A DNA stretch of 64,000 nucleotides from a candidate division FCPU426 bacterium (GCA_963771075.1 CAVYSE010000016.1:1-64000), one strand, 5' to 3'; positions 1 to 64,000 are shown, numbered from the stretch's first letter. Numbers and translations: made by a program. The notes: generated by a model from the letters alone, not told the origin.

Positions 1-310
1 CATGTGAAAACCCATTCACTAGTGATGAAACCAAAAGATTACACTGTTAATTGGACCCATCAAGGACAAGCGCATTAACCATATGTGGAACACCTTTGTT
101 AACCACAGCCTTGCCAACGCAGTTGAAGGCTTATTATTTTTGCTTTATCTCTCAAGAAACCATCTAATCAAGTACAGTTATCCCTTAATGGTTGGTCGCC
201 TTAAAGAATCTTCTCCAGCATACGCCCTGAATTTTCTTAAAGGTTGAAAATTCCGTGAAAAGGAGTTGATGGATGGGCTGAATTGAAATGATTGTTTTCT
301 AAAATTTTTG

Positions 311-1525
311 CTAATTACAGGCCTGTAAAAGGATTTTTTCCAATGAACGCCCAGAATTTTCCCAGCGGTAGGATTTTAAGATATACCTTTTTCCCTTGGC
401 CGCTTTCAGCCCGGCCTTTCGAGGGTTTTTCAAAATCTCCACCACCTTTTGGGCAAAAGGCCCCTTCCCCATCAGCCTCATCCACGAAAGTCTTACCTTT
501 GGGGCCCATCCACGCTACCGCCTGGGGCGTGGCCACCACCGGCACACCCAGGCTCAAGGCCTGGGCCACCTTGTTTTGCATGCCCGAGGCGATCCGCAGG
601 GGAGCGATGGAAAGGGTGGATTGGATGAAATAGGGTTCTACCCTTGGCACCCAACCCGTTACCAGGATGCTTTTCCCATCATGATATTTTTTTAACCGCT
701 CCCTGGGGTTCCCCCCCACCGCGGCGAACACAGCATTGGGCACTTGGGACAATACTCTTGGCCAAACCTTGTCCAAAAACCAAAGGGCTCCATCCTCATT
801 GGGCGTGTATCCCATATTTCCGACAAAACAAACCACAGGTCGGCCCGGCGGATAAAGCTTCCCCTTAGATGTCCGATAAGACTTAATAGATACCCCATTG
901 GGCACCACCTGCACCCTATCGAGGGGTGCTCCATTTTCCAAAAGAACATTCTCATCCTGGTCTGAAATGACCGTGCTTTGGGCGGCCCGGCGAACCCAAT
1001 CCACCTCCTCCCTTTTCAGGAACCAGTAATCCCATTTGGCGGCGATCTTCTGTTTCCAGGGCGCGCCCCGCAGGTCTTTCAATTTTCCTGTATATCCGGC
1101 CATGGAATCGGTCAATTCCAAAATGACCGGTTTGCCGGGATTGTAGGCGAAGGCCATGGGGGCCATGCGAAGCCGGTGGGCCAATACTACGTCCACCGAT
1201 CTCCCCTCATGGGTTTGCCAATAGGATTTCAAAACATCCATGAATTTCGGGGAATGATAACTCGACACGTTCAATGACCGATTCAGCAACAAGCCCCCAA
1301 AAAGATTCATCAACAGATCCCAATCGCTCAAATGCTCAATATAGAGGCTTCGGCAAAGGGGCCTCAGGGCCCCGGCCTGGTCCAAATCCGCTTGAACGCG
1401 GGTCAGACACATCAGATCCACCTGATGGCGTCTTCGTTTTAAATATGAAAGAAAATGAAAAAGCCGAAGTTTGTCACCGTCGTGGGGGGGAAGGGGACAA
1501 GGGGGGTCAGGACCAGGATGTTCAT
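311..1525 (-). CDS. GT4 glycosyltransferase (two apparent frameshifts)
   Basis: GT4 motifs FVGNMGYTPNEDG and GMQNKVAQALSLGVPVVAT. Adding one base to the G7 run at 1484-1490 joins MNILVLTPLVPFPP to HDGDKLRLFHFL...DLMCL. Removing one base from the A4 run at 455-458 gives a typical C-terminus (AFAQKVVEILKNP...YRWENSGRSLEKIL). Confidence 0.85.
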
Positions 1526-1628
1526 GGGGTTTTTTCCTTCGTACCAGTTCAATCTAAAGAATAACGCATCTGATGCAAATACCAAAAAACCAGTCCGTTG
1601 GAAAAAACCAAAACCTAAGGCCAAAAAT

Positions 1629-1738
1629 TTTTCGTCACAGATGCATGGGATTCATTAGAATTTCAAAAGACAAACTTCAGAAGTTTTTTCTCCGTTGTAT
1701 ACGTGTTTGGGAATCGCATCCTATGAATCCGCGGAAAA
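1629..1738. repeat. Degenerate palindromic intergenic element (CCACGGAT-type)
   Basis: Imperfect terminal inverted repeats. Shares GGATTCATTAGA (1648-1659) and CATCCTATGAwTCC with the element at 15571-15659. Confidence 0.55.
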
Positions 1739-1812
1739 TCGTGGTTTTGCTTTCCTTTTTTAACCAAAAAGACTCTGAATTTAATTATATTCGCCTTCAG
1801 GATTTTGTCTGG

Positions 1813-3681
1813 TTAGTTGCGTTCTTTTTGAGCGCTCCCTTTACCTGACAAGAACCATACCGTAAGCACCAGACAAAGGGCTACCCAAAAAACACTCAAT
1901 AGAAAGGTTTTTGTTTCCACCGGCACGGCGTGGAATGCCGGCTCCAACTGGGTGAAAGGGAGCCCCAGCCGGTCGCCCAGGATTTTCAATATCCAATTCT
2001 CACCTTGAAGGCGGTTGTACCTCATCCAGGGCACGGCAGCCAGAACCCAATTCACGGCGGCCCCGATCCCAAAAAGGACAACGACGAGTTTGAACCACCC
2101 ACTCCCTTGGCGCAACCTTTCCAAAACCGGGTAAAGCAGGATCAACAAGAGCGGCGTAATCCCCACCATATAACGGGCGGCGGGGGTTAGCCCCAAGTTC
2201 TCGTAAAAACACATAAAGAGATAAAAAAAACCGAAGGTTCCCAGCACCAAGCGTCGCAGGGGATTCGGCGAAAACCAAAGCAGGAAGGCTCCCGCGGCCA
2301 TCAGGGCAAAGACGGGGAAATGGAACCAAAGCCCGCATTCCTGGTCCAGGATCAAGCCGAAGAACCCGATGAAGAACCGGCTTATTGGAAAAAGCGAGGC
2401 GAAAGCCTCATGGTGCGCCCCCAGCGGGGTGAAAACCCCGTAGACATGCAGGAAATAAAGCGCAAGCAAAAGCGTGGGGGCCAGGAAACCTGCGGCTCCC
2501 CTGCCCAATGCTTTCCAACGGTCTTTCCCCAAGGATGCCGTCTCGAAAACAAGCAGGAAAAAGAGTGGCAGGACCAACAAGACATTTCGGTTATGCATCC
2601 AAAGCATAGCGCTCAAATCCAGGCCCAAGAGCAACCACCTTTTTTTTAGGAACAACCAGAGGGCCAAGGCCACCAAGAGGGCCGTGGGTATTTCGGGATA
2701 GATCAACCCCGAGAACAATAGCAGGGGGCTAGAGAACAAACCGATCCAGCCCACCGCCCTCAAGGCCCATCCGGCCGCGCCTGTCCCCTCCATTACCTTC
2801 AAGGTCAGGAAAAGGGCCAGGGCCGCCACAATCGCCATGGTCAATGCCGCGCCCAACCGCCCCAGCATGGCAAAACCCATAAAAACCAATAGAACCGGGC
2901 CTAGCGGGTGGTAGCTGTAAACTTTCCCATTCATGAAATGATCCAAACCCTGAGGGTCCATCCGACCCCGGTGGTAAAAGTGGAAATAATCCTGGTTCAG
3001 GTAATTGTTGGCCAGGTCCAGGTCTCCGTCATGCAAAAGGCTGTAGTCCATCAATAAATAGTGGGGTTCATCCCCGCTCAGGTCGCATTGGGTCGTCCAA
3101 AGGGTCATGCCTAAAAAGAAAAAAAAAGCCACCCAACCCAACTTACCCGAGTAGGAAATCCTGGAATGTTCTAACTTTTTGTTTTGCTTTTCCATATGGA
3201 CCTTATTTAGTGCCTGGGTGGGATGCAAGTTTGTTCCTGAAGGGAAATCGTCATGATCTTGAGTAAACAGATTTTCCTCTTTTCCAATCCGCGCCAGTAA
3301 CCATCCGGCGAAAAGGAACAAATGGGCGGTCCACATGACGCCGAAGAGGATCTGGATTTTCCGAAAAACGAAATTATGCGGATCGGGCAGGGTTAGGTGG
3401 AGGGCCCACGGAAGGGCCAGGCTGAGTATCCAGGGTAAGTGGGTCAATAGAATGGGTGTAAAAAAAGATTCCGCAGAAAAATTCGTCAGACGGGTCGCAA
3501 GCAAAATCTCGAACAGGAAGGCAATGATTAAAATACCGAACAATATCTTCCCAAACGGGATTGAGGATTCCGGCGAACTGGTCAATGCCTTTATCGCGGC
3601 CGTTTTGAAAAAAAACAAGGATGAAGCGATTCCTGCGATCAAAGCTAAATGGACATAGGGTAGATATGGATTGGATTTCAA
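1813..3681 (-). CDS. Polytopic membrane protein, GT-C-like glycosyltransferase
   Basis: Many TM helices; acidic loop motif SGDEPHYLLM and IYPEIP typical of GT-C/PMT-like proteins; overlaps the upstream GT4 gene. Confidence 0.65.
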   Translation of the reverse strand: MKSNPYLPYVHLALIAGIASSLFFFKTAAIKALTSSPESSIPFGKILFGILIIAFLFEILLATRLTNFSAESFFTPILLTHLPWILSLALPWALHLTLPDPHNFVFRKIQILFGVMWTAHLFLFAGWLLARIGKEENLFTQDHDDFPSGTNLHPTQALNKVHMEKQNKKLEHSRISYSGKLGWVAFFFFLGMTLWTTQCDLSGDEPHYLLMDYSLLHDGDLDLANNYLNQDYFHFYHRGRMDPQGLDHFMNGKVYSYHPLGPVLLVFMGFAMLGRLGAALTMAIVAALALFLTLKVMEGTGAAGWALRAVGWIGLFSSPLLLFSGLIYPEIPTALLVALALWLFLKKRWLLLGLDLSAMLWMHNRNVLLVLPLFFLLVFETASLGKDRWKALGRGAAGFLAPTLLLALYFLHVYGVFTPLGAHHEAFASLFPISRFFIGFFGLILDQECGLWFHFPVFALMAAGAFLLWFSPNPLRRLVLGTFGFFYLFMCFYENLGLTPAARYMVGITPLLLILLYPVLERLRQGSGWFKLVVVLFGIGAAVNWVLAAVPWMRYNRLQGENWILKILGDRLGLPFTQLEPAFHAVPVETKTFLLSVFWVALCLVLTVWFLSGKGSAQKERN

Positions 3682-4895
3682 CTCATTGGATCCTTCCCCA
3701 GCCTCCGTCCCATGCGCCCATAAACTGGCAGGGTCAAGCGGGCGGTCCTATCCCAGGTGAATTGCTTGGCCCGGGCCAATCCCTTTTTCACGAGGACCTG
3801 GCGGGCGGCGGGCTCGTTATAGAGAGCTTCAACGACTCGGGCGATGTCTTCCGGTTTTTCGGGGTCCACCAGTGCCGCCGATTCGCCCGCCACCTCCGGT
3901 AGGGACGTAGTGCTTGAAGTCACGACCGGCACGCCCGAGGCGAAGGCCTCCAAAACGGGCAGGCCAAATCCCTCCAATCGGGAAGGGTAAAGGAAAAGAT
4001 CCACTTCGGTATAAATGGCCCGGAGGATCTCGTGGGACACGTTCCCGACCCACTCCAGATGGCTCCCCAGGTCCAGGTCGATGGCCTCTTGGAGGTAGCG
4101 GGTGCTGTTCAATTCGGCCTCATCCATCCCCACGATCAAAACCTGAAAGGGAATGTTGTGGTTTTTCCAAACTTGTGCGGCCTTCAGGATGTTGGAAAGG
4201 TTTTTGCGTTCATCCGCCGCCCCATGCACCAGGATTTTGAAAAGCTTCGAAGGCTTTCGCTTTTTCCGGGCAAAGGCCTTGGGGTCTACCCCTTCCAGGG
4301 TGACGGTGATCTTGTCCTCGGTGACTCCCGTGGTCCGGACGATTTCCTTTTTGGAGAATTCGCTTACGGTGAGTATTTCCGTGGCTTTATGGGCCGATTT
4401 GGGTACCACCCACTGCTTATAGGTATAGACCAACCGATACCATAAGCTGGGCCGGGGTCTTACTTGGGAGAGGGGGCGTACATGCATGGCGTCGTGCAGG
4501 GTCAAGACATAGGGAAAGCCGGTGAAGGTTGTGCCTGAATTATCCACATAATGAAGAAAGTCGAGGCCCTGTGTCCTGGCGGCCTTGGGCAATAGCCATT
4601 GCTCGTATTGGGCGGGGTTGCCGTAGGGAAGGTCGACGCACTCAAAACGGTTGTTTTTGATTTGGGACCGAAGATTTTCAGGAGCGTTAAAAAGGGTGTA
4701 TTGGTTCAACCGGTCAACGCGGGAAAGGGCCAGGATCAGGTTAGCCGTATAGGTACCGACGCCCCGGCGGTAGGCCAGGCGGGCGTCGATCCCGATTTTC
4801 AGGGCTTTAGGATTTGGCTTTCTTGGCACGGTCCACGAGGAGGACAGGTATTCCGTTTTCAATCGGGTATTGGTTTCGGCACTCGGTGCAAACAA
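3678..4895 (-). CDS. GT4 glycosyltransferase (mannosyltransferase-like)
   Basis: KIGIDAR...RGVGTY N-terminus, RKNL, YPSRLEGFGLPVLEAFASGVPVVTS. True start may be somewhat downstream. Confidence 0.9.
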   Translation of the reverse strand: MFAPSAETNTRLKTEYLSSSWTVPRKPNPKALKIGIDARLAYRRGVGTYTANLILALSRVDRLNQYTLFNAPENLRSQIKNNRFECVDLPYGNPAQYEQWLLPKAARTQGLDFLHYVDNSGTTFTGFPYVLTLHDAMHVRPLSQVRPRPSLWYRLVYTYKQWVVPKSAHKATEILTVSEFSKKEIVRTTGVTEDKITVTLEGVDPKAFARKKRKPSKLFKILVHGAADERKNLSNILKAAQVWKNHNIPFQVLIVGMDEAELNSTRYLQEAIDLDLGSHLEWVGNVSHEILRAIYTEVDLFLYPSRLEGFGLPVLEAFASGVPVVTSSTTSLPEVAGESAALVDPEKPEDIARVVEALYNEPAARQVLVKKGLARAKQFTWDRTARLTLPVYGRMGRRLGKDPMS

Positions 4896-4986
4896 TGGAT
4901 TCGTTCACTTCCCGAACCGCCGACCCGCAGGCAGGACAAATCATGATGTTCAAAAGATCGGGTGAAATCACTGGTTCCTCTTTTAA

Positions 4987-5772
4987 TTAAGATTTTTTCG
5001 TAGTAGCCCTAAGAAGGATTCCCCCACCCATACCGGGAAGAAAAACTTTTCCGATGGAATCTGTCAAGGTCAGGAAGCTCCGGCACGTCGAATCACCCAA
5101 AAGGGAGAGGATTCGCTCAAAAATCCTGGGTAATTTCAAGTAATTATAGGTTTGCACTTCCACCCTGTCAAACCGGGCCTCCCGTGCCAGTTTCTCCAGA
5201 TCGTCCGGCCCGAAAAAGAACAAATGATCCGTTTGCTTCGCCTTGTGGGACCGGTTAATGAAAGGTAACAAGCGTTTGAAGTAGGACCGGTCGTTCGTCA
5301 CCGAAACCACCAGCACCCCGCCGGGCTTTAAAAGCCTTCTCGCCTCGGCAAAGACCTTTGTCGGGTCGAAACAATGGTCAATCACCTCTTTCACCACCAC
5401 TCCCTGCGCCGCCATGTCAGGGAGGGGAACCTGCTCGGCCAGTCCTTGGATGAAACCCAACCCAAAAGTCGGAATGTCTCTTTGTTTCAATTGTTCCGCC
5501 GAGGGCTCGACACCTAGATAGTTCCATACATTCTCTCTTCCCTTCTCTTGAAGAAAGAGAGCGAATTCACCCCGCCCCGCGCCCAGATCCACGAGTAGGG
5601 GTTTCAAGGATTTAACTCCAGATGATTCGAAGTTTTCGCTCAGTATCGCGTCAACTTTTTCATCCAACCGCCGATATCTAAGTCTCATAAGCGAGGTCAG
5701 GGACTTGAGGAATGCATCATCATCCCAATTAGATTGCAGTTGTTTCCACTTCGAGTAGGTTGGATTATCCAT
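4987..5772 (-). CDS. Class I SAM-dependent methyltransferase
   Basis: LVDLGAGRG motif I; RLLKPGGVLVV. Confidence 0.85.
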   Translation of the reverse strand: MDNPTYSKWKQLQSNWDDDAFLKSLTSLMRLRYRRLDEKVDAILSENFESSGVKSLKPLLVDLGAGRGEFALFLQEKGRENVWNYLGVEPSAEQLKQRDIPTFGLGFIQGLAEQVPLPDMAAQGVVVKEVIDHCFDPTKVFAEARRLLKPGGVLVVSVTNDRSYFKRLLPFINRSHKAKQTDHLFFFGPDDLEKLAREARFDRVEVQTYNYLKLPRIFERILSLLGDSTCRSFLTLTDSIGKVFLPGMGGGILLRATTKKS

Positions 5773-5947
5773 TGAGAATTCCCTTCAAAATTACCTTTTA
5801 CTTCCCCAACTTCAAAAAAACATGGTTTTTTAAGTTTTGGCGCCTTTTCCCCTTTAACTCAAGGAGCCATAGAATAAAGGACTACACCCCCCAAAAAATT
5901 TGTTTAATGGAAGGTAGCATGCGTTGGATTTGGTGAGTCGTTAAGGT

Positions 5948-6538
5948 TTATCCAATAAAAGGAATAACCCAAAATATGACCGTGAGAATGAAAAGAATAA
6001 CATAGAAGGTGAAGAAGACGATGTGCAGAGGCTCCAAAAAGTAATGCAGAGTAGCCCGGGCCATACCCTCCACCGAATGCAAGCCTGTGGTTGATTGTTT
6101 TTGAGCCTTACTCAATGCCCTATTCAAGCGATTAGGGTCCTTGAAACGGCTGATAAAGAAGCGGGTCATGATCCATTGAAAGAAACTTGGAAAGGGCTTG
6201 AGTACCTCCCGAAAGAAAACCTGTATCTTCTCGGTCCACTCCCGTCCGATAGAATTAGCCGTCACGGGGACCAGTTGTGCCGCAGTTTGGAACAACAGGG
6301 TTAAAAGATGATCGAGAACCCTTTGGAGGGCAATTGCCCAACCCGCCAAAAGCCCCATTACCCCACCCACCAGATACATGTAGATATATGGGAATCTCGG
6401 TCCTGACCCCGAACCCGGATGAATTGCACTGTAAAGGAGAGCTAGCCCTCCCCCAAGGCACAAGCCTACGGCAATGCCTAAGGTTAAAGCCTGGACAAAG
6501 ATTTTAATGAACGGACGCAACAACGCCTCCTTAAACAT
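5948..6538 (-). CDS. Hypothetical membrane protein
   Basis: 196-aa ORF with about three hydrophobic segments; no recognised motif. Confidence 0.6.
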   Translation of the reverse strand: MFKEALLRPFIKIFVQALTLGIAVGLCLGGGLALLYSAIHPGSGSGPRFPYIYMYLVGGVMGLLAGWAIALQRVLDHLLTLLFQTAAQLVPVTANSIGREWTEKIQVFFREVLKPFPSFFQWIMTRFFISRFKDPNRLNRALSKAQKQSTTGLHSVEGMARATLHYFLEPLHIVFFTFYVILFILTVIFWVIPFIG

Positions 6539-6723
6539 GACGTTTCGTATTTTAAAGATGCGAAAGTAATTGTCTTACAGCCATGGACATAAAGGGAGAA
6601 TATCCACAAAACTGTACTGCTCGCCCTTCTTGAACCCTATCATTTCCTTCGTTAAACACCTAACAAATTGGCCCTCTTTATGCTTTTCACCTTTTCATCA
6701 AATAACAAATGAAGGGTATATCC

Positions 6724-8175
6724 ATGGCTTTCGAAAACTACGAAACCGACATTTTTTACGATGAACTTTTCGAGCGAAACGGCGAACCCCGGGCGAGCGC
6801 CGCGCCCCTGATCAAGCGTTTGAAATCCATGAGCCCTGCGGACTTGATCCGCCAGCAAAAGGCCGCCGAGACCGAATTCCACCAGTTGGGAATCACTTTC
6901 ACGGTTTACGGCGACAAGGCGGGAACCGAAAAAATATTCCCTTTCGACATCATTCCCCGCATCGTGAACTACGAGGAATGGACGCATATCGAGGCGGGCC
7001 TGACCCAACGGATCCGCGCCCTAAATCTTTTTATCGACGATATATACCATGGCCAAAAGATCCTCAAGGACAACATCATTCCCGCCGAGATGTTGCGAAC
7101 CTCCTCCGGTTTCAAACCCGAGTGTATTGGGCTCAACCCGCCGGGCGGGATCTGGATCCACATCACCGGAACCGACCTGGTGCGCAACCGCGATGGTAAC
7201 TACTACGTTCTGGAGGATAATTTAAGGTGCCCTTCCGGCGTTTCCTACGTGTTGGAAAACCGCTCGGTGCTCAAGCGAACCCTGCCCCAGGTTTTCGAGG
7301 ATATGTCGGTTCGGCCCGTGGACGATTATCCCCACCGCCTACTTGACACCCTCTGCCAAACCGCGCCCGCGAGTGCAAAGGGGAGGCCTAAGGTCGTGGT
7401 CCTCACCCCCGGTCCCTATAACTCGGCCTATTTCGAGCACGCCTTCCTGGCCCAGCAAATGGGTGTGGAACTGGTCGAGGGACGAGACCTGGTCGTGCTG
7501 GATGGCTATGTTATGGCCCGCACCACCAAGGGTTTCGAGCGGGTGGATGTCATTTACCGCCGGGTGGATGACGACTTCATCGATCCTCTCGTCTTCAACA
7601 AGGATTCCCAGCTGGGCGTGCACGGATTAATGGAAGTTTACCGCAAGGGCCGCCTGACCTTGGCCAACGCGCCGGGCACCGGCGTGGCGGATGACAAGGC
7701 CATCTATACCTATGTACCCGACATGATCCGATACTACCTGAACGAGGAACCCATCCTGCCCAACGTGCCCTCCTACGTTTGTTGGGAACCCGCCCAGAAA
7801 AAATACGTCCTGGATAATCTGGGCAGCCTAGTCGTGAAGGCCGTCAACCAGTCGGGGGGTTACGGCATGCTGGTCGGCCCCCACTCCACCGCCAAGGAAC
7901 AAAAAAAATTCGCCGAGCTGATCCAGAAAAACCCGAGGGATTACATCGCCCAGCCCACCCTCTCCCTTTCGCGTGTGCCCATCATTGTGGACGACCATTT
8001 CGAAGGCCGGCACGTGGACCTTCGCCCCTACATCCTTTACGGCAAGGCGCCCTATATCATCCCGGGAGGCCTCACCCGGGTGGCCCTGAAAAAAGGTTCT
8101 CTGGTGGTGAACTCCTCCCAAGGCGGTGGCAGTAAGGACACCTGGGTGTTGGACAAGTCCCCGTCCCCGCATTAG
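6724..8175 (+). CDS. Circularly permuted type 2 ATP-grasp protein
   Basis: GITFTVYG, VLEDNLRCPSGVSYVLENR, NSAYFEHAFLA, RHVDLRPY, VVNSSQGGGSKDTWV. Confidence 0.95.
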   Translation: MAFENYETDIFYDELFERNGEPRASAAPLIKRLKSMSPADLIRQQKAAETEFHQLGITFTVYGDKAGTEKIFPFDIIPRIVNYEEWTHIEAGLTQRIRALNLFIDDIYHGQKILKDNIIPAEMLRTSSGFKPECIGLNPPGGIWIHITGTDLVRNRDGNYYVLEDNLRCPSGVSYVLENRSVLKRTLPQVFEDMSVRPVDDYPHRLLDTLCQTAPASAKGRPKVVVLTPGPYNSAYFEHAFLAQQMGVELVEGRDLVVLDGYVMARTTKGFERVDVIYRRVDDDFIDPLVFNKDSQLGVHGLMEVYRKGRLTLANAPGTGVADDKAIYTYVPDMIRYYLNEEPILPNVPSYVCWEPAQKKYVLDNLGSLVVKAVNQSGGYGMLVGPHSTAKEQKKFAELIQKNPRDYIAQPTLSLSRVPIIVDDHFEGRHVDLRPYILYGKAPYIIPGGLTRVALKKGSLVVNSSQGGGSKDTWVLDKSPSPH

Positions 8176-8207
8176 CAGGAGGGCGCAAGTGAACACACAA
8201 CAAACTA

Positions 8208-8395
8208 TTCACCCCGGAGAAACGGAGACGCAAAGGAAGGCTTATTTCTTGATATCGGCAACTCCCCTAAAGCAATTTTTTGAGGTGCCCCTCATACTTT
8301 TTCTTATAAAGAAATTATTCGTGATTGACTATTCCCGATTTTCATGCATTTCACCAAGTGTGCCTTTCCCTGTGCCTCTGTGCCTCTGTGGTGAA
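8208..8395. repeat. Degenerate palindromic intergenic element (CACCACAGAGGCACAGAG-type)
   Basis: TTCACCCCGGAGAAACGGAGACGCAAAG (from 8208) pairs imperfectly with CCCTGTGCCTCTGTGCCTCTGTGGTGAA (8368-8395) around an AT-rich core. Confidence 0.6.
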
Positions 8396-8412
8396 AGCCT
8401 TGAGGTGTTCCC

Positions 8413-9414
8413 ATGTTAAGCCGATTGGCCGATTCCCTCTTCTGGCTGGGGCGCTACGTGGAACGTGCCGAAAATGTGGCCCGCTTCATCGGCGTCAACC
8501 TGAACCTGATGCTGGACCTGCCCATGGAAAAATCCCAACAATGGCGGCCCCTCGCCGTCACCACCGGGGATTACGCGGCCTTCGTAAAAAGCTACGGTGA
8601 ACCCACTCGCGAGAACGTGATCCGCTTCCTGATGTACGACACCCTCAACCCCAACTCCGTCTTGTCCTGTCTGCAAAAAGCACGCGAAAACGCTCGCACT
8701 AGCCGGGAAGTGATCTCCTCCGAAATGTGGGAGCACGTGAACATCTTCTACCACCAGGTCAGCGGGGCGCTGAATAACCCCCCCAACGACGACTTTCTCT
8801 ACCATTTCTGCCGCTCGATCCGCTTCAACAGCCACCTTTTCTCGGGCCTCAGTGACGACACCATGTCCCACACCGAGGCATGGCACTTTTTACGTTTAGG
8901 GCGGCTCTTCGAGCGCGCGGACAAGACCGCCCGCATCCTGGACGTGAAATATTTTATCCTTTTACCCAAGGTAGAGGATATCGGCACCCCCTACGACATC
9001 ATCCTCTGGACCGCGCTCCTCAAATCCGCTTCCGCCAGCGAGATGTATCGAAAGAAGCACAGCCTCATCCAACCCGCCAGGGTGGCGGAATTCTTGATGA
9101 TCGACCCCGACTTCCCCCGTTCCATGCGCTATTGCCTGGTGAACGCCGAAAAATCGCTCCGGGCCATCGCCAACACCCCGCCCGGGACCTATTCCAACAA
9201 CGCGGAAAAACAGCTGGGACTGCTTCGGGCGGAGCTGGATTACGCCGATACGGACGAGATCATCAAGGACGGATTACACGAGTACCTCGACAACTTTGAG
9301 GCCAAGCTGAACAAGGTGGGAGACGCGCTGTATTCGGTTTTCCTTGCCTTCCGACCCCTGCCGGAACACGCCCCGAAACCGAAAATTCACAAGATGGAGA
9401 CCCAACAACAATGA
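8413..9414 (+). CDS. Alpha-E domain protein
   Basis: MLSRLADSLFWLGRYVERAENVAR and LGRLFERADKTARILDVKY (two ER motifs); follows the cpATP-grasp gene. Confidence 0.95.
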   Translation: MLSRLADSLFWLGRYVERAENVARFIGVNLNLMLDLPMEKSQQWRPLAVTTGDYAAFVKSYGEPTRENVIRFLMYDTLNPNSVLSCLQKARENARTSREVISSEMWEHVNIFYHQVSGALNNPPNDDFLYHFCRSIRFNSHLFSGLSDDTMSHTEAWHFLRLGRLFERADKTARILDVKYFILLPKVEDIGTPYDIILWTALLKSASASEMYRKKHSLIQPARVAEFLMIDPDFPRSMRYCLVNAEKSLRAIANTPPGTYSNNAEKQLGLLRAELDYADTDEIIKDGLHEYLDNFEAKLNKVGDALYSVFLAFRPLPEHAPKPKIHKMETQQQ

Positions 9415-10164
9415 CCTTCTGCATCGCAATGAAAGTGAAGGACGGCCTGGTGGCCCTGGCCGACACACGAATCACCAGCGGCACCGAGCACATCACGGGG
9501 AAAAAGGTGACCGTGCATCCCAACGGCAATCATCCCATCTTCCTGATGACGTCTGGGCTCCGTTCCGCGCGGGACAAGGCGCTCACCTATTTCCAGGAAG
9601 TCTTGGACGGGCCGGACAGCCGCTTTGACAAGCTCTACAAGGCCGTCAACGCCTTCGCCGAGCAGCTACGGCGGGTCGCCAAGGAGGACAAGGAGGCCCT
9701 GGAAACCAGCGGTTACCCCTTCAACCTCTTTTCCATCATGGGCGGGCAAATGGCGGGCGACGCGGAGCACAAGCTTTACCTGATCTATCCGCAAGGCAAC
9801 TGGGTGGAGGTCACCGAAAGCACGCCCTATTACGCCATCGGGGAGTCCAGCTACGGCAAGCCCCTGCTTGACCGAGCGCTTTATTTCGACAGTTCGATGG
9901 AGCTGGCCCTGAAGGTGGGCTACCTGGCCTTCGAGGCCACCCGTTCCAGCGCCACGGACGTGGACTTCCCCATCGACGTGGTGATCTACCACAAGGGGTC
10001 CTTCATGATGGACGAGATCCGCTATCGACCAGAAGGACATGGTGAAGGTTTCCGACTGGTGGAAGCAACGGGTGCGGGAAACGGTGGAATTGTGCCCTTC
10101 CGATTGGGCCCAGGCCGCCCTGGAAAAAAAATCGAACCTCAAAGCGGTCGATTCGGGCGCGTAA
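9411..10164 (+). CDS. Proteasome-type Ntn protease (Anbu family), apparent frameshift near 10026
   Basis: MTFC start gives Thr1; ADTRITSG, LYLIYPQGNW, IGESSYGKPLLDR. Removing one base at about 10026 gives DQKDMVKVSDWWKQRVRETV...* ending 10164, instead of the low-quality tail to 10235. Confidence 0.88.
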
Positions 10165-10187
10165 AGGAAAATACGCAGACAAAAAGG

Positions 10188-10306
10188 AACACTAAGGGTG
10201 CGAAGTTCGCTAATACAAGCAACAGAGGAAATTAATTTAAACGAAGTTAAAACCTTCGATCTTAGAAGCCGTAACAAAACCATGCTTTTCTTCGCGTCTT
10301 CGCGTT
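10188..10306. repeat. Degenerate palindromic intergenic element (CGCGAAGACGCGAAG-type)
   Basis: CTTCGCGTCTTCGCG at 10290-10304 is identical to 22711-22725; a weak inverted partner lies at 10188-10205. Confidence 0.55.
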
Positions 10307-10341
10307 GAAAAAATCTTTTTTTGGTTTTACGGGGAGCGTCC

Positions 10342-11211
10342 ATGAAATTCCACATCACCCATCAAATCCAATACGTCTACAGCAAGGAAGTGTTTGTGGA
10401 ACCGACCATCCTGCGGCTGAAGCCCCGGGATGATTTCAGCCAAAGGCTCGAGAATTACCAGCTCCAACTCAACCCCTCCTCGGCGGGGCGGTCCGAGGGG
10501 CTCGACCTCTACAACAACCCGGTGACCCTTTTCTGGCACACCGCCCATCTCTCCCGATGGGAAGCGACCACTTCCTTCACCATCGAGTCACTTCTCAACA
10601 ACCCCTTCAATTACCTCATCACCGATCCACAGGTCTTGAAACTCCCCGCCCGCTATAGCAAGGAAAACCGTCAGGCCATGGCGCCCTATCTTTTCCGTCC
10701 TGAGCCGGACGGCGGGGTGGACCAGCTGGCTGAAAGGCTGCTGGCGGAAAGCGATGACAATACCTTGAGTTTCCTTTACCACATGACGGACACCCTGCAC
10801 CGGGATTTCCAGCAGGTGGTGCGCCTTACGGGAGAGCCACTCCCGCCCGGAAAGACCCTTAGGAGAAAAGAAGGGGCCTGCCGCGACCTGGCGGTCCTCT
10901 TCATCGACCTGTGCCGTTCCCTGGGGATCGCCGCCCGATTCGTGAGCGGCTACAAGTACGACCCCGGGGCGAAGGATAGTTTCGAGCTTCACGCTTGGGC
11001 GGAAGTCTTCTTGCCGGGGGCGGGCTGGCGGGGCTACGACCCCTCCCTGGGGCTGGCGGTAGCCGACACCCATGTCGCCCTGGCTTCCGGGCCCGGCGCC
11101 GCCGAGGCGGCGGCCGTTACCGGAACCTACCGCGGGTCCGAGGTCCTGTCGAATTTGACCTATAAGGTGAATATCGAAAACCTAACCCCGGCCGAGACGG
11201 TGGGGGCGTGA
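10342..11211 (+). CDS. Transglutaminase-like protein
   Basis: GACRDLA (Cys), ARFVSGY, LHAWAEV (His), WRGYDPS (Asp); bacterial transglutaminase N-terminal domain. Confidence 0.95.
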   Translation: MKFHITHQIQYVYSKEVFVEPTILRLKPRDDFSQRLENYQLQLNPSSAGRSEGLDLYNNPVTLFWHTAHLSRWEATTSFTIESLLNNPFNYLITDPQVLKLPARYSKENRQAMAPYLFRPEPDGGVDQLAERLLAESDDNTLSFLYHMTDTLHRDFQQVVRLTGEPLPPGKTLRRKEGACRDLAVLFIDLCRSLGIAARFVSGYKYDPGAKDSFELHAWAEVFLPGAGWRGYDPSLGLAVADTHVALASGPGAAEAAAVTGTYRGSEVLSNLTYKVNIENLTPAETVGA

Positions 11212-11374
11212 CATGGGCCCTTTGGGACACTGGAGCTTTCAATACCTTCGCATCCAACTAGTTTTATTTTGGTCTTATTGGTTATTCATGAAGAACCTGG
11301 CGGACCTTAGGATCAGCCGGATCCTGAGAGCTAAATCCCTACAGCGCAGCAACCACTTTCGCAAAATCTGATCC

Positions 11375-13530
11375 TTATTTTATTCGGTCTTCCTGGCTTT
11401 GTTCCTTCCTCTTCAATGCCGCCAAGTTCTCCTTCGCAGGAGTCAGGTCCAGTGGCGCGTGGAGAGCGCTTTGATACGCCCTTTCGGCCAGGTTGTATTT
11501 ATTCTCGAGAATGTAAAACCCAGCCAACTCGTTATAAAAATGCGCGGCGGGGTATCCCTCTTGAACCGCCATCCGCATCGCCTTGAAGGAGGCCCGGAAA
11601 TTTTCAGGGGAGGGATGCCCGAACATGTTGTCCCAATTGTGCAGGCTGAACTGGATATCCCAATAACAGGCCCGCACAAGCGGATCATGGCTCAACAGGG
11701 GTTCCAACTCGTCCATCATCCGGATGGAATTTTTACGGGCCGGGTCGATGGGAAGCCTCACGAATTGCTTGAGGACCTCGTCGAGTTGTCGGTTGGCCTT
11801 CCGCCAATCCTCAATCCTCCTCCTCGTCCGGCCGTTCACGGGCAGAATCCCCAGCATCAAACCACCGTCATAATCGTTCTGGGCCGGTTCGACGTCTTTG
11901 GAAAGCCAGAACCAACTGCCGTCCGGGAAGGCCTTCGCCAGGAAGGGCTGGTAATGGATGTTCACGACCAGGGCGGCCCAATGCGCCTTGTCCGAAGGCC
12001 ATTCAGGATGATCGTCCGCGTTAAAAGGGAAACAAGCGATCCGGAGGGAGTAATCGTGGAAAACCGAAAGGTTCAATTCGGTGAGAATCAATCCCGGCCC
12101 CTGTTCCCGAGATTGTTTTTCCAGGATGGGAAAGGCCACGGCGTTTTCCTTTGTCTTGAGGAAATCCCAATAGTTATTCATCACCTCCCGGGATTTTTGA
12201 AGATGAATCGTATCAAGCCCCGTGGAAACCAATAGGATCGCAGCGAGGAAAGCCGTTCTCGACCTCCTCGAAAGTAATTCCAACAGCCACTCCAATCCCT
12301 GAACCGCCGCGAATGAAAAGAGGGGCAATATTTGGATCACCCGCATCTCACTTAAAGGCGGGGCGCTCAACAAATCGGGCGAGAAAAAGACCAGGGCCGC
12401 CGCGTAAACCCAAGCCCATTGAACGGAGGCCGTGCGTTTGGGTAAAACCAAAAACCCGATTACCATCAAGGTTCCGGTGAGGGGGTTGAAAAAACCGCCC
12501 CAGACCGGGCCATAACTATAAATGGAAATTTTGTAACCCCATAAAAAGCCCGCCAGGATTCGAGCCACCCTGCCGAAATAATCGAAAAAGGGTTCGTGGC
12601 GTCCCACGTTCATCATGAAGGAATAGTAGGTGCCGAAACTTCGGTTCAGGAAGGCGCAGATCATCGGGGCCATGGCTACAAACATGGGGATGAAATAGGC
12701 CAGAAGCATCATTCTTTTTTCAGACGGGGAAGGGGTTTTAAATGTTTTCCAAGCCACCGGAACCACCATCATGATTGCCACCACCGGCCAGGAAAAATAA
12801 GTGTAAAAGCCCGAGCCTACGGTGAGCCCGCTTAAGGCCAACCAAACCGCTTTCTCCCTCGGGGCGGCTGAGTTCATGAACCGGCCCAGGCAATAAAAAG
12901 CCAAAAATTCCCAAAAAACCAACAACAAACCCTGGTGGCCGATATGGCCAAAATAAAGGAAGCTAAACCCGGTCCCAATCACCGCCAGGTATAGCCGGGA
13001 GGTTGGGGGGGGAAAAATTGGCGGATGGCTCCATAAGCCACGGGCAGGATTCCCATCGAGATCAGGATGGGGAGCAGGCGGATCGAAAAGAGGGTGGAAG
13101 GCAAAATCTTAAATAGGAGGGCCAGCATCCAGATGAGGAAGGGGGGAAGCTGGGTCCAGAAAAAGTAAGCGCGCCAGTCCCAATGCTGGTTGAGCTTCAT
13201 GGCGAAATAGCCGTTGATCATCTCGTCGTAGATGGGCCAATTAGGGAAATCTCCGAACCAGGCCAGACGGAGCAGAACCGAGACCGTCAGGATTGCCCAA
13301 AACATCCAGGCAGGGAGTCCTTCCTCCCCAGTCGCTTTCCCCTCCCCCAGGGCCAGGAACCGCCGAAAGAAAATAACAAGAGGTAAAAGCCAACCGACTA
13401 TCACCAGCCAAAGTTTAACGTCCAAGGGGATGGGAAAATAAGAGAGGGCGGCATGCACCGCCACCAGCCAGCTAAAAAAAAACCAAACACCTAAACGGCG
13501 GGGTTGAGCAGTGGAAGGGGTGGCTGGCAA
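11375..13530 (-). CDS. GT-C (PMT/ArnT-like) membrane glycosyltransferase, split by an apparent frameshift
   Basis: ORFs 12979-13530 (LRL...PIYDEMING, PPFLIW, SIRL) and 11375-12982 join if one base is added to the G8 run at 13005-13012; TPR-like C-terminus. Confidence 0.75.
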
Positions 13531-13635
13531 ATCAAATCCTTGGTCGAGGAATGGACGGACCCGGCGGTTTATTGTATCAACCCGCCCACCGAAGAGGATG
13601 GTAATTGCCTTCCCTTCGATTTTATACTACGGCCC

Positions 13636-15544
13636 ATGGTTTCAAATCCCCCCGAACTGACCGGTCTTTCCGGCCTTACCGTCGCGGCTTTCGAGAGCCG
13701 CATGGCCGAGGAAATGGCCGATCTCATCACACGCCACGGGGGCATCCCCCGGGTGGCGCCTTCCATGCGGGAAATTCCCCTCTCCCAAAACGTGGACGCT
13801 TTCGCCTTTTACGAGCGCCTCCTTGAAAAACCCGATCGATCTGATCGTTTTCATGACCGGCATCGGCACCCGCACCTTGTTCCAGGCCCTCCTGGGCAAG
13901 TACCCCAAGAGCCAGGTGGAACGGGCCTTCAAGCGCGTAACCCTGGCCGCGCGCGGCCCCAAGTCGGTGAAGGCCCTCAACGAGTTCGGTTTCCGCGCCT
14001 CCCTCATCGCGGAGGAACCCAATACCTGGCGGGAAATGCTGGAAGCCCTGGGCAACCTCAAGAATAAGAAGGTCGCGGTGCAGGAATACGGCGTCCCCAA
14101 CCACGACTTCTACCAGGCGCTGAAGAAGGAGGGGGCGCTGGAAGTCATCCCCGTTCCCGTCTATTGCTGGGCCCTGCCCCAGAACACGAACCCCCTGAAG
14201 GACCTCATCACCGATATCACGGACGGGAAAGTGCAGGTCGCCCTCTTCACCAGCGCCACCCAGGTCCACAACACCCTGGCGGTGGCCAGGGAATTGGGGC
14301 TGGAACACCGGCTCATCACCGCATTCTCCATGATGGCCGTCGGGTCGGTGGGAAGCGTGACCAGCGAGGCGGTCCGAAGCCAGCACATCCAGGTGGATTT
14401 CGAACCCGAGCATCCCAAGATGGGTTTCCTGGTCAAGGAAGCGGCGGAAAAGGCCGCGGGGGTGATCCCCTCCAAACTCATGGGCGGCGTGACGCTTCCC
14501 TCTCCCCGGGCCGACGCGCTCCGGGAAAGCCTCTTCCTCAAGGCCTGTCGGAGGGAACCCACTCCTCGCACGCCCATGTGGATCATGCGTCAGGCCGGGC
14601 GATACCTGCCCGAGTACCAGGAGATCCGCTCCAAGGTTTCCTTTTTAGAGCTTTGCAAGACGCCCGAACTGGCCTGCGAGGCTACCGTATCTGCCCAGGA
14701 GGTTTTGGGCGTGGATGCCGCCATCCTATTCGCCGATATCCTGCTCATCACCGAGCCCATGGGTTTCGAGCTGGAGTTTACCGACAAGGGCGGCCCCAAG
14801 ATCGCCAACCCCTTCCGTCAGGCGGAGGATCTGAACCGGGTTTCCGAGGCGGACCCGAAGGAACTGGATTACGTGATGGAAGCGGTCCGGTTGATCCGTT
14901 CCCGGCTGATGCCGGACATCCCCCTGATCGGCTTTGCCGGAGCCCCCTTTACCCTGGCTTCATATATGATGGAAGGCGGTTCCTCCCGCGACTTCATGCA
15001 CACCCGGGCCCTCCTGGCGGAAGACCCCGCCTGCTGGGACCTCCTGATGAAAAAGGTCGTCGCCTCCACGGCGGCCTACCTGAACGCCCAGGTCCAGGCG
15101 GGCTCCCAGGCGCTCCAATTGTTCGATTCCTGGGTGGGCATCTTGACACCCGACGAATACAAACGCTTCGTGCTTCCTCACGTTAAAAGCCTCACTTCCA
15201 TGCTGGACCCGAAAGTTCCAGTCATTTATTTCGGCGTTGCCACCTCCCCTTTCTTTCCGTTTTTGAGGGAAACCGGCGCAACGGTCTTTGGGGTGGATGG
15301 AACCATGCCCCTGGACAAGGCCTGGAAAGTTTTGGGAGACGTGGCCGTCCAGGGCAATTTGGATCCCAAAATTCTTTTGGAAGGCAGCCCGAACGATGTG
15401 CGCATACAAACCGAGGATATCCTGCGGCGGGCCAAGGGTCGGCCGGGCCATATTTTCAACTTGGGCCACGGCATCCTGCCGAACACCCCCATGGAAAACG
15501 TGCGGACCATGATCGAGACTGTAAAGAAATGGAAAAACAAATAG
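13636..15544 (+). CDS. hemE: Uroporphyrinogen-III synthase / uroporphyrinogen decarboxylase fusion (HemD-HemE), apparent frameshift near 13821
   Basis: HemD motifs VAAFESRMA, FMTGIG, ARGPKS, VYCW, FTSATQV, then HemE motifs PMWIMRQAGRYLPEY, AAILFADIL, LIGFAGAPFTLASY, QGNLDP, HIFNLGHGI in one frame. The N-terminal ~60 aa are in another frame, joined by removing one C at 13821-13822. Confidence 0.92.
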
Positions 15545-15570
15545 GAATCAGTAACGAAATAAACCATGTC

Positions 15571-15659
15571 TTAGCCACGGATTCATTAGATGCCGACGGA
15601 TGGGCCAACGGAAAAATAAATTTTTTTACATCCTATGATTCCCATTCATCCGCGGCTAA
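15571..15659. repeat. Degenerate palindromic intergenic element (CCACGGAT-type)
   Basis: TTAGCCACGGAT ... ATCCGCGGCTAA inverted termini. Confidence 0.65.
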
Positions 15660-15749
15660 ATTCTGTTTTGCCTTTCTTCATTCGAAGCGTTCTGGCGGCA
15701 GTAATATCTTGGTTTTGACTCTTCTTAAATCCTGGGATTAAAGGTTTAA

Positions 15750-16685
15750 ATGAATACTTTCCAATACGACGCCGTCCTGCTCATCGGTTTCGGCGGCCCG
15801 GAAAAACCTGAGGATGTGGTCCCCTTCCTGCAAGACGTCACAAAGGGCCGGGACATTCCCGAGGAGCGCTTGCGGTTGGTGGCCCAGCAATACGAAAAAA
15901 TAGGCGGCGCCTCTCCTTATAACCGCCTTACCTTGGAACAGGCCCAGGCGCTCGAAAAGCTTTTGAAGGCCAGGGGAATGGATATTCCCGTCGCGGTGGG
16001 ATTCGCCCATTCTTCCCCCCGCATCGCGGATTCCCTGCGCGATCTGGCCGAAAATAAAAAGACCCGCGTCTTTGCCATCGTCATGGCGCCCCACCGCTGC
16101 CAGGCCTCCTTCGATAAATACGTGGATAAGGTGACCGAGGCCCTGCCCACCCTGCCCTCTCTTCAAATCACCTATGCCCCCCTCTGGCATAATCGGCCCG
16201 GCTTCATCCAAGCCATGGCCGACCACGTGAAGGAAGCTTACAAACAACTCTCCGCGGAGGAAAAGGCCCGCCACCGGGCGGAGCTGATCTTCACCACCCA
16301 CAGCATTCCCCGGGCCATGGCCAATAACTCCCCCTACTCCGGGCAATTCGAGGAAACCGCCATGCTGGTCACCCATAAGGTGGGGATACCCTATTACCAG
16401 ACCGCCTATACCAGCCGGTCCGGGCGGCCCACCGACCCTTGGCTGGAACCCGACCTGGGTGCCTTTATCGAGCGCCGCACCTACGAGACCCTCTCGGCCT
16501 GCGTAGTAGCCCCTGTCGGATTTTTGGTGGATCACGTCGAAGTGCTTTACGACATTGACGTCCTGGCCCAGGAAAAGGCCAAGTGGAAATCCCTCCACAT
16601 GGTCCGCGCCAAGACCGTGGGAACTCACCCCGCCTTCATCGCCATGCTGGCTTCCCTGGTGGAAGAAACCCGGGTCGCCTATTAA
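15750..16685 (+). CDS. hemH: Ferrochelatase
   Basis: LLIGFGGPE, YEKIGGASP, FTTHSIP, SRSG...PWLEPD, GFLVDHVEVLYDID. Confidence 0.95.
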   Translation: MNTFQYDAVLLIGFGGPEKPEDVVPFLQDVTKGRDIPEERLRLVAQQYEKIGGASPYNRLTLEQAQALEKLLKARGMDIPVAVGFAHSSPRIADSLRDLAENKKTRVFAIVMAPHRCQASFDKYVDKVTEALPTLPSLQITYAPLWHNRPGFIQAMADHVKEAYKQLSAEEKARHRAELIFTTHSIPRAMANNSPYSGQFEETAMLVTHKVGIPYYQTAYTSRSGRPTDPWLEPDLGAFIERRTYETLSACVVAPVGFLVDHVEVLYDIDVLAQEKAKWKSLHMVRAKTVGTHPAFIAMLASLVEETRVAY

Positions 16686-16709
16686 GGTCCATCAAAGGTT
16701 GGATTGCCA

Positions 16710-17390
16710 ATGAATTTAGCCGTGTTCGATATCGACGGGACCCTGATTCAATACCACGCGAAGCGCAACGACCGGGCCTATGTTCGGGCGATGGCTGAGG
16801 TGTTCGGGACCAGGATCGAGGACAGCGCCGACAGCTGGTCCGGTTTCGCCAGTTCGACCGACTCGGGCATTTTGAGGGAATGGGTGAGGCGGACTAAAGC
16901 CAGGAACCTGACCCGGCAGGAAATCTCGCTCTTCAAGAAAACCATGGCCCGTTTTTTGGAAAAGGAGTATGGGGACGATCCTTTCCTTCCGATGCCGGGT
17001 GCCCACGCCCTTTGGGATCAAATTTCCATCCATTCGCGATGGAAGATGGCGATCGCGACGGGAAATTGGGATTTCGCGGGGCGCTTCAAACTGGAAAGCG
17101 CGAAGTTCGACCCTATTTATGTGCCAATGGCCTCTGCGGATGATGGAGAAGCCCGGGAACAGGTACTGCGGGCTTCCAAACATCGCGCTTCCAAGCAATA
17201 TGAAATCCAGGATTTCGACAAGATTGTTTACGTCGGGGATTGGACCTGGGACGTAATGGCCGCCAAGGCTTTGGATTGGAAATTTATTGGAATCGGTACA
17301 GGGGAGAATGTCCAGGCCTTAAGGGATGCGGGCGCTGAACGGATCTTGCCTGATTTCAACGGGTTATTTCACGAGCTGGAAACGGTTTAA
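16710..17390 (+). CDS. HAD-superfamily hydrolase
   Basis: FDIDGTL motif I, ATGN, YVGDWTWD. Confidence 0.9.
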   Translation: MNLAVFDIDGTLIQYHAKRNDRAYVRAMAEVFGTRIEDSADSWSGFASSTDSGILREWVRRTKARNLTRQEISLFKKTMARFLEKEYGDDPFLPMPGAHALWDQISIHSRWKMAIATGNWDFAGRFKLESAKFDPIYVPMASADDGEAREQVLRASKHRASKQYEIQDFDKIVYVGDWTWDVMAAKALDWKFIGIGTGENVQALRDAGAERILPDFNGLFHELETV

Positions 17391-17425
17391 AAGGAATTAA
17401 TTGCCCGTGATGGGGAGGCGGAAAA

Positions 17426-18022
17426 ATGCTGAACGATGAGCGAAATATATCTTCTCCCCCGAGTTACGAACAAATCCTGGCTGAAACCAAGGCCATGGGT
17501 TTTGCGATGGGTTCGGATGTTTTAACGGGCAATTTTTTAAGGATGCTCGCCGCGTCTAAACCGAGCGGCCATTTCCTGGAGATGGGTTCTGGAACTGGGC
17601 TGGCCGCATGTTGGATATTGAACGGCATGGATTTCAAATCCACACTTGTCTCAGTGGATAATGACCCGGTTTGTTTGGAGATCCCGAGAAAGGTCTTGGG
17701 GAATGATCCCCGATTGACCCTAGTACTCGGGGATGGAAATGACTTCATCGCCACCGCTAAAAAGCGGTCCTTCAACCTCGTGTTTGCTGACTCCTGGCCG
17801 GGCAAATATGAAAATTTGGAAAAGATGCTCGACCTCGTGGCGCCGGGTGGCCTGTATGTTATTGACGATATGCTTCCACAACCGAGCTGGCCCGAAAGGC
17901 ACCAGAAATCGGTGGACGCGCTCCTCGCGAAATTGGCGGCCTTGGATGACTTTCAAGTTACTAAGTTAACCTGGTCCACAGGCCTGGTGGTCTGCGCAAG
18001 GAAGGTGGGACAAGCTAAATGA
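17426..18022 (+). CDS. SAM-dependent O-methyltransferase
   Basis: LEMGSGTG, FADSWPGKY, PGGLYVIDDM. Confidence 0.85.
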   Translation: MLNDERNISSPPSYEQILAETKAMGFAMGSDVLTGNFLRMLAASKPSGHFLEMGSGTGLAACWILNGMDFKSTLVSVDNDPVCLEIPRKVLGNDPRLTLVLGDGNDFIATAKKRSFNLVFADSWPGKYENLEKMLDLVAPGGLYVIDDMLPQPSWPERHQKSVDALLAKLAALDDFQVTKLTWSTGLVVCARKVGQAK

Positions 18023-18133
18023 ATACGAAATTATTCACGATGGCATGAAAAAAGGAAAACACAAAGCCGCGCCTTGAATCATTTATAATTCAAAGCTCTT
18101 ATTTTTTCACGGGCTTTGCGGATACCGTTAGAA

Positions 18134-19567
18134 ATGGAATCTATGGATCACTTAAGGGTCGTCATCATCGGAACCGGCGTCAGTGGCCTTTCTTGCGCCT
18201 ACCGTCTGGAAGAACTTTCCAGGGAAAATGATATTCCTCTCGACCTGACCCTCCTGGACGCAGGGCCCAAGCCCGGAGGGGTCACCTCCACCGTCAAGCT
18301 CAACGGTTTCCTCATCGAGGAGGGTCCCGACTGCTTCCTCACCGAAAAACCCTCCGGCGTCGCCCTGGTAAAAAAGCTGGGACTGGAAGGCCAGATGATC
18401 GGCACCAACCCCGACATTCACCAATCTTTTATCCTAAAAGGCAGCCGCCTCCATCCCATCCCCGAGGGTTTTTACATGATGGCCCCCTCCCGGATCATGC
18501 CCCTCCTCACCACGCCCCTGCTTTCCCCCTTGGGTAAATTGCGGGCCGCCTTGGAGCCGTTTAAACCCGCCCGCAAGGACGTCCAGGACGAGAGCATCGG
18601 CGATTTCGTGACCCGGCGCCTGGGACGCGAAGCGCTCGATTACCTGGCCCAACCCCTGGTGGGGGGGGTCTATAACGCCGATCCCTTCGAGTTAAGCCTC
18701 TCGGCCTGCACCCCGCAGTTCAAGCAGATGGAGATGAAATACGGTTCCCTCTTGAAGGCCATGGCGGCCCGCCGGATGAGTTCACAAAAACGCGTCTCCG
18801 GCGCCCGCTATTCCCTTTTCGCTACCTTCCCCGAAGGGCTGCAAACCCTGGTGGACGCCTTGGTTTCTAAAATACCGTCCGAATCCTTCTGGGTGGACCA
18901 TCCGGTCCATTCCCTGAAATCCAGGGATGGGGGTGGATGGGAAGTCGCAAGCAAGGACCGTTCCTTCGAGGCCGACGCGGTCGTCCTCGCCCTCCAACCC
19001 AACAAGATGTCGCCCCTTCTGACGCCCTTGGATAAGGAATGGGAAAAACTCTTAGCCGGAGTCCCCGCCCACGATTCCGCGACCTTGAACCTGGGCTTCC
19101 GCCGGGAGGACGTAGGCCATCCGCTGGACGGTTTCGGCTATGTGGTTCCCACCGTCGAGAAAAGACTCTGCGTGGGGGCTTCCTTTGTCAGCCAAAAGTT
19201 CGCGGGACGGGCGCCCGAGGGCAGTGTGCTCATCCGGGTTTTCCTGGGCCAGGCGGCGGTCGACCTTTTGAAAAGCCAGGGACCCGATCCCATGTTGGAA
19301 GCCGTCCTCGATGAACTCACCCCCATTCTTCAACTGAAAAGCCAACCCCTGTTCCGGCACCTGGCAGTCTATACCCAATCCCAGTCTTATTACCGTCCCG
19401 GCCATTTAAGCCTGGCCAAAAGGCTCTTGGAAAAGGCGGAGGAAACCTCGGGGCTCTATTTAGGCGGGAACGGCTTATCGGGCAGCGGCATCCCCGATTG
19501 CGTGTCCACGGGCGAGGCCGCGGCGCAAAAGATAATCGCTGATTACAAAATCCAAAAGATAAATTAG
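18134..19567 (+). CDS. hemY: HemY-type protoporphyrinogen/coproporphyrinogen oxidase
   Basis: IIGTGVSGL FAD motif, EEGPDCF, DESIGDFVTRRLG, GFGYVVP, GIPDCV; lies in the hem cluster. Confidence 0.92.
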   Translation: MESMDHLRVVIIGTGVSGLSCAYRLEELSRENDIPLDLTLLDAGPKPGGVTSTVKLNGFLIEEGPDCFLTEKPSGVALVKKLGLEGQMIGTNPDIHQSFILKGSRLHPIPEGFYMMAPSRIMPLLTTPLLSPLGKLRAALEPFKPARKDVQDESIGDFVTRRLGREALDYLAQPLVGGVYNADPFELSLSACTPQFKQMEMKYGSLLKAMAARRMSSQKRVSGARYSLFATFPEGLQTLVDALVSKIPSESFWVDHPVHSLKSRDGGGWEVASKDRSFEADAVVLALQPNKMSPLLTPLDKEWEKLLAGVPAHDSATLNLGFRREDVGHPLDGFGYVVPTVEKRLCVGASFVSQKFAGRAPEGSVLIRVFLGQAAVDLLKSQGPDPMLEAVLDELTPILQLKSQPLFRHLAVYTQSQSYYRPGHLSLAKRLLEKAEETSGLYLGGNGLSGSGIPDCVSTGEAAAQKIIADYKIQKIN

Positions 19568-19680
19568 CCACAGATACATAGGTCAAAAAACCAAGGATTT
19601 ACTGTGCACCAATGGTGCACTTGAAAATAAGGGAATTTTGGACCTTTCCGAGAGAGCCATAGCTCAGTTAGAAAACATAA

Positions 19681-19899
19681 GGGCCAGGCCTACATTTTAC
19701 ATCTTACAGCCCTTTTGGTGAACGCCCGGTCCTTCGCCATCTTTGCCTTGATCCTCGCCCATTGGTTCCCCACCGCCGAAAACCCCACGAGAAGTGACGT
19801 GGTACACCGCCCCTTCATAATGAATGCGTTTTGGTCTTGGCATGGCTACAGTTTAATCGTTCCCTTCTCCCTGTATAGTGTAATATGTAGGCCTGGCCC
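19681..19899 (-). mobile_element. Miniature, internally deleted RAYT/Y1 (IS200-like HUH) transposase element
   Basis: 21-bp inverted repeats with one mismatch (19681-19701 and 19879-19899). The minus strand from 19843 reads MPRPKRIHYEGAVYHVTSRG, followed out of frame by SAVGNQWARIKAKMAKDRAFTKRAVRCKM*. Confidence 0.8.
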
Positions 19900-19907
19900 C
19901 TAAGTTC

Positions 19908-20288
19908 CACAGCGTCCTTTCCAAGGCTCGGAAACGCTGGGGGTGGTGATTTTAAAGGGGTTTTTCGAGCGAATCGTCTGGCAATGTGTTCAAGCGGGAT
20001 TAGTTGATGGGCGAATAATCTTCATGGATTCCAGCCTGGTGGAGGCGGTTGCTTCGCTCGTATGAGGTGGGAAAGGCTCTGGCGGATAAGGATTCAAGAA
20101 TATTTAACCGCAGTGATCCAAAACATCGGGGAACTGGTGAGGTATGGGCGGGGTCCAAAGGCGGTCGGGCACCCTCTTGAGGGGGTTTTTGAGGAATAGA
20201 TCGAACTTTATAGAAAGCTTTTAGCGAAGATCCAATCTTTTACCCGTTGGCGGCTGGTAAACTCTCAGAGGGGTTTGGGTAACAGCCC
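19908..20288 (+). pseudogene. IS1182-like DDE transposase remnant
   Basis: Fragments HSVLSKARKRWG / FFERIVWQCVQAGLVDGRIIFMDSSLVEA, then LWRIRIQEYLTAVIQNIGELVRY; ends in TTTGGGTAACAGCCC, a probable right end. Confidence 0.75.
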
Positions 20289-20400
20289 GAACATTCAACA
20301 CTTTCGGGAGTCTCTTAAAGACGTTAAGGCGAGGCGGATAACGGAATCTGCCCTACCTTGGGGACACAAATTATGATCTCAAGTATGGCAACTAATAAGC

Positions 20401-22503
20401 CTATTGCCGCTTAATCTCAATCGCACAAACCTTAGCATCCTGGACGGAAGCCATAAACCGAAGAGTGATCTGGCCCTGGGCGTCGGGGACAATATCTGTG
20501 AATATTTTTTCCAGGGCCTTGGCGAACCCACCCGCCTCTTGGAAAATGTCGAACCCGGCCAGGACCTTTTTGCCGTTGATCAAGAGGTCAAAGACTCTTT
20601 CTCCTTTATTTCTCATAGACGTTTCAGCGAATTTGAGGCGAACCTGGTATTTACCAGGCAATACGGGAAGCGTATAGCTGAAATCTTTCCCATGTCGCTC
20701 GTGCTGAAAAAGCTCAGGTTCGGTCGTACCGGCGATGCCCTCCCAACAGCGGGAAACCTCCCCACCGGAATAACCCACATCCCAGGACCAATCGAAACCA
20801 GTCTTGTCCTTGTAGTCTTCCCGATTGGTGATAATTCGCCAATGATCCGTTGGGATTAAGGGGATCGGCTCAGGGCGATGTGACAGGGCTCCCATTTCGG
20901 GGACTTTCTTAGGAACGAGCTCAAACCAACCAAAATCCGCGTAGGAGCGGTTATCTTTTCCGTTGGCGGTAGCGTAGAGGCCGAGGACGGTGCCGGTAAA
21001 CCCCCCCGCCTTTTCCCGGGAAAGGTCTTCGGAAGGGCAAACCGCCAGGGTTTTCCAGGCCGTTCCGTTAACCGACCAGGAGAATAGATATTTTTCTTCG
21101 GACCCGGAAATTTGTAATCGCACCGGACCCGAAGGGGCCAGTTCTTGGGTCACCAAATAATCCCGGTTGAGCACTCGGTTTCGCACAAACAGTTGGGCCT
21201 GGCCTCCGAACCGCCCAATGCCGACCTCGTAATGGTTGCCCTCATTAGCTCGCACACAAAGGCCCGCTTCGTCCCCCTCTTGGTCCGGCTTGAATTCCAT
21301 CTCGGTGCTGACAGTGAAACGAAAATCCGGCTGGCGCTGTCCGACAAAAACCGGTTCTTCCCACCGGCTATTGAGTCCATCCTTGGCCGCCCTCAGGCGA
21401 AGGTGATCGGGCCGTTCATCAAACGAAAAATTCTTGGGGTCGACATTGCGGATATGGAGCCACTGGGGCCCCAAGGCAGGACCTTTAAAAACGGTCTTGG
21501 GCTCAATGGCCATGACCTCAAAGGGTTTGAGCTTGGGCGCTTCCATTTCCAGGGCCACATGGTGCGCCTTGCCAACGATAGGCCAACCCTCCTGGGTCCA
21601 GGTCACCGGCGCCAGGAAGGTTTCCCGGCCCAGGGCGGACATGCCCTTGTGGGGCCGGGTGCCTAAGAAGACCGCCCACCAGGTCCCATCCGAGGCTTCC
21701 ACCAGGTCTGCGTGGCCCGCGCATTGGATGGGGCTTTGGGGGTCGTCGCGTTCAGTCAGCATGGGATTGGCGGGGGATGATTCGAAAGGCCCCCAGGGGC
21801 TCTTGGACCGTGCTACGACTTCCTGGTGGTGGCTTTCCGTTCCGCCCGTGGCGGCGATGAGGAAATAGATCCCCTGAACCTTATAAAGATGAGGGCCCTC
21901 GTTCCACTCCCCTTTGTATTCCCAAATCTTTTTCAAGGGCGCCTTGAGTTGCAGGGTCGAGGGGTCCAGTTCCCCCTGGGAAATGCCATTCCCATTGTCC
22001 GCGCCGGCCCGGTGGTAATAGATCTTGCCGTCGTCGTCGAAGAAGAGGGAGCCGTCGATGCCGTAATCCTTAAGCCAGACAGGCTCCGACCAGGGGCCCG
22101 CCGGGTCCTTGGCGGTGACGATGAAGTTCCCTCCCCCGCTCACGTTGTCGCAGATAAGGTAGAAGGTCCCCTTCCAGTAGCGCAGAGTGGGCGCGTAAAG
22201 GCCGCCCGAATCGGACGCCCCCTTCAAGGGAAGCTGGCTGGGCCGGTAAAGCGCGTTTCCGACCAGTTCCCAATGGGCCAGGTCACGGCTGTGGTAGATG
22301 GGAAGCCCCGGAAAGAACTCGAAGGTGGAGTTGGTGAGGTAATAATCATCTCCCACCCGGCAAACGCTGGGATCGGGGTGGAAACCGGCGAGGATGGGAT
22401 TTTGGTAGGTCGTCATGGGTTCTTTCCCAGTTGAAGATAGGGCTTCCGCCAAAAGAGACTGGGAGGTGGCGCAACAGGTAAGGATTAGAGCGCAAAGGCT
22501 CAT
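20401..22503 (-). CDS. GH43 beta-xylosidase/arabinofuranosidase with C-terminal malectin-like module
   Basis: NPILAGFHPDPSVCRVGDDYY, GLYAPT, GIDGSLF, NEGPH, AGHADLV, GGFTG; tail YQVRLKFAE...GERVFDLLING...AKVCAIEI; possible signal peptide. Start uncertain. Confidence 0.92.
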   Translation of the reverse strand: MSLCALILTCCATSQSLLAEALSSTGKEPMTTYQNPILAGFHPDPSVCRVGDDYYLTNSTFEFFPGLPIYHSRDLAHWELVGNALYRPSQLPLKGASDSGGLYAPTLRYWKGTFYLICDNVSGGGNFIVTAKDPAGPWSEPVWLKDYGIDGSLFFDDDGKIYYHRAGADNGNGISQGELDPSTLQLKAPLKKIWEYKGEWNEGPHLYKVQGIYFLIAATGGTESHHQEVVARSKSPWGPFESSPANPMLTERDDPQSPIQCAGHADLVEASDGTWWAVFLGTRPHKGMSALGRETFLAPVTWTQEGWPIVGKAHHVALEMEAPKLKPFEVMAIEPKTVFKGPALGPQWLHIRNVDPKNFSFDERPDHLRLRAAKDGLNSRWEEPVFVGQRQPDFRFTVSTEMEFKPDQEGDEAGLCVRANEGNHYEVGIGRFGGQAQLFVRNRVLNRDYLVTQELAPSGPVRLQISGSEEKYLFSWSVNGTAWKTLAVCPSEDLSREKAGGFTGTVLGLYATANGKDNRSYADFGWFELVPKKVPEMGALSHRPEPIPLIPTDHWRIITNREDYKDKTGFDWSWDVGYSGGEVSRCWEGIAGTTEPELFQHERHGKDFSYTLPVLPGKYQVRLKFAETSMRNKGERVFDLLINGKKVLAGFDIFQEAGGFAKALEKIFTDIVPDAQGQITLRFMASVQDAKVCAIEIKRQ

Positions 22504-22617
22504 GCGGACGTTCAAAAGCCGCTCCTCCGAAAAGACTATCTTAACCTGCTTGGGCGGATCGAGCCATCCGGCTTCAGTGTTCGGGGCCAAACCCAAGCCC
22601 TTTTCTATAACTTCATT

Positions 22618-22730
22618 TTCACCGCGAAAACGCGAAGAACACCTAAAAACGCGTAAGATTATTTACCATCCCAAAAATTCCGAGTTGTTAATCAAAAAAG
22701 TCTTTATGCCCTTCGCGTCTTCGCGGTAAA
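22618..22730. repeat. Palindromic intergenic element (CGCGAAGACGCGAAG-type)
   Basis: TTCACCGCGAAAACGCGAAG (22618-22637) is an 18/20 inverted match to CTTCGCGTCTTCGCGGTAAA (22711-22730). Confidence 0.75.
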
Positions 22731-22808
22731 TATTTTGGTGTTTTCTTTTGCCGGGGGCCATGTATGTGGTAAAACCTTCCATTACTTTTACCTCTTAAGG
22801 AGGGCGCC

Positions 22809-24002
22809 ATGGACTATTCCCATTTCTTCTCCCAAAGCTCGAACCGGATGAAACCCTCCGTCATTCGCGCGCTCCTTAAGCTGACCCAGCAGCCGGACAT
22901 CATCTCCTTCGCGGGGGGCACCCCCGACGCCGAGCTTTTCCCCCGGGACCTTTTGGCGGACATCGCCACCAAGGCCATCCGCGGGCAGGGCAAGGTGGCC
23001 CTGCAATACGGCGAGACCATCGGCTGGAAGCCCTTCCGGGAACAGATTGCCCTTTATCTGCAAGCCCAGGGCATCGACTGCACTTACGAGAACATCCTCA
23101 TCACTACGGGCAGCCAGCAGGGGGTGTACCTGTCCGGGCTGGCCTTGTTGAACCCGGGCGATACCCTGGTCGTGGAGGAACCCAGCTACCTGGGCGGCCT
23201 GCTGGCTTTCCAAAACTTCGCCGCCAACTTTTTACCGGTACATATCGGCGAAAACGGTTTGGACCCCGCAAGGGTGGACGAGGCCGTCACCCAAGCCTCG
23301 CCCAAACCGAAGATTCTCTACACTATCCCCACCTTCCAAAATCCCGCCGGTTCCACCCTGCCCGAATCCCAAAGAGAAAAGCTGCTGGAGGTGGCCCGAA
23401 AACATGACCTGATCGTGATCGAGGACAACCCCTACGGCGAGTTGAACTTCACCGGCAAAACCATCCGGTCCATCAAGTCCTTCGACAAAGACGGCCGGGT
23501 CATTTACTTGGGAAGCTTCAGCAAGATCGCATCGCCCGGCATGCGCTTAGGCTGGGTCTGCGCCGACCCTGAGCTCATCGCCAAGATGACCCTCGCGAAG
23601 GAGACGGCCGACGTCTGCACCGACGTGCTATCACAGGTCATCGCGGCGGAATTTTTCAAGGGCGGGCATTTGCGGGACCACCTCGAAAAACTCATCGGCA
23701 CTTACAAAAGCCGGAGGGACGCCATGCTCTCGGCGATCGAGGCCCATTTTCCTAAAGGGGTCCGCAGCAACCATCCCCTGGGAGGGTTCTTCGTCTGGGC
23801 CGAACTTCCCGAGGGGCTTAATGCCGTCACCCTCTTCGAGAAGGCGATTGCCGCCAAGGTGGCTTATGTGGTGGGTACGGCCTTTTACACGAAGGAAGGA
23901 CAGGGCCTCAACACCCTGCGCCTGACCTATTGCACCGCCCACGAGGAAAAAATTAAAGAAGGTATCCAGCGGCTTGGAAAAGTCTTTAAGGAAGCAATGT
24001 AA
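22809..24002 (+). CDS. PLP-dependent class I aminotransferase (LysN/ARO8-like)
   Basis: ISFAGGTP, TTGSQQG, IPTFQNPAG, IEDNPY, GSFSKIASPGMRLGW. Confidence 0.93.
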   Translation: MDYSHFFSQSSNRMKPSVIRALLKLTQQPDIISFAGGTPDAELFPRDLLADIATKAIRGQGKVALQYGETIGWKPFREQIALYLQAQGIDCTYENILITTGSQQGVYLSGLALLNPGDTLVVEEPSYLGGLLAFQNFAANFLPVHIGENGLDPARVDEAVTQASPKPKILYTIPTFQNPAGSTLPESQREKLLEVARKHDLIVIEDNPYGELNFTGKTIRSIKSFDKDGRVIYLGSFSKIASPGMRLGWVCADPELIAKMTLAKETADVCTDVLSQVIAAEFFKGGHLRDHLEKLIGTYKSRRDAMLSAIEAHFPKGVRSNHPLGGFFVWAELPEGLNAVTLFEKAIAAKVAYVVGTAFYTKEGQGLNTLRLTYCTAHEEKIKEGIQRLGKVFKEAM

Positions 24003-24007
24003 TGAAT

Positions 24008-24130
24008 TTCACCACAGATGCAGGGGAAGTAAACCTTATTTGATTTTTAAAAAAGAGCCTTTAAATCTTTCGATTACTAAGCATCACATAATTTCTTTCA
24101 TCTTAATAAAGCCAATGCATCCGTGGCTAA
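24008..24130. repeat. Degenerate palindromic intergenic element (CCACGGAT-type)
   Basis: TTCACCACAGATGCA vs TGCATCCGTGGCTAA, 12/15 inverted match. Confidence 0.6.
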
Positions 24131-24170
24131 GTCTGCATTGGCTTGGCCGTTAATAAATAATTGAGGTTTT

Positions 24171-24767
24171 ATGGAAAATAAACCGAGTCTCACAGCTATT
24201 CCCAAACCCTCGGGCGATAACAAACCCAAGCTCATCATGCTCAACAAGCCCAAGGGCTACGTGGTCACCCGTTCGGACGAGAAAGACCGAAAGATCGTTT
24301 ATGAACTTCTTCCCGAATGGGCCTATACCGATCACTGGAAGCCTGTGGGCCGGCTGGACCTGGATTCCAAGGGGCTTCTTCTCTTCACCAAGAACGACAA
24401 GCTGGCGAATAAAATCACGACTCCCGGAGGCTGTTTGAAAACCTATGAGGTCTTCGTGCGGGGCATCGTGACCTCCGAGCACATGAAGCTGGCCTTGAAG
24501 GGCGTGGAAAATTCGGGCGAGCTATTAAAGGCCTTCCAGGTGCGCGTCATGGGAGGGGGCGGGGCCAAGACCAAGCTGGAAGTGGTGCTGGACGAGGGCA
24601 AGAACCGCCATATCCGCAGGCTCTTCGGCACCATGAAAGACCCCAAGTTCGGAACGCCCCTGAAAGTGCTGGACCTGAAGCGGGTACAGGTGGGCGGATT
24701 ACACTTGGACGTGGAATCGGGCAAGTGGCGGTTCCTGTCGAAGGACGACGAGCTGTTGTTGGTTTGA
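24171..24767 (+). CDS. RsuA/RluE-family pseudouridine synthase (no S4 domain)
   Basis: LNKPKGYV, VGRLDLDSKGLLLFT, EGKNRHIRR. Confidence 0.92.
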   Translation: MENKPSLTAIPKPSGDNKPKLIMLNKPKGYVVTRSDEKDRKIVYELLPEWAYTDHWKPVGRLDLDSKGLLLFTKNDKLANKITTPGGCLKTYEVFVRGIVTSEHMKLALKGVENSGELLKAFQVRVMGGGGAKTKLEVVLDEGKNRHIRRLFGTMKDPKFGTPLKVLDLKRVQVGGLHLDVESGKWRFLSKDDELLLV

Positions 24768-24889
24768 TTGATCACTCCTTTCTCCACCGCCTTTTCATCC
24801 CGACAAACTCAACCCACAGGGCTAAAATGATATTCGGTCTCCTGAATACCTCAGGGCTCTATCGCGCCTGGTCCCGGAAGGTTTAACCT

Positions 24890-26953
24890 TTGGCACTTCT
24901 CACGAAATGGGTAATACTCGCCTTTATCCTCCTTCTTGGGATTTGGTGCTTTCTCTGGCGGGGCCAACTTCCCTACCATGTTGACGCCTATTGCTACTCC
25001 TATCCGGACCACGCGGTCAACCTGGAATCCTTTCACCGGCACGCCCTCCCCCTTTGGAACGGGCTCATTGCCTGCGGGACCCCCCAGTTGGCCAGCTGGG
25101 TGTCAGCGAGTTTGTATCCTCCCTTTTGGCTGTTTAACTGGATCGGCCTCCCCAACGGGTTCATGGGGATAGTATTGGCTCACGCCGCTTTGGCCTTTTT
25201 GGGTTTTTACCTCTGGCTGCGAACCCTCAACCTCCTTCCTTTGGGGTGCGCCCTGGGCGCGTTCGCCTTCGCAGGCTCGGGTCACTTGGTCAGCTGTTGG
25301 AATAACCTGCCTTTTATCGCGACCGCCGCCTGGATCCCTTGGGTTTTTTGGGCGGTGAGAAAGGCCTTGGATCGGCCCGATTGGCGCCGATGGATGGTCC
25401 TGGGGATCGTATTAAGCTGCCAGACCTTGGCGGGTTACGTCTTTTTCCTCTTTTACACCCTGCTCTTCCTGGCGATTTGGTTCGAGGCCCAAAAGCCCTC
25501 TTGGGCATCCCGTGCGACCTTTGGGTTGACGCTCCTGCTGAGCGCCGGCCTGACCTCCATCCAATGGCTGCCCTTTCTCGATTTTTTGTCTTTCGGGCAT
25601 ACCGATCCCTGGCCCAGCTATCCCTATTTCATGAAACCTTTAGAATACGCCACCCTCCTCAAACCCGACCTTTTGGGGTTCTTGGGCTCCGCCGATTACC
25701 GGGGAACCTTCGCCAACGGGATTTTCAACCTTTACTTCGGCCTCATACCCCTAGCGCTCTTCCTGGCCTCCTTTTTCACGGCCCGCCGAGCCCATTCCCT
25801 TTTTTGGGCCCTTTCTGCCGTTTTCTTCCTTGCTTGGATGGGGGGACGCTCATGGTTCATTTGGGATTTTCTCCCGGACCGCGCGCTTGAGTTCCTGGAA
25901 CCTTCCAAGGCGGTGGGCCTCTTTCTCTTTTGCGCCATCACTTGCGCGATCCTGAACTTGGATTTTCTTTTAGCGTCCGTCCAAAAGCGCCGTGAGCTTT
26001 GGGCTGCCCTGGCGAGCCTCTTGGTGGTTTGTGACCTTTGCCACGTCCCCTTTGCGCTGTTGCACCGGATACCCAATCTCTTTCAGGACGCGGAAATGGG
26101 GCAAGAGGCTCGCCGAATGAAGAACTTAGTGGGTGATGCCCGGATCTTGACGATCCGTACCAACCGGGACGTTTTTTTCAACGGGGCGAATGCCTACGAG
26201 GATTCCTATTTGACTCCGATCCGGCAATTTACAGTGAATTCCAACGCGGCCTGGGGGTTCCGTTCCGCCGATGGCTACCAAACGCTTCAGGTCGAAGGAG
26301 CCGCGAACTTGAAACGCTATGAACTCAAGGGTTGGCCCTTCGCGGGGGATCTGCTGGATGTGGCGGGTGTCCGTTTCTTATTAGCGCCTCAAGGCCTGCC
26401 CACCACGAAATATAAGCTTTTGGAAAAAGGGGCCGATCACAACCTGTACCAAAACCCGGATGCCTCCCCGAATGTCCGTTGGGTAGGGGGAAAACGAGAA
26501 TGGGATAACCGCCCGCGGCTTTTAAACCAGCTTGCCCTTCCCCACAACCCCTGGAAGGAAAAAGTGGATCTGGAAAAGGACGGCGGGGGGGGGTATGTCC
26601 AGCTTCCACCGTCCCAACGCGTCCTGGCTTGCCCCCCTTCCCAGGACGGCAACAGTGGGATCGCTTCACGATCCTCCTCAAGCGTTCGGTCTTCCGGGCC
26701 GGGTTATGCGGTTCTAAACGAGACCTACGCCCCCGGATGGCGCACCTGGATCGACGGAATTCCCCACCCCATCTTGCGGGCCTATGGTCTTTTCATGGCC
26801 GTTCCGATCCCCTTGGGAGGGGAACATAGGGTCGATTTCCGTTATGAACCTGCCTCATTCCGCTTGGGGGCGTTCTTGGCCCTGTTGAGCTTTGCCCTGG
26901 CAATCCCCATGGTATTTTCCAGGCCGTTGGGGCCCGGACGCGGGATCGGTTAA
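24890..26953 (+). CDS. YfhO-family membrane protein (GT-C-like)
   Basis: LPLWN...GTP...LYPP N-terminus, many TM helices, C-terminal ETYAPGWRTWIDG...FRYEPASFRLG. Confidence 0.85.
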   Translation: MALLTKWVILAFILLLGIWCFLWRGQLPYHVDAYCYSYPDHAVNLESFHRHALPLWNGLIACGTPQLASWVSASLYPPFWLFNWIGLPNGFMGIVLAHAALAFLGFYLWLRTLNLLPLGCALGAFAFAGSGHLVSCWNNLPFIATAAWIPWVFWAVRKALDRPDWRRWMVLGIVLSCQTLAGYVFFLFYTLLFLAIWFEAQKPSWASRATFGLTLLLSAGLTSIQWLPFLDFLSFGHTDPWPSYPYFMKPLEYATLLKPDLLGFLGSADYRGTFANGIFNLYFGLIPLALFLASFFTARRAHSLFWALSAVFFLAWMGGRSWFIWDFLPDRALEFLEPSKAVGLFLFCAITCAILNLDFLLASVQKRRELWAALASLLVVCDLCHVPFALLHRIPNLFQDAEMGQEARRMKNLVGDARILTIRTNRDVFFNGANAYEDSYLTPIRQFTVNSNAAWGFRSADGYQTLQVEGAANLKRYELKGWPFAGDLLDVAGVRFLLAPQGLPTTKYKLLEKGADHNLYQNPDASPNVRWVGGKREWDNRPRLLNQLALPHNPWKEKVDLEKDGGGGYVQLPPSQRVLACPPSQDGNSGIASRSSSSVRSSGPGYAVLNETYAPGWRTWIDGIPHPILRAYGLFMAVPIPLGGEHRVDFRYEPASFRLGAFLALLSFALAIPMVFSRPLGPGRGIG

Positions 26954-27057
26954 TGGAGGTTCAGTCAAAAGACAACGAGCTGTGGTTGGATTGGATATTC
27001 AGCGTTTCCCAGCTTGTCTTGTTTTATTTTTTCAGGGAGGCTTGCCTTTCATTTCGG

Positions 27058-28320
27058 CTATTCCCCCGACAGCAGTTTTTCCCAGATCGCCTCGTTCAAC
27101 AGCACCCGTTTGAACAAGTCCCGCTCATTCTCACTCGGGCTCAGGATTTCCGGCTGGACCGGAAAGGTCAGGATGTAACTGACGCCCTTTCCACTGGTCC
27201 TCGCCTCGATCTTCCCCCCGTGATGGTAGGTGATAAAGAAGCAGGTCATCAGCGCCAACCCCACTTCATGGGGGTTACCACTGCGGACGTAAAAGGGGTC
27301 GAAGACCGATCGAAGGGCTTCGGAAGGGATACCCGGTCCCGAATCCGATACCGTTATTTCCACTTCCTGGGGCAGGTCCCCTCCCCCTAGGGCCCGGCCC
27401 GCAATAGTCACCACCCCGCCCGTCGGCGTGCTCGCCAGTTCTTCCTGAAGCAGCATCTCAAAGAGCTTGTGGAACTTGGGGCCGTCCACGTACAGGAAGG
27501 GGAGGGTATCCGGCAAATGGTCCTCGAACTTGATCTTCTTTTGGGCGTATGCGTCCTTTAATTTCCCGAAGGCTTCCTGCACGACCGCGTTGGGCCTCAA
27601 CCGGTTTGGGAATTGAAAGGAGGGTTTTTCCGAGCTTTCCCCCAGGTCACTCAGGAGGTTGACGACCTTGTCCATCTGGCCCTGCACCTTGACGTAATAT
27701 TCCTTCCAAAAATCGGGGTTGCGGAGCTGTTCCAGGTCCAGGTTTTCCTCCCTCAGCTTCCGTGGGGCGAGGTCCAGGAAGGTCTTAACCGCCACCATGG
27801 AATTACGGATATGGTGCCCCAAACCGGCGGCCAGGATTCCCAGGCTGAGGATGCGGTCCGTGATCATGACCTGCTGTAAGACCGACATTTTTTCCCGCAA
27901 AAGCTGGTCCCGCTCGGCTTGGACCATGAAAAATTCCAATCCGCGCTTGAGGGTCACTTCCAAGAGGGGGATGTCCCAGGGCTTGCTGATGTACTTGTAG
28001 ATGGCCCCGGTATTAACCGATTCGATCGCGATCTCCAGGTCCGAGTAGGCCGTCACCAGGATCCTCACGATCTGGGGCTTCAAGAGGCGGGCTTTTTCCA
28101 AAAGCTGGATTCCCTTTTCCCCCGGCATCCGCTGGTCCGTCATCAGGATGGCGATCTGGTCGCGGTGCTTGCGCAGGAGGAAATAACCCTCCTCGGCGTT
28201 AGCGGCGGTCAGGACCGCGAACTTTTCCCCGAAGGCCTGGCCGAAGTATTTCAGCGATTTCTCCTCGTCATCCACGTAGAGGATGTAGAACTTCTTGTAA
28301 TTGTAGTAGTCAATCGACAT
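27058..28320 (-). CDS. Receiver plus histidine-kinase-like protein, PhcR/PhcQ-like
   Basis: REC (ILYVDDEE, MTDQRMP, YISKPW) followed by HisKA GLGHHIRN and a degenerate ATPase domain; last gene of the phcB-like operon. Confidence 0.8.
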   Translation of the reverse strand: MSIDYYNYKKFYILYVDDEEKSLKYFGQAFGEKFAVLTAANAEEGYFLLRKHRDQIAILMTDQRMPGEKGIQLLEKARLLKPQIVRILVTAYSDLEIAIESVNTGAIYKYISKPWDIPLLEVTLKRGLEFFMVQAERDQLLREKMSVLQQVMITDRILSLGILAAGLGHHIRNSMVAVKTFLDLAPRKLREENLDLEQLRNPDFWKEYYVKVQGQMDKVVNLLSDLGESSEKPSFQFPNRLRPNAVVQEAFGKLKDAYAQKKIKFEDHLPDTLPFLYVDGPKFHKLFEMLLQEELASTPTGGVVTIAGRALGGGDLPQEVEITVSDSGPGIPSEALRSVFDPFYVRSGNPHEVGLALMTCFFITYHHGGKIEARTSGKGVSYILTFPVQPEILSPSENERDLFKRVLLNEAIWEKLLSGE

Positions 28321-30973
28321 AGGCCGCCCCTTTCGCCTCTTTCGAGGGGAACTCCAGGATAAACTCGGTAAACTTCCCCTTTTCGCTCTCCACCCTGATG
28401 CTCCCGCCCTGTTCCTGCAGGATGCGGAAACATATGCTCAAGCCCAATCCCATCCCTTTGCCCACGTCCTTCGTTGTGAAAAAAGGGTCGTAAATCTTGT
28501 CCAGGTCCGCCGGGGCGATCCCCACGCCGTTGTCCCGAACCCTGATCCGGACCTTCCCGTCCACCTGGCGGCTCGTGATCCCCAGCCGGGGTTCCTCGCC
28601 CTGGAATACCTTTTGCCGCAGGGCATCGGCGGAGTTTTGGATCAGGTTCACGAAAACCTGGACCAGCTTGTTCTGGTCGGCGAGGACCTGATGGCCTTCC
28701 GGCAGGTCGATCTCGACCTTGATCCCGTCCTTGATCTCATGGCTGACGAACCTCAGGGCGAAGGAGACCGCCTTCGCCACCTCGATCCAATCCTCGCTCC
28801 CCCCATGGGACGGATGGGTGAAGGTGCGCAGGTCGGACACGATGCGCTGGACCCGGCCAAGACCCTCCGTGATATCCGCCAGGGTTTCCAAGTAGGGGGC
28901 CCGGTCCTCTTCCGGAAGGCGATCTTTTTTCCCCTTCAAGAGGTAAAGGGCCTGGAGGGAATAATTGAGCGGATTGTTGATCTCATGAATAATACCGGCG
29001 CTGAGGCGGCCGAGGGAAGCCATCTTTTCATTTTGGACCAGTTGTCCCTCCGTTTCTTTCAACTGCTCAAGTGACGTTTCCAGTGCACTTTTTTGGAGAG
29101 CGAGGTCGCGCTGATATTGGTGGGATTCGATCAGGTTCTTGACACGCACATGCAGTTCGGAAGTGGAGAAGGGTTTGGTGAGAAAGTCGTTCGCTCCGGC
29201 GTCCAGGGCGGCGTATTTGGTTTCCTCGTCGGCCCGGGCCGTGAGGAGAACCACCGGGATGGACTGGGTAGAGACCTGGCCCTTTAATTCGCGGCAGGCT
29301 TCGATGCCGTCTTTTTCGGGCATCATCATGTCCAGGAGGACTAGGTCGGGAAGATACTGGCGCCCCTTTTCCACCGCCTGGTTGCCGTTCACCGCCTCCA
29401 GCACCTCGTATTGCTTGGAAAGCTGGGCCTTGAGAAAACGCAGCATATCCGGCTCATCGTCCGCCACCAGTATTTTCTTTTTGCCCCGCTTCCCGAAAAC
29501 ATCCGGACGGAGGGTTTCGGACAAGGGGTTCAGGGTTGGGAAAAGCTCGGCCCGGCGGTAAAGCTTGGTCAGCCATTCTTCCTGTTCTTCTTCCGGATCG
29601 GGGCCTGCTGGAATTTTCGCCAATTCCGCTGGGAGAGGCGATTCCTTTGCTTCCTCATAAGGCAGGTCCACCGTCATGAGGGTGCCCACCCCGATCTCGC
29701 TCTCGGCGGTGACCTTCCCGCCCTGGGCCTCGGTCAGCTCCTTGACGAGCGCCAATCCGATCCCCGTACCTTGGTACTTGCGCTGGGCCGAGGAATCGGC
29801 CTGCCAAAAGCGGTCGAATATCAGCGGCAGGTTCTCCTTGGAAATGCCCATGCCGGTATCCTTGATCTTTAACAGGAGCCTCGCCCCCTCCCGTTCCAGG
29901 GTCAATTCCACCTTCCCCCCAGCCGGGGTGAACTTCAGGGCGTTGAAGAGTAGGTTTAGGATGATCTTTTCCATCTTACCCCGGTCCAACATCACGACAC
30001 CCAGCGGAGGTTGGACCCAGGCGGTCAAGGCCACCCTTTTGTCCCTTGCCGTGCCTTGAATGGACTGGGCCAAGCCCTTCACGAAGGATTCCAGTGCCAG
30101 GGGCTCCTTGTGGGTTTCCATGCGGCCTGATTCCAGCTTGGCTAGGTCCAAAAGGTCGTTGATGAGTTTCAAAAGGCGCATGGCGTTGTTTTCCATGATC
30201 CCCAGGGTGTCCCGGGATTCCTCGTCCAGCAGGTGCGATTTCTGTCGCCTCAGGGACTGGAGGGGGGAAATCAGGAGGGTCAGGGGAGTCCGTAGCTCGT
30301 GGCTGATATTGGCGAAGAACCGGCTTTTCATCTGGTCCAGTTCGATCAGCTTGCGGTTGGATTCTTCCAATTGTTTCTGGCTTTGATCCAATTCGTACCG
30401 GTTCGCGAATTCCCGCACCCGGATATTGTTGGTGAAATAACTGGCGAAGGTGGCGAAGAGGGCCGTGGAAAACAAAAAGTACAGGTTATTGGAGAAGATG
30501 CCCAGGAGAGATATGTTCCCATGGAACAGGCAGGCAGCCAGGTAAAAGGCAATCGAAACGACCGAAACAATCATGGTTTCCTGGTAGGTCCAAAGGAATG
30601 CGATGCACATGGCCAGTAAAACCAGGTTATAACCGGCATAGTAGGGCGACACGAACCCGTCGGTGGAATAGATCATCCATGAAAAAACCGCCTGGGGGAT
30701 CAAAGGCAAAATGAGCATCAGCAGACGGTAGGACTGGCCCCCCCACCGGGTGTAAAAAAGGGCGAATAGGGCCAGGGCGAGAAGCGCGGAGAGAAGCCGC
30801 AGTTTAAGAAAATAAGAAAAACACTGGGGATAAATGTTGATGTCTAAAAAGGCGCCCGCCGGCATGGCGAAGAAAACGAACCAACAGGCTATTTTGTTCA
30901 AGCGGATCCTTTCCCGCTTGTTGTAAACCTCGAAGGCCCGTTCAATTTCCGGGGGTAGGATTGTTTTAGCCAT
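28310..30973 (-). CDS. Membrane hybrid sensor kinase (TM-HK-REC-HK), PhcS-like
   Basis: About six N-terminal TM helices (SPYYAGYNLV), FFANISHELRTPLT, NALKFT, GTGIGL; REC (VADDE, LLDMMMP); second kinase IIHEINNPL...GMGLGL. Start MAKTILPPEI overlaps the upstream stop. Confidence 0.85.
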   Translation of the reverse strand: MAKTILPPEIERAFEVYNKRERIRLNKIACWFVFFAMPAGAFLDINIYPQCFSYFLKLRLLSALLALALFALFYTRWGGQSYRLLMLILPLIPQAVFSWMIYSTDGFVSPYYAGYNLVLLAMCIAFLWTYQETMIVSVVSIAFYLAACLFHGNISLLGIFSNNLYFLFSTALFATFASYFTNNIRVREFANRYELDQSQKQLEESNRKLIELDQMKSRFFANISHELRTPLTLLISPLQSLRRQKSHLLDEESRDTLGIMENNAMRLLKLINDLLDLAKLESGRMETHKEPLALESFVKGLAQSIQGTARDKRVALTAWVQPPLGVVMLDRGKMEKIILNLLFNALKFTPAGGKVELTLEREGARLLLKIKDTGMGISKENLPLIFDRFWQADSSAQRKYQGTGIGLALVKELTEAQGGKVTAESEIGVGTLMTVDLPYEEAKESPLPAELAKIPAGPDPEEEQEEWLTKLYRRAELFPTLNPLSETLRPDVFGKRGKKKILVADDEPDMLRFLKAQLSKQYEVLEAVNGNQAVEKGRQYLPDLVLLDMMMPEKDGIEACRELKGQVSTQSIPVVLLTARADEETKYAALDAGANDFLTKPFSTSELHVRVKNLIESHQYQRDLALQKSALETSLEQLKETEGQLVQNEKMASLGRLSAGIIHEINNPLNYSLQALYLLKGKKDRLPEEDRAPYLETLADITEGLGRVQRIVSDLRTFTHPSHGGSEDWIEVAKAVSFALRFVSHEIKDGIKVEIDLPEGHQVLADQNKLVQVFVNLIQNSADALRQKVFQGEEPRLGITSRQVDGKVRIRVRDNGVGIAPADLDKIYDPFFTTKDVGKGMGLGLSICFRILQEQGGSIRVESEKGKFTEFILEFPSKEAKGAAYVD

Positions 30974-32525
30974 TTTGATTTTCGTCCATTTCCGTGAAGA
31001 CCTTCGGGAAAATTCCCAGTCCATGATGGACGGCCACACCCAGGATACCACCCACGAGAGCCCCCGTGATGCCGTGGTTGTAAACATCCGTGCCAACCAA
31101 AGCCAGGCCTTTCACGGGGGTCCTGGGCCCCAGGGATTTCAAAGCATACCTGCGGGGGACCGCTGGAAAACCGTAAATTCCGCCTTTCCGGTGCCCGGTG
31201 AAATGCTCGATGGAAAGGGGTGTGGAAAGCTCGGCGTATTTCACTTCCGAACGGAACCCGGGAATCCGCTTTTCCACGAAATCCAACAGGCTCTCGGCGA
31301 TTGTTTTCTTTAACGCGTCATAGCCGGGGCCCCGGTTCATCCATCTTCCCTTTTTCCATTCCTCGAAAACCTCATAGTCCATCGCGGTGATAATTTCAGC
31401 CGTTGGTTTTGGGGCCGTGGGGTCTTTCAGGCCGGGGAAGGAGAGGTAGCAGAAAGACGGTTTACCCTCCGCCAATTCATTCCTCCGGTCCCATATGGAA
31501 TCCTGGTCGATCCCGTCGTAAATCCAGAAGTTCTGCCCATGTACGCCCAGGTGGGCGCAATCGGATTTCAACCCCAGGTACAAGATCACCACGCTGAAGG
31601 GCGACGCCAAGGTTATTTCCCTCAATTCCTCCGGGGCCAGGGTTCCCTCCGGGAGAAGGTCGCGGTAGGTGGCCCCGGCGCCGATATTCGAATAGATTTC
31701 GGGGGCCCTGATGATTTCGACACCCTTCCTGTTTTCCACCTGGACCCCGGTGGCCCTGCCCCCTTCCACCAAGACGCGGCTTACCCGGTTGCGAACTTTC
31801 AGTTCACCGCCCTTCTCCCGGACCAACCCGGCAACCGCCTGCGCGATCACGCGGGAGGATCCGACGGGATAATAGCCTCCCTCCAGGTAATGTTTGGCGT
31901 TGGCGGAATGCACACCGAAACTGGCTAATTTCGGCGGCAACCCGTAATCTCCCCATTGGAAAGCCAGGAGGCCTTTCAATTTCTCATCCTGGAAATGGGC
32001 GTTCAGGTAATCCCCGAAGGTCTGGCTGGCTAGCTCGCGGCATTTCTGGTAGGAAAAATTCGTTCCAAGCATTTTCGAGGAAGGAATATAGCGGCCGATC
32101 AGGTTTTCGGCGGTGAAAACCATGTCCCTGAAATACAGTTCAAGGTTTTCCGATTCGGGGGGGAAAAGACCTTTCAACTTTTGAAGGAAATTCTGGGCGC
32201 CGGAAGGAATATCCACCCGCATGTCCGGAAAGAGGACGGCCTCGAAAGGGTCCCTCATCTTGGCCCACTTCACCTGGTTTCCGGTGATGAAATCCATGGC
32301 GGACCTTAAGGGGCTACCGGGGTTCATTTCCCCCACGTAATGGAGCCCCACGTCCCATCGGTACCCGCCGGGTCGCTCGAAAGTATGGGTGAACCCTCCC
32401 AATTTGAAATGACTCTCCAGAACCAGAACCCGGTAGTTCTTGAGCCGGGCCAGCGCCGAGGCCGCGGTTAACCCGCCCATGCCCGAGCCGATGATGATGG
32501 CGTCATAGCCGTTTGGGTCCGCCAT
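30966..32525 (-). CDS. FAD-dependent oxidoreductase, retinol saturase / phytoene desaturase (CrtI) family
   Basis: IIIGSGMGGL, GGFTHTF...RWDVGLHYVG, GGYYPVG, STPLSIEHFTG..GGIYG, RTPVKGL. Confidence 0.88.
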   Translation of the reverse strand: MADPNGYDAIIIGSGMGGLTAASALARLKNYRVLVLESHFKLGGFTHTFERPGGYRWDVGLHYVGEMNPGSPLRSAMDFITGNQVKWAKMRDPFEAVLFPDMRVDIPSGAQNFLQKLKGLFPPESENLELYFRDMVFTAENLIGRYIPSSKMLGTNFSYQKCRELASQTFGDYLNAHFQDEKLKGLLAFQWGDYGLPPKLASFGVHSANAKHYLEGGYYPVGSSRVIAQAVAGLVREKGGELKVRNRVSRVLVEGGRATGVQVENRKGVEIIRAPEIYSNIGAGATYRDLLPEGTLAPEELREITLASPFSVVILYLGLKSDCAHLGVHGQNFWIYDGIDQDSIWDRRNELAEGKPSFCYLSFPGLKDPTAPKPTAEIITAMDYEVFEEWKKGRWMNRGPGYDALKKTIAESLLDFVEKRIPGFRSEVKYAELSTPLSIEHFTGHRKGGIYGFPAVPRRYALKSLGPRTPVKGLALVGTDVYNHGITGALVGGILGVAVHHGLGIFPKVFTEMDENQNG

Positions 32526-32527
32526 CC

Positions 32528-33967
32528 TCACTCCCCCCCTTTTCCACAGGCCTGGAGAGGCTTACGCACCTCGAGAAAGACGTTCACGCCCGTGGCTTCC
32601 GTCATGCTGGCGCAGGATTCCGCGGGCGCCGCGTCGGGCTTCAGGGTGGCCATTTGGCCCCCATTCCGGTAGATCAAATGCCACTCCATGAAACTTTCCA
32701 TGACGTTTTGGACGGGGTTGGAGGGCGTGACATTGGTCGCCAGCAAAAGGCCGCCGGGTTCCAACCTGTCGTAAAAATAATTCATCATCCGTTTACAAAT
32801 CCGGTCCTCCAGGTAATCAAACAATCCCGCGCAGTAGATCAGGTGGTAGGTTTTTCCCGGGAGTCCGGGAGGTGGGCTGAAGGATTCCTTGAGGATATGG
32901 TTCACCGATTTCTTGATGAGGCGGATCGACGTTTCCCTTTTGTGCAGGGTTTTCAGGTCATCCAACTTTCGGCTCGTGTGCTCCAGTGTCTCGTCGTTGA
33001 AATCCATCAGGTCGAATTCCGCGTGGTCGCTCAGGGGGGAGAGAGCGATGAATTCCTGGATCTCCTTCGCCGGCCCGCAACCCATATCCAGGATTCGGAT
33101 CTTCCTTTTTTCACGGACCGACCTTTCGGTTTCTTCTGTCAGGGTCTTTTTTAAGTGCTTGATGCGGTTTCGGTGGGCCTCGCAGGGCGGGGCGCTCAGG
33201 AAGAAGGTATTTAAAATTTTCGCGAAGAGGGACGATCCCTCAAAGGGTTCCCGCAGCATCATGTTCACCATCTCATAATCCCCGGCGTATCCCAGGGGTT
33301 TCTGGAAACTCCGGTAGACGAAGGGGGAGCAAAGGACCAGGGGATGGATCTGACGGCGGCTGTAGGAGCGGTGGATCAGGTGGAGATCCGCCGGGATTGC
33401 GGAGAGGGTCTGCTCGAACCGCTCGAACAGGGACCCCACCGCGGGCACGACCGAATCTTTTAATTCCAGGATCGCGTCTTTTTCGATGAGGGATCGGTCG
33501 GCGGATGGCTCCGACTGGATGCCTATTTCCACTTGTTCCAGCCAGCGCCGCATGTCCATTAGATAAGTCTGCATATCCGCGATCACGACCTTCAAGTGAT
33601 CGGAAACGTGGTGGATCTTTTCCCATTCCTTGAGGAAGGCGGAGAACTCATCCTTTAGCCTGTCCTTTTGGTGGATAGAGGAAAAGAGGTCGATATCCAG
33701 CCAGCTGTCCTCCAAAGTGCATTCGGAAATCAGAAGGATCCCGGTATTGACGAGGTTACTGACCACCGCCCGGCCCGAGTAAACCATCCGGTCATTCATG
33801 ATGATCCTGAAGTCGGTCAGGACCTCGGATAATTGGACAATGCTGTAAGGGTTATAGACTTCAAAAACCACCGTATAGCGGGTGAGCCGAAGCAAGGTGG
33901 CGTGGAATTCCGTACCCTGGCTATTGCGGCAAACAAGGATGGTGTCTTTACTCGTGATAATAGCCAT
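32528..33967 (-). CDS. phcB: PhcB-like SAM-dependent methyltransferase (3-hydroxy fatty acid methyl ester signal synthase family)
   Basis: SPFVYRSFQKPLGYAGDYEMVNMM, AHRNRI, ILDMGCGPA, IYCAGLFDYL, MEWHLIYR, as I recall them from PhcB homologues; context upstream of PhcS/PhcR-like genes. Confidence 0.78.
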   Translation of the reverse strand: MAIITSKDTILVCRNSQGTEFHATLLRLTRYTVVFEVYNPYSIVQLSEVLTDFRIIMNDRMVYSGRAVVSNLVNTGILLISECTLEDSWLDIDLFSSIHQKDRLKDEFSAFLKEWEKIHHVSDHLKVVIADMQTYLMDMRRWLEQVEIGIQSEPSADRSLIEKDAILELKDSVVPAVGSLFERFEQTLSAIPADLHLIHRSYSRRQIHPLVLCSPFVYRSFQKPLGYAGDYEMVNMMLREPFEGSSLFAKILNTFFLSAPPCEAHRNRIKHLKKTLTEETERSVREKRKIRILDMGCGPAKEIQEFIALSPLSDHAEFDLMDFNDETLEHTSRKLDDLKTLHKRETSIRLIKKSVNHILKESFSPPPGLPGKTYHLIYCAGLFDYLEDRICKRMMNYFYDRLEPGGLLLATNVTPSNPVQNVMESFMEWHLIYRNGGQMATLKPDAAPAESCASMTEATGVNVFLEVRKPLQACGKGGE

Positions 33968-34039
33968 TGGCCACTTTCTTATGAAAATTCCGCTTCATGC
34001 GTTCGGGTCATAAACTCCCAAGCTTAACGTCTTATTCCC

Positions 34040-34771
34040 CTAAAGGTTCAAGAGCGCTTCCTCACCCCAATCACAAAGAGGGTATTGGAGGTGATCGTGA
34101 TCAGGGTTGTAGGCCACGAGGGCCATGCAGTATCCCTCCGGGTCCGGGTCCGGTACAAAAAACTCCCAAGGACCCAGGCGGGAGCGGCTTTGGATGGGCA
34201 GGGGGACCGTCAAACGGCGAAAGACGGAACCCAATCCGATCCCAAGCGCCTTCCCATAGGCCTCCTTCATCGTGAAGATCCTGAAAAAAAACAAGGGCTG
34301 GGACCCTGAAGGTTGGGTAAACAAGTATTCCTTTTCTTCAGGTGTAAAAAAACGCTCCGCGAGACGCCTCCAACCCGGCCGGGCCTGGGGATCGGCTTTT
34401 TCCACGTCGATACCGACCGGGGTCCAACCGACGGAACAGACCATCCTTCCTGCGGTGTGGGCGAGGTTGAATTGAAGGTTTGAGCCCGCCAGGGTTGGTT
34501 TACCCCTTGGGTTTCGGATAAACCTCAAGGAGGATTCCTCCTGGTGAAGATAACCCGCTAGGATCCGGCGAAGAAACAATCGGGACAATAGAAATTCCCT
34601 TCTCCGCTCATCCGGCCGGATAAGGGAATACTCAACCTGCTCCTCCCTGGGAAGGAGGCCCAATCCGCGCGATTTGGAACACCCGGAATCATCCTCCCAG
34701 TCGAGGACATGAATGTGGATTTCGCCGACTCGAATCGCCTGGATCGTTTCCTCGCCGTGATTAACCAACAT
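34040..34771 (-). CDS. Sfp-type 4'-phosphopantetheinyl transferase
   Basis: GKP, FNLAHT, VGIDVE, FTMKEAYGKALGIG. Confidence 0.92.
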   Translation of the reverse strand: MLVNHGEETIQAIRVGEIHIHVLDWEDDSGCSKSRGLGLLPREEQVEYSLIRPDERRREFLLSRLFLRRILAGYLHQEESSLRFIRNPRGKPTLAGSNLQFNLAHTAGRMVCSVGWTPVGIDVEKADPQARPGWRRLAERFFTPEEKEYLFTQPSGSQPLFFFRIFTMKEAYGKALGIGLGSVFRRLTVPLPIQSRSRLGPWEFFVPDPDPEGYCMALVAYNPDHDHLQYPLCDWGEEALLNL

Positions 34772-34842
34772 CTAGCGTCCCTCCCGTTGCCCGCGACGGC
34801 TCACTCCCGAAGGACGGATTTTGGGGACCGACCCTTTCTTTC

Positions 34843-35562
34843 TCATCCGGCACCGCCGTCCAAAACGATCACGCCACCGTTCAAATAGTCCGGAGCCTCC
34901 CCCGCAAGGAAAAGAACAACCCGGGCGACCTCCTCGGGTCGGCAAAACCGGCGCAAGGGCACGGTTTGGAGAAGGACCTCCCTGGCCTGGGGCGTCATTT
35001 TTTCGATCATGGGCGTCTCGACCCCGCCGGGGGCCACCACATTGGCGGTCACGCCGTAGGGCCCCGATTCCTTGGCGAGGGCTTTGGTGAACCCGATCAG
35101 GCCAGCCTTGGAGGCGGAATAATTAGTCTGGCCGGGAAGGCCGTGCAGGCCGGAAACGGAGGAAAGGTTGATGATCCGCCCCTTTTTCTTTTTCATCATG
35201 TCCGTGGCGAACCGCCGCGTCAGGTGGAAGACTCCCTTGAGGTTGGTGTCCAAAACCCGCGACCAATCCTCGTCCGTCATGGCGAATAGGGGTTTGTCCC
35301 GGGTGATGCCCGCGTTGTTCACCAGCACGTCGATGTTCTTTTCTTCCCCCAGGACCTCTTTATAAAACCCGTCGCAGGCCTCCCGGTCCGCCACATCCAG
35401 CCGGTGGGCCTTTGCCTGTCCCGCGAAGCGGGTTTCCAGTTCCCGGGCCGCGGCCTCATTCGAAAGGAAGGTGAAATGCACCCTCCAACCGGCGGAAGCG
35501 AAGGTTTCCACCATGCTTTTCCCGATCCCCGAGGACCCGCCCGACAGGACGATCTTCCTCAT
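34843..35562 (-). CDS. fabG: 3-oxoacyl-ACP reductase (FabG-like SDR)
   Basis: SGGSSGIG, VNNAGITRD, GQTNYSASKAG. Start MRKIVL forms an ATGA overlap with the dehydratase stop. Confidence 0.92.
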   Translation of the reverse strand: MRKIVLSGGSSGIGKSMVETFASAGWRVHFTFLSNEAAARELETRFAGQAKAHRLDVADREACDGFYKEVLGEEKNIDVLVNNAGITRDKPLFAMTDEDWSRVLDTNLKGVFHLTRRFATDMMKKKKGRIINLSSVSGLHGLPGQTNYSASKAGLIGFTKALAKESGPYGVTANVVAPGGVETPMIEKMTPQAREVLLQTVPLRRFCRPEEVARVVLFLAGEAPDYLNGGVIVLDGGAG

Positions 35563-36026
35563 GATGTGGGAATTCTTAATTTGCCGAACAAAAGTTTCCC
35601 GGTCGCCGCCACTTCCCCGGCCACGTAGCACTTGCCCTCGACGATGCGGTTGGTGTCGGCTGTCTTGGTGATCCTCACGTGGGTTTCCAGCCGGTCGCCC
35701 GGGGTGATGGGCCTCATGAAATGGAAATCCAAAACCGCACCCATGACGTCGAATAAGCCCCCATGCCCTATTCCCTCGGCCTGTTCCGTCAGCCGGACCA
35801 GGATAGCGGCCGACTGGGCGAAGCATTCGATGGTCAGGACCCCTGGGAAGATGGGGGCTTCCGGAAAGTGGCCCTGGAAATGGATTTCGTTGGCCGTGAT
35901 GTTCTTGATCGCCTTCAGGGTTCCCCCCTTTTCCCACGACAGGACCCGGTCGACCATCAGCATCGGAAAGCGCTGTTTCAGAAAATCCAGCACCGGCAGG
36001 TCCGGGTTTAAGGCCTTATCCGGCAT
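35559..36026 (-). CDS. fabZ: 3-hydroxyacyl-ACP dehydratase (FabZ-like)
   Basis: QRFPMLMVDRV, FQGHFPEAPIFPGVLTIECFAQ. Confidence 0.9.
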   Translation of the reverse strand: MPDKALNPDLPVLDFLKQRFPMLMVDRVLSWEKGGTLKAIKNITANEIHFQGHFPEAPIFPGVLTIECFAQSAAILVRLTEQAEGIGHGGLFDVMGAVLDFHFMRPITPGDRLETHVRITKTADTNRIVEGKCYVAGEVAATGKLLFGKLRIPTS

Positions 36027-36264
36027 GGAGGAGCCCTTCGATCACCTTGGAGGCCTTCTCCACCGTGATCATGTTCACCAACAGGTCCGGCTCGATCATG
36101 ACGTTGAATTCGGTTTCCAACTTGGCCAAAAATTCCAGGGCCCTCATCGAGTCGTATTTGGCCATCTCGGGAAACGGCTTGTCATCCGTCACCGATACCT
36201 CCGGGACATCGAACATTCCGGAGATGATTCCCTTGATCTTTCCCTTGATTTCCGTCGTTTCCAT
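36016..36264 (-). CDS. Acyl carrier protein
   Basis: 82 aa, acidic, YDSMRALEF motif (phosphopantetheine-attachment Ser), LETEFNV. Confidence 0.9.
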   Translation of the reverse strand: METTEIKGKIKGIISGMFDVPEVSVTDDKPFPEMAKYDSMRALEFLAKLETEFNVMIEPDLLVNMITVEKASKVIEGLLHAG

Positions 36265-37158
36265 TTAACCCTTTCCTTTCCCGGCGCTTAATTTCACCAG
36301 CGTCACCCTGCGCTCCTCGGCCGCCATCGAAGCGACAACACCGGAAGGCCTGCCTGAGGATAAAAAATCCTCCAATGCCTTCCTCCCTCCCATGCCCTGC
36401 TCCCGGGCGGGATCGCCGGCGGCCCCACGTGAAATTCCATCCGGAAGGAATGGACCCAGGGGGGAGCCTTCGGGAAGGGCCGCCCACTCCACCCCTCCCC
36501 AAAAATCGTCCAACCGGCTCCGGAAAGGAAGGGGAATGGTTCCATCCCGCTTCCATTGGATGGAAAGGAAGTCTTCCACGCCAAAAGAGGTGCCGCTTGA
36601 TTCCTCCCCCGTCCCCAGAAATAGGATGGCGCCATCCCCGACCGGGGCGGAAGCCCGCAGGAAATTGGGTATTTTTTCCGCCGCTCCCACCAGGCACCGT
36701 TGAAAAAGCCCACTGTTCAAGCCCTCCCATGCGAAACCCAGGGCGTCCAGGAGCGAGGTCCCGCCGTTGGTCAGGGTGACATTCGGCCCCTTGAGCTGGA
36801 GCCAAATGCCGATACGGCTTCCCGCCGCGTTGGCAACGGTATTGGGAAAATCCATGGGATTGACGGTGTTGGGGCCTTTGAGGAGGGCCTGCTGATCGAA
36901 CGCCACGGAGCTTTCCAAGGCCCCGAAGCCGGTACCCAGAACCACCGCACAATGGCGGCGGGCATCCGCTTCAAGGGGTTGGCTTGCGCTGTCCAGCGCT
37001 TTCTTTGCCGCCATACCCGCCATCAGGGAGAGGGGGTCGATGTATTTGGGGGAAAGCTCGGGGAATAATTCCTGGAAGAGAATCGGGAGGGATTCCTCCC
37101 CCGTCCCATTCACTCCCAAAAGGATTTCCCCCTTGCCCAAGATGAACAATGGTCGCAA
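36265..37158 (-). CDS. Non-catalytic ketosynthase-like protein (chain-length-factor-like)
   Basis: KS N-terminal features (VVLGTGFG, NPMDFPNTVANAAGSRIGI, KGPNVTL), but TNGGTS replaces the active-site NACAS; truncated C-terminal domain. Confidence 0.78.
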   Translation of the reverse strand: MRPLFILGKGEILLGVNGTGEESLPILFQELFPELSPKYIDPLSLMAGMAAKKALDSASQPLEADARRHCAVVLGTGFGALESSVAFDQQALLKGPNTVNPMDFPNTVANAAGSRIGIWLQLKGPNVTLTNGGTSLLDALGFAWEGLNSGLFQRCLVGAAEKIPNFLRASAPVGDGAILFLGTGEESSGTSFGVEDFLSIQWKRDGTIPLPFRSRLDDFWGGVEWAALPEGSPLGPFLPDGISRGAAGDPAREQGMGGRKALEDFLSSGRPSGVVASMAAEERRVTLVKLSAGKGKG

Positions 37159-37167
37159 CGAAGCCCC

Positions 37168-38379
37168 CTATTTCTTCAGGACTAGGCAGGAGGTGTTCCC
37201 GCCGAAGGCAAAGGAGTTCGAAACAGCGACCTTGCCCGTGAAGGGTCTGGATCGGTTTGGCACGCAGTCCTCGACGCAGTCCGCGTCGGGGTTCTCCCAA
37301 TTGATGGTGGGAAGCAGCGTGCCCCGTTCCAGGCTCAGGCAGGTCATGACCGCCTCAATGGCGCTGGCGGCCCCCATGGTATGGCCGATCATGGATTTGA
37401 TGGAAGAAACGGGAATGGCGCGATCAGCGCCGAATATTTTTTTGATGGCGATGGATTCGGTCTTGTCATTGGCGGGGGTACCCGTTCCGTGGGCCGAGAT
37501 GTAGTCTACTTCACGGGGTGTGAGTCGGGCATCGTTCAACGCCTTTTGCAAGCTGTCAAAGGCGCCCTCCCCCTCGGGATGGGGGGCGGTCATGTGGTGG
37601 GCATCCATTCCCAAGCCGTAACCTGCGACCTCGCAATAGATATGGGCTCCCCGGGTCAAGGCCCTCCCCTTTTCTTCCAGGAGGAGGACTCCAACACCCT
37701 CGCTCACCACCAACCCTTTCCGGTTCTTCGAAAAGGGCCGGCACTTGTCCGGGGTCAGGGAAAGTAGCCGGTTGAACCCGGTGAAGGCGATCCGGGAAAA
37801 GGGATCCACCCCCCCGCACAGGGCCAGGTCCACCTGCCCCTGTCTGATTTGCTCCAGCCCCCAGCCAATGGCGTAATTGCCCGAGGCGCAGGCGTTGGAA
37901 AAGACCATCGACTTCCCGCCCAACCCCAAAAAATCCAGCACCGAGAAAGCAATATGGGATGCTTGCATTTTATGGAAACTTTCCGGATTCATTTCCCCCG
38001 ACCGGCCATTGGCCCTGAGCTCGGATAATTTCTCAACGAGCTGGACCTCGCCCATCGTGGTTCCAAAAAAACTTCCCACCCGGGCTGTTTCCATTTGAAT
38101 GGCGGGACCTCCCCCGTCCTGTAACGCCTCTTGCGCGGCAAGGATGGCCAATACGGAAGATCGCTCATACCTTCCTTGATTTTCCTGTTCAAAGGTTTTC
38201 AAGCGCCGGAGGTCCTTGATCTCACCCCCGATCTTGACCCGGTAAGGCGTCGGATCAAAGACTCGAACGGGGCCGATCCCCGATTGGCCTTCCACCATGG
38301 CTTTCCAAACGGCGGGGACCCCGTCCCCAAGGGGGCAAATGACCCCTAAACCAGTTACCACCGCTTCTCTGTGATTCAA
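37168..38379 (-). CDS. Beta-ketoacyl-ACP synthase (FabF / type II KS-alpha-like)
   Basis: VVTGLGVICPLG, SNACASG (Cys), AHGTGT and GHTMGA (His-His), SNSFAFGG; TTG start at 38379 after GGGAGG. Confidence 0.93.
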   Translation of the reverse strand: MNHREAVVTGLGVICPLGDGVPAVWKAMVEGQSGIGPVRVFDPTPYRVKIGGEIKDLRRLKTFEQENQGRYERSSVLAILAAQEALQDGGGPAIQMETARVGSFFGTTMGEVQLVEKLSELRANGRSGEMNPESFHKMQASHIAFSVLDFLGLGGKSMVFSNACASGNYAIGWGLEQIRQGQVDLALCGGVDPFSRIAFTGFNRLLSLTPDKCRPFSKNRKGLVVSEGVGVLLLEEKGRALTRGAHIYCEVAGYGLGMDAHHMTAPHPEGEGAFDSLQKALNDARLTPREVDYISAHGTGTPANDKTESIAIKKIFGADRAIPVSSIKSMIGHTMGAASAIEAVMTCLSLERGTLLPTINWENPDADCVEDCVPNRSRPFTGKVAVSNSFAFGGNTSCLVLKK

Positions 38380-38726
38380 AATAAATCCCTCCCGTCTACT
38401 TCCCGCTGCAACGGTAACAATTGACTTGATCAGGATTATCGATAAATACCGAGGGGTTATTCTTTTAACTTCATAAGAACGATTCATGAACGCCAATTTT
38501 GTTGCGCTTCTTTGATTATATGCGCGAATGCTCCGACCGGATAAATCAAGCGTGTAAAACGATATTTATAAAGCATTGATTAGAAAAAACTGTTGTATTT
38601 TTGTCCGATTTTGGCGGGTGGAAGCCTACAGGAAATAAAAAGGAAAACTTAAACCCTTCGGGGAGAAATCTGGAAAACCCGGAGGATCAAGGACCCATTC
38701 CCCGTTGAAAAGCCGCACGATAAATG

Positions 38727-39376
38727 TTAAATGGATTTGGATTTAGCGGGGCGCTTCGTCTGCCCGGAAAGTTGGATGTATCGTTGGAGTGTTCTCGGGC
38801 TTATTTCCAAGAGGGAGGCTAACGCCTCCCGTGGAAGATCGGTTTTATTGAGAATCAATACCAAAAACTGTTTAAAAAACAACCTTCGGGCCTGGGCCAA
38901 GCTGGTCTTTTGGTCGATACACCGTTTGACCTGCAAATTAACGAGCGAGGACAGTGGAGCGGGTCTTTTTTCCCAACGCGGTTCAAGGGATAAGAAAGCC
39001 TCCAGTTTGGACGCGAGGAGTTTCTCCTCCATCTGGCAGGAGAGGATATCGGCGAAACCCGATTTGATGGCCGAAACAACAAGTGATAATTGGGGGGGTA
39101 AACCAACGCGACCTTGACGCTCTGGGGCTGTAAATGGAATATCGTCTGGATGTCCCCCATCCCATCGTCGGATGGAAATTCCCATTGCAAAAGGAGCAGA
39201 TCAAAGTTTTGGATGTTGGCCGCTTCCAACGCTTCGTCGGAACTTTGAACCAATTGGATTTCGCCCAAGGGACGACAAGCCGCTTCAAGTTTTATTTGAA
39301 CCGTGTGATCGGTATGGAAAATGAGCATCTTTTTATTGGAATAGACCACTGGAATGCCTCCCATCACCCAATTCAA
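38727..39376 (-). CDS. Pseudo-receiver plus Fis-type HTH regulator, apparent frameshift
   Basis: REC-like N-part (EALEAANIQNFDLLLLQW; no acceptor Asp) joins YPPQLSLVVSAIKSGFADIL...ALASLLEISPRTLQRYI if one base is added to the G7 run at 39092-39098. Confidence 0.65.
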
Positions 39377-39440
39377 AGCTACCAGAAAACCGGGTGGAAA
39401 GGTATCGTTACGGCCCTGACCCGGGCAGAATTAACATCTT

Positions 39441-40580
39441 TTAAACGGCGCCGGACAAAAAGAGGGCAGAAAAGGAGGTTCCATGACCCCTTTTGCTGGA
39501 TACCTTTAAGAGGCCGCCGTAATTGACCATGATCCGGTGGCAAATGGCCAAACCCAATCCCGTGCCACCCATGCGGGTGGTGAAAAAGGGATCGAATATC
39601 TTTTGGATCTCCCTGGGGTCGATCCCCTTCCCGTCGTCTTTCACCGTCAGGCAGATGCCGGGATTTCCCCTTTTTCCCTTCGGGGCAGCCCGCTTGGCGG
39701 AGACCTGAATCGTACCTTTTTCGCCCACGGCTGAAATTGCGTTCTTGAGCAAATTCACTACCAAACTCTCGAATTGGACGGGGTCCACCTTTAGTTTCAA
39801 GCCGGGGTCGACCCTTAACTTGATCTGGATTTTTTTTCGACCCAAGCTGGGCCTGATCAATTGGTGGATCTGGCCAAGAGTTTCCTCCAGACAAACCACG
39901 TCGGGTGCCGGACTACCGCCCCTGGCGAACCTCAGACTTTGGTCCGTCAACAACTCAAGCCGGTCCAGTTCCTTGAGCATCAGGGATTGGAACGAATCCA
40001 TGAATGACGAGTCGTTCTTTTTGATCGGCAACAGTTGCACTAGGGTGCTCAAGGCCGTTAGGGGATTTCGAATCTCGTGGAACACCCCCGCGGAAAGAAA
40101 GCCAAGGGAAGATTGGCGGTCGGTCCTTTCGAGCATTTTCCAAAGTCGGCGATTCTCAAGCAGGTTGCCCAGAACCCAACCCAGGAATGGCAGGAAAGCC
40201 TCCGCCGGAATGGAACTCGAGGACCCGGGATTAACCTCCCCTCCCGCGGCGATACAACCGACCCACTCCTTTCCCCGAAAGACCGGATAGAGGCTGGACC
40301 CCGGGCCCAATCCGGGGTGAATTCCCCGGTTCAGCTTGAGGGTATTCCTCATTCGCCGGTAACTAGCGTGGGTAGGCTTGATCCGCACCTCATTTCCCAG
40401 CCAATTCCCCGTTAAGCCCTCGTCTGTTTTTTGGAGGTAGCCGAACGGAGGAAGATGAAACCGCTCCTCGAGGTAATGGCTCAAGGGAGTAAGATCCAGT
40501 TGGTTTTCGCCCTCCCCGTTCGGTGAAAATTCCAGGGGTGACGGAATTTCGGTGCCTCGGCGGCTCTTGACCTTTCCCAT
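39441..40580 (-). CDS. Cytoplasmic NtrB-like histidine kinase
   Basis: VFHEIRNPL, NLLKNAISA, DDGKGI, FDPFFTT, GTGLGL; no clear TM helix. Confidence 0.9.
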   Translation of the reverse strand: MGKVKSRRGTEIPSPLEFSPNGEGENQLDLTPLSHYLEERFHLPPFGYLQKTDEGLTGNWLGNEVRIKPTHASYRRMRNTLKLNRGIHPGLGPGSSLYPVFRGKEWVGCIAAGGEVNPGSSSSIPAEAFLPFLGWVLGNLLENRRLWKMLERTDRQSSLGFLSAGVFHEIRNPLTALSTLVQLLPIKKNDSSFMDSFQSLMLKELDRLELLTDQSLRFARGGSPAPDVVCLEETLGQIHQLIRPSLGRKKIQIKLRVDPGLKLKVDPVQFESLVVNLLKNAISAVGEKGTIQVSAKRAAPKGKRGNPGICLTVKDDGKGIDPREIQKIFDPFFTTRMGGTGLGLAICHRIMVNYGGLLKVSSKRGHGTSFSALFLSGAV

Positions 40581-40587
40581 GGAAACG

Positions 40588-42000
40588 CTATAGGCCCTTG
40601 AACCCGATCCCACGCGCGCGCCTTTGTATCACGATTTGGCGGTAATCCTCCTCAAGGTTTAATTCCCTCAATTTCCAAATCAAGGTGTTACGATGAAGGC
40701 CCAAGCTGGCCGCGGTGCGGGTTTGGTTCCCGCGGGTGTGTTCCAGGATCTTTCGAACATACTGCCGTTCAAACTGGTTGCGTACCCTTTTCAATGATAT
40801 TTTCGGATCCTTCCGCGAAGGCGCCAGGTCGATCTGCTTCAGTAAAAGGTCGATGGGAATGTCTTCCAAACCCAGCTCCTCCTTTCCCGCGAAAAAAGCC
40901 ATCATCTCGACGATGGATTCCATTTCGAGCAGGTTACCCGGCCAGGGATATTGGGTTAAATACTGGAGGGCGTCCTTATGGAAGGCCTTGGCGCCCGTCC
41001 GGGTCCTTTGACGGACATTTTTCAAGCATTGGAGGATCAATTCTTGAACGTCCCCCTTCCTTTCCCGAAGGGAGGGAATTTCGAGGGCGGCCCCGTTTAA
41101 GTGTTGGAAGAACTCCCGGCGGAGCGGATGCGAACCGGTTGGCAGGGGTTGGCGGGTTTCGATGGAAGCAATCACACGGACGTCCAAATCCTGGGCCGCC
41201 TTGCTGTTCAAACGGATGAACTTTTTTTCCCGGAGGACTTTGGATAATTTAGTTTGGATGGGATCCGGGATAAACTCGGCATGATCCAGGAAAAGGGTCC
41301 CATCATTCGCGAAATCCAATTTCCCGATCTGGGATTCTTTTTTGGGGGAATCCGGCCCCTCTAGCCCGAAAAGCTCACCGTCCCAATGGTTCCTGATAAC
41401 GGAGGAAGCATTCAGGCGGATGAAGGGGCCCTTCGACCGGGCGCTCTGGCGGTGTATCTCCCGGGCGATAGCCTCCTGCCCGCATCCCGGCTCCCCCGTC
41501 ATCAGGACGGGGACATCCTCCCGGGCGATTCCCTCGATTTTTTTCCTCAAAACCTTGATCTCGGGGCTGGACCCCAGAAAAACAAAATGGGAATCATCTT
41601 GATGATCCTGCTTCAAATAACGGATTTCCTTTTCCAGGTTCCGTTTTCCCAAGGCCCGTTGGATGACCGCGTATAGCTCTTCCAACTTGTAGGGTTTGGT
41701 CAAGTAATCATAGGCCCCATTTTTCATGCTCTCCAAACCCGTATCCGAATCTTTCAGGGCCGTTACCATGATGACATCCAACCCCTCGTCCCTGCGCTTG
41801 ACCTGCTTGAGAAGATCCAGGCCGGAGCCGTCGGGAAGGAGAATATCGAGCAGGTAAAGGTCGTATTCCCTTTGCTTGATCGCCTTTAATCCGGACTTGA
41901 AATCCTCCGCGAAGGTCAGGTCGTACATTTCCTTAAGTGCGAGACGGAAGGACTCCCGAACGCTTTCTTCATCATCCACGATTAAGAGATGGGCTTTCAA
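40588..42000 (-). CDS. NtrC-type response regulator with degenerate AAA+ domain
   Basis: REC (IVDDE, LLDILLPD, LTKP), sigma54-activator-like domain (GTLFLD, YPWPGNLLE), Fis HTH GNQTRTAASLGLHRNTL. Confidence 0.88.
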   Translation of the reverse strand: MKAHLLIVDDEESVRESFRLALKEMYDLTFAEDFKSGLKAIKQREYDLYLLDILLPDGSGLDLLKQVKRRDEGLDVIMVTALKDSDTGLESMKNGAYDYLTKPYKLEELYAVIQRALGKRNLEKEIRYLKQDHQDDSHFVFLGSSPEIKVLRKKIEGIAREDVPVLMTGEPGCGQEAIAREIHRQSARSKGPFIRLNASSVIRNHWDGELFGLEGPDSPKKESQIGKLDFANDGTLFLDHAEFIPDPIQTKLSKVLREKKFIRLNSKAAQDLDVRVIASIETRQPLPTGSHPLRREFFQHLNGAALEIPSLRERKGDVQELILQCLKNVRQRTRTGAKAFHKDALQYLTQYPWPGNLLEMESIVEMMAFFAGKEELGLEDIPIDLLLKQIDLAPSRKDPKISLKRVRNQFERQYVRKILEHTRGNQTRTAASLGLHRNTLIWKLRELNLEEDYRQIVIQRRARGIGFKGL

Positions 42001-42450
42001 TTTACGGTCCTTGACGCGAGTTGTAGACGGATCATTCGCCGGTACTGTCAGGATTCAATTTTGTTCAAAAGATCCTCGGATTTCAACTGCGGTGCCTTTC
42101 GAGCCCGCCTCAGATCCCTCCAGAAACATTACAGCCTATTACCGGGGAGGGATTGAAACCGATTCATTCGGATCTTTTCCATTTTATTTCCGTCCAGGCC
42201 TAAAAAGGAACGAGGCCCCAGGGGGAAAACAGTCGGATAGGATTCATTTTGGCCTTTCGAGGGCTTTCCCGATACAAAAATACGGGCGCATGGGGAGGGT
42301 GGAAACGAGGAATCGCCTCATTTTTGGCACCATGAAAACGAATGAACATCCGCACCCAAAACAAAACCTTCATTCAGTGATCGTTTCCCTCTTCATCGGG
42401 AAAACCGGGACATAAGGAATCTTCCCAAACTTTAACGTCTACAAATCTTG

Positions 42451-43389
42451 TCACCCGTTCTTATGTTTCTTTTTATGTTTTTTCACCGGCTTCTTCGGCG
42501 CGGGCGGGGGTGTCTTATCCTTGACCTCGGGTCCAAGCTTTACCAATTCCATCGGGTTCTTTTGAAGCAGGTCTTTCTTCTGGTCCTCCGTTAACAGTTT
42601 GGTCTCTTTGTGGTTTTTTCGGACCGAGCTTTCGACATAGGAAACGAACTTGGGAAACCGTGAATCCGGGGCGTCCGGCGGCTTCACTTCTCCCGCCTTT
42701 GTGAAGACCAAAGGCCGATAAAGCAAAAAAGTCAAGTTCTCATATTGATATTTGGGTTTTACATCCTTGTCCTTGAGGAACCGAAGGCTGAGGAACTGGA
42801 CCGGGTCGGTACCGGCACCCTTCACGAAGGCGTCTTCTTCCATTTCCGCGTGGTCCAGGTTATAGGCCGTCATGATCCTCCCCGAAGAGATCAAGAACAA
42901 TAGGCATTGGCCCTTGGCCCCATAAGGGTTTTCGTCCCGATCACTCTCTGAACCTTCTTCCTGGGTCAATAAGTCACCCGTGGATTGGGTGTAAGGGATG
43001 ACGTAATCCGGTTGGCCGTCCCCGTTCAAGTCCGCGGTATAAACCGCGCTTACCTCCGCCCCGTCGGGGATCTCCAGCTTCAAATCCGGCAGGGGATCGG
43101 GTTGGGTGAGTTGAAGGACCAGCTTGTACTTTTTTCGGTCGTCCTGCGTGACGTCCGCTTTAAGGAGAAAGGGAGCGGACGAATTCTTCAGACCGAACTC
43201 CTCCGATGTATTGCAGCCCAGGACATTACGGGCCCGGGTGACCATCGATTCCAGTGTCACGGGCGCCGGTTTCTCATTCTCGGCGTAGGGGCCGAAATCG
43301 TCGAACCAATCCCCGTAGGCGTAAGAACTGCTGGTACCCAACAGGAACAGCAAAGCGGAAAGCAGGCCAGCTCGGCGCCGAAAGCTCAT
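42451..43389 (-). CDS. Secreted hypothetical protein
   Basis: Signal peptide MSFRRRAGLLSALLFLLGTSSSYA; ADLNGDGQPD Ca-binding-like motif; Lys/His-rich tail; ATGA overlap with the upstream gene. Confidence 0.7.
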   Translation of the reverse strand: MSFRRRAGLLSALLFLLGTSSSYAYGDWFDDFGPYAENEKPAPVTLESMVTRARNVLGCNTSEEFGLKNSSAPFLLKADVTQDDRKKYKLVLQLTQPDPLPDLKLEIPDGAEVSAVYTADLNGDGQPDYVIPYTQSTGDLLTQEEGSESDRDENPYGAKGQCLLFLISSGRIMTAYNLDHAEMEEDAFVKGAGTDPVQFLSLRFLKDKDVKPKYQYENLTFLLYRPLVFTKAGEVKPPDAPDSRFPKFVSYVESSVRKNHKETKLLTEDQKKDLLQKNPMELVKLGPEVKDKTPPPAPKKPVKKHKKKHKNG

Positions 43390-44660
43390 GGGTTGCCTCC
43401 TTCCTCTTCCATCGGATAATTTGATTCCTTCGGGAATAATTCCAGGTATTTGGAACGGCTTATATATTGGGGAGCGAGGGTATTGTCTTCCAGGACACCG
43501 GTTCCCTCGGTTGATTTCCACCGGTAGACCGTTTCCGGGTTCATGGATGCGGGGTTTTCGGCGGGCTTATCCCACTCCACCTGAATGGGCTTATTTTGCG
43601 GGTTGAAGGTGGCCACATAGGTTTGGGCCGATTGGGGGTTTTCCTCTTCTTCCGTTCCCTCATCCCACCGCGAGAACTCTTTCCACTTGGGTTTTGGGTA
43701 GCCGGTGTCCTCGCAGGACCGGCGGTAAACCTCGATCTGCTTGCAATCGAAGGGCTGGAAGCTGTCTCCCGCGAATTTCAGGCATTCTTCCCGGCCTTTG
43801 CCGTGAATGGTGAAATAGAGGTCATCCCCCACCGCAACCAGCATCCCCTCGGTCCGGTACAGGCGCATCGGCGGAAGGACCCGGGCCTTTCCATCCTTCA
43901 AAAGGTACATCTCATGGACGAAGGCGTTGGAATAGACGGGTTTGCCTGTCAGAAAGCGCAGGTAGGGATGGACTTCATCCACCAGACGCTCCACCCGGCC
44001 CGTGTCGGACATCATGAAATCCACCAGGGTTTCCCCATCCGTTGAGAAGGCCCGGAGTTGTCCGGGAGTACGCATCAGGGAATAGCGGGGATAAAAAAGA
44101 AAGCCCGCGAGGATGAGAATGAAGAAAAGATAAAGGTAGACGCCGAACCGACAGGCCCATTCCAGGTAGCGGGAGTGTTTGCTTTCGAAAAAGTTACGGA
44201 GATTCCGCAGGTCCTCGGCGTTGAAACAAGACTTCGGATAATTCTCGATCGTATTATTCTTGTTGTACCACATGATCCGTTTGGGTGTTTCCGCGAAGCG
44301 GGCGACATTCTTTAATAGCGACTTGTATTCCGATTCCGCAGTATGGCCGGTGTAATCCACCTCGGTGAACTCAAACTCATGGTCCAGATTGGTGATCCGG
44401 TTCCGGCCGGTCCATTTATTGACGGCGACGATAATGAGGGTGATGACGAAAAAGAAAAATAACTCGAACAATAAAAAGTCAAACAACACCACCGCCGATT
44501 TGAAATACATTTTTTGTTGGAGAAGGGACAACCCCCCGATTTTCCAAAAAATGTAAAGGGTCAATCCGATGACCACATAGCAAAAGGGCGGGATAAGATA
44601 AGCCAGATATTGCCCGACCACGATATCCCAATAACCGTTTTTCGCCTTCACCTTGAACAT
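43386..44660 (-). CDS. Hypothetical membrane protein (YcxB-like N-terminal region)
   Basis: Two TM helices, a cytoplasmic segment ending YPKSCFNAEDLRNLRNFF, a third TM and a soluble domain; AGGAG precedes the ATG at 44660. Confidence 0.55.
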   Translation of the reverse strand: MFKVKAKNGYWDIVVGQYLAYLIPPFCYVVIGLTLYIFWKIGGLSLLQQKMYFKSAVVLFDFLLFELFFFFVITLIIVAVNKWTGRNRITNLDHEFEFTEVDYTGHTAESEYKSLLKNVARFAETPKRIMWYNKNNTIENYPKSCFNAEDLRNLRNFFESKHSRYLEWACRFGVYLYLFFILILAGFLFYPRYSLMRTPGQLRAFSTDGETLVDFMMSDTGRVERLVDEVHPYLRFLTGKPVYSNAFVHEMYLLKDGKARVLPPMRLYRTEGMLVAVGDDLYFTIHGKGREECLKFAGDSFQPFDCKQIEVYRRSCEDTGYPKPKWKEFSRWDEGTEEEENPQSAQTYVATFNPQNKPIQVEWDKPAENPASMNPETVYRWKSTEGTGVLEDNTLAPQYISRSKYLELFPKESNYPMEEEGGNP

Positions 44661-44684
44661 AAGATCTCCTCGAATCAAGGATGC

Positions 44685-45734
44685 CTATAAAGCGTGATAT
44701 TCTTCCATCAAACGCCGTACTTCCTCCACCACTTCCTCCACCTTGATATCCTCCATGCAGAAATACCCATCACTTCTTTTGCATTCATAGGCCTTGCAGG
44801 GAGAACAATCGGGGTGGCGGGTCACCACCTTTACGTGCGGGCCCCATGGTCTCCAAACCGCTGACTCGTTGGCGGCGGAAAAGAGGCTCAGGATCGGGAC
44901 GCCCGTGGCGGCCGCCACGTGGGTCGCGCCGGAATCGCATCCAATGAAGATCGAACAATGCTTCACAAGGACGGCCATTTGCCTCAAATCGAGCTTACCC
45001 ACCAGGTTGACCACCGGGCATTCCAGACCGTCCAACACTTCTTGGGCGTGGCCCAAATCCTGTTCCCCGCCCAGCACCAGAATGTCCGCCTGGGTGGCTC
45101 GGTGAAGTTCGTGGATGAGGGCCGCGAAACTTTCCTCGGGCCAACGTTTGGAGGGCATGGCGGCCCCCAGGTGAATGGCGATACGCGGGATTCCCGGCAA
45201 TAGTTCCTGGGAGGGCATATGGTCCTGGGCCGTCTTTTTATCCCGGTCATCCACCCAAAACTCTAGGTTGCGTTCCTTCAGGGGAATGCCCAAGTGCTGG
45301 AGGATTAGTAGGTTTCGGTCGACCTGGTGCATGTCTTGTAAGGGTTGGGGGATTCGGTCCGTTAAAAACCACCCCGCCCATCCCAACCGAAAACCCATCC
45401 GCCGTTGTGCCCCGGAAAAACCTGCCACCAAGGCATCGAGCCGGCTTTGGTACCGGAAATTCAGGATCAGATCAATCGACAAGGTCCGCAGGAAGCGGAT
45501 AAGTTTCAACGCGGATTTCCAACGAGGGAGCGGCTCGGCCCCGGGTTTGAGCCAAAGCGCGTCGAAAATATAAACCTCATCAAAATAGGGGCAAGCCTTG
45601 GCGAGGTCCGCCACTTGCGAAGAGACGAGGACTGAGATGCGGTCGTTTGGATAGGCTTGGCGCAAGGCCCGGTAAGCCGGGATACCCAGGACGAAATCGC
45701 CAATACGATCAAGCCGTAATAGGACTATTTCCAT
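44685..45734 (-). CDS. GT9 LPS heptosyltransferase-like glycosyltransferase
   Basis: RLDRIGDFVL, HLGAAMPSKRWP, GCDSGATHVAAA, C-terminal CSPC...CM. Confidence 0.92.
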   Translation of the reverse strand: MEIVLLRLDRIGDFVLGIPAYRALRQAYPNDRISVLVSSQVADLAKACPYFDEVYIFDALWLKPGAEPLPRWKSALKLIRFLRTLSIDLILNFRYQSRLDALVAGFSGAQRRMGFRLGWAGWFLTDRIPQPLQDMHQVDRNLLILQHLGIPLKERNLEFWVDDRDKKTAQDHMPSQELLPGIPRIAIHLGAAMPSKRWPEESFAALIHELHRATQADILVLGGEQDLGHAQEVLDGLECPVVNLVGKLDLRQMAVLVKHCSIFIGCDSGATHVAAATGVPILSLFSAANESAVWRPWGPHVKVVTRHPDCSPCKAYECKRSDGYFCMEDIKVEEVVEEVRRLMEEYHAL

Positions 45735-45819
45735 GACGGGGCATCTTACCAGAACTGCGCCTTATCCACAGATTCATTGGATGGTGGCAAAATTTTTTTA
45801 TTTTTCAGGGTAAAGCCGC

Positions 45820-48800
45820 TCATTTAAAGAAAAGGACCTTGACGATTTTGTGGATTTTATTTCCGGATAAAATGTCTGTTGTCTCTTCCGCGGCCAAATA
45901 TAGGCCGGATGCCACCGTTTGGCCTGAAAGATTCGTCAAATTCCACGATGTTTGTCCATTCGTCCAGGAAAGCGTTTTAACCAAATCTCCAGAGATGGTA
46001 TAGATCCGCAAAGGCTCGTTTCCGGGTCCGGCGGGCAAGTCCTGGACGAGGCAACTGAAGGTCACTAACCCACCTGTCGCAATGATGTTGGGTGATGCGG
46101 ATAGCTGAATTGGGGTTATGGAATGGAAGGGATCAATATAAACATCCCTCGAGATCAATCTTTGATTGGAAAAATTCGGGTTTTGGATGAGCTGAACCTG
46201 GTAGAAGCCGTTGGGGACGACGTTTCCCTGTTGATTGAAGGAATCCCAAACCGCCACCACCTTTCCATTCACCAGAATGGCCAGCGATCCTCCGATTGCC
46301 TCCGGAAGAGGTTGGTAAGGGCTAAAAGTCAGGTTCAAGGAACCGTTCCCTGGAAAGACACCTGAACCGCACAATTGGCGGACGAGTTCACCACGGTCAT
46401 CAAAAATACTCACAGTTTCGAGGAGACAGTTAGCCTCTGGCGTGGCGGTTGCCGAAAAAATCCATGACGGGGTGAAACTTGCGGTGGAGACAGGGGTCGC
46501 GGTCGAGGTTTGGGTGAAAGGGGTTATGGGAGAAATGGTTCCGGTCCAGGTAAGGGTCGGGGTACCGGAAATGTTCGTCCCCGTGGGTGTGGATGACGCA
46601 CTCGGAGTCGGTGTTTCAGTAACGGTGAAAAGAACCGTCCAAATGGAAGTGGGGGTGGATGTTGGGGTATCGGTTGACACTTGAGTCCAAACCGGGGTGG
46701 AAGTCGAAGTCGCGGTATCGGGAACATTCGTCAAGGTGAACGCGGGAGTACCGGTCGCTGTTTGGGTATCGGGAGGGGTAAGCGTATCTGTCACAAAGGG
46801 AGTGGATGTTCCAGTCATGAACTGAGTCGGGGTGGAAGTGACCGTATCAGGCTGGAGGGTCGTGGTGGTTGTGGGGCTTGAAGTTTGGGTAAGGGTGAAC
46901 ACCGGGGTCCAGACTTGGATGGGAGTCGATGTCGCCGTATTGGGAATATTCGTCCAGGTGGGAGTGGGAGTATCGGTCGCTGTCTGAGTGTTAAGAGGGG
47001 TGGGCGTATCTGTCAAAAGGGGCGTAAATGTTCCAGTCATGGGGTTTGTCGGCGTGGAAGTGACCGTATCAGGCTGGAGGGTCGTGGTGGTTGTGGGGGT
47101 CGGAGATTCGGTAAGGATGAATGTGGTTGTCCAAACCGGGGTAGATGTTTCAGTGGCCGTAACCAATAGAGGGGTAAAAGAGGTTGTCGGGGTTTGAGTG
47201 GTCGTTAAGGTATCGGTTGAAATAACGGTGGGAGTGTCCGTTAGGGTCCAGGTATCGGAAGGCACAGGGGTCAAGGTTCCAGTCGCGGTAAAACTATTCG
47301 TGGACTGGGGTGTCCATGTGCCGGTCTGCGTATAAGAATTCGTCACCGTGGGTGTTTCGGTACTTGATTCCGTTTCCGTTGGGGTAAGGGTGGGGGTGCT
47401 CGTATTCGTAAAGGTGTCCGTTGGGACAGGGGTGAGGGTATCGGTATCTATGGGGGGGGATGTGGATGTTCTGGTCGGGGTAAAACTAACTGTCGGCACA
47501 GGGGTCAGGGTGGAGGTGGAAGTATCGGAAGGAATGGCCGTAAAGGTATCCGTAACCGTATCGCTACTGGTTGGATAGGCCGTCCAGGTGCCGGTTGGCG
47601 TGAAAGAAACGGTGGCGGTTGGGGTATCCGTGGCCGTCCAAGTGGGTGTGGGCGTATTGGACGGGGTAGCTGTCATGGTGAAGGTTCCCGTCGGGTTCGG
47701 AGTGGACGTATTCGTTAGGGTAAGGGTATTCGTCGGCTGGGGCGAAAGGGTCCGGGTGGGTGTGAACGAGCTCGTGTCATTGGGGGTAAAAGTACCCGTA
47801 AAGGTATTGGTGGAAGAAGGGGTTGGGACCGTCGTTCGGGTGGAAGTCAAAGAAAAGGTTGAGGTGAAAGTATCGGTTTGGGATGGGGTATAGGTGATCG
47901 TGCCGGTAGGAGTAATGGTGTTCGTGAAGGTATTGGATGGAAGGAACGTAAAAGTGTTCGTCACAGTAAAACTCGCCGTTGGAGTCGCGGTGGGAATAAA
48001 GGTTCGGGTAAAAGTGAAAGAAGAGGTAATGGTTGTCGTTGGGGTCCATGTAAAGGTTGGTGTGGAAGTGACCGTTCCACTGGGAGTCGGTGTGGGTGTA
48101 CAGCCGATGAGGACCGTGCTAACCGCGTTGGATAAAACACTGTTCATGGGCGTTTGGCCATTCAACTCGCCCGTGTTTGCAAGGGTTAGTCCACAATTGT
48201 TAACGGTCCCAACGACCGTGAGGGCACCGGCCACTCCTGCCGCCAAGTTACCCAGGGGCCAAACCACTTCCTGGCCCGTCACGGTGGGAGCCCCGCTCGC
48301 TGAGGAATAGGTCAAACCAACGGGCAGGGTGTCGGTGACGGTCACGTTATATAGGGGTGGGTATTTCACGATGGAAACGTTGTCGAACCGGATGGTGCTT
48401 CCACTATTGGATTGGATTCCACCTTGGCCCGTGGGGATTAAAAAGGTGGTCGTGCCCGAAACCGCCCGGGTCCCGTTGACGTACAAATTCATGCTGACCC
48501 CGCCCGAGGTCATGGTGAGAACCTCGAATTTCACGGTGCACCAGGTGCCAGCGGTGATATTGGCGCTGCCCGTCGCCACGCTGGTAAAGGCCGCGCCGGG
48601 GTTGTTCCAATAGGCGACGGACACGTTGTTGGCGGTGCCCACGTTGAGTAAAGCCTGGTAATTCGACCCGTTAACCGTCGTGGTTCCGTCGAACCGGAAA
48701 AGCAGGACGGCGGTTTCGGTTGTTCCGGTTTGGATCTTCATGTCGGTTTGGATATATCCGTCCCCCACCTGGGTTCCGCAGTTGTTGAGGAGATAGGGAT

Positions 48801-49125
48801 AATTGCCCGCGGCGGAGACTCCCTGCAGGGCCTGGGTGCCGGTCAAGGTGGGGCCGTTGTCGGTGACGATAGTCCAGGTTCCTCCGGAATTGGTCCATCC
48901 AGCCGGGAAGGCGCCCAGTGTGTCGTTTTCAAATGTGTCGGAACAGTTGGTATTGGCATTCGTATTGGCGTAATTAAGAATATAGGTAACGGCATTGCCA
49001 GGGGAGGCGCTGGTGATATTCACCGACTTGGTCAGGGTGACTTGGGCTTGCAATAGAACAGGGCACAGGAAAAGAACCGGCAGGAAGGGAAAAAAAGAAC
49101 TGGAAACGGCGCGGACAGCTTTCAT
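45820..49125 (-). CDS. Large secreted Thr/Pro-rich surface protein (DUF11-like, lectin-like beta-sandwich, C-terminal FlgD-Ig-like modules)
   Basis: Signal peptide; LTKSV...VTYILNY and VTVTDTLPVGLTY; long TPT stalk; IYTISGDLVKTL...WN...VASGLY. Confidence 0.8.
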   Translation of the reverse strand: MKAVRAVSSSFFPFLPVLFLCPVLLQAQVTLTKSVNITSASPGNAVTYILNYANTNANTNCSDTFENDTLGAFPAGWTNSGGTWTIVTDNGPTLTGTQALQGVSAAGNYPYLLNNCGTQVGDGYIQTDMKIQTGTTETAVLLFRFDGTTTVNGSNYQALLNVGTANNVSVAYWNNPGAAFTSVATGSANITAGTWCTVKFEVLTMTSGGVSMNLYVNGTRAVSGTTTFLIPTGQGGIQSNSGSTIRFDNVSIVKYPPLYNVTVTDTLPVGLTYSSASGAPTVTGQEVVWPLGNLAAGVAGALTVVGTVNNCGLTLANTGELNGQTPMNSVLSNAVSTVLIGCTPTPTPSGTVTSTPTFTWTPTTTITSSFTFTRTFIPTATPTASFTVTNTFTFLPSNTFTNTITPTGTITYTPSQTDTFTSTFSLTSTRTTVPTPSSTNTFTGTFTPNDTSSFTPTRTLSPQPTNTLTLTNTSTPNPTGTFTMTATPSNTPTPTWTATDTPTATVSFTPTGTWTAYPTSSDTVTDTFTAIPSDTSTSTLTPVPTVSFTPTRTSTSPPIDTDTLTPVPTDTFTNTSTPTLTPTETESSTETPTVTNSYTQTGTWTPQSTNSFTATGTLTPVPSDTWTLTDTPTVISTDTLTTTQTPTTSFTPLLVTATETSTPVWTTTFILTESPTPTTTTTLQPDTVTSTPTNPMTGTFTPLLTDTPTPLNTQTATDTPTPTWTNIPNTATSTPIQVWTPVFTLTQTSSPTTTTTLQPDTVTSTPTQFMTGTSTPFVTDTLTPPDTQTATGTPAFTLTNVPDTATSTSTPVWTQVSTDTPTSTPTSIWTVLFTVTETPTPSASSTPTGTNISGTPTLTWTGTISPITPFTQTSTATPVSTASFTPSWIFSATATPEANCLLETVSIFDDRGELVRQLCGSGVFPGNGSLNLTFSPYQPLPEAIGGSLAILVNGKVVAVWDSFNQQGNVVPNGFYQVQLIQNPNFSNQRLISRDVYIDPFHSITPIQLSASPNIIATGGLVTFSCLVQDLPAGPGNEPLRIYTISGDLVKTLSWTNGQTSWNLTNLSGQTVASGLYLAAEETTDILSGNKIHKIVKVLFFK
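46655..47098 (-). repeat. Approximately 222-bp (74-aa) tandem duplication inside the Thr/Pro stalk
   Basis: Identical 45-mer at 46832-46876 and 47054-47098; protein repeat PTTTTTLQPDTVTSTPT..MTGT. Lower boundary approximate. Confidence 0.85.
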
Positions 49126-49290
49126 ATAGATGTGGTGGATGGGGTAAGGAACTCTTCAAAGTTCCTTAGGGCGTTCGATCCGAAATCTCCTTTCGTTCAT
49201 AATAAAGTGCTTGGCGAAATTATACCCTTGTTTCCTCGCAATCATAGGGCCCCCAATATGGGGTGGTGCAGGGGTCTATTTTCTTTATAT

Positions 49291-49881
49291 CTAGGGGGTA
49301 GTGCCACCAGACTTCGTTTGATCCTTGGCGTCCCTGACCAACATCAGGATGGTTTCCAACTCCCCGCCGTCGCACCAGATGGCCCTGCATGAATCATTGG
49401 AACAACGGTCAATCACCACTTGCGTCAGGCTGGAATGGATGGTTTTGCCCATGGATTCCCCGCAAAAAGGGCATTCGATTTCCGGGTAAGCGTTCCGCTC
49501 CTTAAGCGGTCCCCGTTGCTGACTCCTCCAAACCTTAGCCTTTTGAATTTCGTCCTGTTTAAAAGCGCCCGGGTCCCTCGTGATCAACCGGTCCAAAATC
49601 CCGGCCTTCAAAAGATAGCCATTACAAAAGGAACATTTTTCTACCGACGTCCCATCCAGGGTTTGCTCAGTTAAGGAGACCTTGCATCGTGGGCATTTCT
49701 CGCCCGACACCAAGCCCTGTACCTGCTTTTGAAAAAGGGGAACCAAATCCGCGATTTCCGATGCCTTTTGCACATTCTGCGTGCCAGCTGGGCAGATCCA
49801 GGTGCCCGGTCCCAGGGCGCTCATGGCCAAAAGCTGGGGACCCGTATAGGGTCCGGCCCATTGGTTGTTCAGGTAGGCCAT
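49291..49881 (-). CDS. Double zf-TFIIB-type zinc-ribbon protein (probably the C-terminal part of the HtpX-like protease)
   Basis: CPRC..CSFC and CPFC..CSNDSC..WCDGGEL; no Shine-Dalgarno; the frame stays open back into the protease 3' end. Confidence 0.75.
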   Translation of the reverse strand: MAYLNNQWAGPYTGPQLLAMSALGPGTWICPAGTQNVQKASEIADLVPLFQKQVQGLVSGEKCPRCKVSLTEQTLDGTSVEKCSFCNGYLLKAGILDRLITRDPGAFKQDEIQKAKVWRSQQRGPLKERNAYPEIECPFCGESMGKTIHSSLTQVVIDRCSNDSCRAIWCDGGELETILMLVRDAKDQTKSGGTTP

Positions 49882-49901
49882 AAAGGAAGCGCCTGCTTGA
49901 T

Positions 49902-50990
49902 CTACAGGGGTGGAGGATGCGGTCTGTTTTCCCCAATTTGTTTAGCCTCTTTTTCGTCGATCTGCTGGAGAGTCGCCAGGTCGCTCTTGGCCCAATTCAA
50001 TAGTTTGGTCAAGCGTTTGTCCACCGGCGGGTGTGTGCTGAAGAGGTCGGCCATGATTCCCTCCTGTTCGGCCAGTTCGGAGGCCTGGGGGTCCAGGATG
50101 AAAACGGAGGCGTAGGTGGGGGGACAATCACCCCGGTAACGGTGGGAAATCTTATAAAGCGCTTCCGCCAGGGAGAGGGGGTCCTTGCAGAGGGCCACCC
50201 CGTCGGCGTCCGCCAGATATTCCCTTTCCCGCGAGATGGCCATGCCGATGAGCTTGGTCAGGAGAAACCCAATTCCAGAAATGACCCAAAGGACCAGGAT
50301 GACAATGATAGCCCCCCCATTGCCCCCGCGCCTGGAACGGGTCGAATAGGATGACGCGTAACCCGAGTTCACGCCCCCCGAAAGTAAAGCCCCCAAACCC
50401 GCGTGGATCGACCCGAATATGCTGAAGAGGAAAGTGGCCGTGGTGATCAGCCTGGAATCCTCGTGAATCAAGTGGGCGGCCTCGTGGGCCACGACACCGG
50501 AAAGCTCGGGGTCTGTGAGTTTGGATAGGATGCCCTCGGTAGCCCCGATGGCGCAGTTCCCTTTCCCGTCCTGTAGCGAAAAGGCGTTGCACCCCGGGGT
50601 ATTGAGGATCACCGGGCGTATGCCGTGAATGCCCGAGGCCGCCTCGGCCTCGGAGACCAAGCGGATGAATTCCTTATGATATTGGTCCTTTGGGTCGGCG
50701 TTTTTGGCCCCGATGGATTCCAGCATGTCGTCCAGGGTTTTGGCGCGGACATAGGCGAAATGACCGGTCGCCCACAGCGCAGCGATCAAGGTGGTCAAGA
50801 CCGCGACACCCGCCGGGGAATAGGTGAGATGAATCCGGGGGTCCAGCGACAGGATCAGGATCACCGAGAAGGCCATGAAGTTGGCGAAAAAAATATAAAG
50901 AAGGACCAGCAGGACAAAGAGGAGCACCGTGGCGCGCTTGGTTCGTTCCTTGGCCTCGAAAACCGTGTCCTCGGGCAATTTATAGAACAT
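49902..50990 (-). CDS. htpX: M48 (HtpX-like) membrane zinc metalloprotease
   Basis: NAFS, VVAHEAAH, SREREYLADA, FSTHPP; downstream of lemA. Confidence 0.88.
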   Translation of the reverse strand: MFYKLPEDTVFEAKERTKRATVLLFVLLVLLYIFFANFMAFSVILILSLDPRIHLTYSPAGVAVLTTLIAALWATGHFAYVRAKTLDDMLESIGAKNADPKDQYHKEFIRLVSEAEAASGIHGIRPVILNTPGCNAFSLQDGKGNCAIGATEGILSKLTDPELSGVVAHEAAHLIHEDSRLITTATFLFSIFGSIHAGLGALLSGGVNSGYASSYSTRSRRGGNGGAIIVILVLWVISGIGFLLTKLIGMAISREREYLADADGVALCKDPLSLAEALYKISHRYRGDCPPTYASVFILDPQASELAEQEGIMADLFSTHPPVDKRLTKLLNWAKSDLATLQQIDEKEAKQIGENRPHPPPL

Positions 50991-51111
50991 GCGGAAACCT
51001 CAAAAGAAAAAAACAATTTGAACTGCAAAGTCACGAAGGAAAAAACAAGATTTTAAACCTTATATATTTGCTTTCGCCGTTCTTTGGGACATCGAGGTGA
51101 AATTTTTTTCG

Positions 51112-51675
51112 TTAAAACTTAACTTGAGGCGCTTCCTTTTCCACTTCGGCCGCCTTTAAAAACTCTCGGGCGGTGAACCCGAATGGACCCGCCACCAGAT
51201 TGGAGGGAAATTGCTGGATAAGGGAATTGTAATTCGCCACCACGTCGTTGAAGTGGCCCCGCACATAGGCGATCTTGTTCTCGGTCGAGGTCAGCTCCTG
51301 CTGGAGGCCCATGGCGTTCTCGTTGGACTTGAGGGCCGGGTAGTTTTCCCAGACTGCCATCAGCCTTCCCAAGCCATTCGTGATGTCGTTTTCCGCCTTC
51401 AGGCGGTCCGTCATGTTGGAAGCGCCCATGGCAGTAGCCCGGGCCTGCATCACCTGGGTTAGGGTGTTTTTCTCGAAATCCATGACACCCTTGACCGTCT
51501 CCACCAGGTTCGGGATCAGGTCATGGCGCCGCTTGAGTTGCACGTCGATCTGCGACCAGGAATTGTCCACTTCCACCCGGTAGCGCACCATGGTGTTGTA
51601 GACCGAGATGAAATAAATCGTTAACACGCCTAGGACGACGACCAGGAATACGACAAGCGCGAGTCCTAACATCAT
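51112..51675 (-). CDS. lemA: LemA family protein
   Basis: WSQIDVQLKRRHDLIPNLVETVKG, ENYPALKS, TENKIAY, FPSNLVA. Confidence 0.96.
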   Translation of the reverse strand: MMLGLALVVFLVVVLGVLTIYFISVYNTMVRYRVEVDNSWSQIDVQLKRRHDLIPNLVETVKGVMDFEKNTLTQVMQARATAMGASNMTDRLKAENDITNGLGRLMAVWENYPALKSNENAMGLQQELTSTENKIAYVRGHFNDVVANYNSLIQQFPSNLVAGPFGFTAREFLKAAEVEKEAPQVKF

Positions 51676-51800
51676 AAAAGCCCTCCGAAAACTGGATAAC
51701 GGCTGGAATAAGTATAGGGTCGCTCAAGGGGTTGGGACAGGTGGTTTTTAAAGGGTGATTCGGCCGTTTTACCGGCGAGACCCGGGATTTGCCTTTATTC

Positions 51801-51829
51801 TTGACATGGTCCAGGGCCTTCGTTACTCT
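51801..51829 (+). promoter_or_regulatory. Candidate sigma70 promoter of the dksA-like gene
   Basis: TTGACA-N17-TACTCT. Confidence 0.6.
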
Positions 51830-51891
51830 TTGGCCCTTAAATTCAACGCCTCGACTCTCACCGTATCTCTTTCATACCGACGGAGGAACCG

Positions 51892-52389
51892 ATGGGCTCT
51901 AAAAAGAAAAAAGACAAACAAAAAAAAGCCAAGAAAAAAGCTTCCGTCAAGGCCGTAAAAAAGGGTAAAAGTTCCAAAAAAATCGCGCTTAAAAAAGTTG
52001 CCGCAAAAGCCGCTCCAATCCGGAAAAAGATCCGCATTGCTCCCGCTTTCAAACCTCTATTGAAAAAACTGCAGGATCGCCGCAATGAGATCACCGGCCA
52101 AGTGAACCACCTGGAAATGGATTTGCGCGAGGAAATCGCCGACAATCAGAACATGCCGGGTGACATGGCCGACCATGGTTCGGGCGAGTTGAGCCAGCAC
52201 CTTTCCGTCACCCTGATGGAAAACGACCGAATTGAGCTGGAACGCATCGAACGTGCCATTTCCCGCATGCAGGACGGCACCTACGGACAGTGTGAGGTCT
52301 GCGAGAAGGCCATCCCCATGTCTCGCATGAAGGCCATTCCATGGGCCACCCGCTGTATCCACTGCCAAAGCCGCTACGAGGGCGCTTGA
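51892..52389 (+). CDS. dksA: DksA/TraR C4 zinc-finger protein with Lys-rich N-terminus
   Basis: Coiled coil with DMADHGS tip; GTYGQCEVC...RMKAIPWATRCIHC. Confidence 0.88.
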   Translation: MGSKKKKDKQKKAKKKASVKAVKKGKSSKKIALKKVAAKAAPIRKKIRIAPAFKPLLKKLQDRRNEITGQVNHLEMDLREEIADNQNMPGDMADHGSGELSQHLSVTLMENDRIELERIERAISRMQDGTYGQCEVCEKAIPMSRMKAIPWATRCIHCQSRYEGA

Positions 52390-52447
52390 ATCTTTTAGAG
52401 TCGAATCCGCGATTGTTTTCCCATTAACCTAGAGGATTTAAGCGGCG

Positions 52448-52476
52448 TTGACTCGCCTAACCAGGGCCGATAGCAT
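52448..52476 (+). promoter_or_regulatory. Candidate sigma70 promoter giving a leaderless transcript
   Basis: TTGACT-N17-TAGCAT, with ATG 6 nt downstream and no Shine-Dalgarno. Confidence 0.5.
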
Positions 52477-52482
52477 GGCTCC

Positions 52483-53685
52483 ATGAGATTCCGCTTCATC
52501 CCGCTGGCAAGTTTTCTCGCCTGTTTTATCCTTTATTTATTCTTGATTCCTTCCCCGCTTTGGGCAAAACGCCATCATCGCCCCCCCACCCCCACGCCCA
52601 CTGAACTCGTTACCCCTACGCAAACCTTAACCCCGACTCCCACGCCCGTCCCCCTTCCCCGTTTCTGGACAGGAGACAAACTTTATACCTTCGACGCCTT
52701 GTGGGGTTCCAAGGGAACGGGCCTGGGTAAATTCATCGCGCCCGAAGGCATAGCGGTGGGTCCCTCGGATAACATCTACATTTGCGATACCGCGAACAGC
52801 CGGATACAGGTCTGGTCCAGCGAGGGAAAACCCTTGCGTTGCATCGGCAGTTTCGGTTCTTCCGCCATCTGGCGAAACCCTCCCCAATTCAACCATCCGG
52901 CGGGCTTATGGGTCCTCCCGAACGGCCAGCTTTACGTGGCCGATACCCAAAACCACCGCATCGTGGTGGTGGATTCTAACGACCTGGTGATGACCGCTTG
53001 GGGAAGCCAAGGCGTCACGGAAGGACAGTTCAATCAGCCCCGGGATATAAAGCAGGACCGATATGGGAACATTTGGGTGCTGGACACGGGGAATTCCCGG
53101 GTCCAGAACTTCAGCAACCTGGGTGTTTTTAACTTCACCCGGGGTTCCCTCGGGAACCAGGACGGGCAATTCAACCTTCCCCTGGGATTCGCCCTGAACG
53201 GGATCGACCAGGCTATTGTTTCCGACACGGGCAATTTCCGCTTTCAGGTCTTTAATGACCTCTCCACGGCGGCCACCAATCTGATGCCGGTCACGATCGA
53301 GGGCTTTTACGGGGACGGACCCTTTCAATTTAAGGAACCCTCGGGCGTAACCGTCAACCGGAGGGGCCAAGTCGCCATCGTGGATGGCCAGACCGGCCGC
53401 GTGGAATTTTTCAACAGTATGTTCGAATTTCTGGGCGAATGGAACGCCAAGGATGACATCCTGAGTGTCAGCTACGCACCCCGGTACCGGGGTATCGCCT
53501 GTGATTCCCAAAACCGTCTTTACCTCACCGACTTGCAAAACGACTGTATCGTGCGGCTAAGACCCTTGAAAAATTCCTCCCCGGGCCAATCCCTTCCCCA
53601 ATCCACGACAGCCCCCCTAACCTCTCCCAACCCCACTCCGGAGGACGCAGCCCCCTATGAGGGGGTGGGATACCCCATCCGTTGA
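52483..53685 (+). CDS. Secreted NHL-repeat beta-propeller protein
   Basis: Signal peptide, PTPTP linker, repeated GQFNxPxG...YVADTxNxRI motifs. Confidence 0.9.
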   Translation: MRFRFIPLASFLACFILYLFLIPSPLWAKRHHRPPTPTPTELVTPTQTLTPTPTPVPLPRFWTGDKLYTFDALWGSKGTGLGKFIAPEGIAVGPSDNIYICDTANSRIQVWSSEGKPLRCIGSFGSSAIWRNPPQFNHPAGLWVLPNGQLYVADTQNHRIVVVDSNDLVMTAWGSQGVTEGQFNQPRDIKQDRYGNIWVLDTGNSRVQNFSNLGVFNFTRGSLGNQDGQFNLPLGFALNGIDQAIVSDTGNFRFQVFNDLSTAATNLMPVTIEGFYGDGPFQFKEPSGVTVNRRGQVAIVDGQTGRVEFFNSMFEFLGEWNAKDDILSVSYAPRYRGIACDSQNRLYLTDLQNDCIVRLRPLKNSSPGQSLPQSTTAPLTSPNPTPEDAAPYEGVGYPIR

Positions 53686-53777
53686 CCCGGCCCGTCTTTT
53701 GAAGTGGAGGCCTTTTCGCCTCTGTGTTAAACTCCACCCTCGTTGAGGCCATTCCACCCTTTTCGGTCCCCAAAACC

Positions 53778-54761
53778 ATGAACAAAACATATTCCATTGT
53801 TACCGGGGGAGCCGGTTTTGTAGGTTCCCATCTTTGTGACTTCCTCGTCGGCCAAGGCCACTACGTGGTTTGCGTGGATAATCTCATCACAGGCAAGATG
53901 GAGAATATAGCCCACCTGAAAAGCCACTCCCATTTCCGGTTTGTGAAGCGCGACGTCATTAAAAAGCTTCCCCGTTTCTTAAGTAATATCACCCGGGGGT
54001 TTCCCCGATTCTTTCCCAAGGCGGATTACGTTTTCCATTTGGCCTCTCCCGCATCCCCGGTGGGATACATGAAAAATTCCATCCAAACCATTCTGGTTAA
54101 TTCAATGGGCAGCCTGCAATTGTTGGAGTACTGCCGCAAGCGAAAAACCAAGTTCCTTTTCGCGTCTACTTCGGAAGTGTACGGCAACCCCAGTGTGCAT
54201 CCCCAGGTGGAAAGCTATTGGGGAAACGTGAATTCTTTCGGGCCCCGTTCTTGTTACGACGAGAGCAAGCGGCTGGGGGAGGCCATCATTTACGAGTACA
54301 TTCATAAATTTGACGTGGACGCCCGGATCGTCCGTATCTTTAACACTTACGGCCCCCGGTTGAACGAAAATGACGGGAGGGTGGTTTCAAACCTCATCAC
54401 CCAGGCCCTGGCAGGTGAATCGCTGACCCTATACGGCGACGGCTCCCAAACGCGAAGTTTCTGCTACGTTTCCGACCTGGTTCGGGGCCTATGGGCGGCC
54501 ATTTCCTCGGAGGGAACCCAGGGGGAAATTTTTAACCTGGGCAACCCCCAAGAAACCAGTATCAGGGAATTCGCCCAAACGGTCTCCAAGCTTTGTGGAA
54601 ATCGCGGGATCAAAACGATCCATAAGCCCCTTCCCCAGGACGACCCCATCCGCCGTAAACCCGATATTTCCAAGGCCATCAAGAAGTTGAACTGGAAACC
54701 CGTTGTTTCGTTAAAAGAAGGCCTGGGTTACACCATTGATTATTACCGCGGTAGAATATAA
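53778..54761 (+). CDS. UDP-glucuronate decarboxylase-like extended SDR
   Basis: VTGGAGFVGSHL, HLASPASP, ASTSEVYG, GPRSCYDESKR, DGRVVSN, QDDPIRRKPD. Confidence 0.93.
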   Translation: MNKTYSIVTGGAGFVGSHLCDFLVGQGHYVVCVDNLITGKMENIAHLKSHSHFRFVKRDVIKKLPRFLSNITRGFPRFFPKADYVFHLASPASPVGYMKNSIQTILVNSMGSLQLLEYCRKRKTKFLFASTSEVYGNPSVHPQVESYWGNVNSFGPRSCYDESKRLGEAIIYEYIHKFDVDARIVRIFNTYGPRLNENDGRVVSNLITQALAGESLTLYGDGSQTRSFCYVSDLVRGLWAAISSEGTQGEIFNLGNPQETSIREFAQTVSKLCGNRGIKTIHKPLPQDDPIRRKPDISKAIKKLNWKPVVSLKEGLGYTIDYYRGRI

Positions 54762-54875
54762 TCTTAACGACCCGATCCATTTGGGTTTGTTAAAAAAGGG
54801 TTGTTACCCCAAAGAACTCTTTTGTTTTTGGGAAGCGACTAGATCGGTCCGGGCTATTTCCCATTTGAGGTCTTC

Positions 54876-56411
54876 ATGAAAACCGCCGTTCTTTATCCTC
54901 CCTTTCGCAAAAACGGGGAGCTTCCTCTTCTTACCCAAAACCGTCACCTGAAATTCTCCAAAAGCCTGGAAGTTCGTATCTTCCCCCTAGTCCCGGGACA
55001 TTTGGCCACCAACCTGAAACATCTGGGGCACGAAGTGCTTTGGCTGGACGGTATTAACCGACGCATGTCCGATGAGGAATTCGACAAACACCTGGACGAT
55101 TTCAAGCCCGAGATCGTATTCCTGGAAACCAAGGCCCCTGTTGTCAAGCGGCACTGGGATTACGTCGCGGAGCTCAAGACCCGATATCCCGGGGTTAAGA
55201 CTGTTCTCATGGGCGACCATGTGACTTATTTCCCGGAGGAATCCATCCTGAATTCCCAAGTGGATTACGTCATCACCGGCGGAGATTACGATATTGTGGG
55301 CCGCAACCTGGTCCAGCATTTGGCGGGCAAGGAACCCCTGGGCCCGGGGCTTTGGTACCGTGACGCTTCGGGCAAGGCCGCTACGACCGGACCCCACAAA
55401 CTCACCGACGCTTTGGATTCCCTCCCCTTTATCGACCGGGAACTCACGCGGTTTCTTGATTATGGCGAGGCCTACCTTCTTCGCCCAACCGCCTACATCC
55501 TCACGGGCCGGGGCTGCGGAGCCTCCGAACATTCCCCCGGGGGAGTGGGGTTATGCACCTTTTGCATTTGGCAACACGCCCTTTGGGGCAAGACCGCCCG
55601 GCTTCGTTCCCCCGCCAACGTGGCCGCCGAGATGGAAATTTGCGTCAACCAGCACGGGGTCTGGGAATTCTTCGATGACAACGAGTCCGGGCCCATCTAT
55701 AACCTCGAATGGCTCAAGGAATTTCATAAAGAACTCAAGGCCCGGAACCTTCTGGGCCGTTTCCAATTCTCGTCAAACTGCCGGGCGGACACCCTCAATG
55801 AAGAAGTGGTGGACTGGCTGGTGAAATGCGGCTGGCGCCTCCTCAAGATCGGTTTGGAATCGGGTTCGGATTACACCATCAAGCACCTGGCCAAGTGCGA
55901 GACCGTGGACCTGATCAGTAACGGCGTCAAGATGGCCAAGGACCGCGGCTTGAAGGTACTGTTGACCACCATGATGGGATATCCCTGGGAAACCGAGGAA
56001 GACGTACGCAAGACCTACGAGGTCACACGGGAGCTTTTGTATTATAAGGTCCGCGCCGGGGACTGCATGCAGGCCTCGGTCGTGGTGGCTTACCCGGGCT
56101 CGCCCCTTTGGCGGGAATCGGTGAACAAAGGGTGGCTCTTGATAGGGGAGAAGGACTACGAGAAATACGACATGAGCCATCCCATATTGAGGTCACCCAT
56201 CAACGCGAGTGAGTGGGCGACAAAGACCTGGAATCTGATGAAACACCCGAAGTTCGTATTAGGCCAGTTATTGACCGTTCGTTCCTTCCGGGAACTTAAT
56301 CTATTATGGCGGGGTTTGCAGTCCTTGTTGGGACACGTGAAGGATTATGGCGACCCCTTGCCGGAAAGCGCAGATCCGCATGGCACGCCCCAAGTCGAAG
56401 CCTCCCGTTGA
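54876..56411 (+). CDS. B12-binding radical SAM protein with atypical CX12CX2C motif
   Basis: N-terminal cobalamin-binding-like domain, LPFIDR, GRGCGASEHSPGGVGLCTFC, FFDDNE, IGLESGS, MMGYPWET. Confidence 0.88.
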   Translation: MKTAVLYPPFRKNGELPLLTQNRHLKFSKSLEVRIFPLVPGHLATNLKHLGHEVLWLDGINRRMSDEEFDKHLDDFKPEIVFLETKAPVVKRHWDYVAELKTRYPGVKTVLMGDHVTYFPEESILNSQVDYVITGGDYDIVGRNLVQHLAGKEPLGPGLWYRDASGKAATTGPHKLTDALDSLPFIDRELTRFLDYGEAYLLRPTAYILTGRGCGASEHSPGGVGLCTFCIWQHALWGKTARLRSPANVAAEMEICVNQHGVWEFFDDNESGPIYNLEWLKEFHKELKARNLLGRFQFSSNCRADTLNEEVVDWLVKCGWRLLKIGLESGSDYTIKHLAKCETVDLISNGVKMAKDRGLKVLLTTMMGYPWETEEDVRKTYEVTRELLYYKVRAGDCMQASVVVAYPGSPLWRESVNKGWLLIGEKDYEKYDMSHPILRSPINASEWATKTWNLMKHPKFVLGQLLTVRSFRELNLLWRGLQSLLGHVKDYGDPLPESADPHGTPQVEASR

Positions 56412-57036
56412 AGTAAAAGCCGCCCCTACGGTTCCATTAAAAGAATCCACACCCCGCTGGAAGGTCTTCCTGGCCCTGGGGATTCTGGGGGTCTGCCTGC
56501 TGGTCTTGTTCCTCTTTTCCAGCGGGATATTGCGGGATCTCTTTGCCGGGCCCAAAATCCCCCTTCCCCGCCAGGTGGCGCAAATCACCCTGGGGCAAAC
56601 CCTGGAGGAACTTCAACCCCGATTTACGGGCCTGAAGAAACTGCTACGACCCTACAATAACGACCCACAATTCCAGATCGCCACCCTCACGCCCCAAGAT
56701 GGCCTGACGGGACTTGCCAAAGTGGATTTCATTTTTTTCCATAACCAGCTTTATTTTATCTCCGCGGAATGGGACGGGGCCGACGCCAAGGCCCTGCCGG
56801 TGGAGGGTTGGGCCCACCAATTCCGCCGCTGGAGCAAGGTCCGCCATCCCCAAACCGAAAAGCTGAACGATCAGGTTAAACTCAACGAATGGTATTTCGC
56901 CGACGGCTCGACGGAAATGACCGTCATGCACCTGGATTACCCCGGCAACAACCAGACCCTCCAACAACTGAGGGACGCCACGAATTCGCCCGCCCAGGCG
57001 GCCTTTGCCAAATACCGCCTTGAAACGGACGGGTGA
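56380..57036 (+). CDS. Membrane-anchored hypothetical protein
   Basis: One TM helix followed by a soluble domain; between the two radical SAM genes. Confidence 0.6.
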   Translation: MARPKSKPPVEVKAAPTVPLKESTPRWKVFLALGILGVCLLVLFLFSSGILRDLFAGPKIPLPRQVAQITLGQTLEELQPRFTGLKKLLRPYNNDPQFQIATLTPQDGLTGLAKVDFIFFHNQLYFISAEWDGADAKALPVEGWAHQFRRWSKVRHPQTEKLNDQVKLNEWYFADGSTEMTVMHLDYPGNNQTLQQLRDATNSPAQAAFAKYRLETDG

Positions 57037-57153
57037 GAATAGACGGCAACCGGTGGTGAATGCCCTTATTCTCGATCCACATTCTTTCCAACATCGATTT
57101 CCAGGCCTTGAGAATCCGAAGGGAAGTCTTTAAGCTTTTAAGGGGAGAAAACA

Positions 57154-58632
57154 ATGCCTGACAATCTTCGAATTCTATTGGTCAATCCATCCCGCGTCAA
57201 AGGCCTGCCGGTCGTGCGCGAGGAACGCTACGAGCATCGTGATGTAGGCTCGGTTTATCCCCCCCTTTCCATCCTTCAAGGCGCCGCATCCCTTCGAAAA
57301 GTCGGCTTTGATGTCAAGGTTCTGGACTGTAACGGTTTTGATCTAAGGTTGGAGGAAGTAGGCCGCACCCTCAGCTCTTGGCAACCCCATTTGGTGGTCG
57401 CCCGCATGGCCTTCGACTGTCAGGAAGAGGATTTAAAGGTACTCCAGATCGCCAAGGCTGCCGTCCCGAAATGCGTCACCGCGATTCGAAATAAGATCAT
57501 TTCCGAGGTTCCGTGGTTCCTGGAAGAGGTCGTCAAACGCCCCGAGGTGGACCTATATATCATGTCCGAACTGGACGTGGTTTTGCCCAACCTGGCGGCT
57601 GTCATGCAATCAGCCCTTTCCGAAAAGGGGGAACTGCCGCCTCTCTCCACTGAATGGTTCTCGTCCGTTCCCGGGCTCGCTTACCAAACCCAAAACGGGC
57701 TGTCTAAAACCCTTCCCGCTCCCCTGATGAACGTGGAGGATGCGCCCTTCCCTGCTTATGACCTTTTGCCTTCCATCGAACCCTACCACACGGGCGTTTT
57801 CCAGGATCATTTCGTGATGATTCAGACCTCCCGGGGCTGCCCCTTCGGCTGTACCTTCTGCGCCTACGCCCTGGAAAAATACCGCCCCCGCCCCCACCAG
57901 CATGTCGCGGAAGAGTTGAAATGGCTTAAAAAGGATTTTGGCGCCCGGAATGTCCTGTTCTTTGACGATTTGCTGGCCTTGAATTCGGCGCGCACCGCCG
58001 ATCTGGCCGAACAGTTGATCAAAGACGAAGTCAATATGGACTGGGTCTGCTGCACCCGCGCCAACTTGACCGATGTCCCCTCCCTCAAAAAGATGCGCGA
58101 GTCGGGCTGTCGGGAACTGGCGGTCGGCATCGAGAGCGGATCCGAGATGATCCTCAAGAAAATCAACAAGGGCGTGTCCAAGGACGACATCCGCGCTTGC
58201 GCCAGCGCGTGCAAGGAAGCGGACATTCTCTTTTACGGCATGACTATTTGCGGGTTGCCCGGCGAGACGGAGGATACCTGGCGAGAGACCATCAACTTCA
58301 TCAAGGAAATCGACCCCTTCTATACCCAATTCTGCTTCTCCACCCCCTTCCCTAACACCGAAATGTACCCATGGTATGAAGAGAACAAATGCCTGAACCA
58401 CAAGGATTGGAGCCAATATTCTCCATTGGCTGCCCAGCCGGTCGTTCGCACCGAAGCCTTGTCTACTCAGGACCTGATACGCTTGCGGCAGATGGCATAC
58501 AAGGAAATCCTCTTCAGGCCCAAATACCTGCTTTCCAAAATTCGGTTGACCGACCCCCTTTGGACCCTCAAGGGCGGCTGGGAAATGGCCAAGCGCGGGG
58601 CTGCGGTCCTTACGGGACAAGCCGTTCGGTAG
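57154..58632 (+). CDS. B12-binding radical SAM protein
   Basis: YPPLSI, TSRGCPFGCTFC, FFDDL, VGIESGS, GLPGET, PFPNTE. Confidence 0.92.
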   Translation: MPDNLRILLVNPSRVKGLPVVREERYEHRDVGSVYPPLSILQGAASLRKVGFDVKVLDCNGFDLRLEEVGRTLSSWQPHLVVARMAFDCQEEDLKVLQIAKAAVPKCVTAIRNKIISEVPWFLEEVVKRPEVDLYIMSELDVVLPNLAAVMQSALSEKGELPPLSTEWFSSVPGLAYQTQNGLSKTLPAPLMNVEDAPFPAYDLLPSIEPYHTGVFQDHFVMIQTSRGCPFGCTFCAYALEKYRPRPHQHVAEELKWLKKDFGARNVLFFDDLLALNSARTADLAEQLIKDEVNMDWVCCTRANLTDVPSLKKMRESGCRELAVGIESGSEMILKKINKGVSKDDIRACASACKEADILFYGMTICGLPGETEDTWRETINFIKEIDPFYTQFCFSTPFPNTEMYPWYEENKCLNHKDWSQYSPLAAQPVVRTEALSTQDLIRLRQMAYKEILFRPKYLLSKIRLTDPLWTLKGGWEMAKRGAAVLTGQAVR

Positions 58633-58727
58633 ATTTTTCAGTTCAACGCTTGTGCCAGATTTACAATAGTCCTCGTCGATTACTCCACGACACCCACCTC
58701 GCCTTTCATCCTACCTCGGAGGTTATT

Positions 58728-59012
58728 ATGTCCACTTACTTCATGCTGGGGAAATACACGCCCGAATCCTTGAAAAACGTCAGTGAAGCCCGTACCACAA
58801 AAGTACTGAGCCAAATTAAAAAGTTGGGCGGACGGGTAAAGGACGTTTACGCGCTGCTAGGTTCCTATGATCTGGTCCTCATCGTGGATTTGCCAAACAT
58901 CGAAGCGGCCATGAAAGCTTCCCTTATCTTGAGCCGCCTGACGGGGATCGGTTTCACTTCCTCACCCGCCATCAAGGTTGAGGAATTCGATAAATTGGCC
59001 ACAGCACTTTAA
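58728..59012 (+). CDS. GYD domain protein
   Basis: MSTYFMLGKYT...LGGRVKDVYALLGSYDLVLIV; GGAGG Shine-Dalgarno upstream. Confidence 0.85.
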   Translation: MSTYFMLGKYTPESLKNVSEARTTKVLSQIKKLGGRVKDVYALLGSYDLVLIVDLPNIEAAMKASLILSRLTGIGFTSSPAIKVEEFDKLATAL

Positions 59013-59078
59013 TTTTCTTTGCTGAATTCAAGTTTTTCGAATTCACTTTGAAACCCGACCAAAATCGTTTTCAGTCTC

Positions 59079-59113
59079 AAACAAACATCCACCCCCCAAG
59101 TGGATGTTTGTTT
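59079..59113 (+). terminator. Perfect 14-bp hairpin; candidate terminator or operator
   Basis: AAACAAACATCCAC-N7-GTGGATGTTTGTTT followed by a pyrimidine-rich tract. Confidence 0.5.
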
Positions 59114-59325
59114 CTCCCTTTTTTGTCCCCATTTTATTTTTTCACGCGAATTCGCAAAGGGTAATCGTTATAACTTAACGCAAGGAATTTCAAATCCCAC
59201 AATTTCTCTTTTTAAAAAACTGAAAACGGTCCCAATTTATTTTCAAACCTAACTTTTCTCATTATTATTCCCCTGCCCACTCCTGAAAGAGAGGGCGTCT
59301 TAAAATCTTTTTAGAGGAATTAATT

Positions 59326-60852
59326 ATGAAAAATTGGATTCTTTTCTTTTGCCTCGTTACGGGATTAATCGGATGGAACATAGCCTGCGGTCCGAAATCT
59401 TCCACCCCTACCACACCGGCCAATAATAATCCTCCCGCCGCGACCAATACCTTCACGGCAACCGCATCACCTACCGCAACGGGGGTAAATACCGTTACAA
59501 GCACGCCGACGAAGACTTCAACGGTTACCAGCACCATCACGGTCACCCCGACCATTACGGGAACCATTACGAGTACCGCCACGTCAACCACCACGGGGAC
59601 CCAAACGGACTCACCCACACCGACCACGACACCTACGCCAACCGAGACTCCAACGGTTACAAATTCTCCCACGATAACTGACAGTCCCACCAATTCTCCA
59701 ACCGTCAGTTACGCCACCTACCAAGCGACCTACACTTTCCCAAGTGATACCCAAGGATTTGCGGCGATCGGACAGATCGGCGGTAATCAGGTGACTATCC
59801 CCACGGGATGGACCAACAGCTTGAGCCCGGCCCCACCCGCCGGTGGAAACGCGATCACGGTGGCCGCTCCCTTTAATCTTGCGACCACTTGGACGTCCCA
59901 GCCTCCCGACAACGTGATCGTCGGCGTGGCATTCAGCACTCCGATCAACTTGAACGCTGGAAGCGTGATTACATTCGCTTACGAGTGTCCAGGCAATACG
60001 ACAAGCACTAGCGCGCAAATTGTCTTATATGCGGCCACTGGTAGCGCCTCCGGGGGGTCTCTTCCTGGCGGCTGGGTAAACACCCTTTCCACAACTTGGA
60101 GCCAGTGTGGAATTACGATCAGCAGTGCCGCAACAGGCGTCACGGAAATCGGGATGCAACTCTTATACGGCGGCGGGGCATCGAATTACGCGCATGTCGG
60201 GCCTGTCACTGTCAATATAGCCTCGGTTTCGATCACCGATGGGCCTTCGGTCCTGCCAACCGCCACCTATACTCCAACCATGATTCCCAATTACTCGATC
60301 ACCTTCGAAGATGGTTCCGTGGATAGTTTCTGGGAAAACAGTCCAGCGACTTCAACGGGGTGTGTAATTTCGGCTCAATCGTATAGCACCCTGGGAATCA
60401 CGGGCCTTACAACTCTTACGAACCCGAACAACTATGGAATGGATATGACCAATACAAGCGCGGGTGGTACATGGCAGCAAGCCGCAATGAATTATATTAA
60501 TATTGGGGGCGGCACCAACGGGTTCCCCATGGACTTCACGTCTCTGGGAGCCGTAGGCGTCCGTTGCGAAATGTATGCGATGCCAAATGTAACATCCTGG
60601 GCGGGTGGCGATATTGATATTGTCACAAGCGGAAGTACTTATGGTATCGGTGGCGCTAGTAATCTCGTCCCCGGAGGGTATTCCTTTACCAATCTCACGG
60701 TTGGGTCGTGGGTAGAAGTCGCTTACGAACCAACAGGAGGTAATTGGTCTACCGACAAAACAAACGTAACGGGACTTATCGTTGAGGATACCTTCGGGGG
60801 CGGACAGGCCGCGACCTCGGACGTCATTGTGGACGATATCGAATTTTATTGA
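59326..60852 (+). CDS. Thr-rich lipoprotein with probable carbohydrate-binding beta-sandwich domains
   Basis: Lipobox-like NIAC, long Thr/Pro linker, two beta-rich domains, ends VIVDDIEFY. Confidence 0.7.
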   Translation: MKNWILFFCLVTGLIGWNIACGPKSSTPTTPANNNPPAATNTFTATASPTATGVNTVTSTPTKTSTVTSTITVTPTITGTITSTATSTTTGTQTDSPTPTTTPTPTETPTVTNSPTITDSPTNSPTVSYATYQATYTFPSDTQGFAAIGQIGGNQVTIPTGWTNSLSPAPPAGGNAITVAAPFNLATTWTSQPPDNVIVGVAFSTPINLNAGSVITFAYECPGNTTSTSAQIVLYAATGSASGGSLPGGWVNTLSTTWSQCGITISSAATGVTEIGMQLLYGGGASNYAHVGPVTVNIASVSITDGPSVLPTATYTPTMIPNYSITFEDGSVDSFWENSPATSTGCVISAQSYSTLGITGLTTLTNPNNYGMDMTNTSAGGTWQQAAMNYINIGGGTNGFPMDFTSLGAVGVRCEMYAMPNVTSWAGGDIDIVTSGSTYGIGGASNLVPGGYSFTNLTVGSWVEVAYEPTGGNWSTDKTNVTGLIVEDTFGGGQAATSDVIVDDIEFY

Positions 60853-60870
60853 GCCGTACACAACACAGTC

Positions 60871-60907
60871 AAAAAGCGGCCCGCCTTCGGGGTGGGCCGC
60901 TTTTTTT
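60871..60907 (+). terminator. Rho-independent terminator
   Basis: AAAAAGCGGCCCGCC-TTCG-GGGTGGGCCGC-TTTTTTT just after the stop codon. Confidence 0.9.
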
Positions 60908-60963
60908 ATAAGTTTTTTCAACGTGTTCTTGAAGCCTTTCGGTTATAAAATCTCTTCTCACTT

Positions 60964-62052
60964 ATGAACCCCACTAACCTATCCCGTCGTAGTTACCTTG
61001 TTTTATCTTCCAAGGGTTCGGGCACCGGATGCGCCCTCCGGGCCTTCTATATCGCCGAGGCCTTGAGGCGGAAGGGCCATACCGTCCATTTTCCCAAGCC
61101 CCTCCCCACCTTGCCCGGTTGGATTGATATGGCCTTCGCGAGTTTTTATTATTTCCTCTATTCCCTATTTGTTCGTTCGGACTTGGCCCTTTGTATAAAA
61201 CCCTACCCCATGGCCGTCCCAGCCCTATGGGTACAGAGGTTAAAGGGCGCAAAAGTTATCTTTGACGTAGACGACGTGGATTACGCCTATAGCCACGGGC
61301 TCTTCCTCAAATTCCACCAATGGCTCCAAAGGCCCTGGCCCAATTGGGCCGACCGGGTGACCTACCACAATCCTAAACTTAAGGAAACTTTGCGGGATTT
61401 TTTCAAAGTTCCGAATTCAAAAATGCTTCAGTTGTCCCAGGGCGTGGACACCACGATCTTTAACACCGATGCCCTCCAAAAAAACGAACTCCCTTTGGGT
61501 GTGAATTCATGGGATCAAACCCGAAAGGGTCCCCTTTTGGGTTTCACCGCACATTTGAACGTGGCCTGTGATTTGGGCCCGGCTTTGGAGGCTTTTAGGT
61601 TCGTCCTTAAATCTTCTCCTAACGCCAGGCTCCTGGTGGCGGGAGGGGGGCCAGATGAGGGAAAATTTAAAGCCCAGGCCCAAGCCTTGGGCCTGTCGGA
61701 TTCCATCCTTTTTACCGGTCTCATTAAGCCCAGTCAGGTGGCGGCTTGCCTGAAGCTATCCGACGTTGTGCTGGTCTACTATGCCGACAACCCCGCCAAC
61801 CAACACCGGTCCTCAATGAAACTTCGGGAATCCCTTGCTTGCGGTCGGAAGGTGGTGGCGACCCAGGTAGGAGAAGCCGCTTCTTGGAAAAAAGCCCTAT
61901 TCCTATCTAAAGCTGACCCTTTAAGCTTTTCCAAGGCCATTTGGGGAGCCCTCAAGGCTAAAAAAAACCCACCCCAAGCGGCTTTACTGGTAAAAAAGTG
62001 GGGCTGGGATACCTGTGTGCGACCCTTGGAAAAGGACTGGAACATCCTTTGA
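60964..62052 (+). CDS. GT4 glycosyltransferase
   Basis: FDVDD, QGVD, LLVAGGGPD, SSMKLRESLACGRKVVAT. Confidence 0.88.
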   Translation: MNPTNLSRRSYLVLSSKGSGTGCALRAFYIAEALRRKGHTVHFPKPLPTLPGWIDMAFASFYYFLYSLFVRSDLALCIKPYPMAVPALWVQRLKGAKVIFDVDDVDYAYSHGLFLKFHQWLQRPWPNWADRVTYHNPKLKETLRDFFKVPNSKMLQLSQGVDTTIFNTDALQKNELPLGVNSWDQTRKGPLLGFTAHLNVACDLGPALEAFRFVLKSSPNARLLVAGGGPDEGKFKAQAQALGLSDSILFTGLIKPSQVAACLKLSDVVLVYYADNPANQHRSSMKLRESLACGRKVVATQVGEAASWKKALFLSKADPLSFSKAIWGALKAKKNPPQAALLVKKWGWDTCVRPLEKDWNIL

Positions 62053-63014
62053 TGCGACGCCTTAGTTCTTTCGCCTTCCTGTTAGGCCCACTTCTTCTTT
62101 ATCTTCTTTTAAAATCGGTCGACCTGAAGGCCGCTATGCATATCCTTGAATCGGCCAGTCCCTTCTGGGTCATCCTGTCTTTCTTGTTTATCCTTCCCGA
62201 AATCATCCTCAAAGCCTTCCGCATCAGCGGTTTGGCGGGCATATTCCACTCCCGATTGACCGTGAAGGATTCCATGCAGATATACCTGGCGGGTCAGCCC
62301 CTATCCGCAGTCACCCCCGCCAAGTTGGGTGACATCGTGCGGGTTCTTGGGATTATCCGCTGGGGAAACTTACGCCCCCATTGCGCCTTTGCCGTGCATG
62401 TGGCCGATAAGGTATATGACCTGTTGGCCCTCGGCCTCCTGGCGGCGATCGGAATGATTTCGCTCATTCTTCAAAACCAAAACCAAGCTCCCGCCGAGGC
62501 CGCGCTTCTGGGAATAGGGATTGGAATTATCCTGATGGCCCTGGTCTTGAATCCCGAGTGGATGAAACTGGTTTTGAAACCGCTCTTGCTGTTACTTGCC
62601 CCTAAAAAGCTAGCGGAACAATTCTCGGCCCATGGGCGGGATTTTTATAAGGAACTCCATAGCCTCTTTCAACCCGCCCGCCTCTTCGGGCCTTTCGCCC
62701 TCTCCCTCCTGGCATGGGTCACCGTTATCATTCGCGCTTATTTTTGCGCCCTGGCCTTGGGACTCCCCCTGACCTTCACCTCCATTGCCCTGCTCCTGCC
62801 GGTGGTGATCGTGATAGAATTTATCCCCATCACTATCCTCGGTTTTGGAACCCGGGAGGCCGCCTTGTTCGTTTTTTTCGCTTCAGCCCTGATCGATAAA
62901 TCCGGGCTTGTTTCCTTTTCATTCATGATGGTTCTGGCGGGTCCAATCTTCACCGCGCTGGCGGGAATTCCTTTTGCCATGAAACTCAGCGCCCAGTTAA
63001 AGGCGAACCCATGA
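62052..63014 (+). CDS. Lysylphosphatidylglycerol-synthase TM-domain / flippase-like protein
   Basis: TPAKLGDIVR, DKVYDL, IPITILGFGTREA; polytopic; TGATG overlap with the upstream gene. Confidence 0.85.
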   Translation: MRRLSSFAFLLGPLLLYLLLKSVDLKAAMHILESASPFWVILSFLFILPEIILKAFRISGLAGIFHSRLTVKDSMQIYLAGQPLSAVTPAKLGDIVRVLGIIRWGNLRPHCAFAVHVADKVYDLLALGLLAAIGMISLILQNQNQAPAEAALLGIGIGIILMALVLNPEWMKLVLKPLLLLLAPKKLAEQFSAHGRDFYKELHSLFQPARLFGPFALSLLAWVTVIIRAYFCALALGLPLTFTSIALLLPVVIVIEFIPITILGFGTREAALFVFFASALIDKSGLVSFSFMMVLAGPIFTALAGIPFAMKLSAQLKANP

Positions 63015-64000
63015 AAATTCTCCCTTACAGCGTGGTCATCGCGGTGGACCGTACCGACAAGGAACTTCCGGTACTGAAGGGACTTCGTGCCCTGCCGCTT
63101 TCCGAACGTCCCCGGGAAATCTTCGCCAGCGTGGGGCGGAATCCCTCCCTCCAACGCAACCTTGGCGTCGGACAATGCCGGTCCCCATTCGTTTATTTCC
63201 TCGATGATGACAGCGTGGTCGCGTCGGGCACCCCCACCCATCTGCTTTCTCATTTCGAGGACAAACGCACCGCAGTGGCGGGAGGCCCCAACCTGGTTCC
63301 CCCCGACGCCTCCTCCTTCGAGCGTACCGTCAATTCGGTCCTGGCCTCCTGGATGGGCAGTTTCAAGGTGCGTTACCGATACGCGGCCATCGGATCGGTG
63401 AAGGAGGCCACGGAGAGCGACTTGATCCTCTGCAACATGATGGTGCGGCGGGAAGTGTTCCAAGGCCAGAAGGGTTTCCGGGTCGATTTGTACCCCAATG
63501 AAGAGAATGAGTTCCTCAACCGCTTGATGCACCACTCTTACCGTTTAGTCTACGATCCCCGCGGGGCGGTTTACCGCTCCCGGCGAAAGAGCCTGCAGGC
63601 CTTCTGCGTCCAAGCCTTCCGCTATGGCCGCGGAAGGGCCCGCCAGATCAAGGTCTATCCCTGTCTGTCGGACTTGATCCACTTGACTCCCCTTTTCTTC
63701 GTTTTTTATCTTTTGACCCTTCCCCTTTCCCTTTTCATTTACGTGCCCCATTCGAATCTTTTCGAGGGTTTCTGGTGGTCCCCCTTTCTCCTATTCGGCG
63801 CCCTTTCTTTGGGAACGGGAATTTCCGCCGCTTCCTGGCACCGCCGGGCGATGGATACGGTGAAAGTTCCCATACTGATTTTCCTCCGCCATTTCCTTTA
63901 CGGCATAGGGCTTCTGGTTGGTTTTCTGACCGCCCCGCTCAAACCCGTCCAGGAAGCCAAACTATTCCAGGTTCGGTGGACGAAAGATTCCTATAAGATG
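63011..64000 (+). CDS. GT2 glycosyltransferase (partial; absent from the ORF track)
   Basis: My translation from the ATG at 63011: MKILPYSVVI...NPSLQRNLGV...FVYFLDDDS...AVAGGP...ILCNMMVRR...LYPNEENE. Appears open to the window end. Confidence 0.9.
   Translation, partial: MKILPYSVVIAVDRTDKELPVLKGLRALPLSERPREIFASVGRNPSLQRNLGVGQCRSPFVYFLDDDSVVASGTPTHLLSHFEDKRTAVAGGPNLVPPDASSFERTVNSVLASWMGSFKVRYRYAAIGSVKEATESDLILCNMMVRREVFQGQKGFRVDLYPNEENEFLNRLMHHSYRLVYDPRGAVYRSRRKSLQAFCVQAFRYGRGRARQIKVYPCLSDLIHLTPLFFVFYLLTLPLSLFIYVPHSNLFEGFWWSPFLLFGALSLGTGISAASWHRRAMDTVKVPILIFLRHFLYGIGLLVGFLTAPLKPVQEAKLFQVRWTKDSYKM

Follow-up and report, generated by a model that had tools for sequence, protein, structure and literature searches.

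A PhcB-family methyltransferase and a PhcS-type sensor joined to a type II ketosynthase cassette in a candidate division FCPU426 operon

Phc signalling has been characterised in few Burkholderiaceae, with two signals that both come from primary fatty-acid synthesis. Its genes form the phcBSRQ loci of Ralstonia, Cupriavidus and Paraburkholderia (3-OH PAME / 3-OH MAME), and a 2026 review, in the part available to us, describes Phc only in the Ralstonia complex (PMC13220807). Here we analyse a 64,000-nucleotide stretch of DNA from a candidate division FCPU426 bacterium (hereafter, the window), with an operon that resembles phcBSRQ in carrying PhcB, a PhcS-type sensor with a kinase domain and a PhcQ-like REC protein, in the common order synthase-sensor-REC. 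It differs from phcBSRQ by six added genes for chain building, which lie upstream, and by an optional flavoenzyme; further, the sensor has an extra HK-REC module, a separate phcR gene is absent, and the PhcQ-like protein keeps a DHp-CA domain.

The chain-building part has described counterparts of its own. With anammox Cluster I (amxFabF2/amxFabFmut, amxACP, amxFabZ and a phytoene-dehydrogenase-like, or PDH-like, gene), as presented in the accessible part of the preprint (bioRxiv 10.64898/2026.05.19.726425), the operon has in common a ketosynthase (KS), a dead KS, an acyl carrier protein (ACP), a FabZ and a PDH-like gene. In contrast to that cluster, its KS partner is shortened to 297 aa, its KS has a Clostridia sister and branches separately, it is joined to PhcB and sensors, and none of its ten genes encodes the B12-dependent radical SAM enzyme that is a trait of ladderane Cluster I; at a distance of 16-20 kb, the opposite strand carries two radical SAM genes that look unrelated. 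As in highly reducing type II polyketide synthases (ishigamide Iga10-12; aryl polyene ApeO-ApeC), a KS/chain-length factor (CLF) pair, ACP, ketoreductase (KR) and dehydratase (DH) occur with no enoyl reductase, but the operon lacks their starter-loading ligase or NRPS and ends instead in a PhcB-family methyltransferase (MT) and a receptor. The dialkylresorcinol (DarABC/PauR) and photopyrone (PpyS/PluR) systems of Photorhabdus use a dedicated ketosynthase (and ACP) to make a cell-cell signal, according to the accessible part of one account (PMC7154725). The Photorhabdus KSs join two ready-made acyl chains and their products are read by LuxR solos, whereas the window has an iterative KS/CLF line, an MT and a membrane kinase. 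In agr of Staphylococcus and comQXP of Bacillus, the synthesis genes and the sensor half of the receptor vary together, while the cytoplasmic half is conserved. Such co-variation is also found for the window's locus, although the agr and comQXP signals are peptides and their proteins unrelated.

We found no description of phcB beside a KS/CLF cassette in the literature searched, whose coverage mostly excludes subscription papers. Both halves, Phc signalling and a KS/CLF synthase, are already known, as are ketosynthase-made signals; it is their joining here that appears to be new. The first-pass annotation had proposed a new quorum-sensing system. Phc-type genes joined to a cassette are indeed present, but the locus is better described as a new variant of Phc signalling. 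Half of the phcB relatives use the same three signalling genes without the cassette.

The operon consists of ten tightly packed minus-strand genes at 27058-38379, all with ORFs present in the window, and its nine junctions measure, in operon order, +9, 0, -11, -4, +71, +72, +2, -8 and -11 nt. Coordinates, domains and junctions all agree with the initial description of co-oriented genes that overlap or nearly abut, apart from two gaps of about 70 nt (+71, +72), and from the packing we infer a single transcript. GC content is about that of the surrounding DNA, and the domain labels of all ten genes are backed by Pfam and NCBIfam. A scan of the locus for promoters and terminators stayed at chance level, no common upstream motif that includes the window's operon was found among related loci, Rfam gave 0 matches at the locus, and its repeats were weak matches, nothing more. 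An LvrA/LvrB identity was rejected; these families were among the top NCBIfam matches, but at 306 of 1200 and 46 of 500 bits they fell far below cut-off. Neither a transcriptional output regulator nor an exporter was found within the ten-gene operon. Upstream on the same strand lie genes for a weak REC protein (38855-39376), a histidine kinase (39441-40613) and an NtrC-like regulator (40588-42000), candidates for a possible output arm. In Phc systems output runs through the LysR regulator PhcA, and here the NtrC-like gene would be the local candidate for that role; an NtrC-like homologue adjoins 5 of 26 related loci examined, and a homologue of the upstream kinase 3 of 26.

The first gene encodes an active KS of 403 aa (37168..38379; TTG start preceded by GGAGG) of the highly reducing type II / amxFabF2-like kind. 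It is followed by a short Cys-less partner resembling a CLF (36265..37158, 297 aa), identified by sequence match and structure model, and by a dedicated ACP (36016..36264, 82 aa, Pfam/NCBIfam) with the motif YDSMR. A FabZ-type 3-hydroxyacyl-ACP DH (35559..36026, 155 aa; Pfam/NCBIfam and catalytic residues), a FabG-type KR (34843..35562, 239 aa; Pfam and YxxxK) and an Sfp/HetI-type phosphopantetheinyl transferase (PPTase; 34040..34771, 243 aa; Pfam/NCBIfam) complete the cassette. Catalytic motifs are kept throughout (KS Cys-His-His, ACP DSM, DH His/Glu, KR YxxxK, and the SAM and FAD glycine motifs of the enzymes that follow). In the window's genome (4.39 Mb, 96.7% complete), primary FAS has a locus of its own, plsX-fabH-fabD-fabG-fabF on contig C7 (labels by sequence inspection), so that the cassette is a second acyl line; the operon KS is 37% identical to the genome's primary FabF. 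FabD, FabH and enoyl reductase are all missing from the cassette, as is any release, transfer or export enzyme other than the MT. The dedicated type II FAS/PKS cassette that had been annotated is present with its motifs intact, but with neither FabD nor enoyl reductase it is not self-sufficient.

The CLF has Gly in place of the KS active-site Cys across 12 aligned copies. Both KS and CLF have 9S5H as their best PDB sequence match, the CLF matching chain C. Because a segment of this chain is near-identical to Brocadia FabFmut in loci L254 and L261 (compared by eye), we identify 9S5H, with high probability, as the anammox heterodimer described in the preprint (bioRxiv 10.64898/2026.05.19.726425). 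In its accessible part, the anammox KS pair is reported to decarboxylate malonyl-ACP, to have tunnel branches that fit C12 and C16, and to crosslink faster with C6-C8 than with C16. A model of the window's CLF (pLDDT 75) has a CLF-like fold, with ishigamide CLF 6KXF_B and AntDE as best matches. The gene-content hallmarks of highly reducing type II systems, which produce polyenes according to the accessible part of one source (PMC7949117), are all found here: an active KS with a dead CLF partner, own ACP, KR and DH, and no enoyl reductase. A 39-row KS tree places the KSs of the family as the sister group of a Clostridia KS (SH-aLRT 99), whose locus has the identical order KS-CLF-ACP-DH-KR; no PhcB-like gene was found in that Clostridia genome.

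The seventh gene (32528..33967) encodes a SAM methyltransferase of 479 aa, assigned to the PhcB family by homology over its whole length. It is 37-39% identical over about 460 aa to proteins at Burkholderiales four-gene phcBSRQ loci, namely 37% over 457 aa for Ralstonia holmesii and 38% for Cupriavidus; these two served as PhcB references. The Burkholderiales comparison comprised 80 loci, mostly Paraburkholderia, Cupriavidus and Ralstonia, fetched with a Paraburkholderia homologue that came from a plasmid search (38.6% over 97% of length) and has kinase and then REC genes downstream. With full-length homology at 37-38% to Ralstonia/Cupriavidus, the annotation as a PhcB-like methyltransferase is borne out. 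Many close relatives bear the JGI name 'extracellular factor 3-hydroxypalmitic acid methyl ester biosynthesis protein', and the window's genome has one PhcB-like gene, the one within the operon. In a structure model (pLDDT 87), an N-terminal beta domain and a helical bundle accompany a class I MT domain. Fold search with this model returned class I MTs of a generic kind, with 3OCJ at the top (Z 20.1, 260 aligned, rmsd 3.5); such matches are silent on the substrate, and sequence search found no solved PhcB structure. In a profile comparison, the N-terminal beta domain gave no PilZ match to Nitrospirota PilZ-like N-termini (probability 0.4). Residue 22 is His in the window and Arg in most cassette relatives; the R. 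holmesii PhcB-locus protein also has Arg at this position, R22 by R. solanacearum PhcB numbering, and the accessible part of one report states that R22C in Ralstonia PhcB lowers signal output (PMC6989110).

Downstream of phcB, a RetSat/CrtI-like FAD oxidoreductase (30966..32525, 519 aa; Pfam/NCBIfam), an optional tailoring gene, precedes a hybrid kinase with TM-HK-REC-HK architecture by domain profiles (28310..30973, 887 aa) and a REC-DHp-CA protein, the REC-kinase (27058..28320, 420 aa), with a PhcQ-like N-half. Approximately residues 1-200 of the hybrid kinase (30374..30973) form a PhcS-type membrane sensor domain, which travels with phcB and the cassette. The sensor profile aligns to PhcS with an hhalign probability of 100 over 182 columns, the second and last HK domain shares 37-40% identity with that of PhcS, and a REC-HK segment of the same protein resembles PhcR (27%). 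Both H boxes and the REC Asp are present, and this is the one PhcS-like sensor of the window's genome. The REC-kinase is 45-46% identical to PhcQ over its first 200 residues and 28% to PhcR overall. The kinases had been related to PhcS, PhcR and PhcQ: this is right for a PhcS-type sensor and a PhcQ-like REC-kinase, but instead of separate PhcR and PhcQ genes the operon has one REC-DHp-CA gene plus the PhcR-like segment of the hybrid kinase. The REC-kinase keeps its His box and lacks the N-box Asn and the G2 glycines. As the His box is kept and the N-box Asn absent in all 17 aligned copies of the window's family, it may be a pseudokinase.

We then consider the distribution of these genes. Among 99 genomes of the host phylum, phcB occurs in 26, all within the order's 32 genomes, and a strong CLF match (45-57%) was found in 13 of the 32, the window's genome included, all among those with phcB (three weak matches, 29-33% over ~120 aa, were excluded as probable FabF). 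In 11 of the 12 other cassette genomes the cassette lies directly upstream of phcB on the same contig, and in G048 it is split over two contigs. The order KS-CLF-ACP-DH-(KR)-PPT-MT-HK recurs on single contigs in 11 other family genomes, so the arrangement is more than chance, and the proposed co-occurrence of FAS genes with phcB is real in 13 of the order's 26 phcB genomes. In the other 13 (hereafter, plain) the kinase directly follows phcB. These relatives are MAGs, several of them incomplete. The flavoprotein, listed earlier as a part of the operon, is so in the window but is optional: 6 of 13 cassette genomes have an orthologue, in every case as part of the operon and on one or the other side of phcB; four cassette genomes have an extra SDR, and in G063 a thioesterase replaces the KR. 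Among 80 metagenome loci, many on short contigs, cassette genes were seen in 9 of the 10 at 67-71% identity and in 0 of the 70 others. In fetched DNA the cassette is absent from all 80 Burkholderiales-type loci, and in 76 mostly Verrucomicrobiota loci (L005-L080) it occurs only in L041, which belongs to the window's family, with a lone DH in L014. With 13 of 26 phcB-bearing relatives and 74 mostly Verrucomicrobiota loci without the cassette, PhcB evidently does not need it.

Genomes were labelled cassette or plain before tree building, and all trees were quick searches. In a 51-row tree, all 13 cassette-linked PhcBs fall on a single branch (SH-aLRT 100), although seven genera are represented among them, three with plain members as well. 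Likewise, the sensor tree sets 12 cassette-linked domains on a branch of their own, apart from 13 plain ones (SH-aLRT 99; G049 was left out as too short). The same grouping was rejected for the REC-kinase (9 versus 9 rows, AU p 9e-76), for the cytoplasmic part of the hybrid kinase (9 versus 11 rows, AU p 5e-56) and for RpoB (12 versus 11 rows, AU p 2.5e-5; three genomes without phcB were left out, and G062, G072 and G054 had no usable RpoB). Distances agree with the trees, with kin that are not independent, so that p values overstate: PhcB distance correlates with sensor distance at Spearman 0.63 (24 genomes), with RpoB at 0.25 and with the REC-kinase at 0.16, whereas distances of the cytoplasmic kinase part follow RpoB (0.74). 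The four genomes with the extra SDR share one sensor sub-branch (100), and flavoenzyme presence does not track sensor sub-branches. The transition falls at a sharp identity break near residue 200 of the hybrid kinase. In two same-genus cassette/plain pairs of RpoB sisters, G068/G069 and G066/G065, kinase residues 1-200 are 34-50% identical and those beyond 62-98%, while the G068 sensor is 52-74% identical to cassette genomes of other genera. In the DNA of both pairs, a ~6 kb insert interrupts flanks that align collinearly at 74-82% identity, phcB is at 66-67% and the sensor is mostly unaligned. The break and the collinear flanks delimit a block that starts after the upstream region and extends as far as the sensor domain's end.

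That cassette, phcB and sensor domain are inherited together is thus upheld, with both the PhcB and the sensor trees split by cassette presence. All genomic predictions of the first-pass annotation held, and none of its refuting conditions that sequence can address was encountered. We conclude from these sequence comparisons that the three are inherited as one block between conserved flanks, with a cytoplasmic relay that follows the host lineage. The contrast between phcB and sensor, which group by cassette, and kinase part, REC-kinase and RpoB, which do not, argues for a single specificity module whose parts move together; by analogy, inheritance of this kind would resemble that of agr, comQXP and other signal-specificity loci. 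Repeated loss of an ancestral cassette with fast allele drift, or mixed MAG bins, could produce such trees with no module exchange, as change counts cannot separate gain from loss and the two phcB starts of G071, on two contigs, could reflect bin mixing. We consider this very improbable: the switch falls within single contigs and within one gene, and plain alleles keep outgroup residues, as at PhcB residue 387, which is Ser in all 38 non-cassette PhcBs and Glu in 12 of 13 cassette PhcBs.

Linked genes can also travel together without functional coupling. The cassette could be cargo, a small polyene or lipid cluster that inserted downstream of the phc promoter region, borrows the density control of phc and hitchhikes with it; PhcB would then continue to draw on primary FAS for an ordinary 3-hydroxy fatty acid methyl ester. 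The insert does sit between the ancestral upstream region and phcB, the Clostridia locus with the sister KS has the same gene order and no PhcB-like gene found in its genome, and no PhcB-like gene lies nearby in 76 of the 78 loci examined for KS relatives that do not belong to the window's family. However, the N-terminus of phcB is 91-98% identical between one plain-locus copy and both allele types, so that crossovers there could move the cassette alone, and yet plain-type phcB occurs in 0 of the 13 cassette genomes and cassette-type phcB in 0 of the 13 plain ones. The block, moreover, ends exactly at the border between sensor and kinase, and the cassette has no other enzyme for release, transfer or export. 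The recurrence of the pairing in Nitrospirota, with different parts, also speaks against cargo, and we regard this explanation as unlikely.

The Nitrospirota loci came to light as the two of those 78 that carry a distant PhcB-family MT, both Nitrospirota records. This MT matches 76 of 301 genomes of the phylum, and we chose 20 loci with stronger MT matches on long contigs. A CLF-like gene lies beside the MT in 19 of these 20, with an active KS in 18, a PDH-like gene in 14, a sensor kinase in 16 and both cassette and sensor in 15; two of the four sensor-less loci stop at a contig end. Profiles of the window's family and of Nitrospirota match with a probability of 99.6 for the MT and 98.4 for the sensor (10 of 10 shuffles gave at most 1.3). 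The Nitrospirota KSs lie on another branch, a joint clade with the family's KSs being rejected (AU p 0.017), gene order differs and the flavoenzymes are 23% alike. Given these differences in KS branch, gene order and flavoenzyme, the coupling of PhcB-family MT, KS/CLF and sensor probably arose twice.

We return to functional coupling as the preferred reading: the cassette would build an unsaturated acyl chain, PhcB would methylate it and the sensor would read it, to which we assign a probability of about 0.7. Speaking against it are the many phcB loci that lack the cassette, a flavoenzyme that is optional and does not track the sensor sub-branches, the thioesterase of G063, the lack of an output regulator within the operon and His22 of the window's PhcB. 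That synthase, finishing enzyme and signal-binding receptor half are swapped together points to an undescribed lipid signal. In such a pathway, the PPTase would prime the ACP, malonyl loading would be borrowed from primary FabD, and the KS/CLF heterodimer would elongate the chain and set its length. KR and DH would reduce and dehydrate it; because the cassette has no enoyl reductase, a (poly)unsaturated chain is the probable result, which may end as a 3-hydroxy acid, and the optional flavoenzyme would alter a double bond. PhcB would then form the methyl ester, a diffusible signal, from acyl-ACP or from a released acid, both of which have been proposed as substrates of Ralstonia PhcB. Binding of the ester by the PhcS-type membrane domain would be passed through HK-REC-HK to the PhcQ-like relay. 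Chain length, unsaturation and 3-hydroxyl of the product are guesses from family knowledge, and a conjugated polyene ester is a tentative candidate that we lean slightly against.

PhcB might instead finish the cassette product as a cell-bound lipid or pigment, or as a short-range or self-monitoring cue read in the producer's membrane, with no signalling of population density. The nearest KS/CLF relatives belong to the anammox lipid cluster, polyenes are what highly reducing type II systems make (PMC7949117, in its accessible part), and the operon has no exporter or transcriptional target. Against this, synthase and sensor alleles have diversified fast and in step among sister genomes, which suits kin-specific signals better than a structural lipid, and characterised PhcB products are diffusible, as stated in the accessible part of one report (PMC6989110), making such a non-diffusible product improbable.

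Beyond this locus, PhcB-family MT and PhcS-type sensor may be a general synthase-receptor pair that captured a KS/CLF line at least twice (in the window's family and in Nitrospirota) for a new class of polyunsaturated methyl-ester autoinducers, the block of synthase, tailoring and sensor genes passing from lineage to lineage as a small-molecule equivalent of the pherotype loci known for peptides; we give this wider proposal about even odds. The natural allele series, with and without flavoenzyme, extra SDR or thioesterase and with matched sensors, is a set for finding the true substrate of PhcB, useful also for mapping the ligand-binding residues of PhcS-type sensors, and the operon is a small, expressible relative of the anammox KS/CLF and PDH core. 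If our reading is true, the same synthase-sensor pair would be used by uncultured bacteria with custom-built chains, leading to new autoinducer chemistry, and the family would offer a lipid example of swappable signal specificity.

In the window, the PhcB-family methyltransferase carries histidine at residue 22 (window 33902-33904), a position occupied by arginine in Ralstonia and in most relatives of the same order that have the synthase cassette upstream of phcB. Signal output is reported to be reduced by the R22C substitution in R. solanacearum (PMC6989110). The His22 allele of the window may be weaker than the Arg22 forms. One genome of the same order, G071 (L110, L111), has a cassette-linked phcB together with a second phcB start at a locus lacking the cassette, behind a PD-(D/E)XK gene; the two copies could represent either a two-allele intermediate or mixing of bins. 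In Nitrospirota, PilZ-like RxxxR and DxSxxG motifs lie at the N-termini of several methyltransferases (L246, L281, L433-L444). The Pfam PilZ match, at E 0.0096, fell short of the cut-off, and other methyltransferases of this lineage have no PilZ-like N-terminal domain.

The words TTTAAAGGATTAACC and TTTTAAGGTTAA occur repeatedly 5' of phcB or of the ketosynthase gene at five comparison loci (L111, L118, L119, L122, L128), partly at four others (L001, L115, L326, L328), and were not found in the window. They are a possible operator. An NtrC-like regulator (window 40588-42000) is also found repeatedly beside phc loci; the GAFTGA motif, sought in its expected loop, is absent. At the other side of the operon, the DHp helix of the REC-kinase (window 27058-28320) aligns with the start of the C-terminal part of PhcQ (L204:11959-12966; hhalign 95, 48 columns), and on this alignment PhcQ may be a decayed REC-kinase.

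Elsewhere in the window, a circularly permuted ATP-grasp and an alpha-E gene are followed by two further genes (6709-11211), a group resembling the known peptide-ligase/proteasome-like/transglutaminase set. A HemD-HemE (uroporphyrinogen synthase-decarboxylase) fusion lies at 13823-15544, and a YfhO-like membrane protein, with at least five paralogous matches in the genome, is encoded at 24890-26953, convergent with the operon end. The gene for a secreted 1101-aa protein with a FlgD-Ig domain (45820-49125) coincides with a locally pronounced GC skew (46-48 kb).

PhcB-family methyltransferases were also observed on plasmids. Distant members on Rhizobium etli and Pseudanabaena plasmids (L454:5478-8777, L453:8103-10333) adjoin an EAL protein and a kinase, whose membrane domains are weakly PhcS-like; a distant member is present on 111 Rhizobium plasmids. 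Consecutive genes on a Deinococcus plasmid (L456:5398-8756) encode a fatty acid desaturase, an acyltransferase-like protein, a second methyltransferase and a PhcB-family methyltransferase. On an Enterobacter ludwigii plasmid, a PhcB-family methyltransferase domain (25%) is the terminal domain of a type I PKS (L109:12775-15912), an architecture that suggests chain termination as a methyl ester for the PhcB family.
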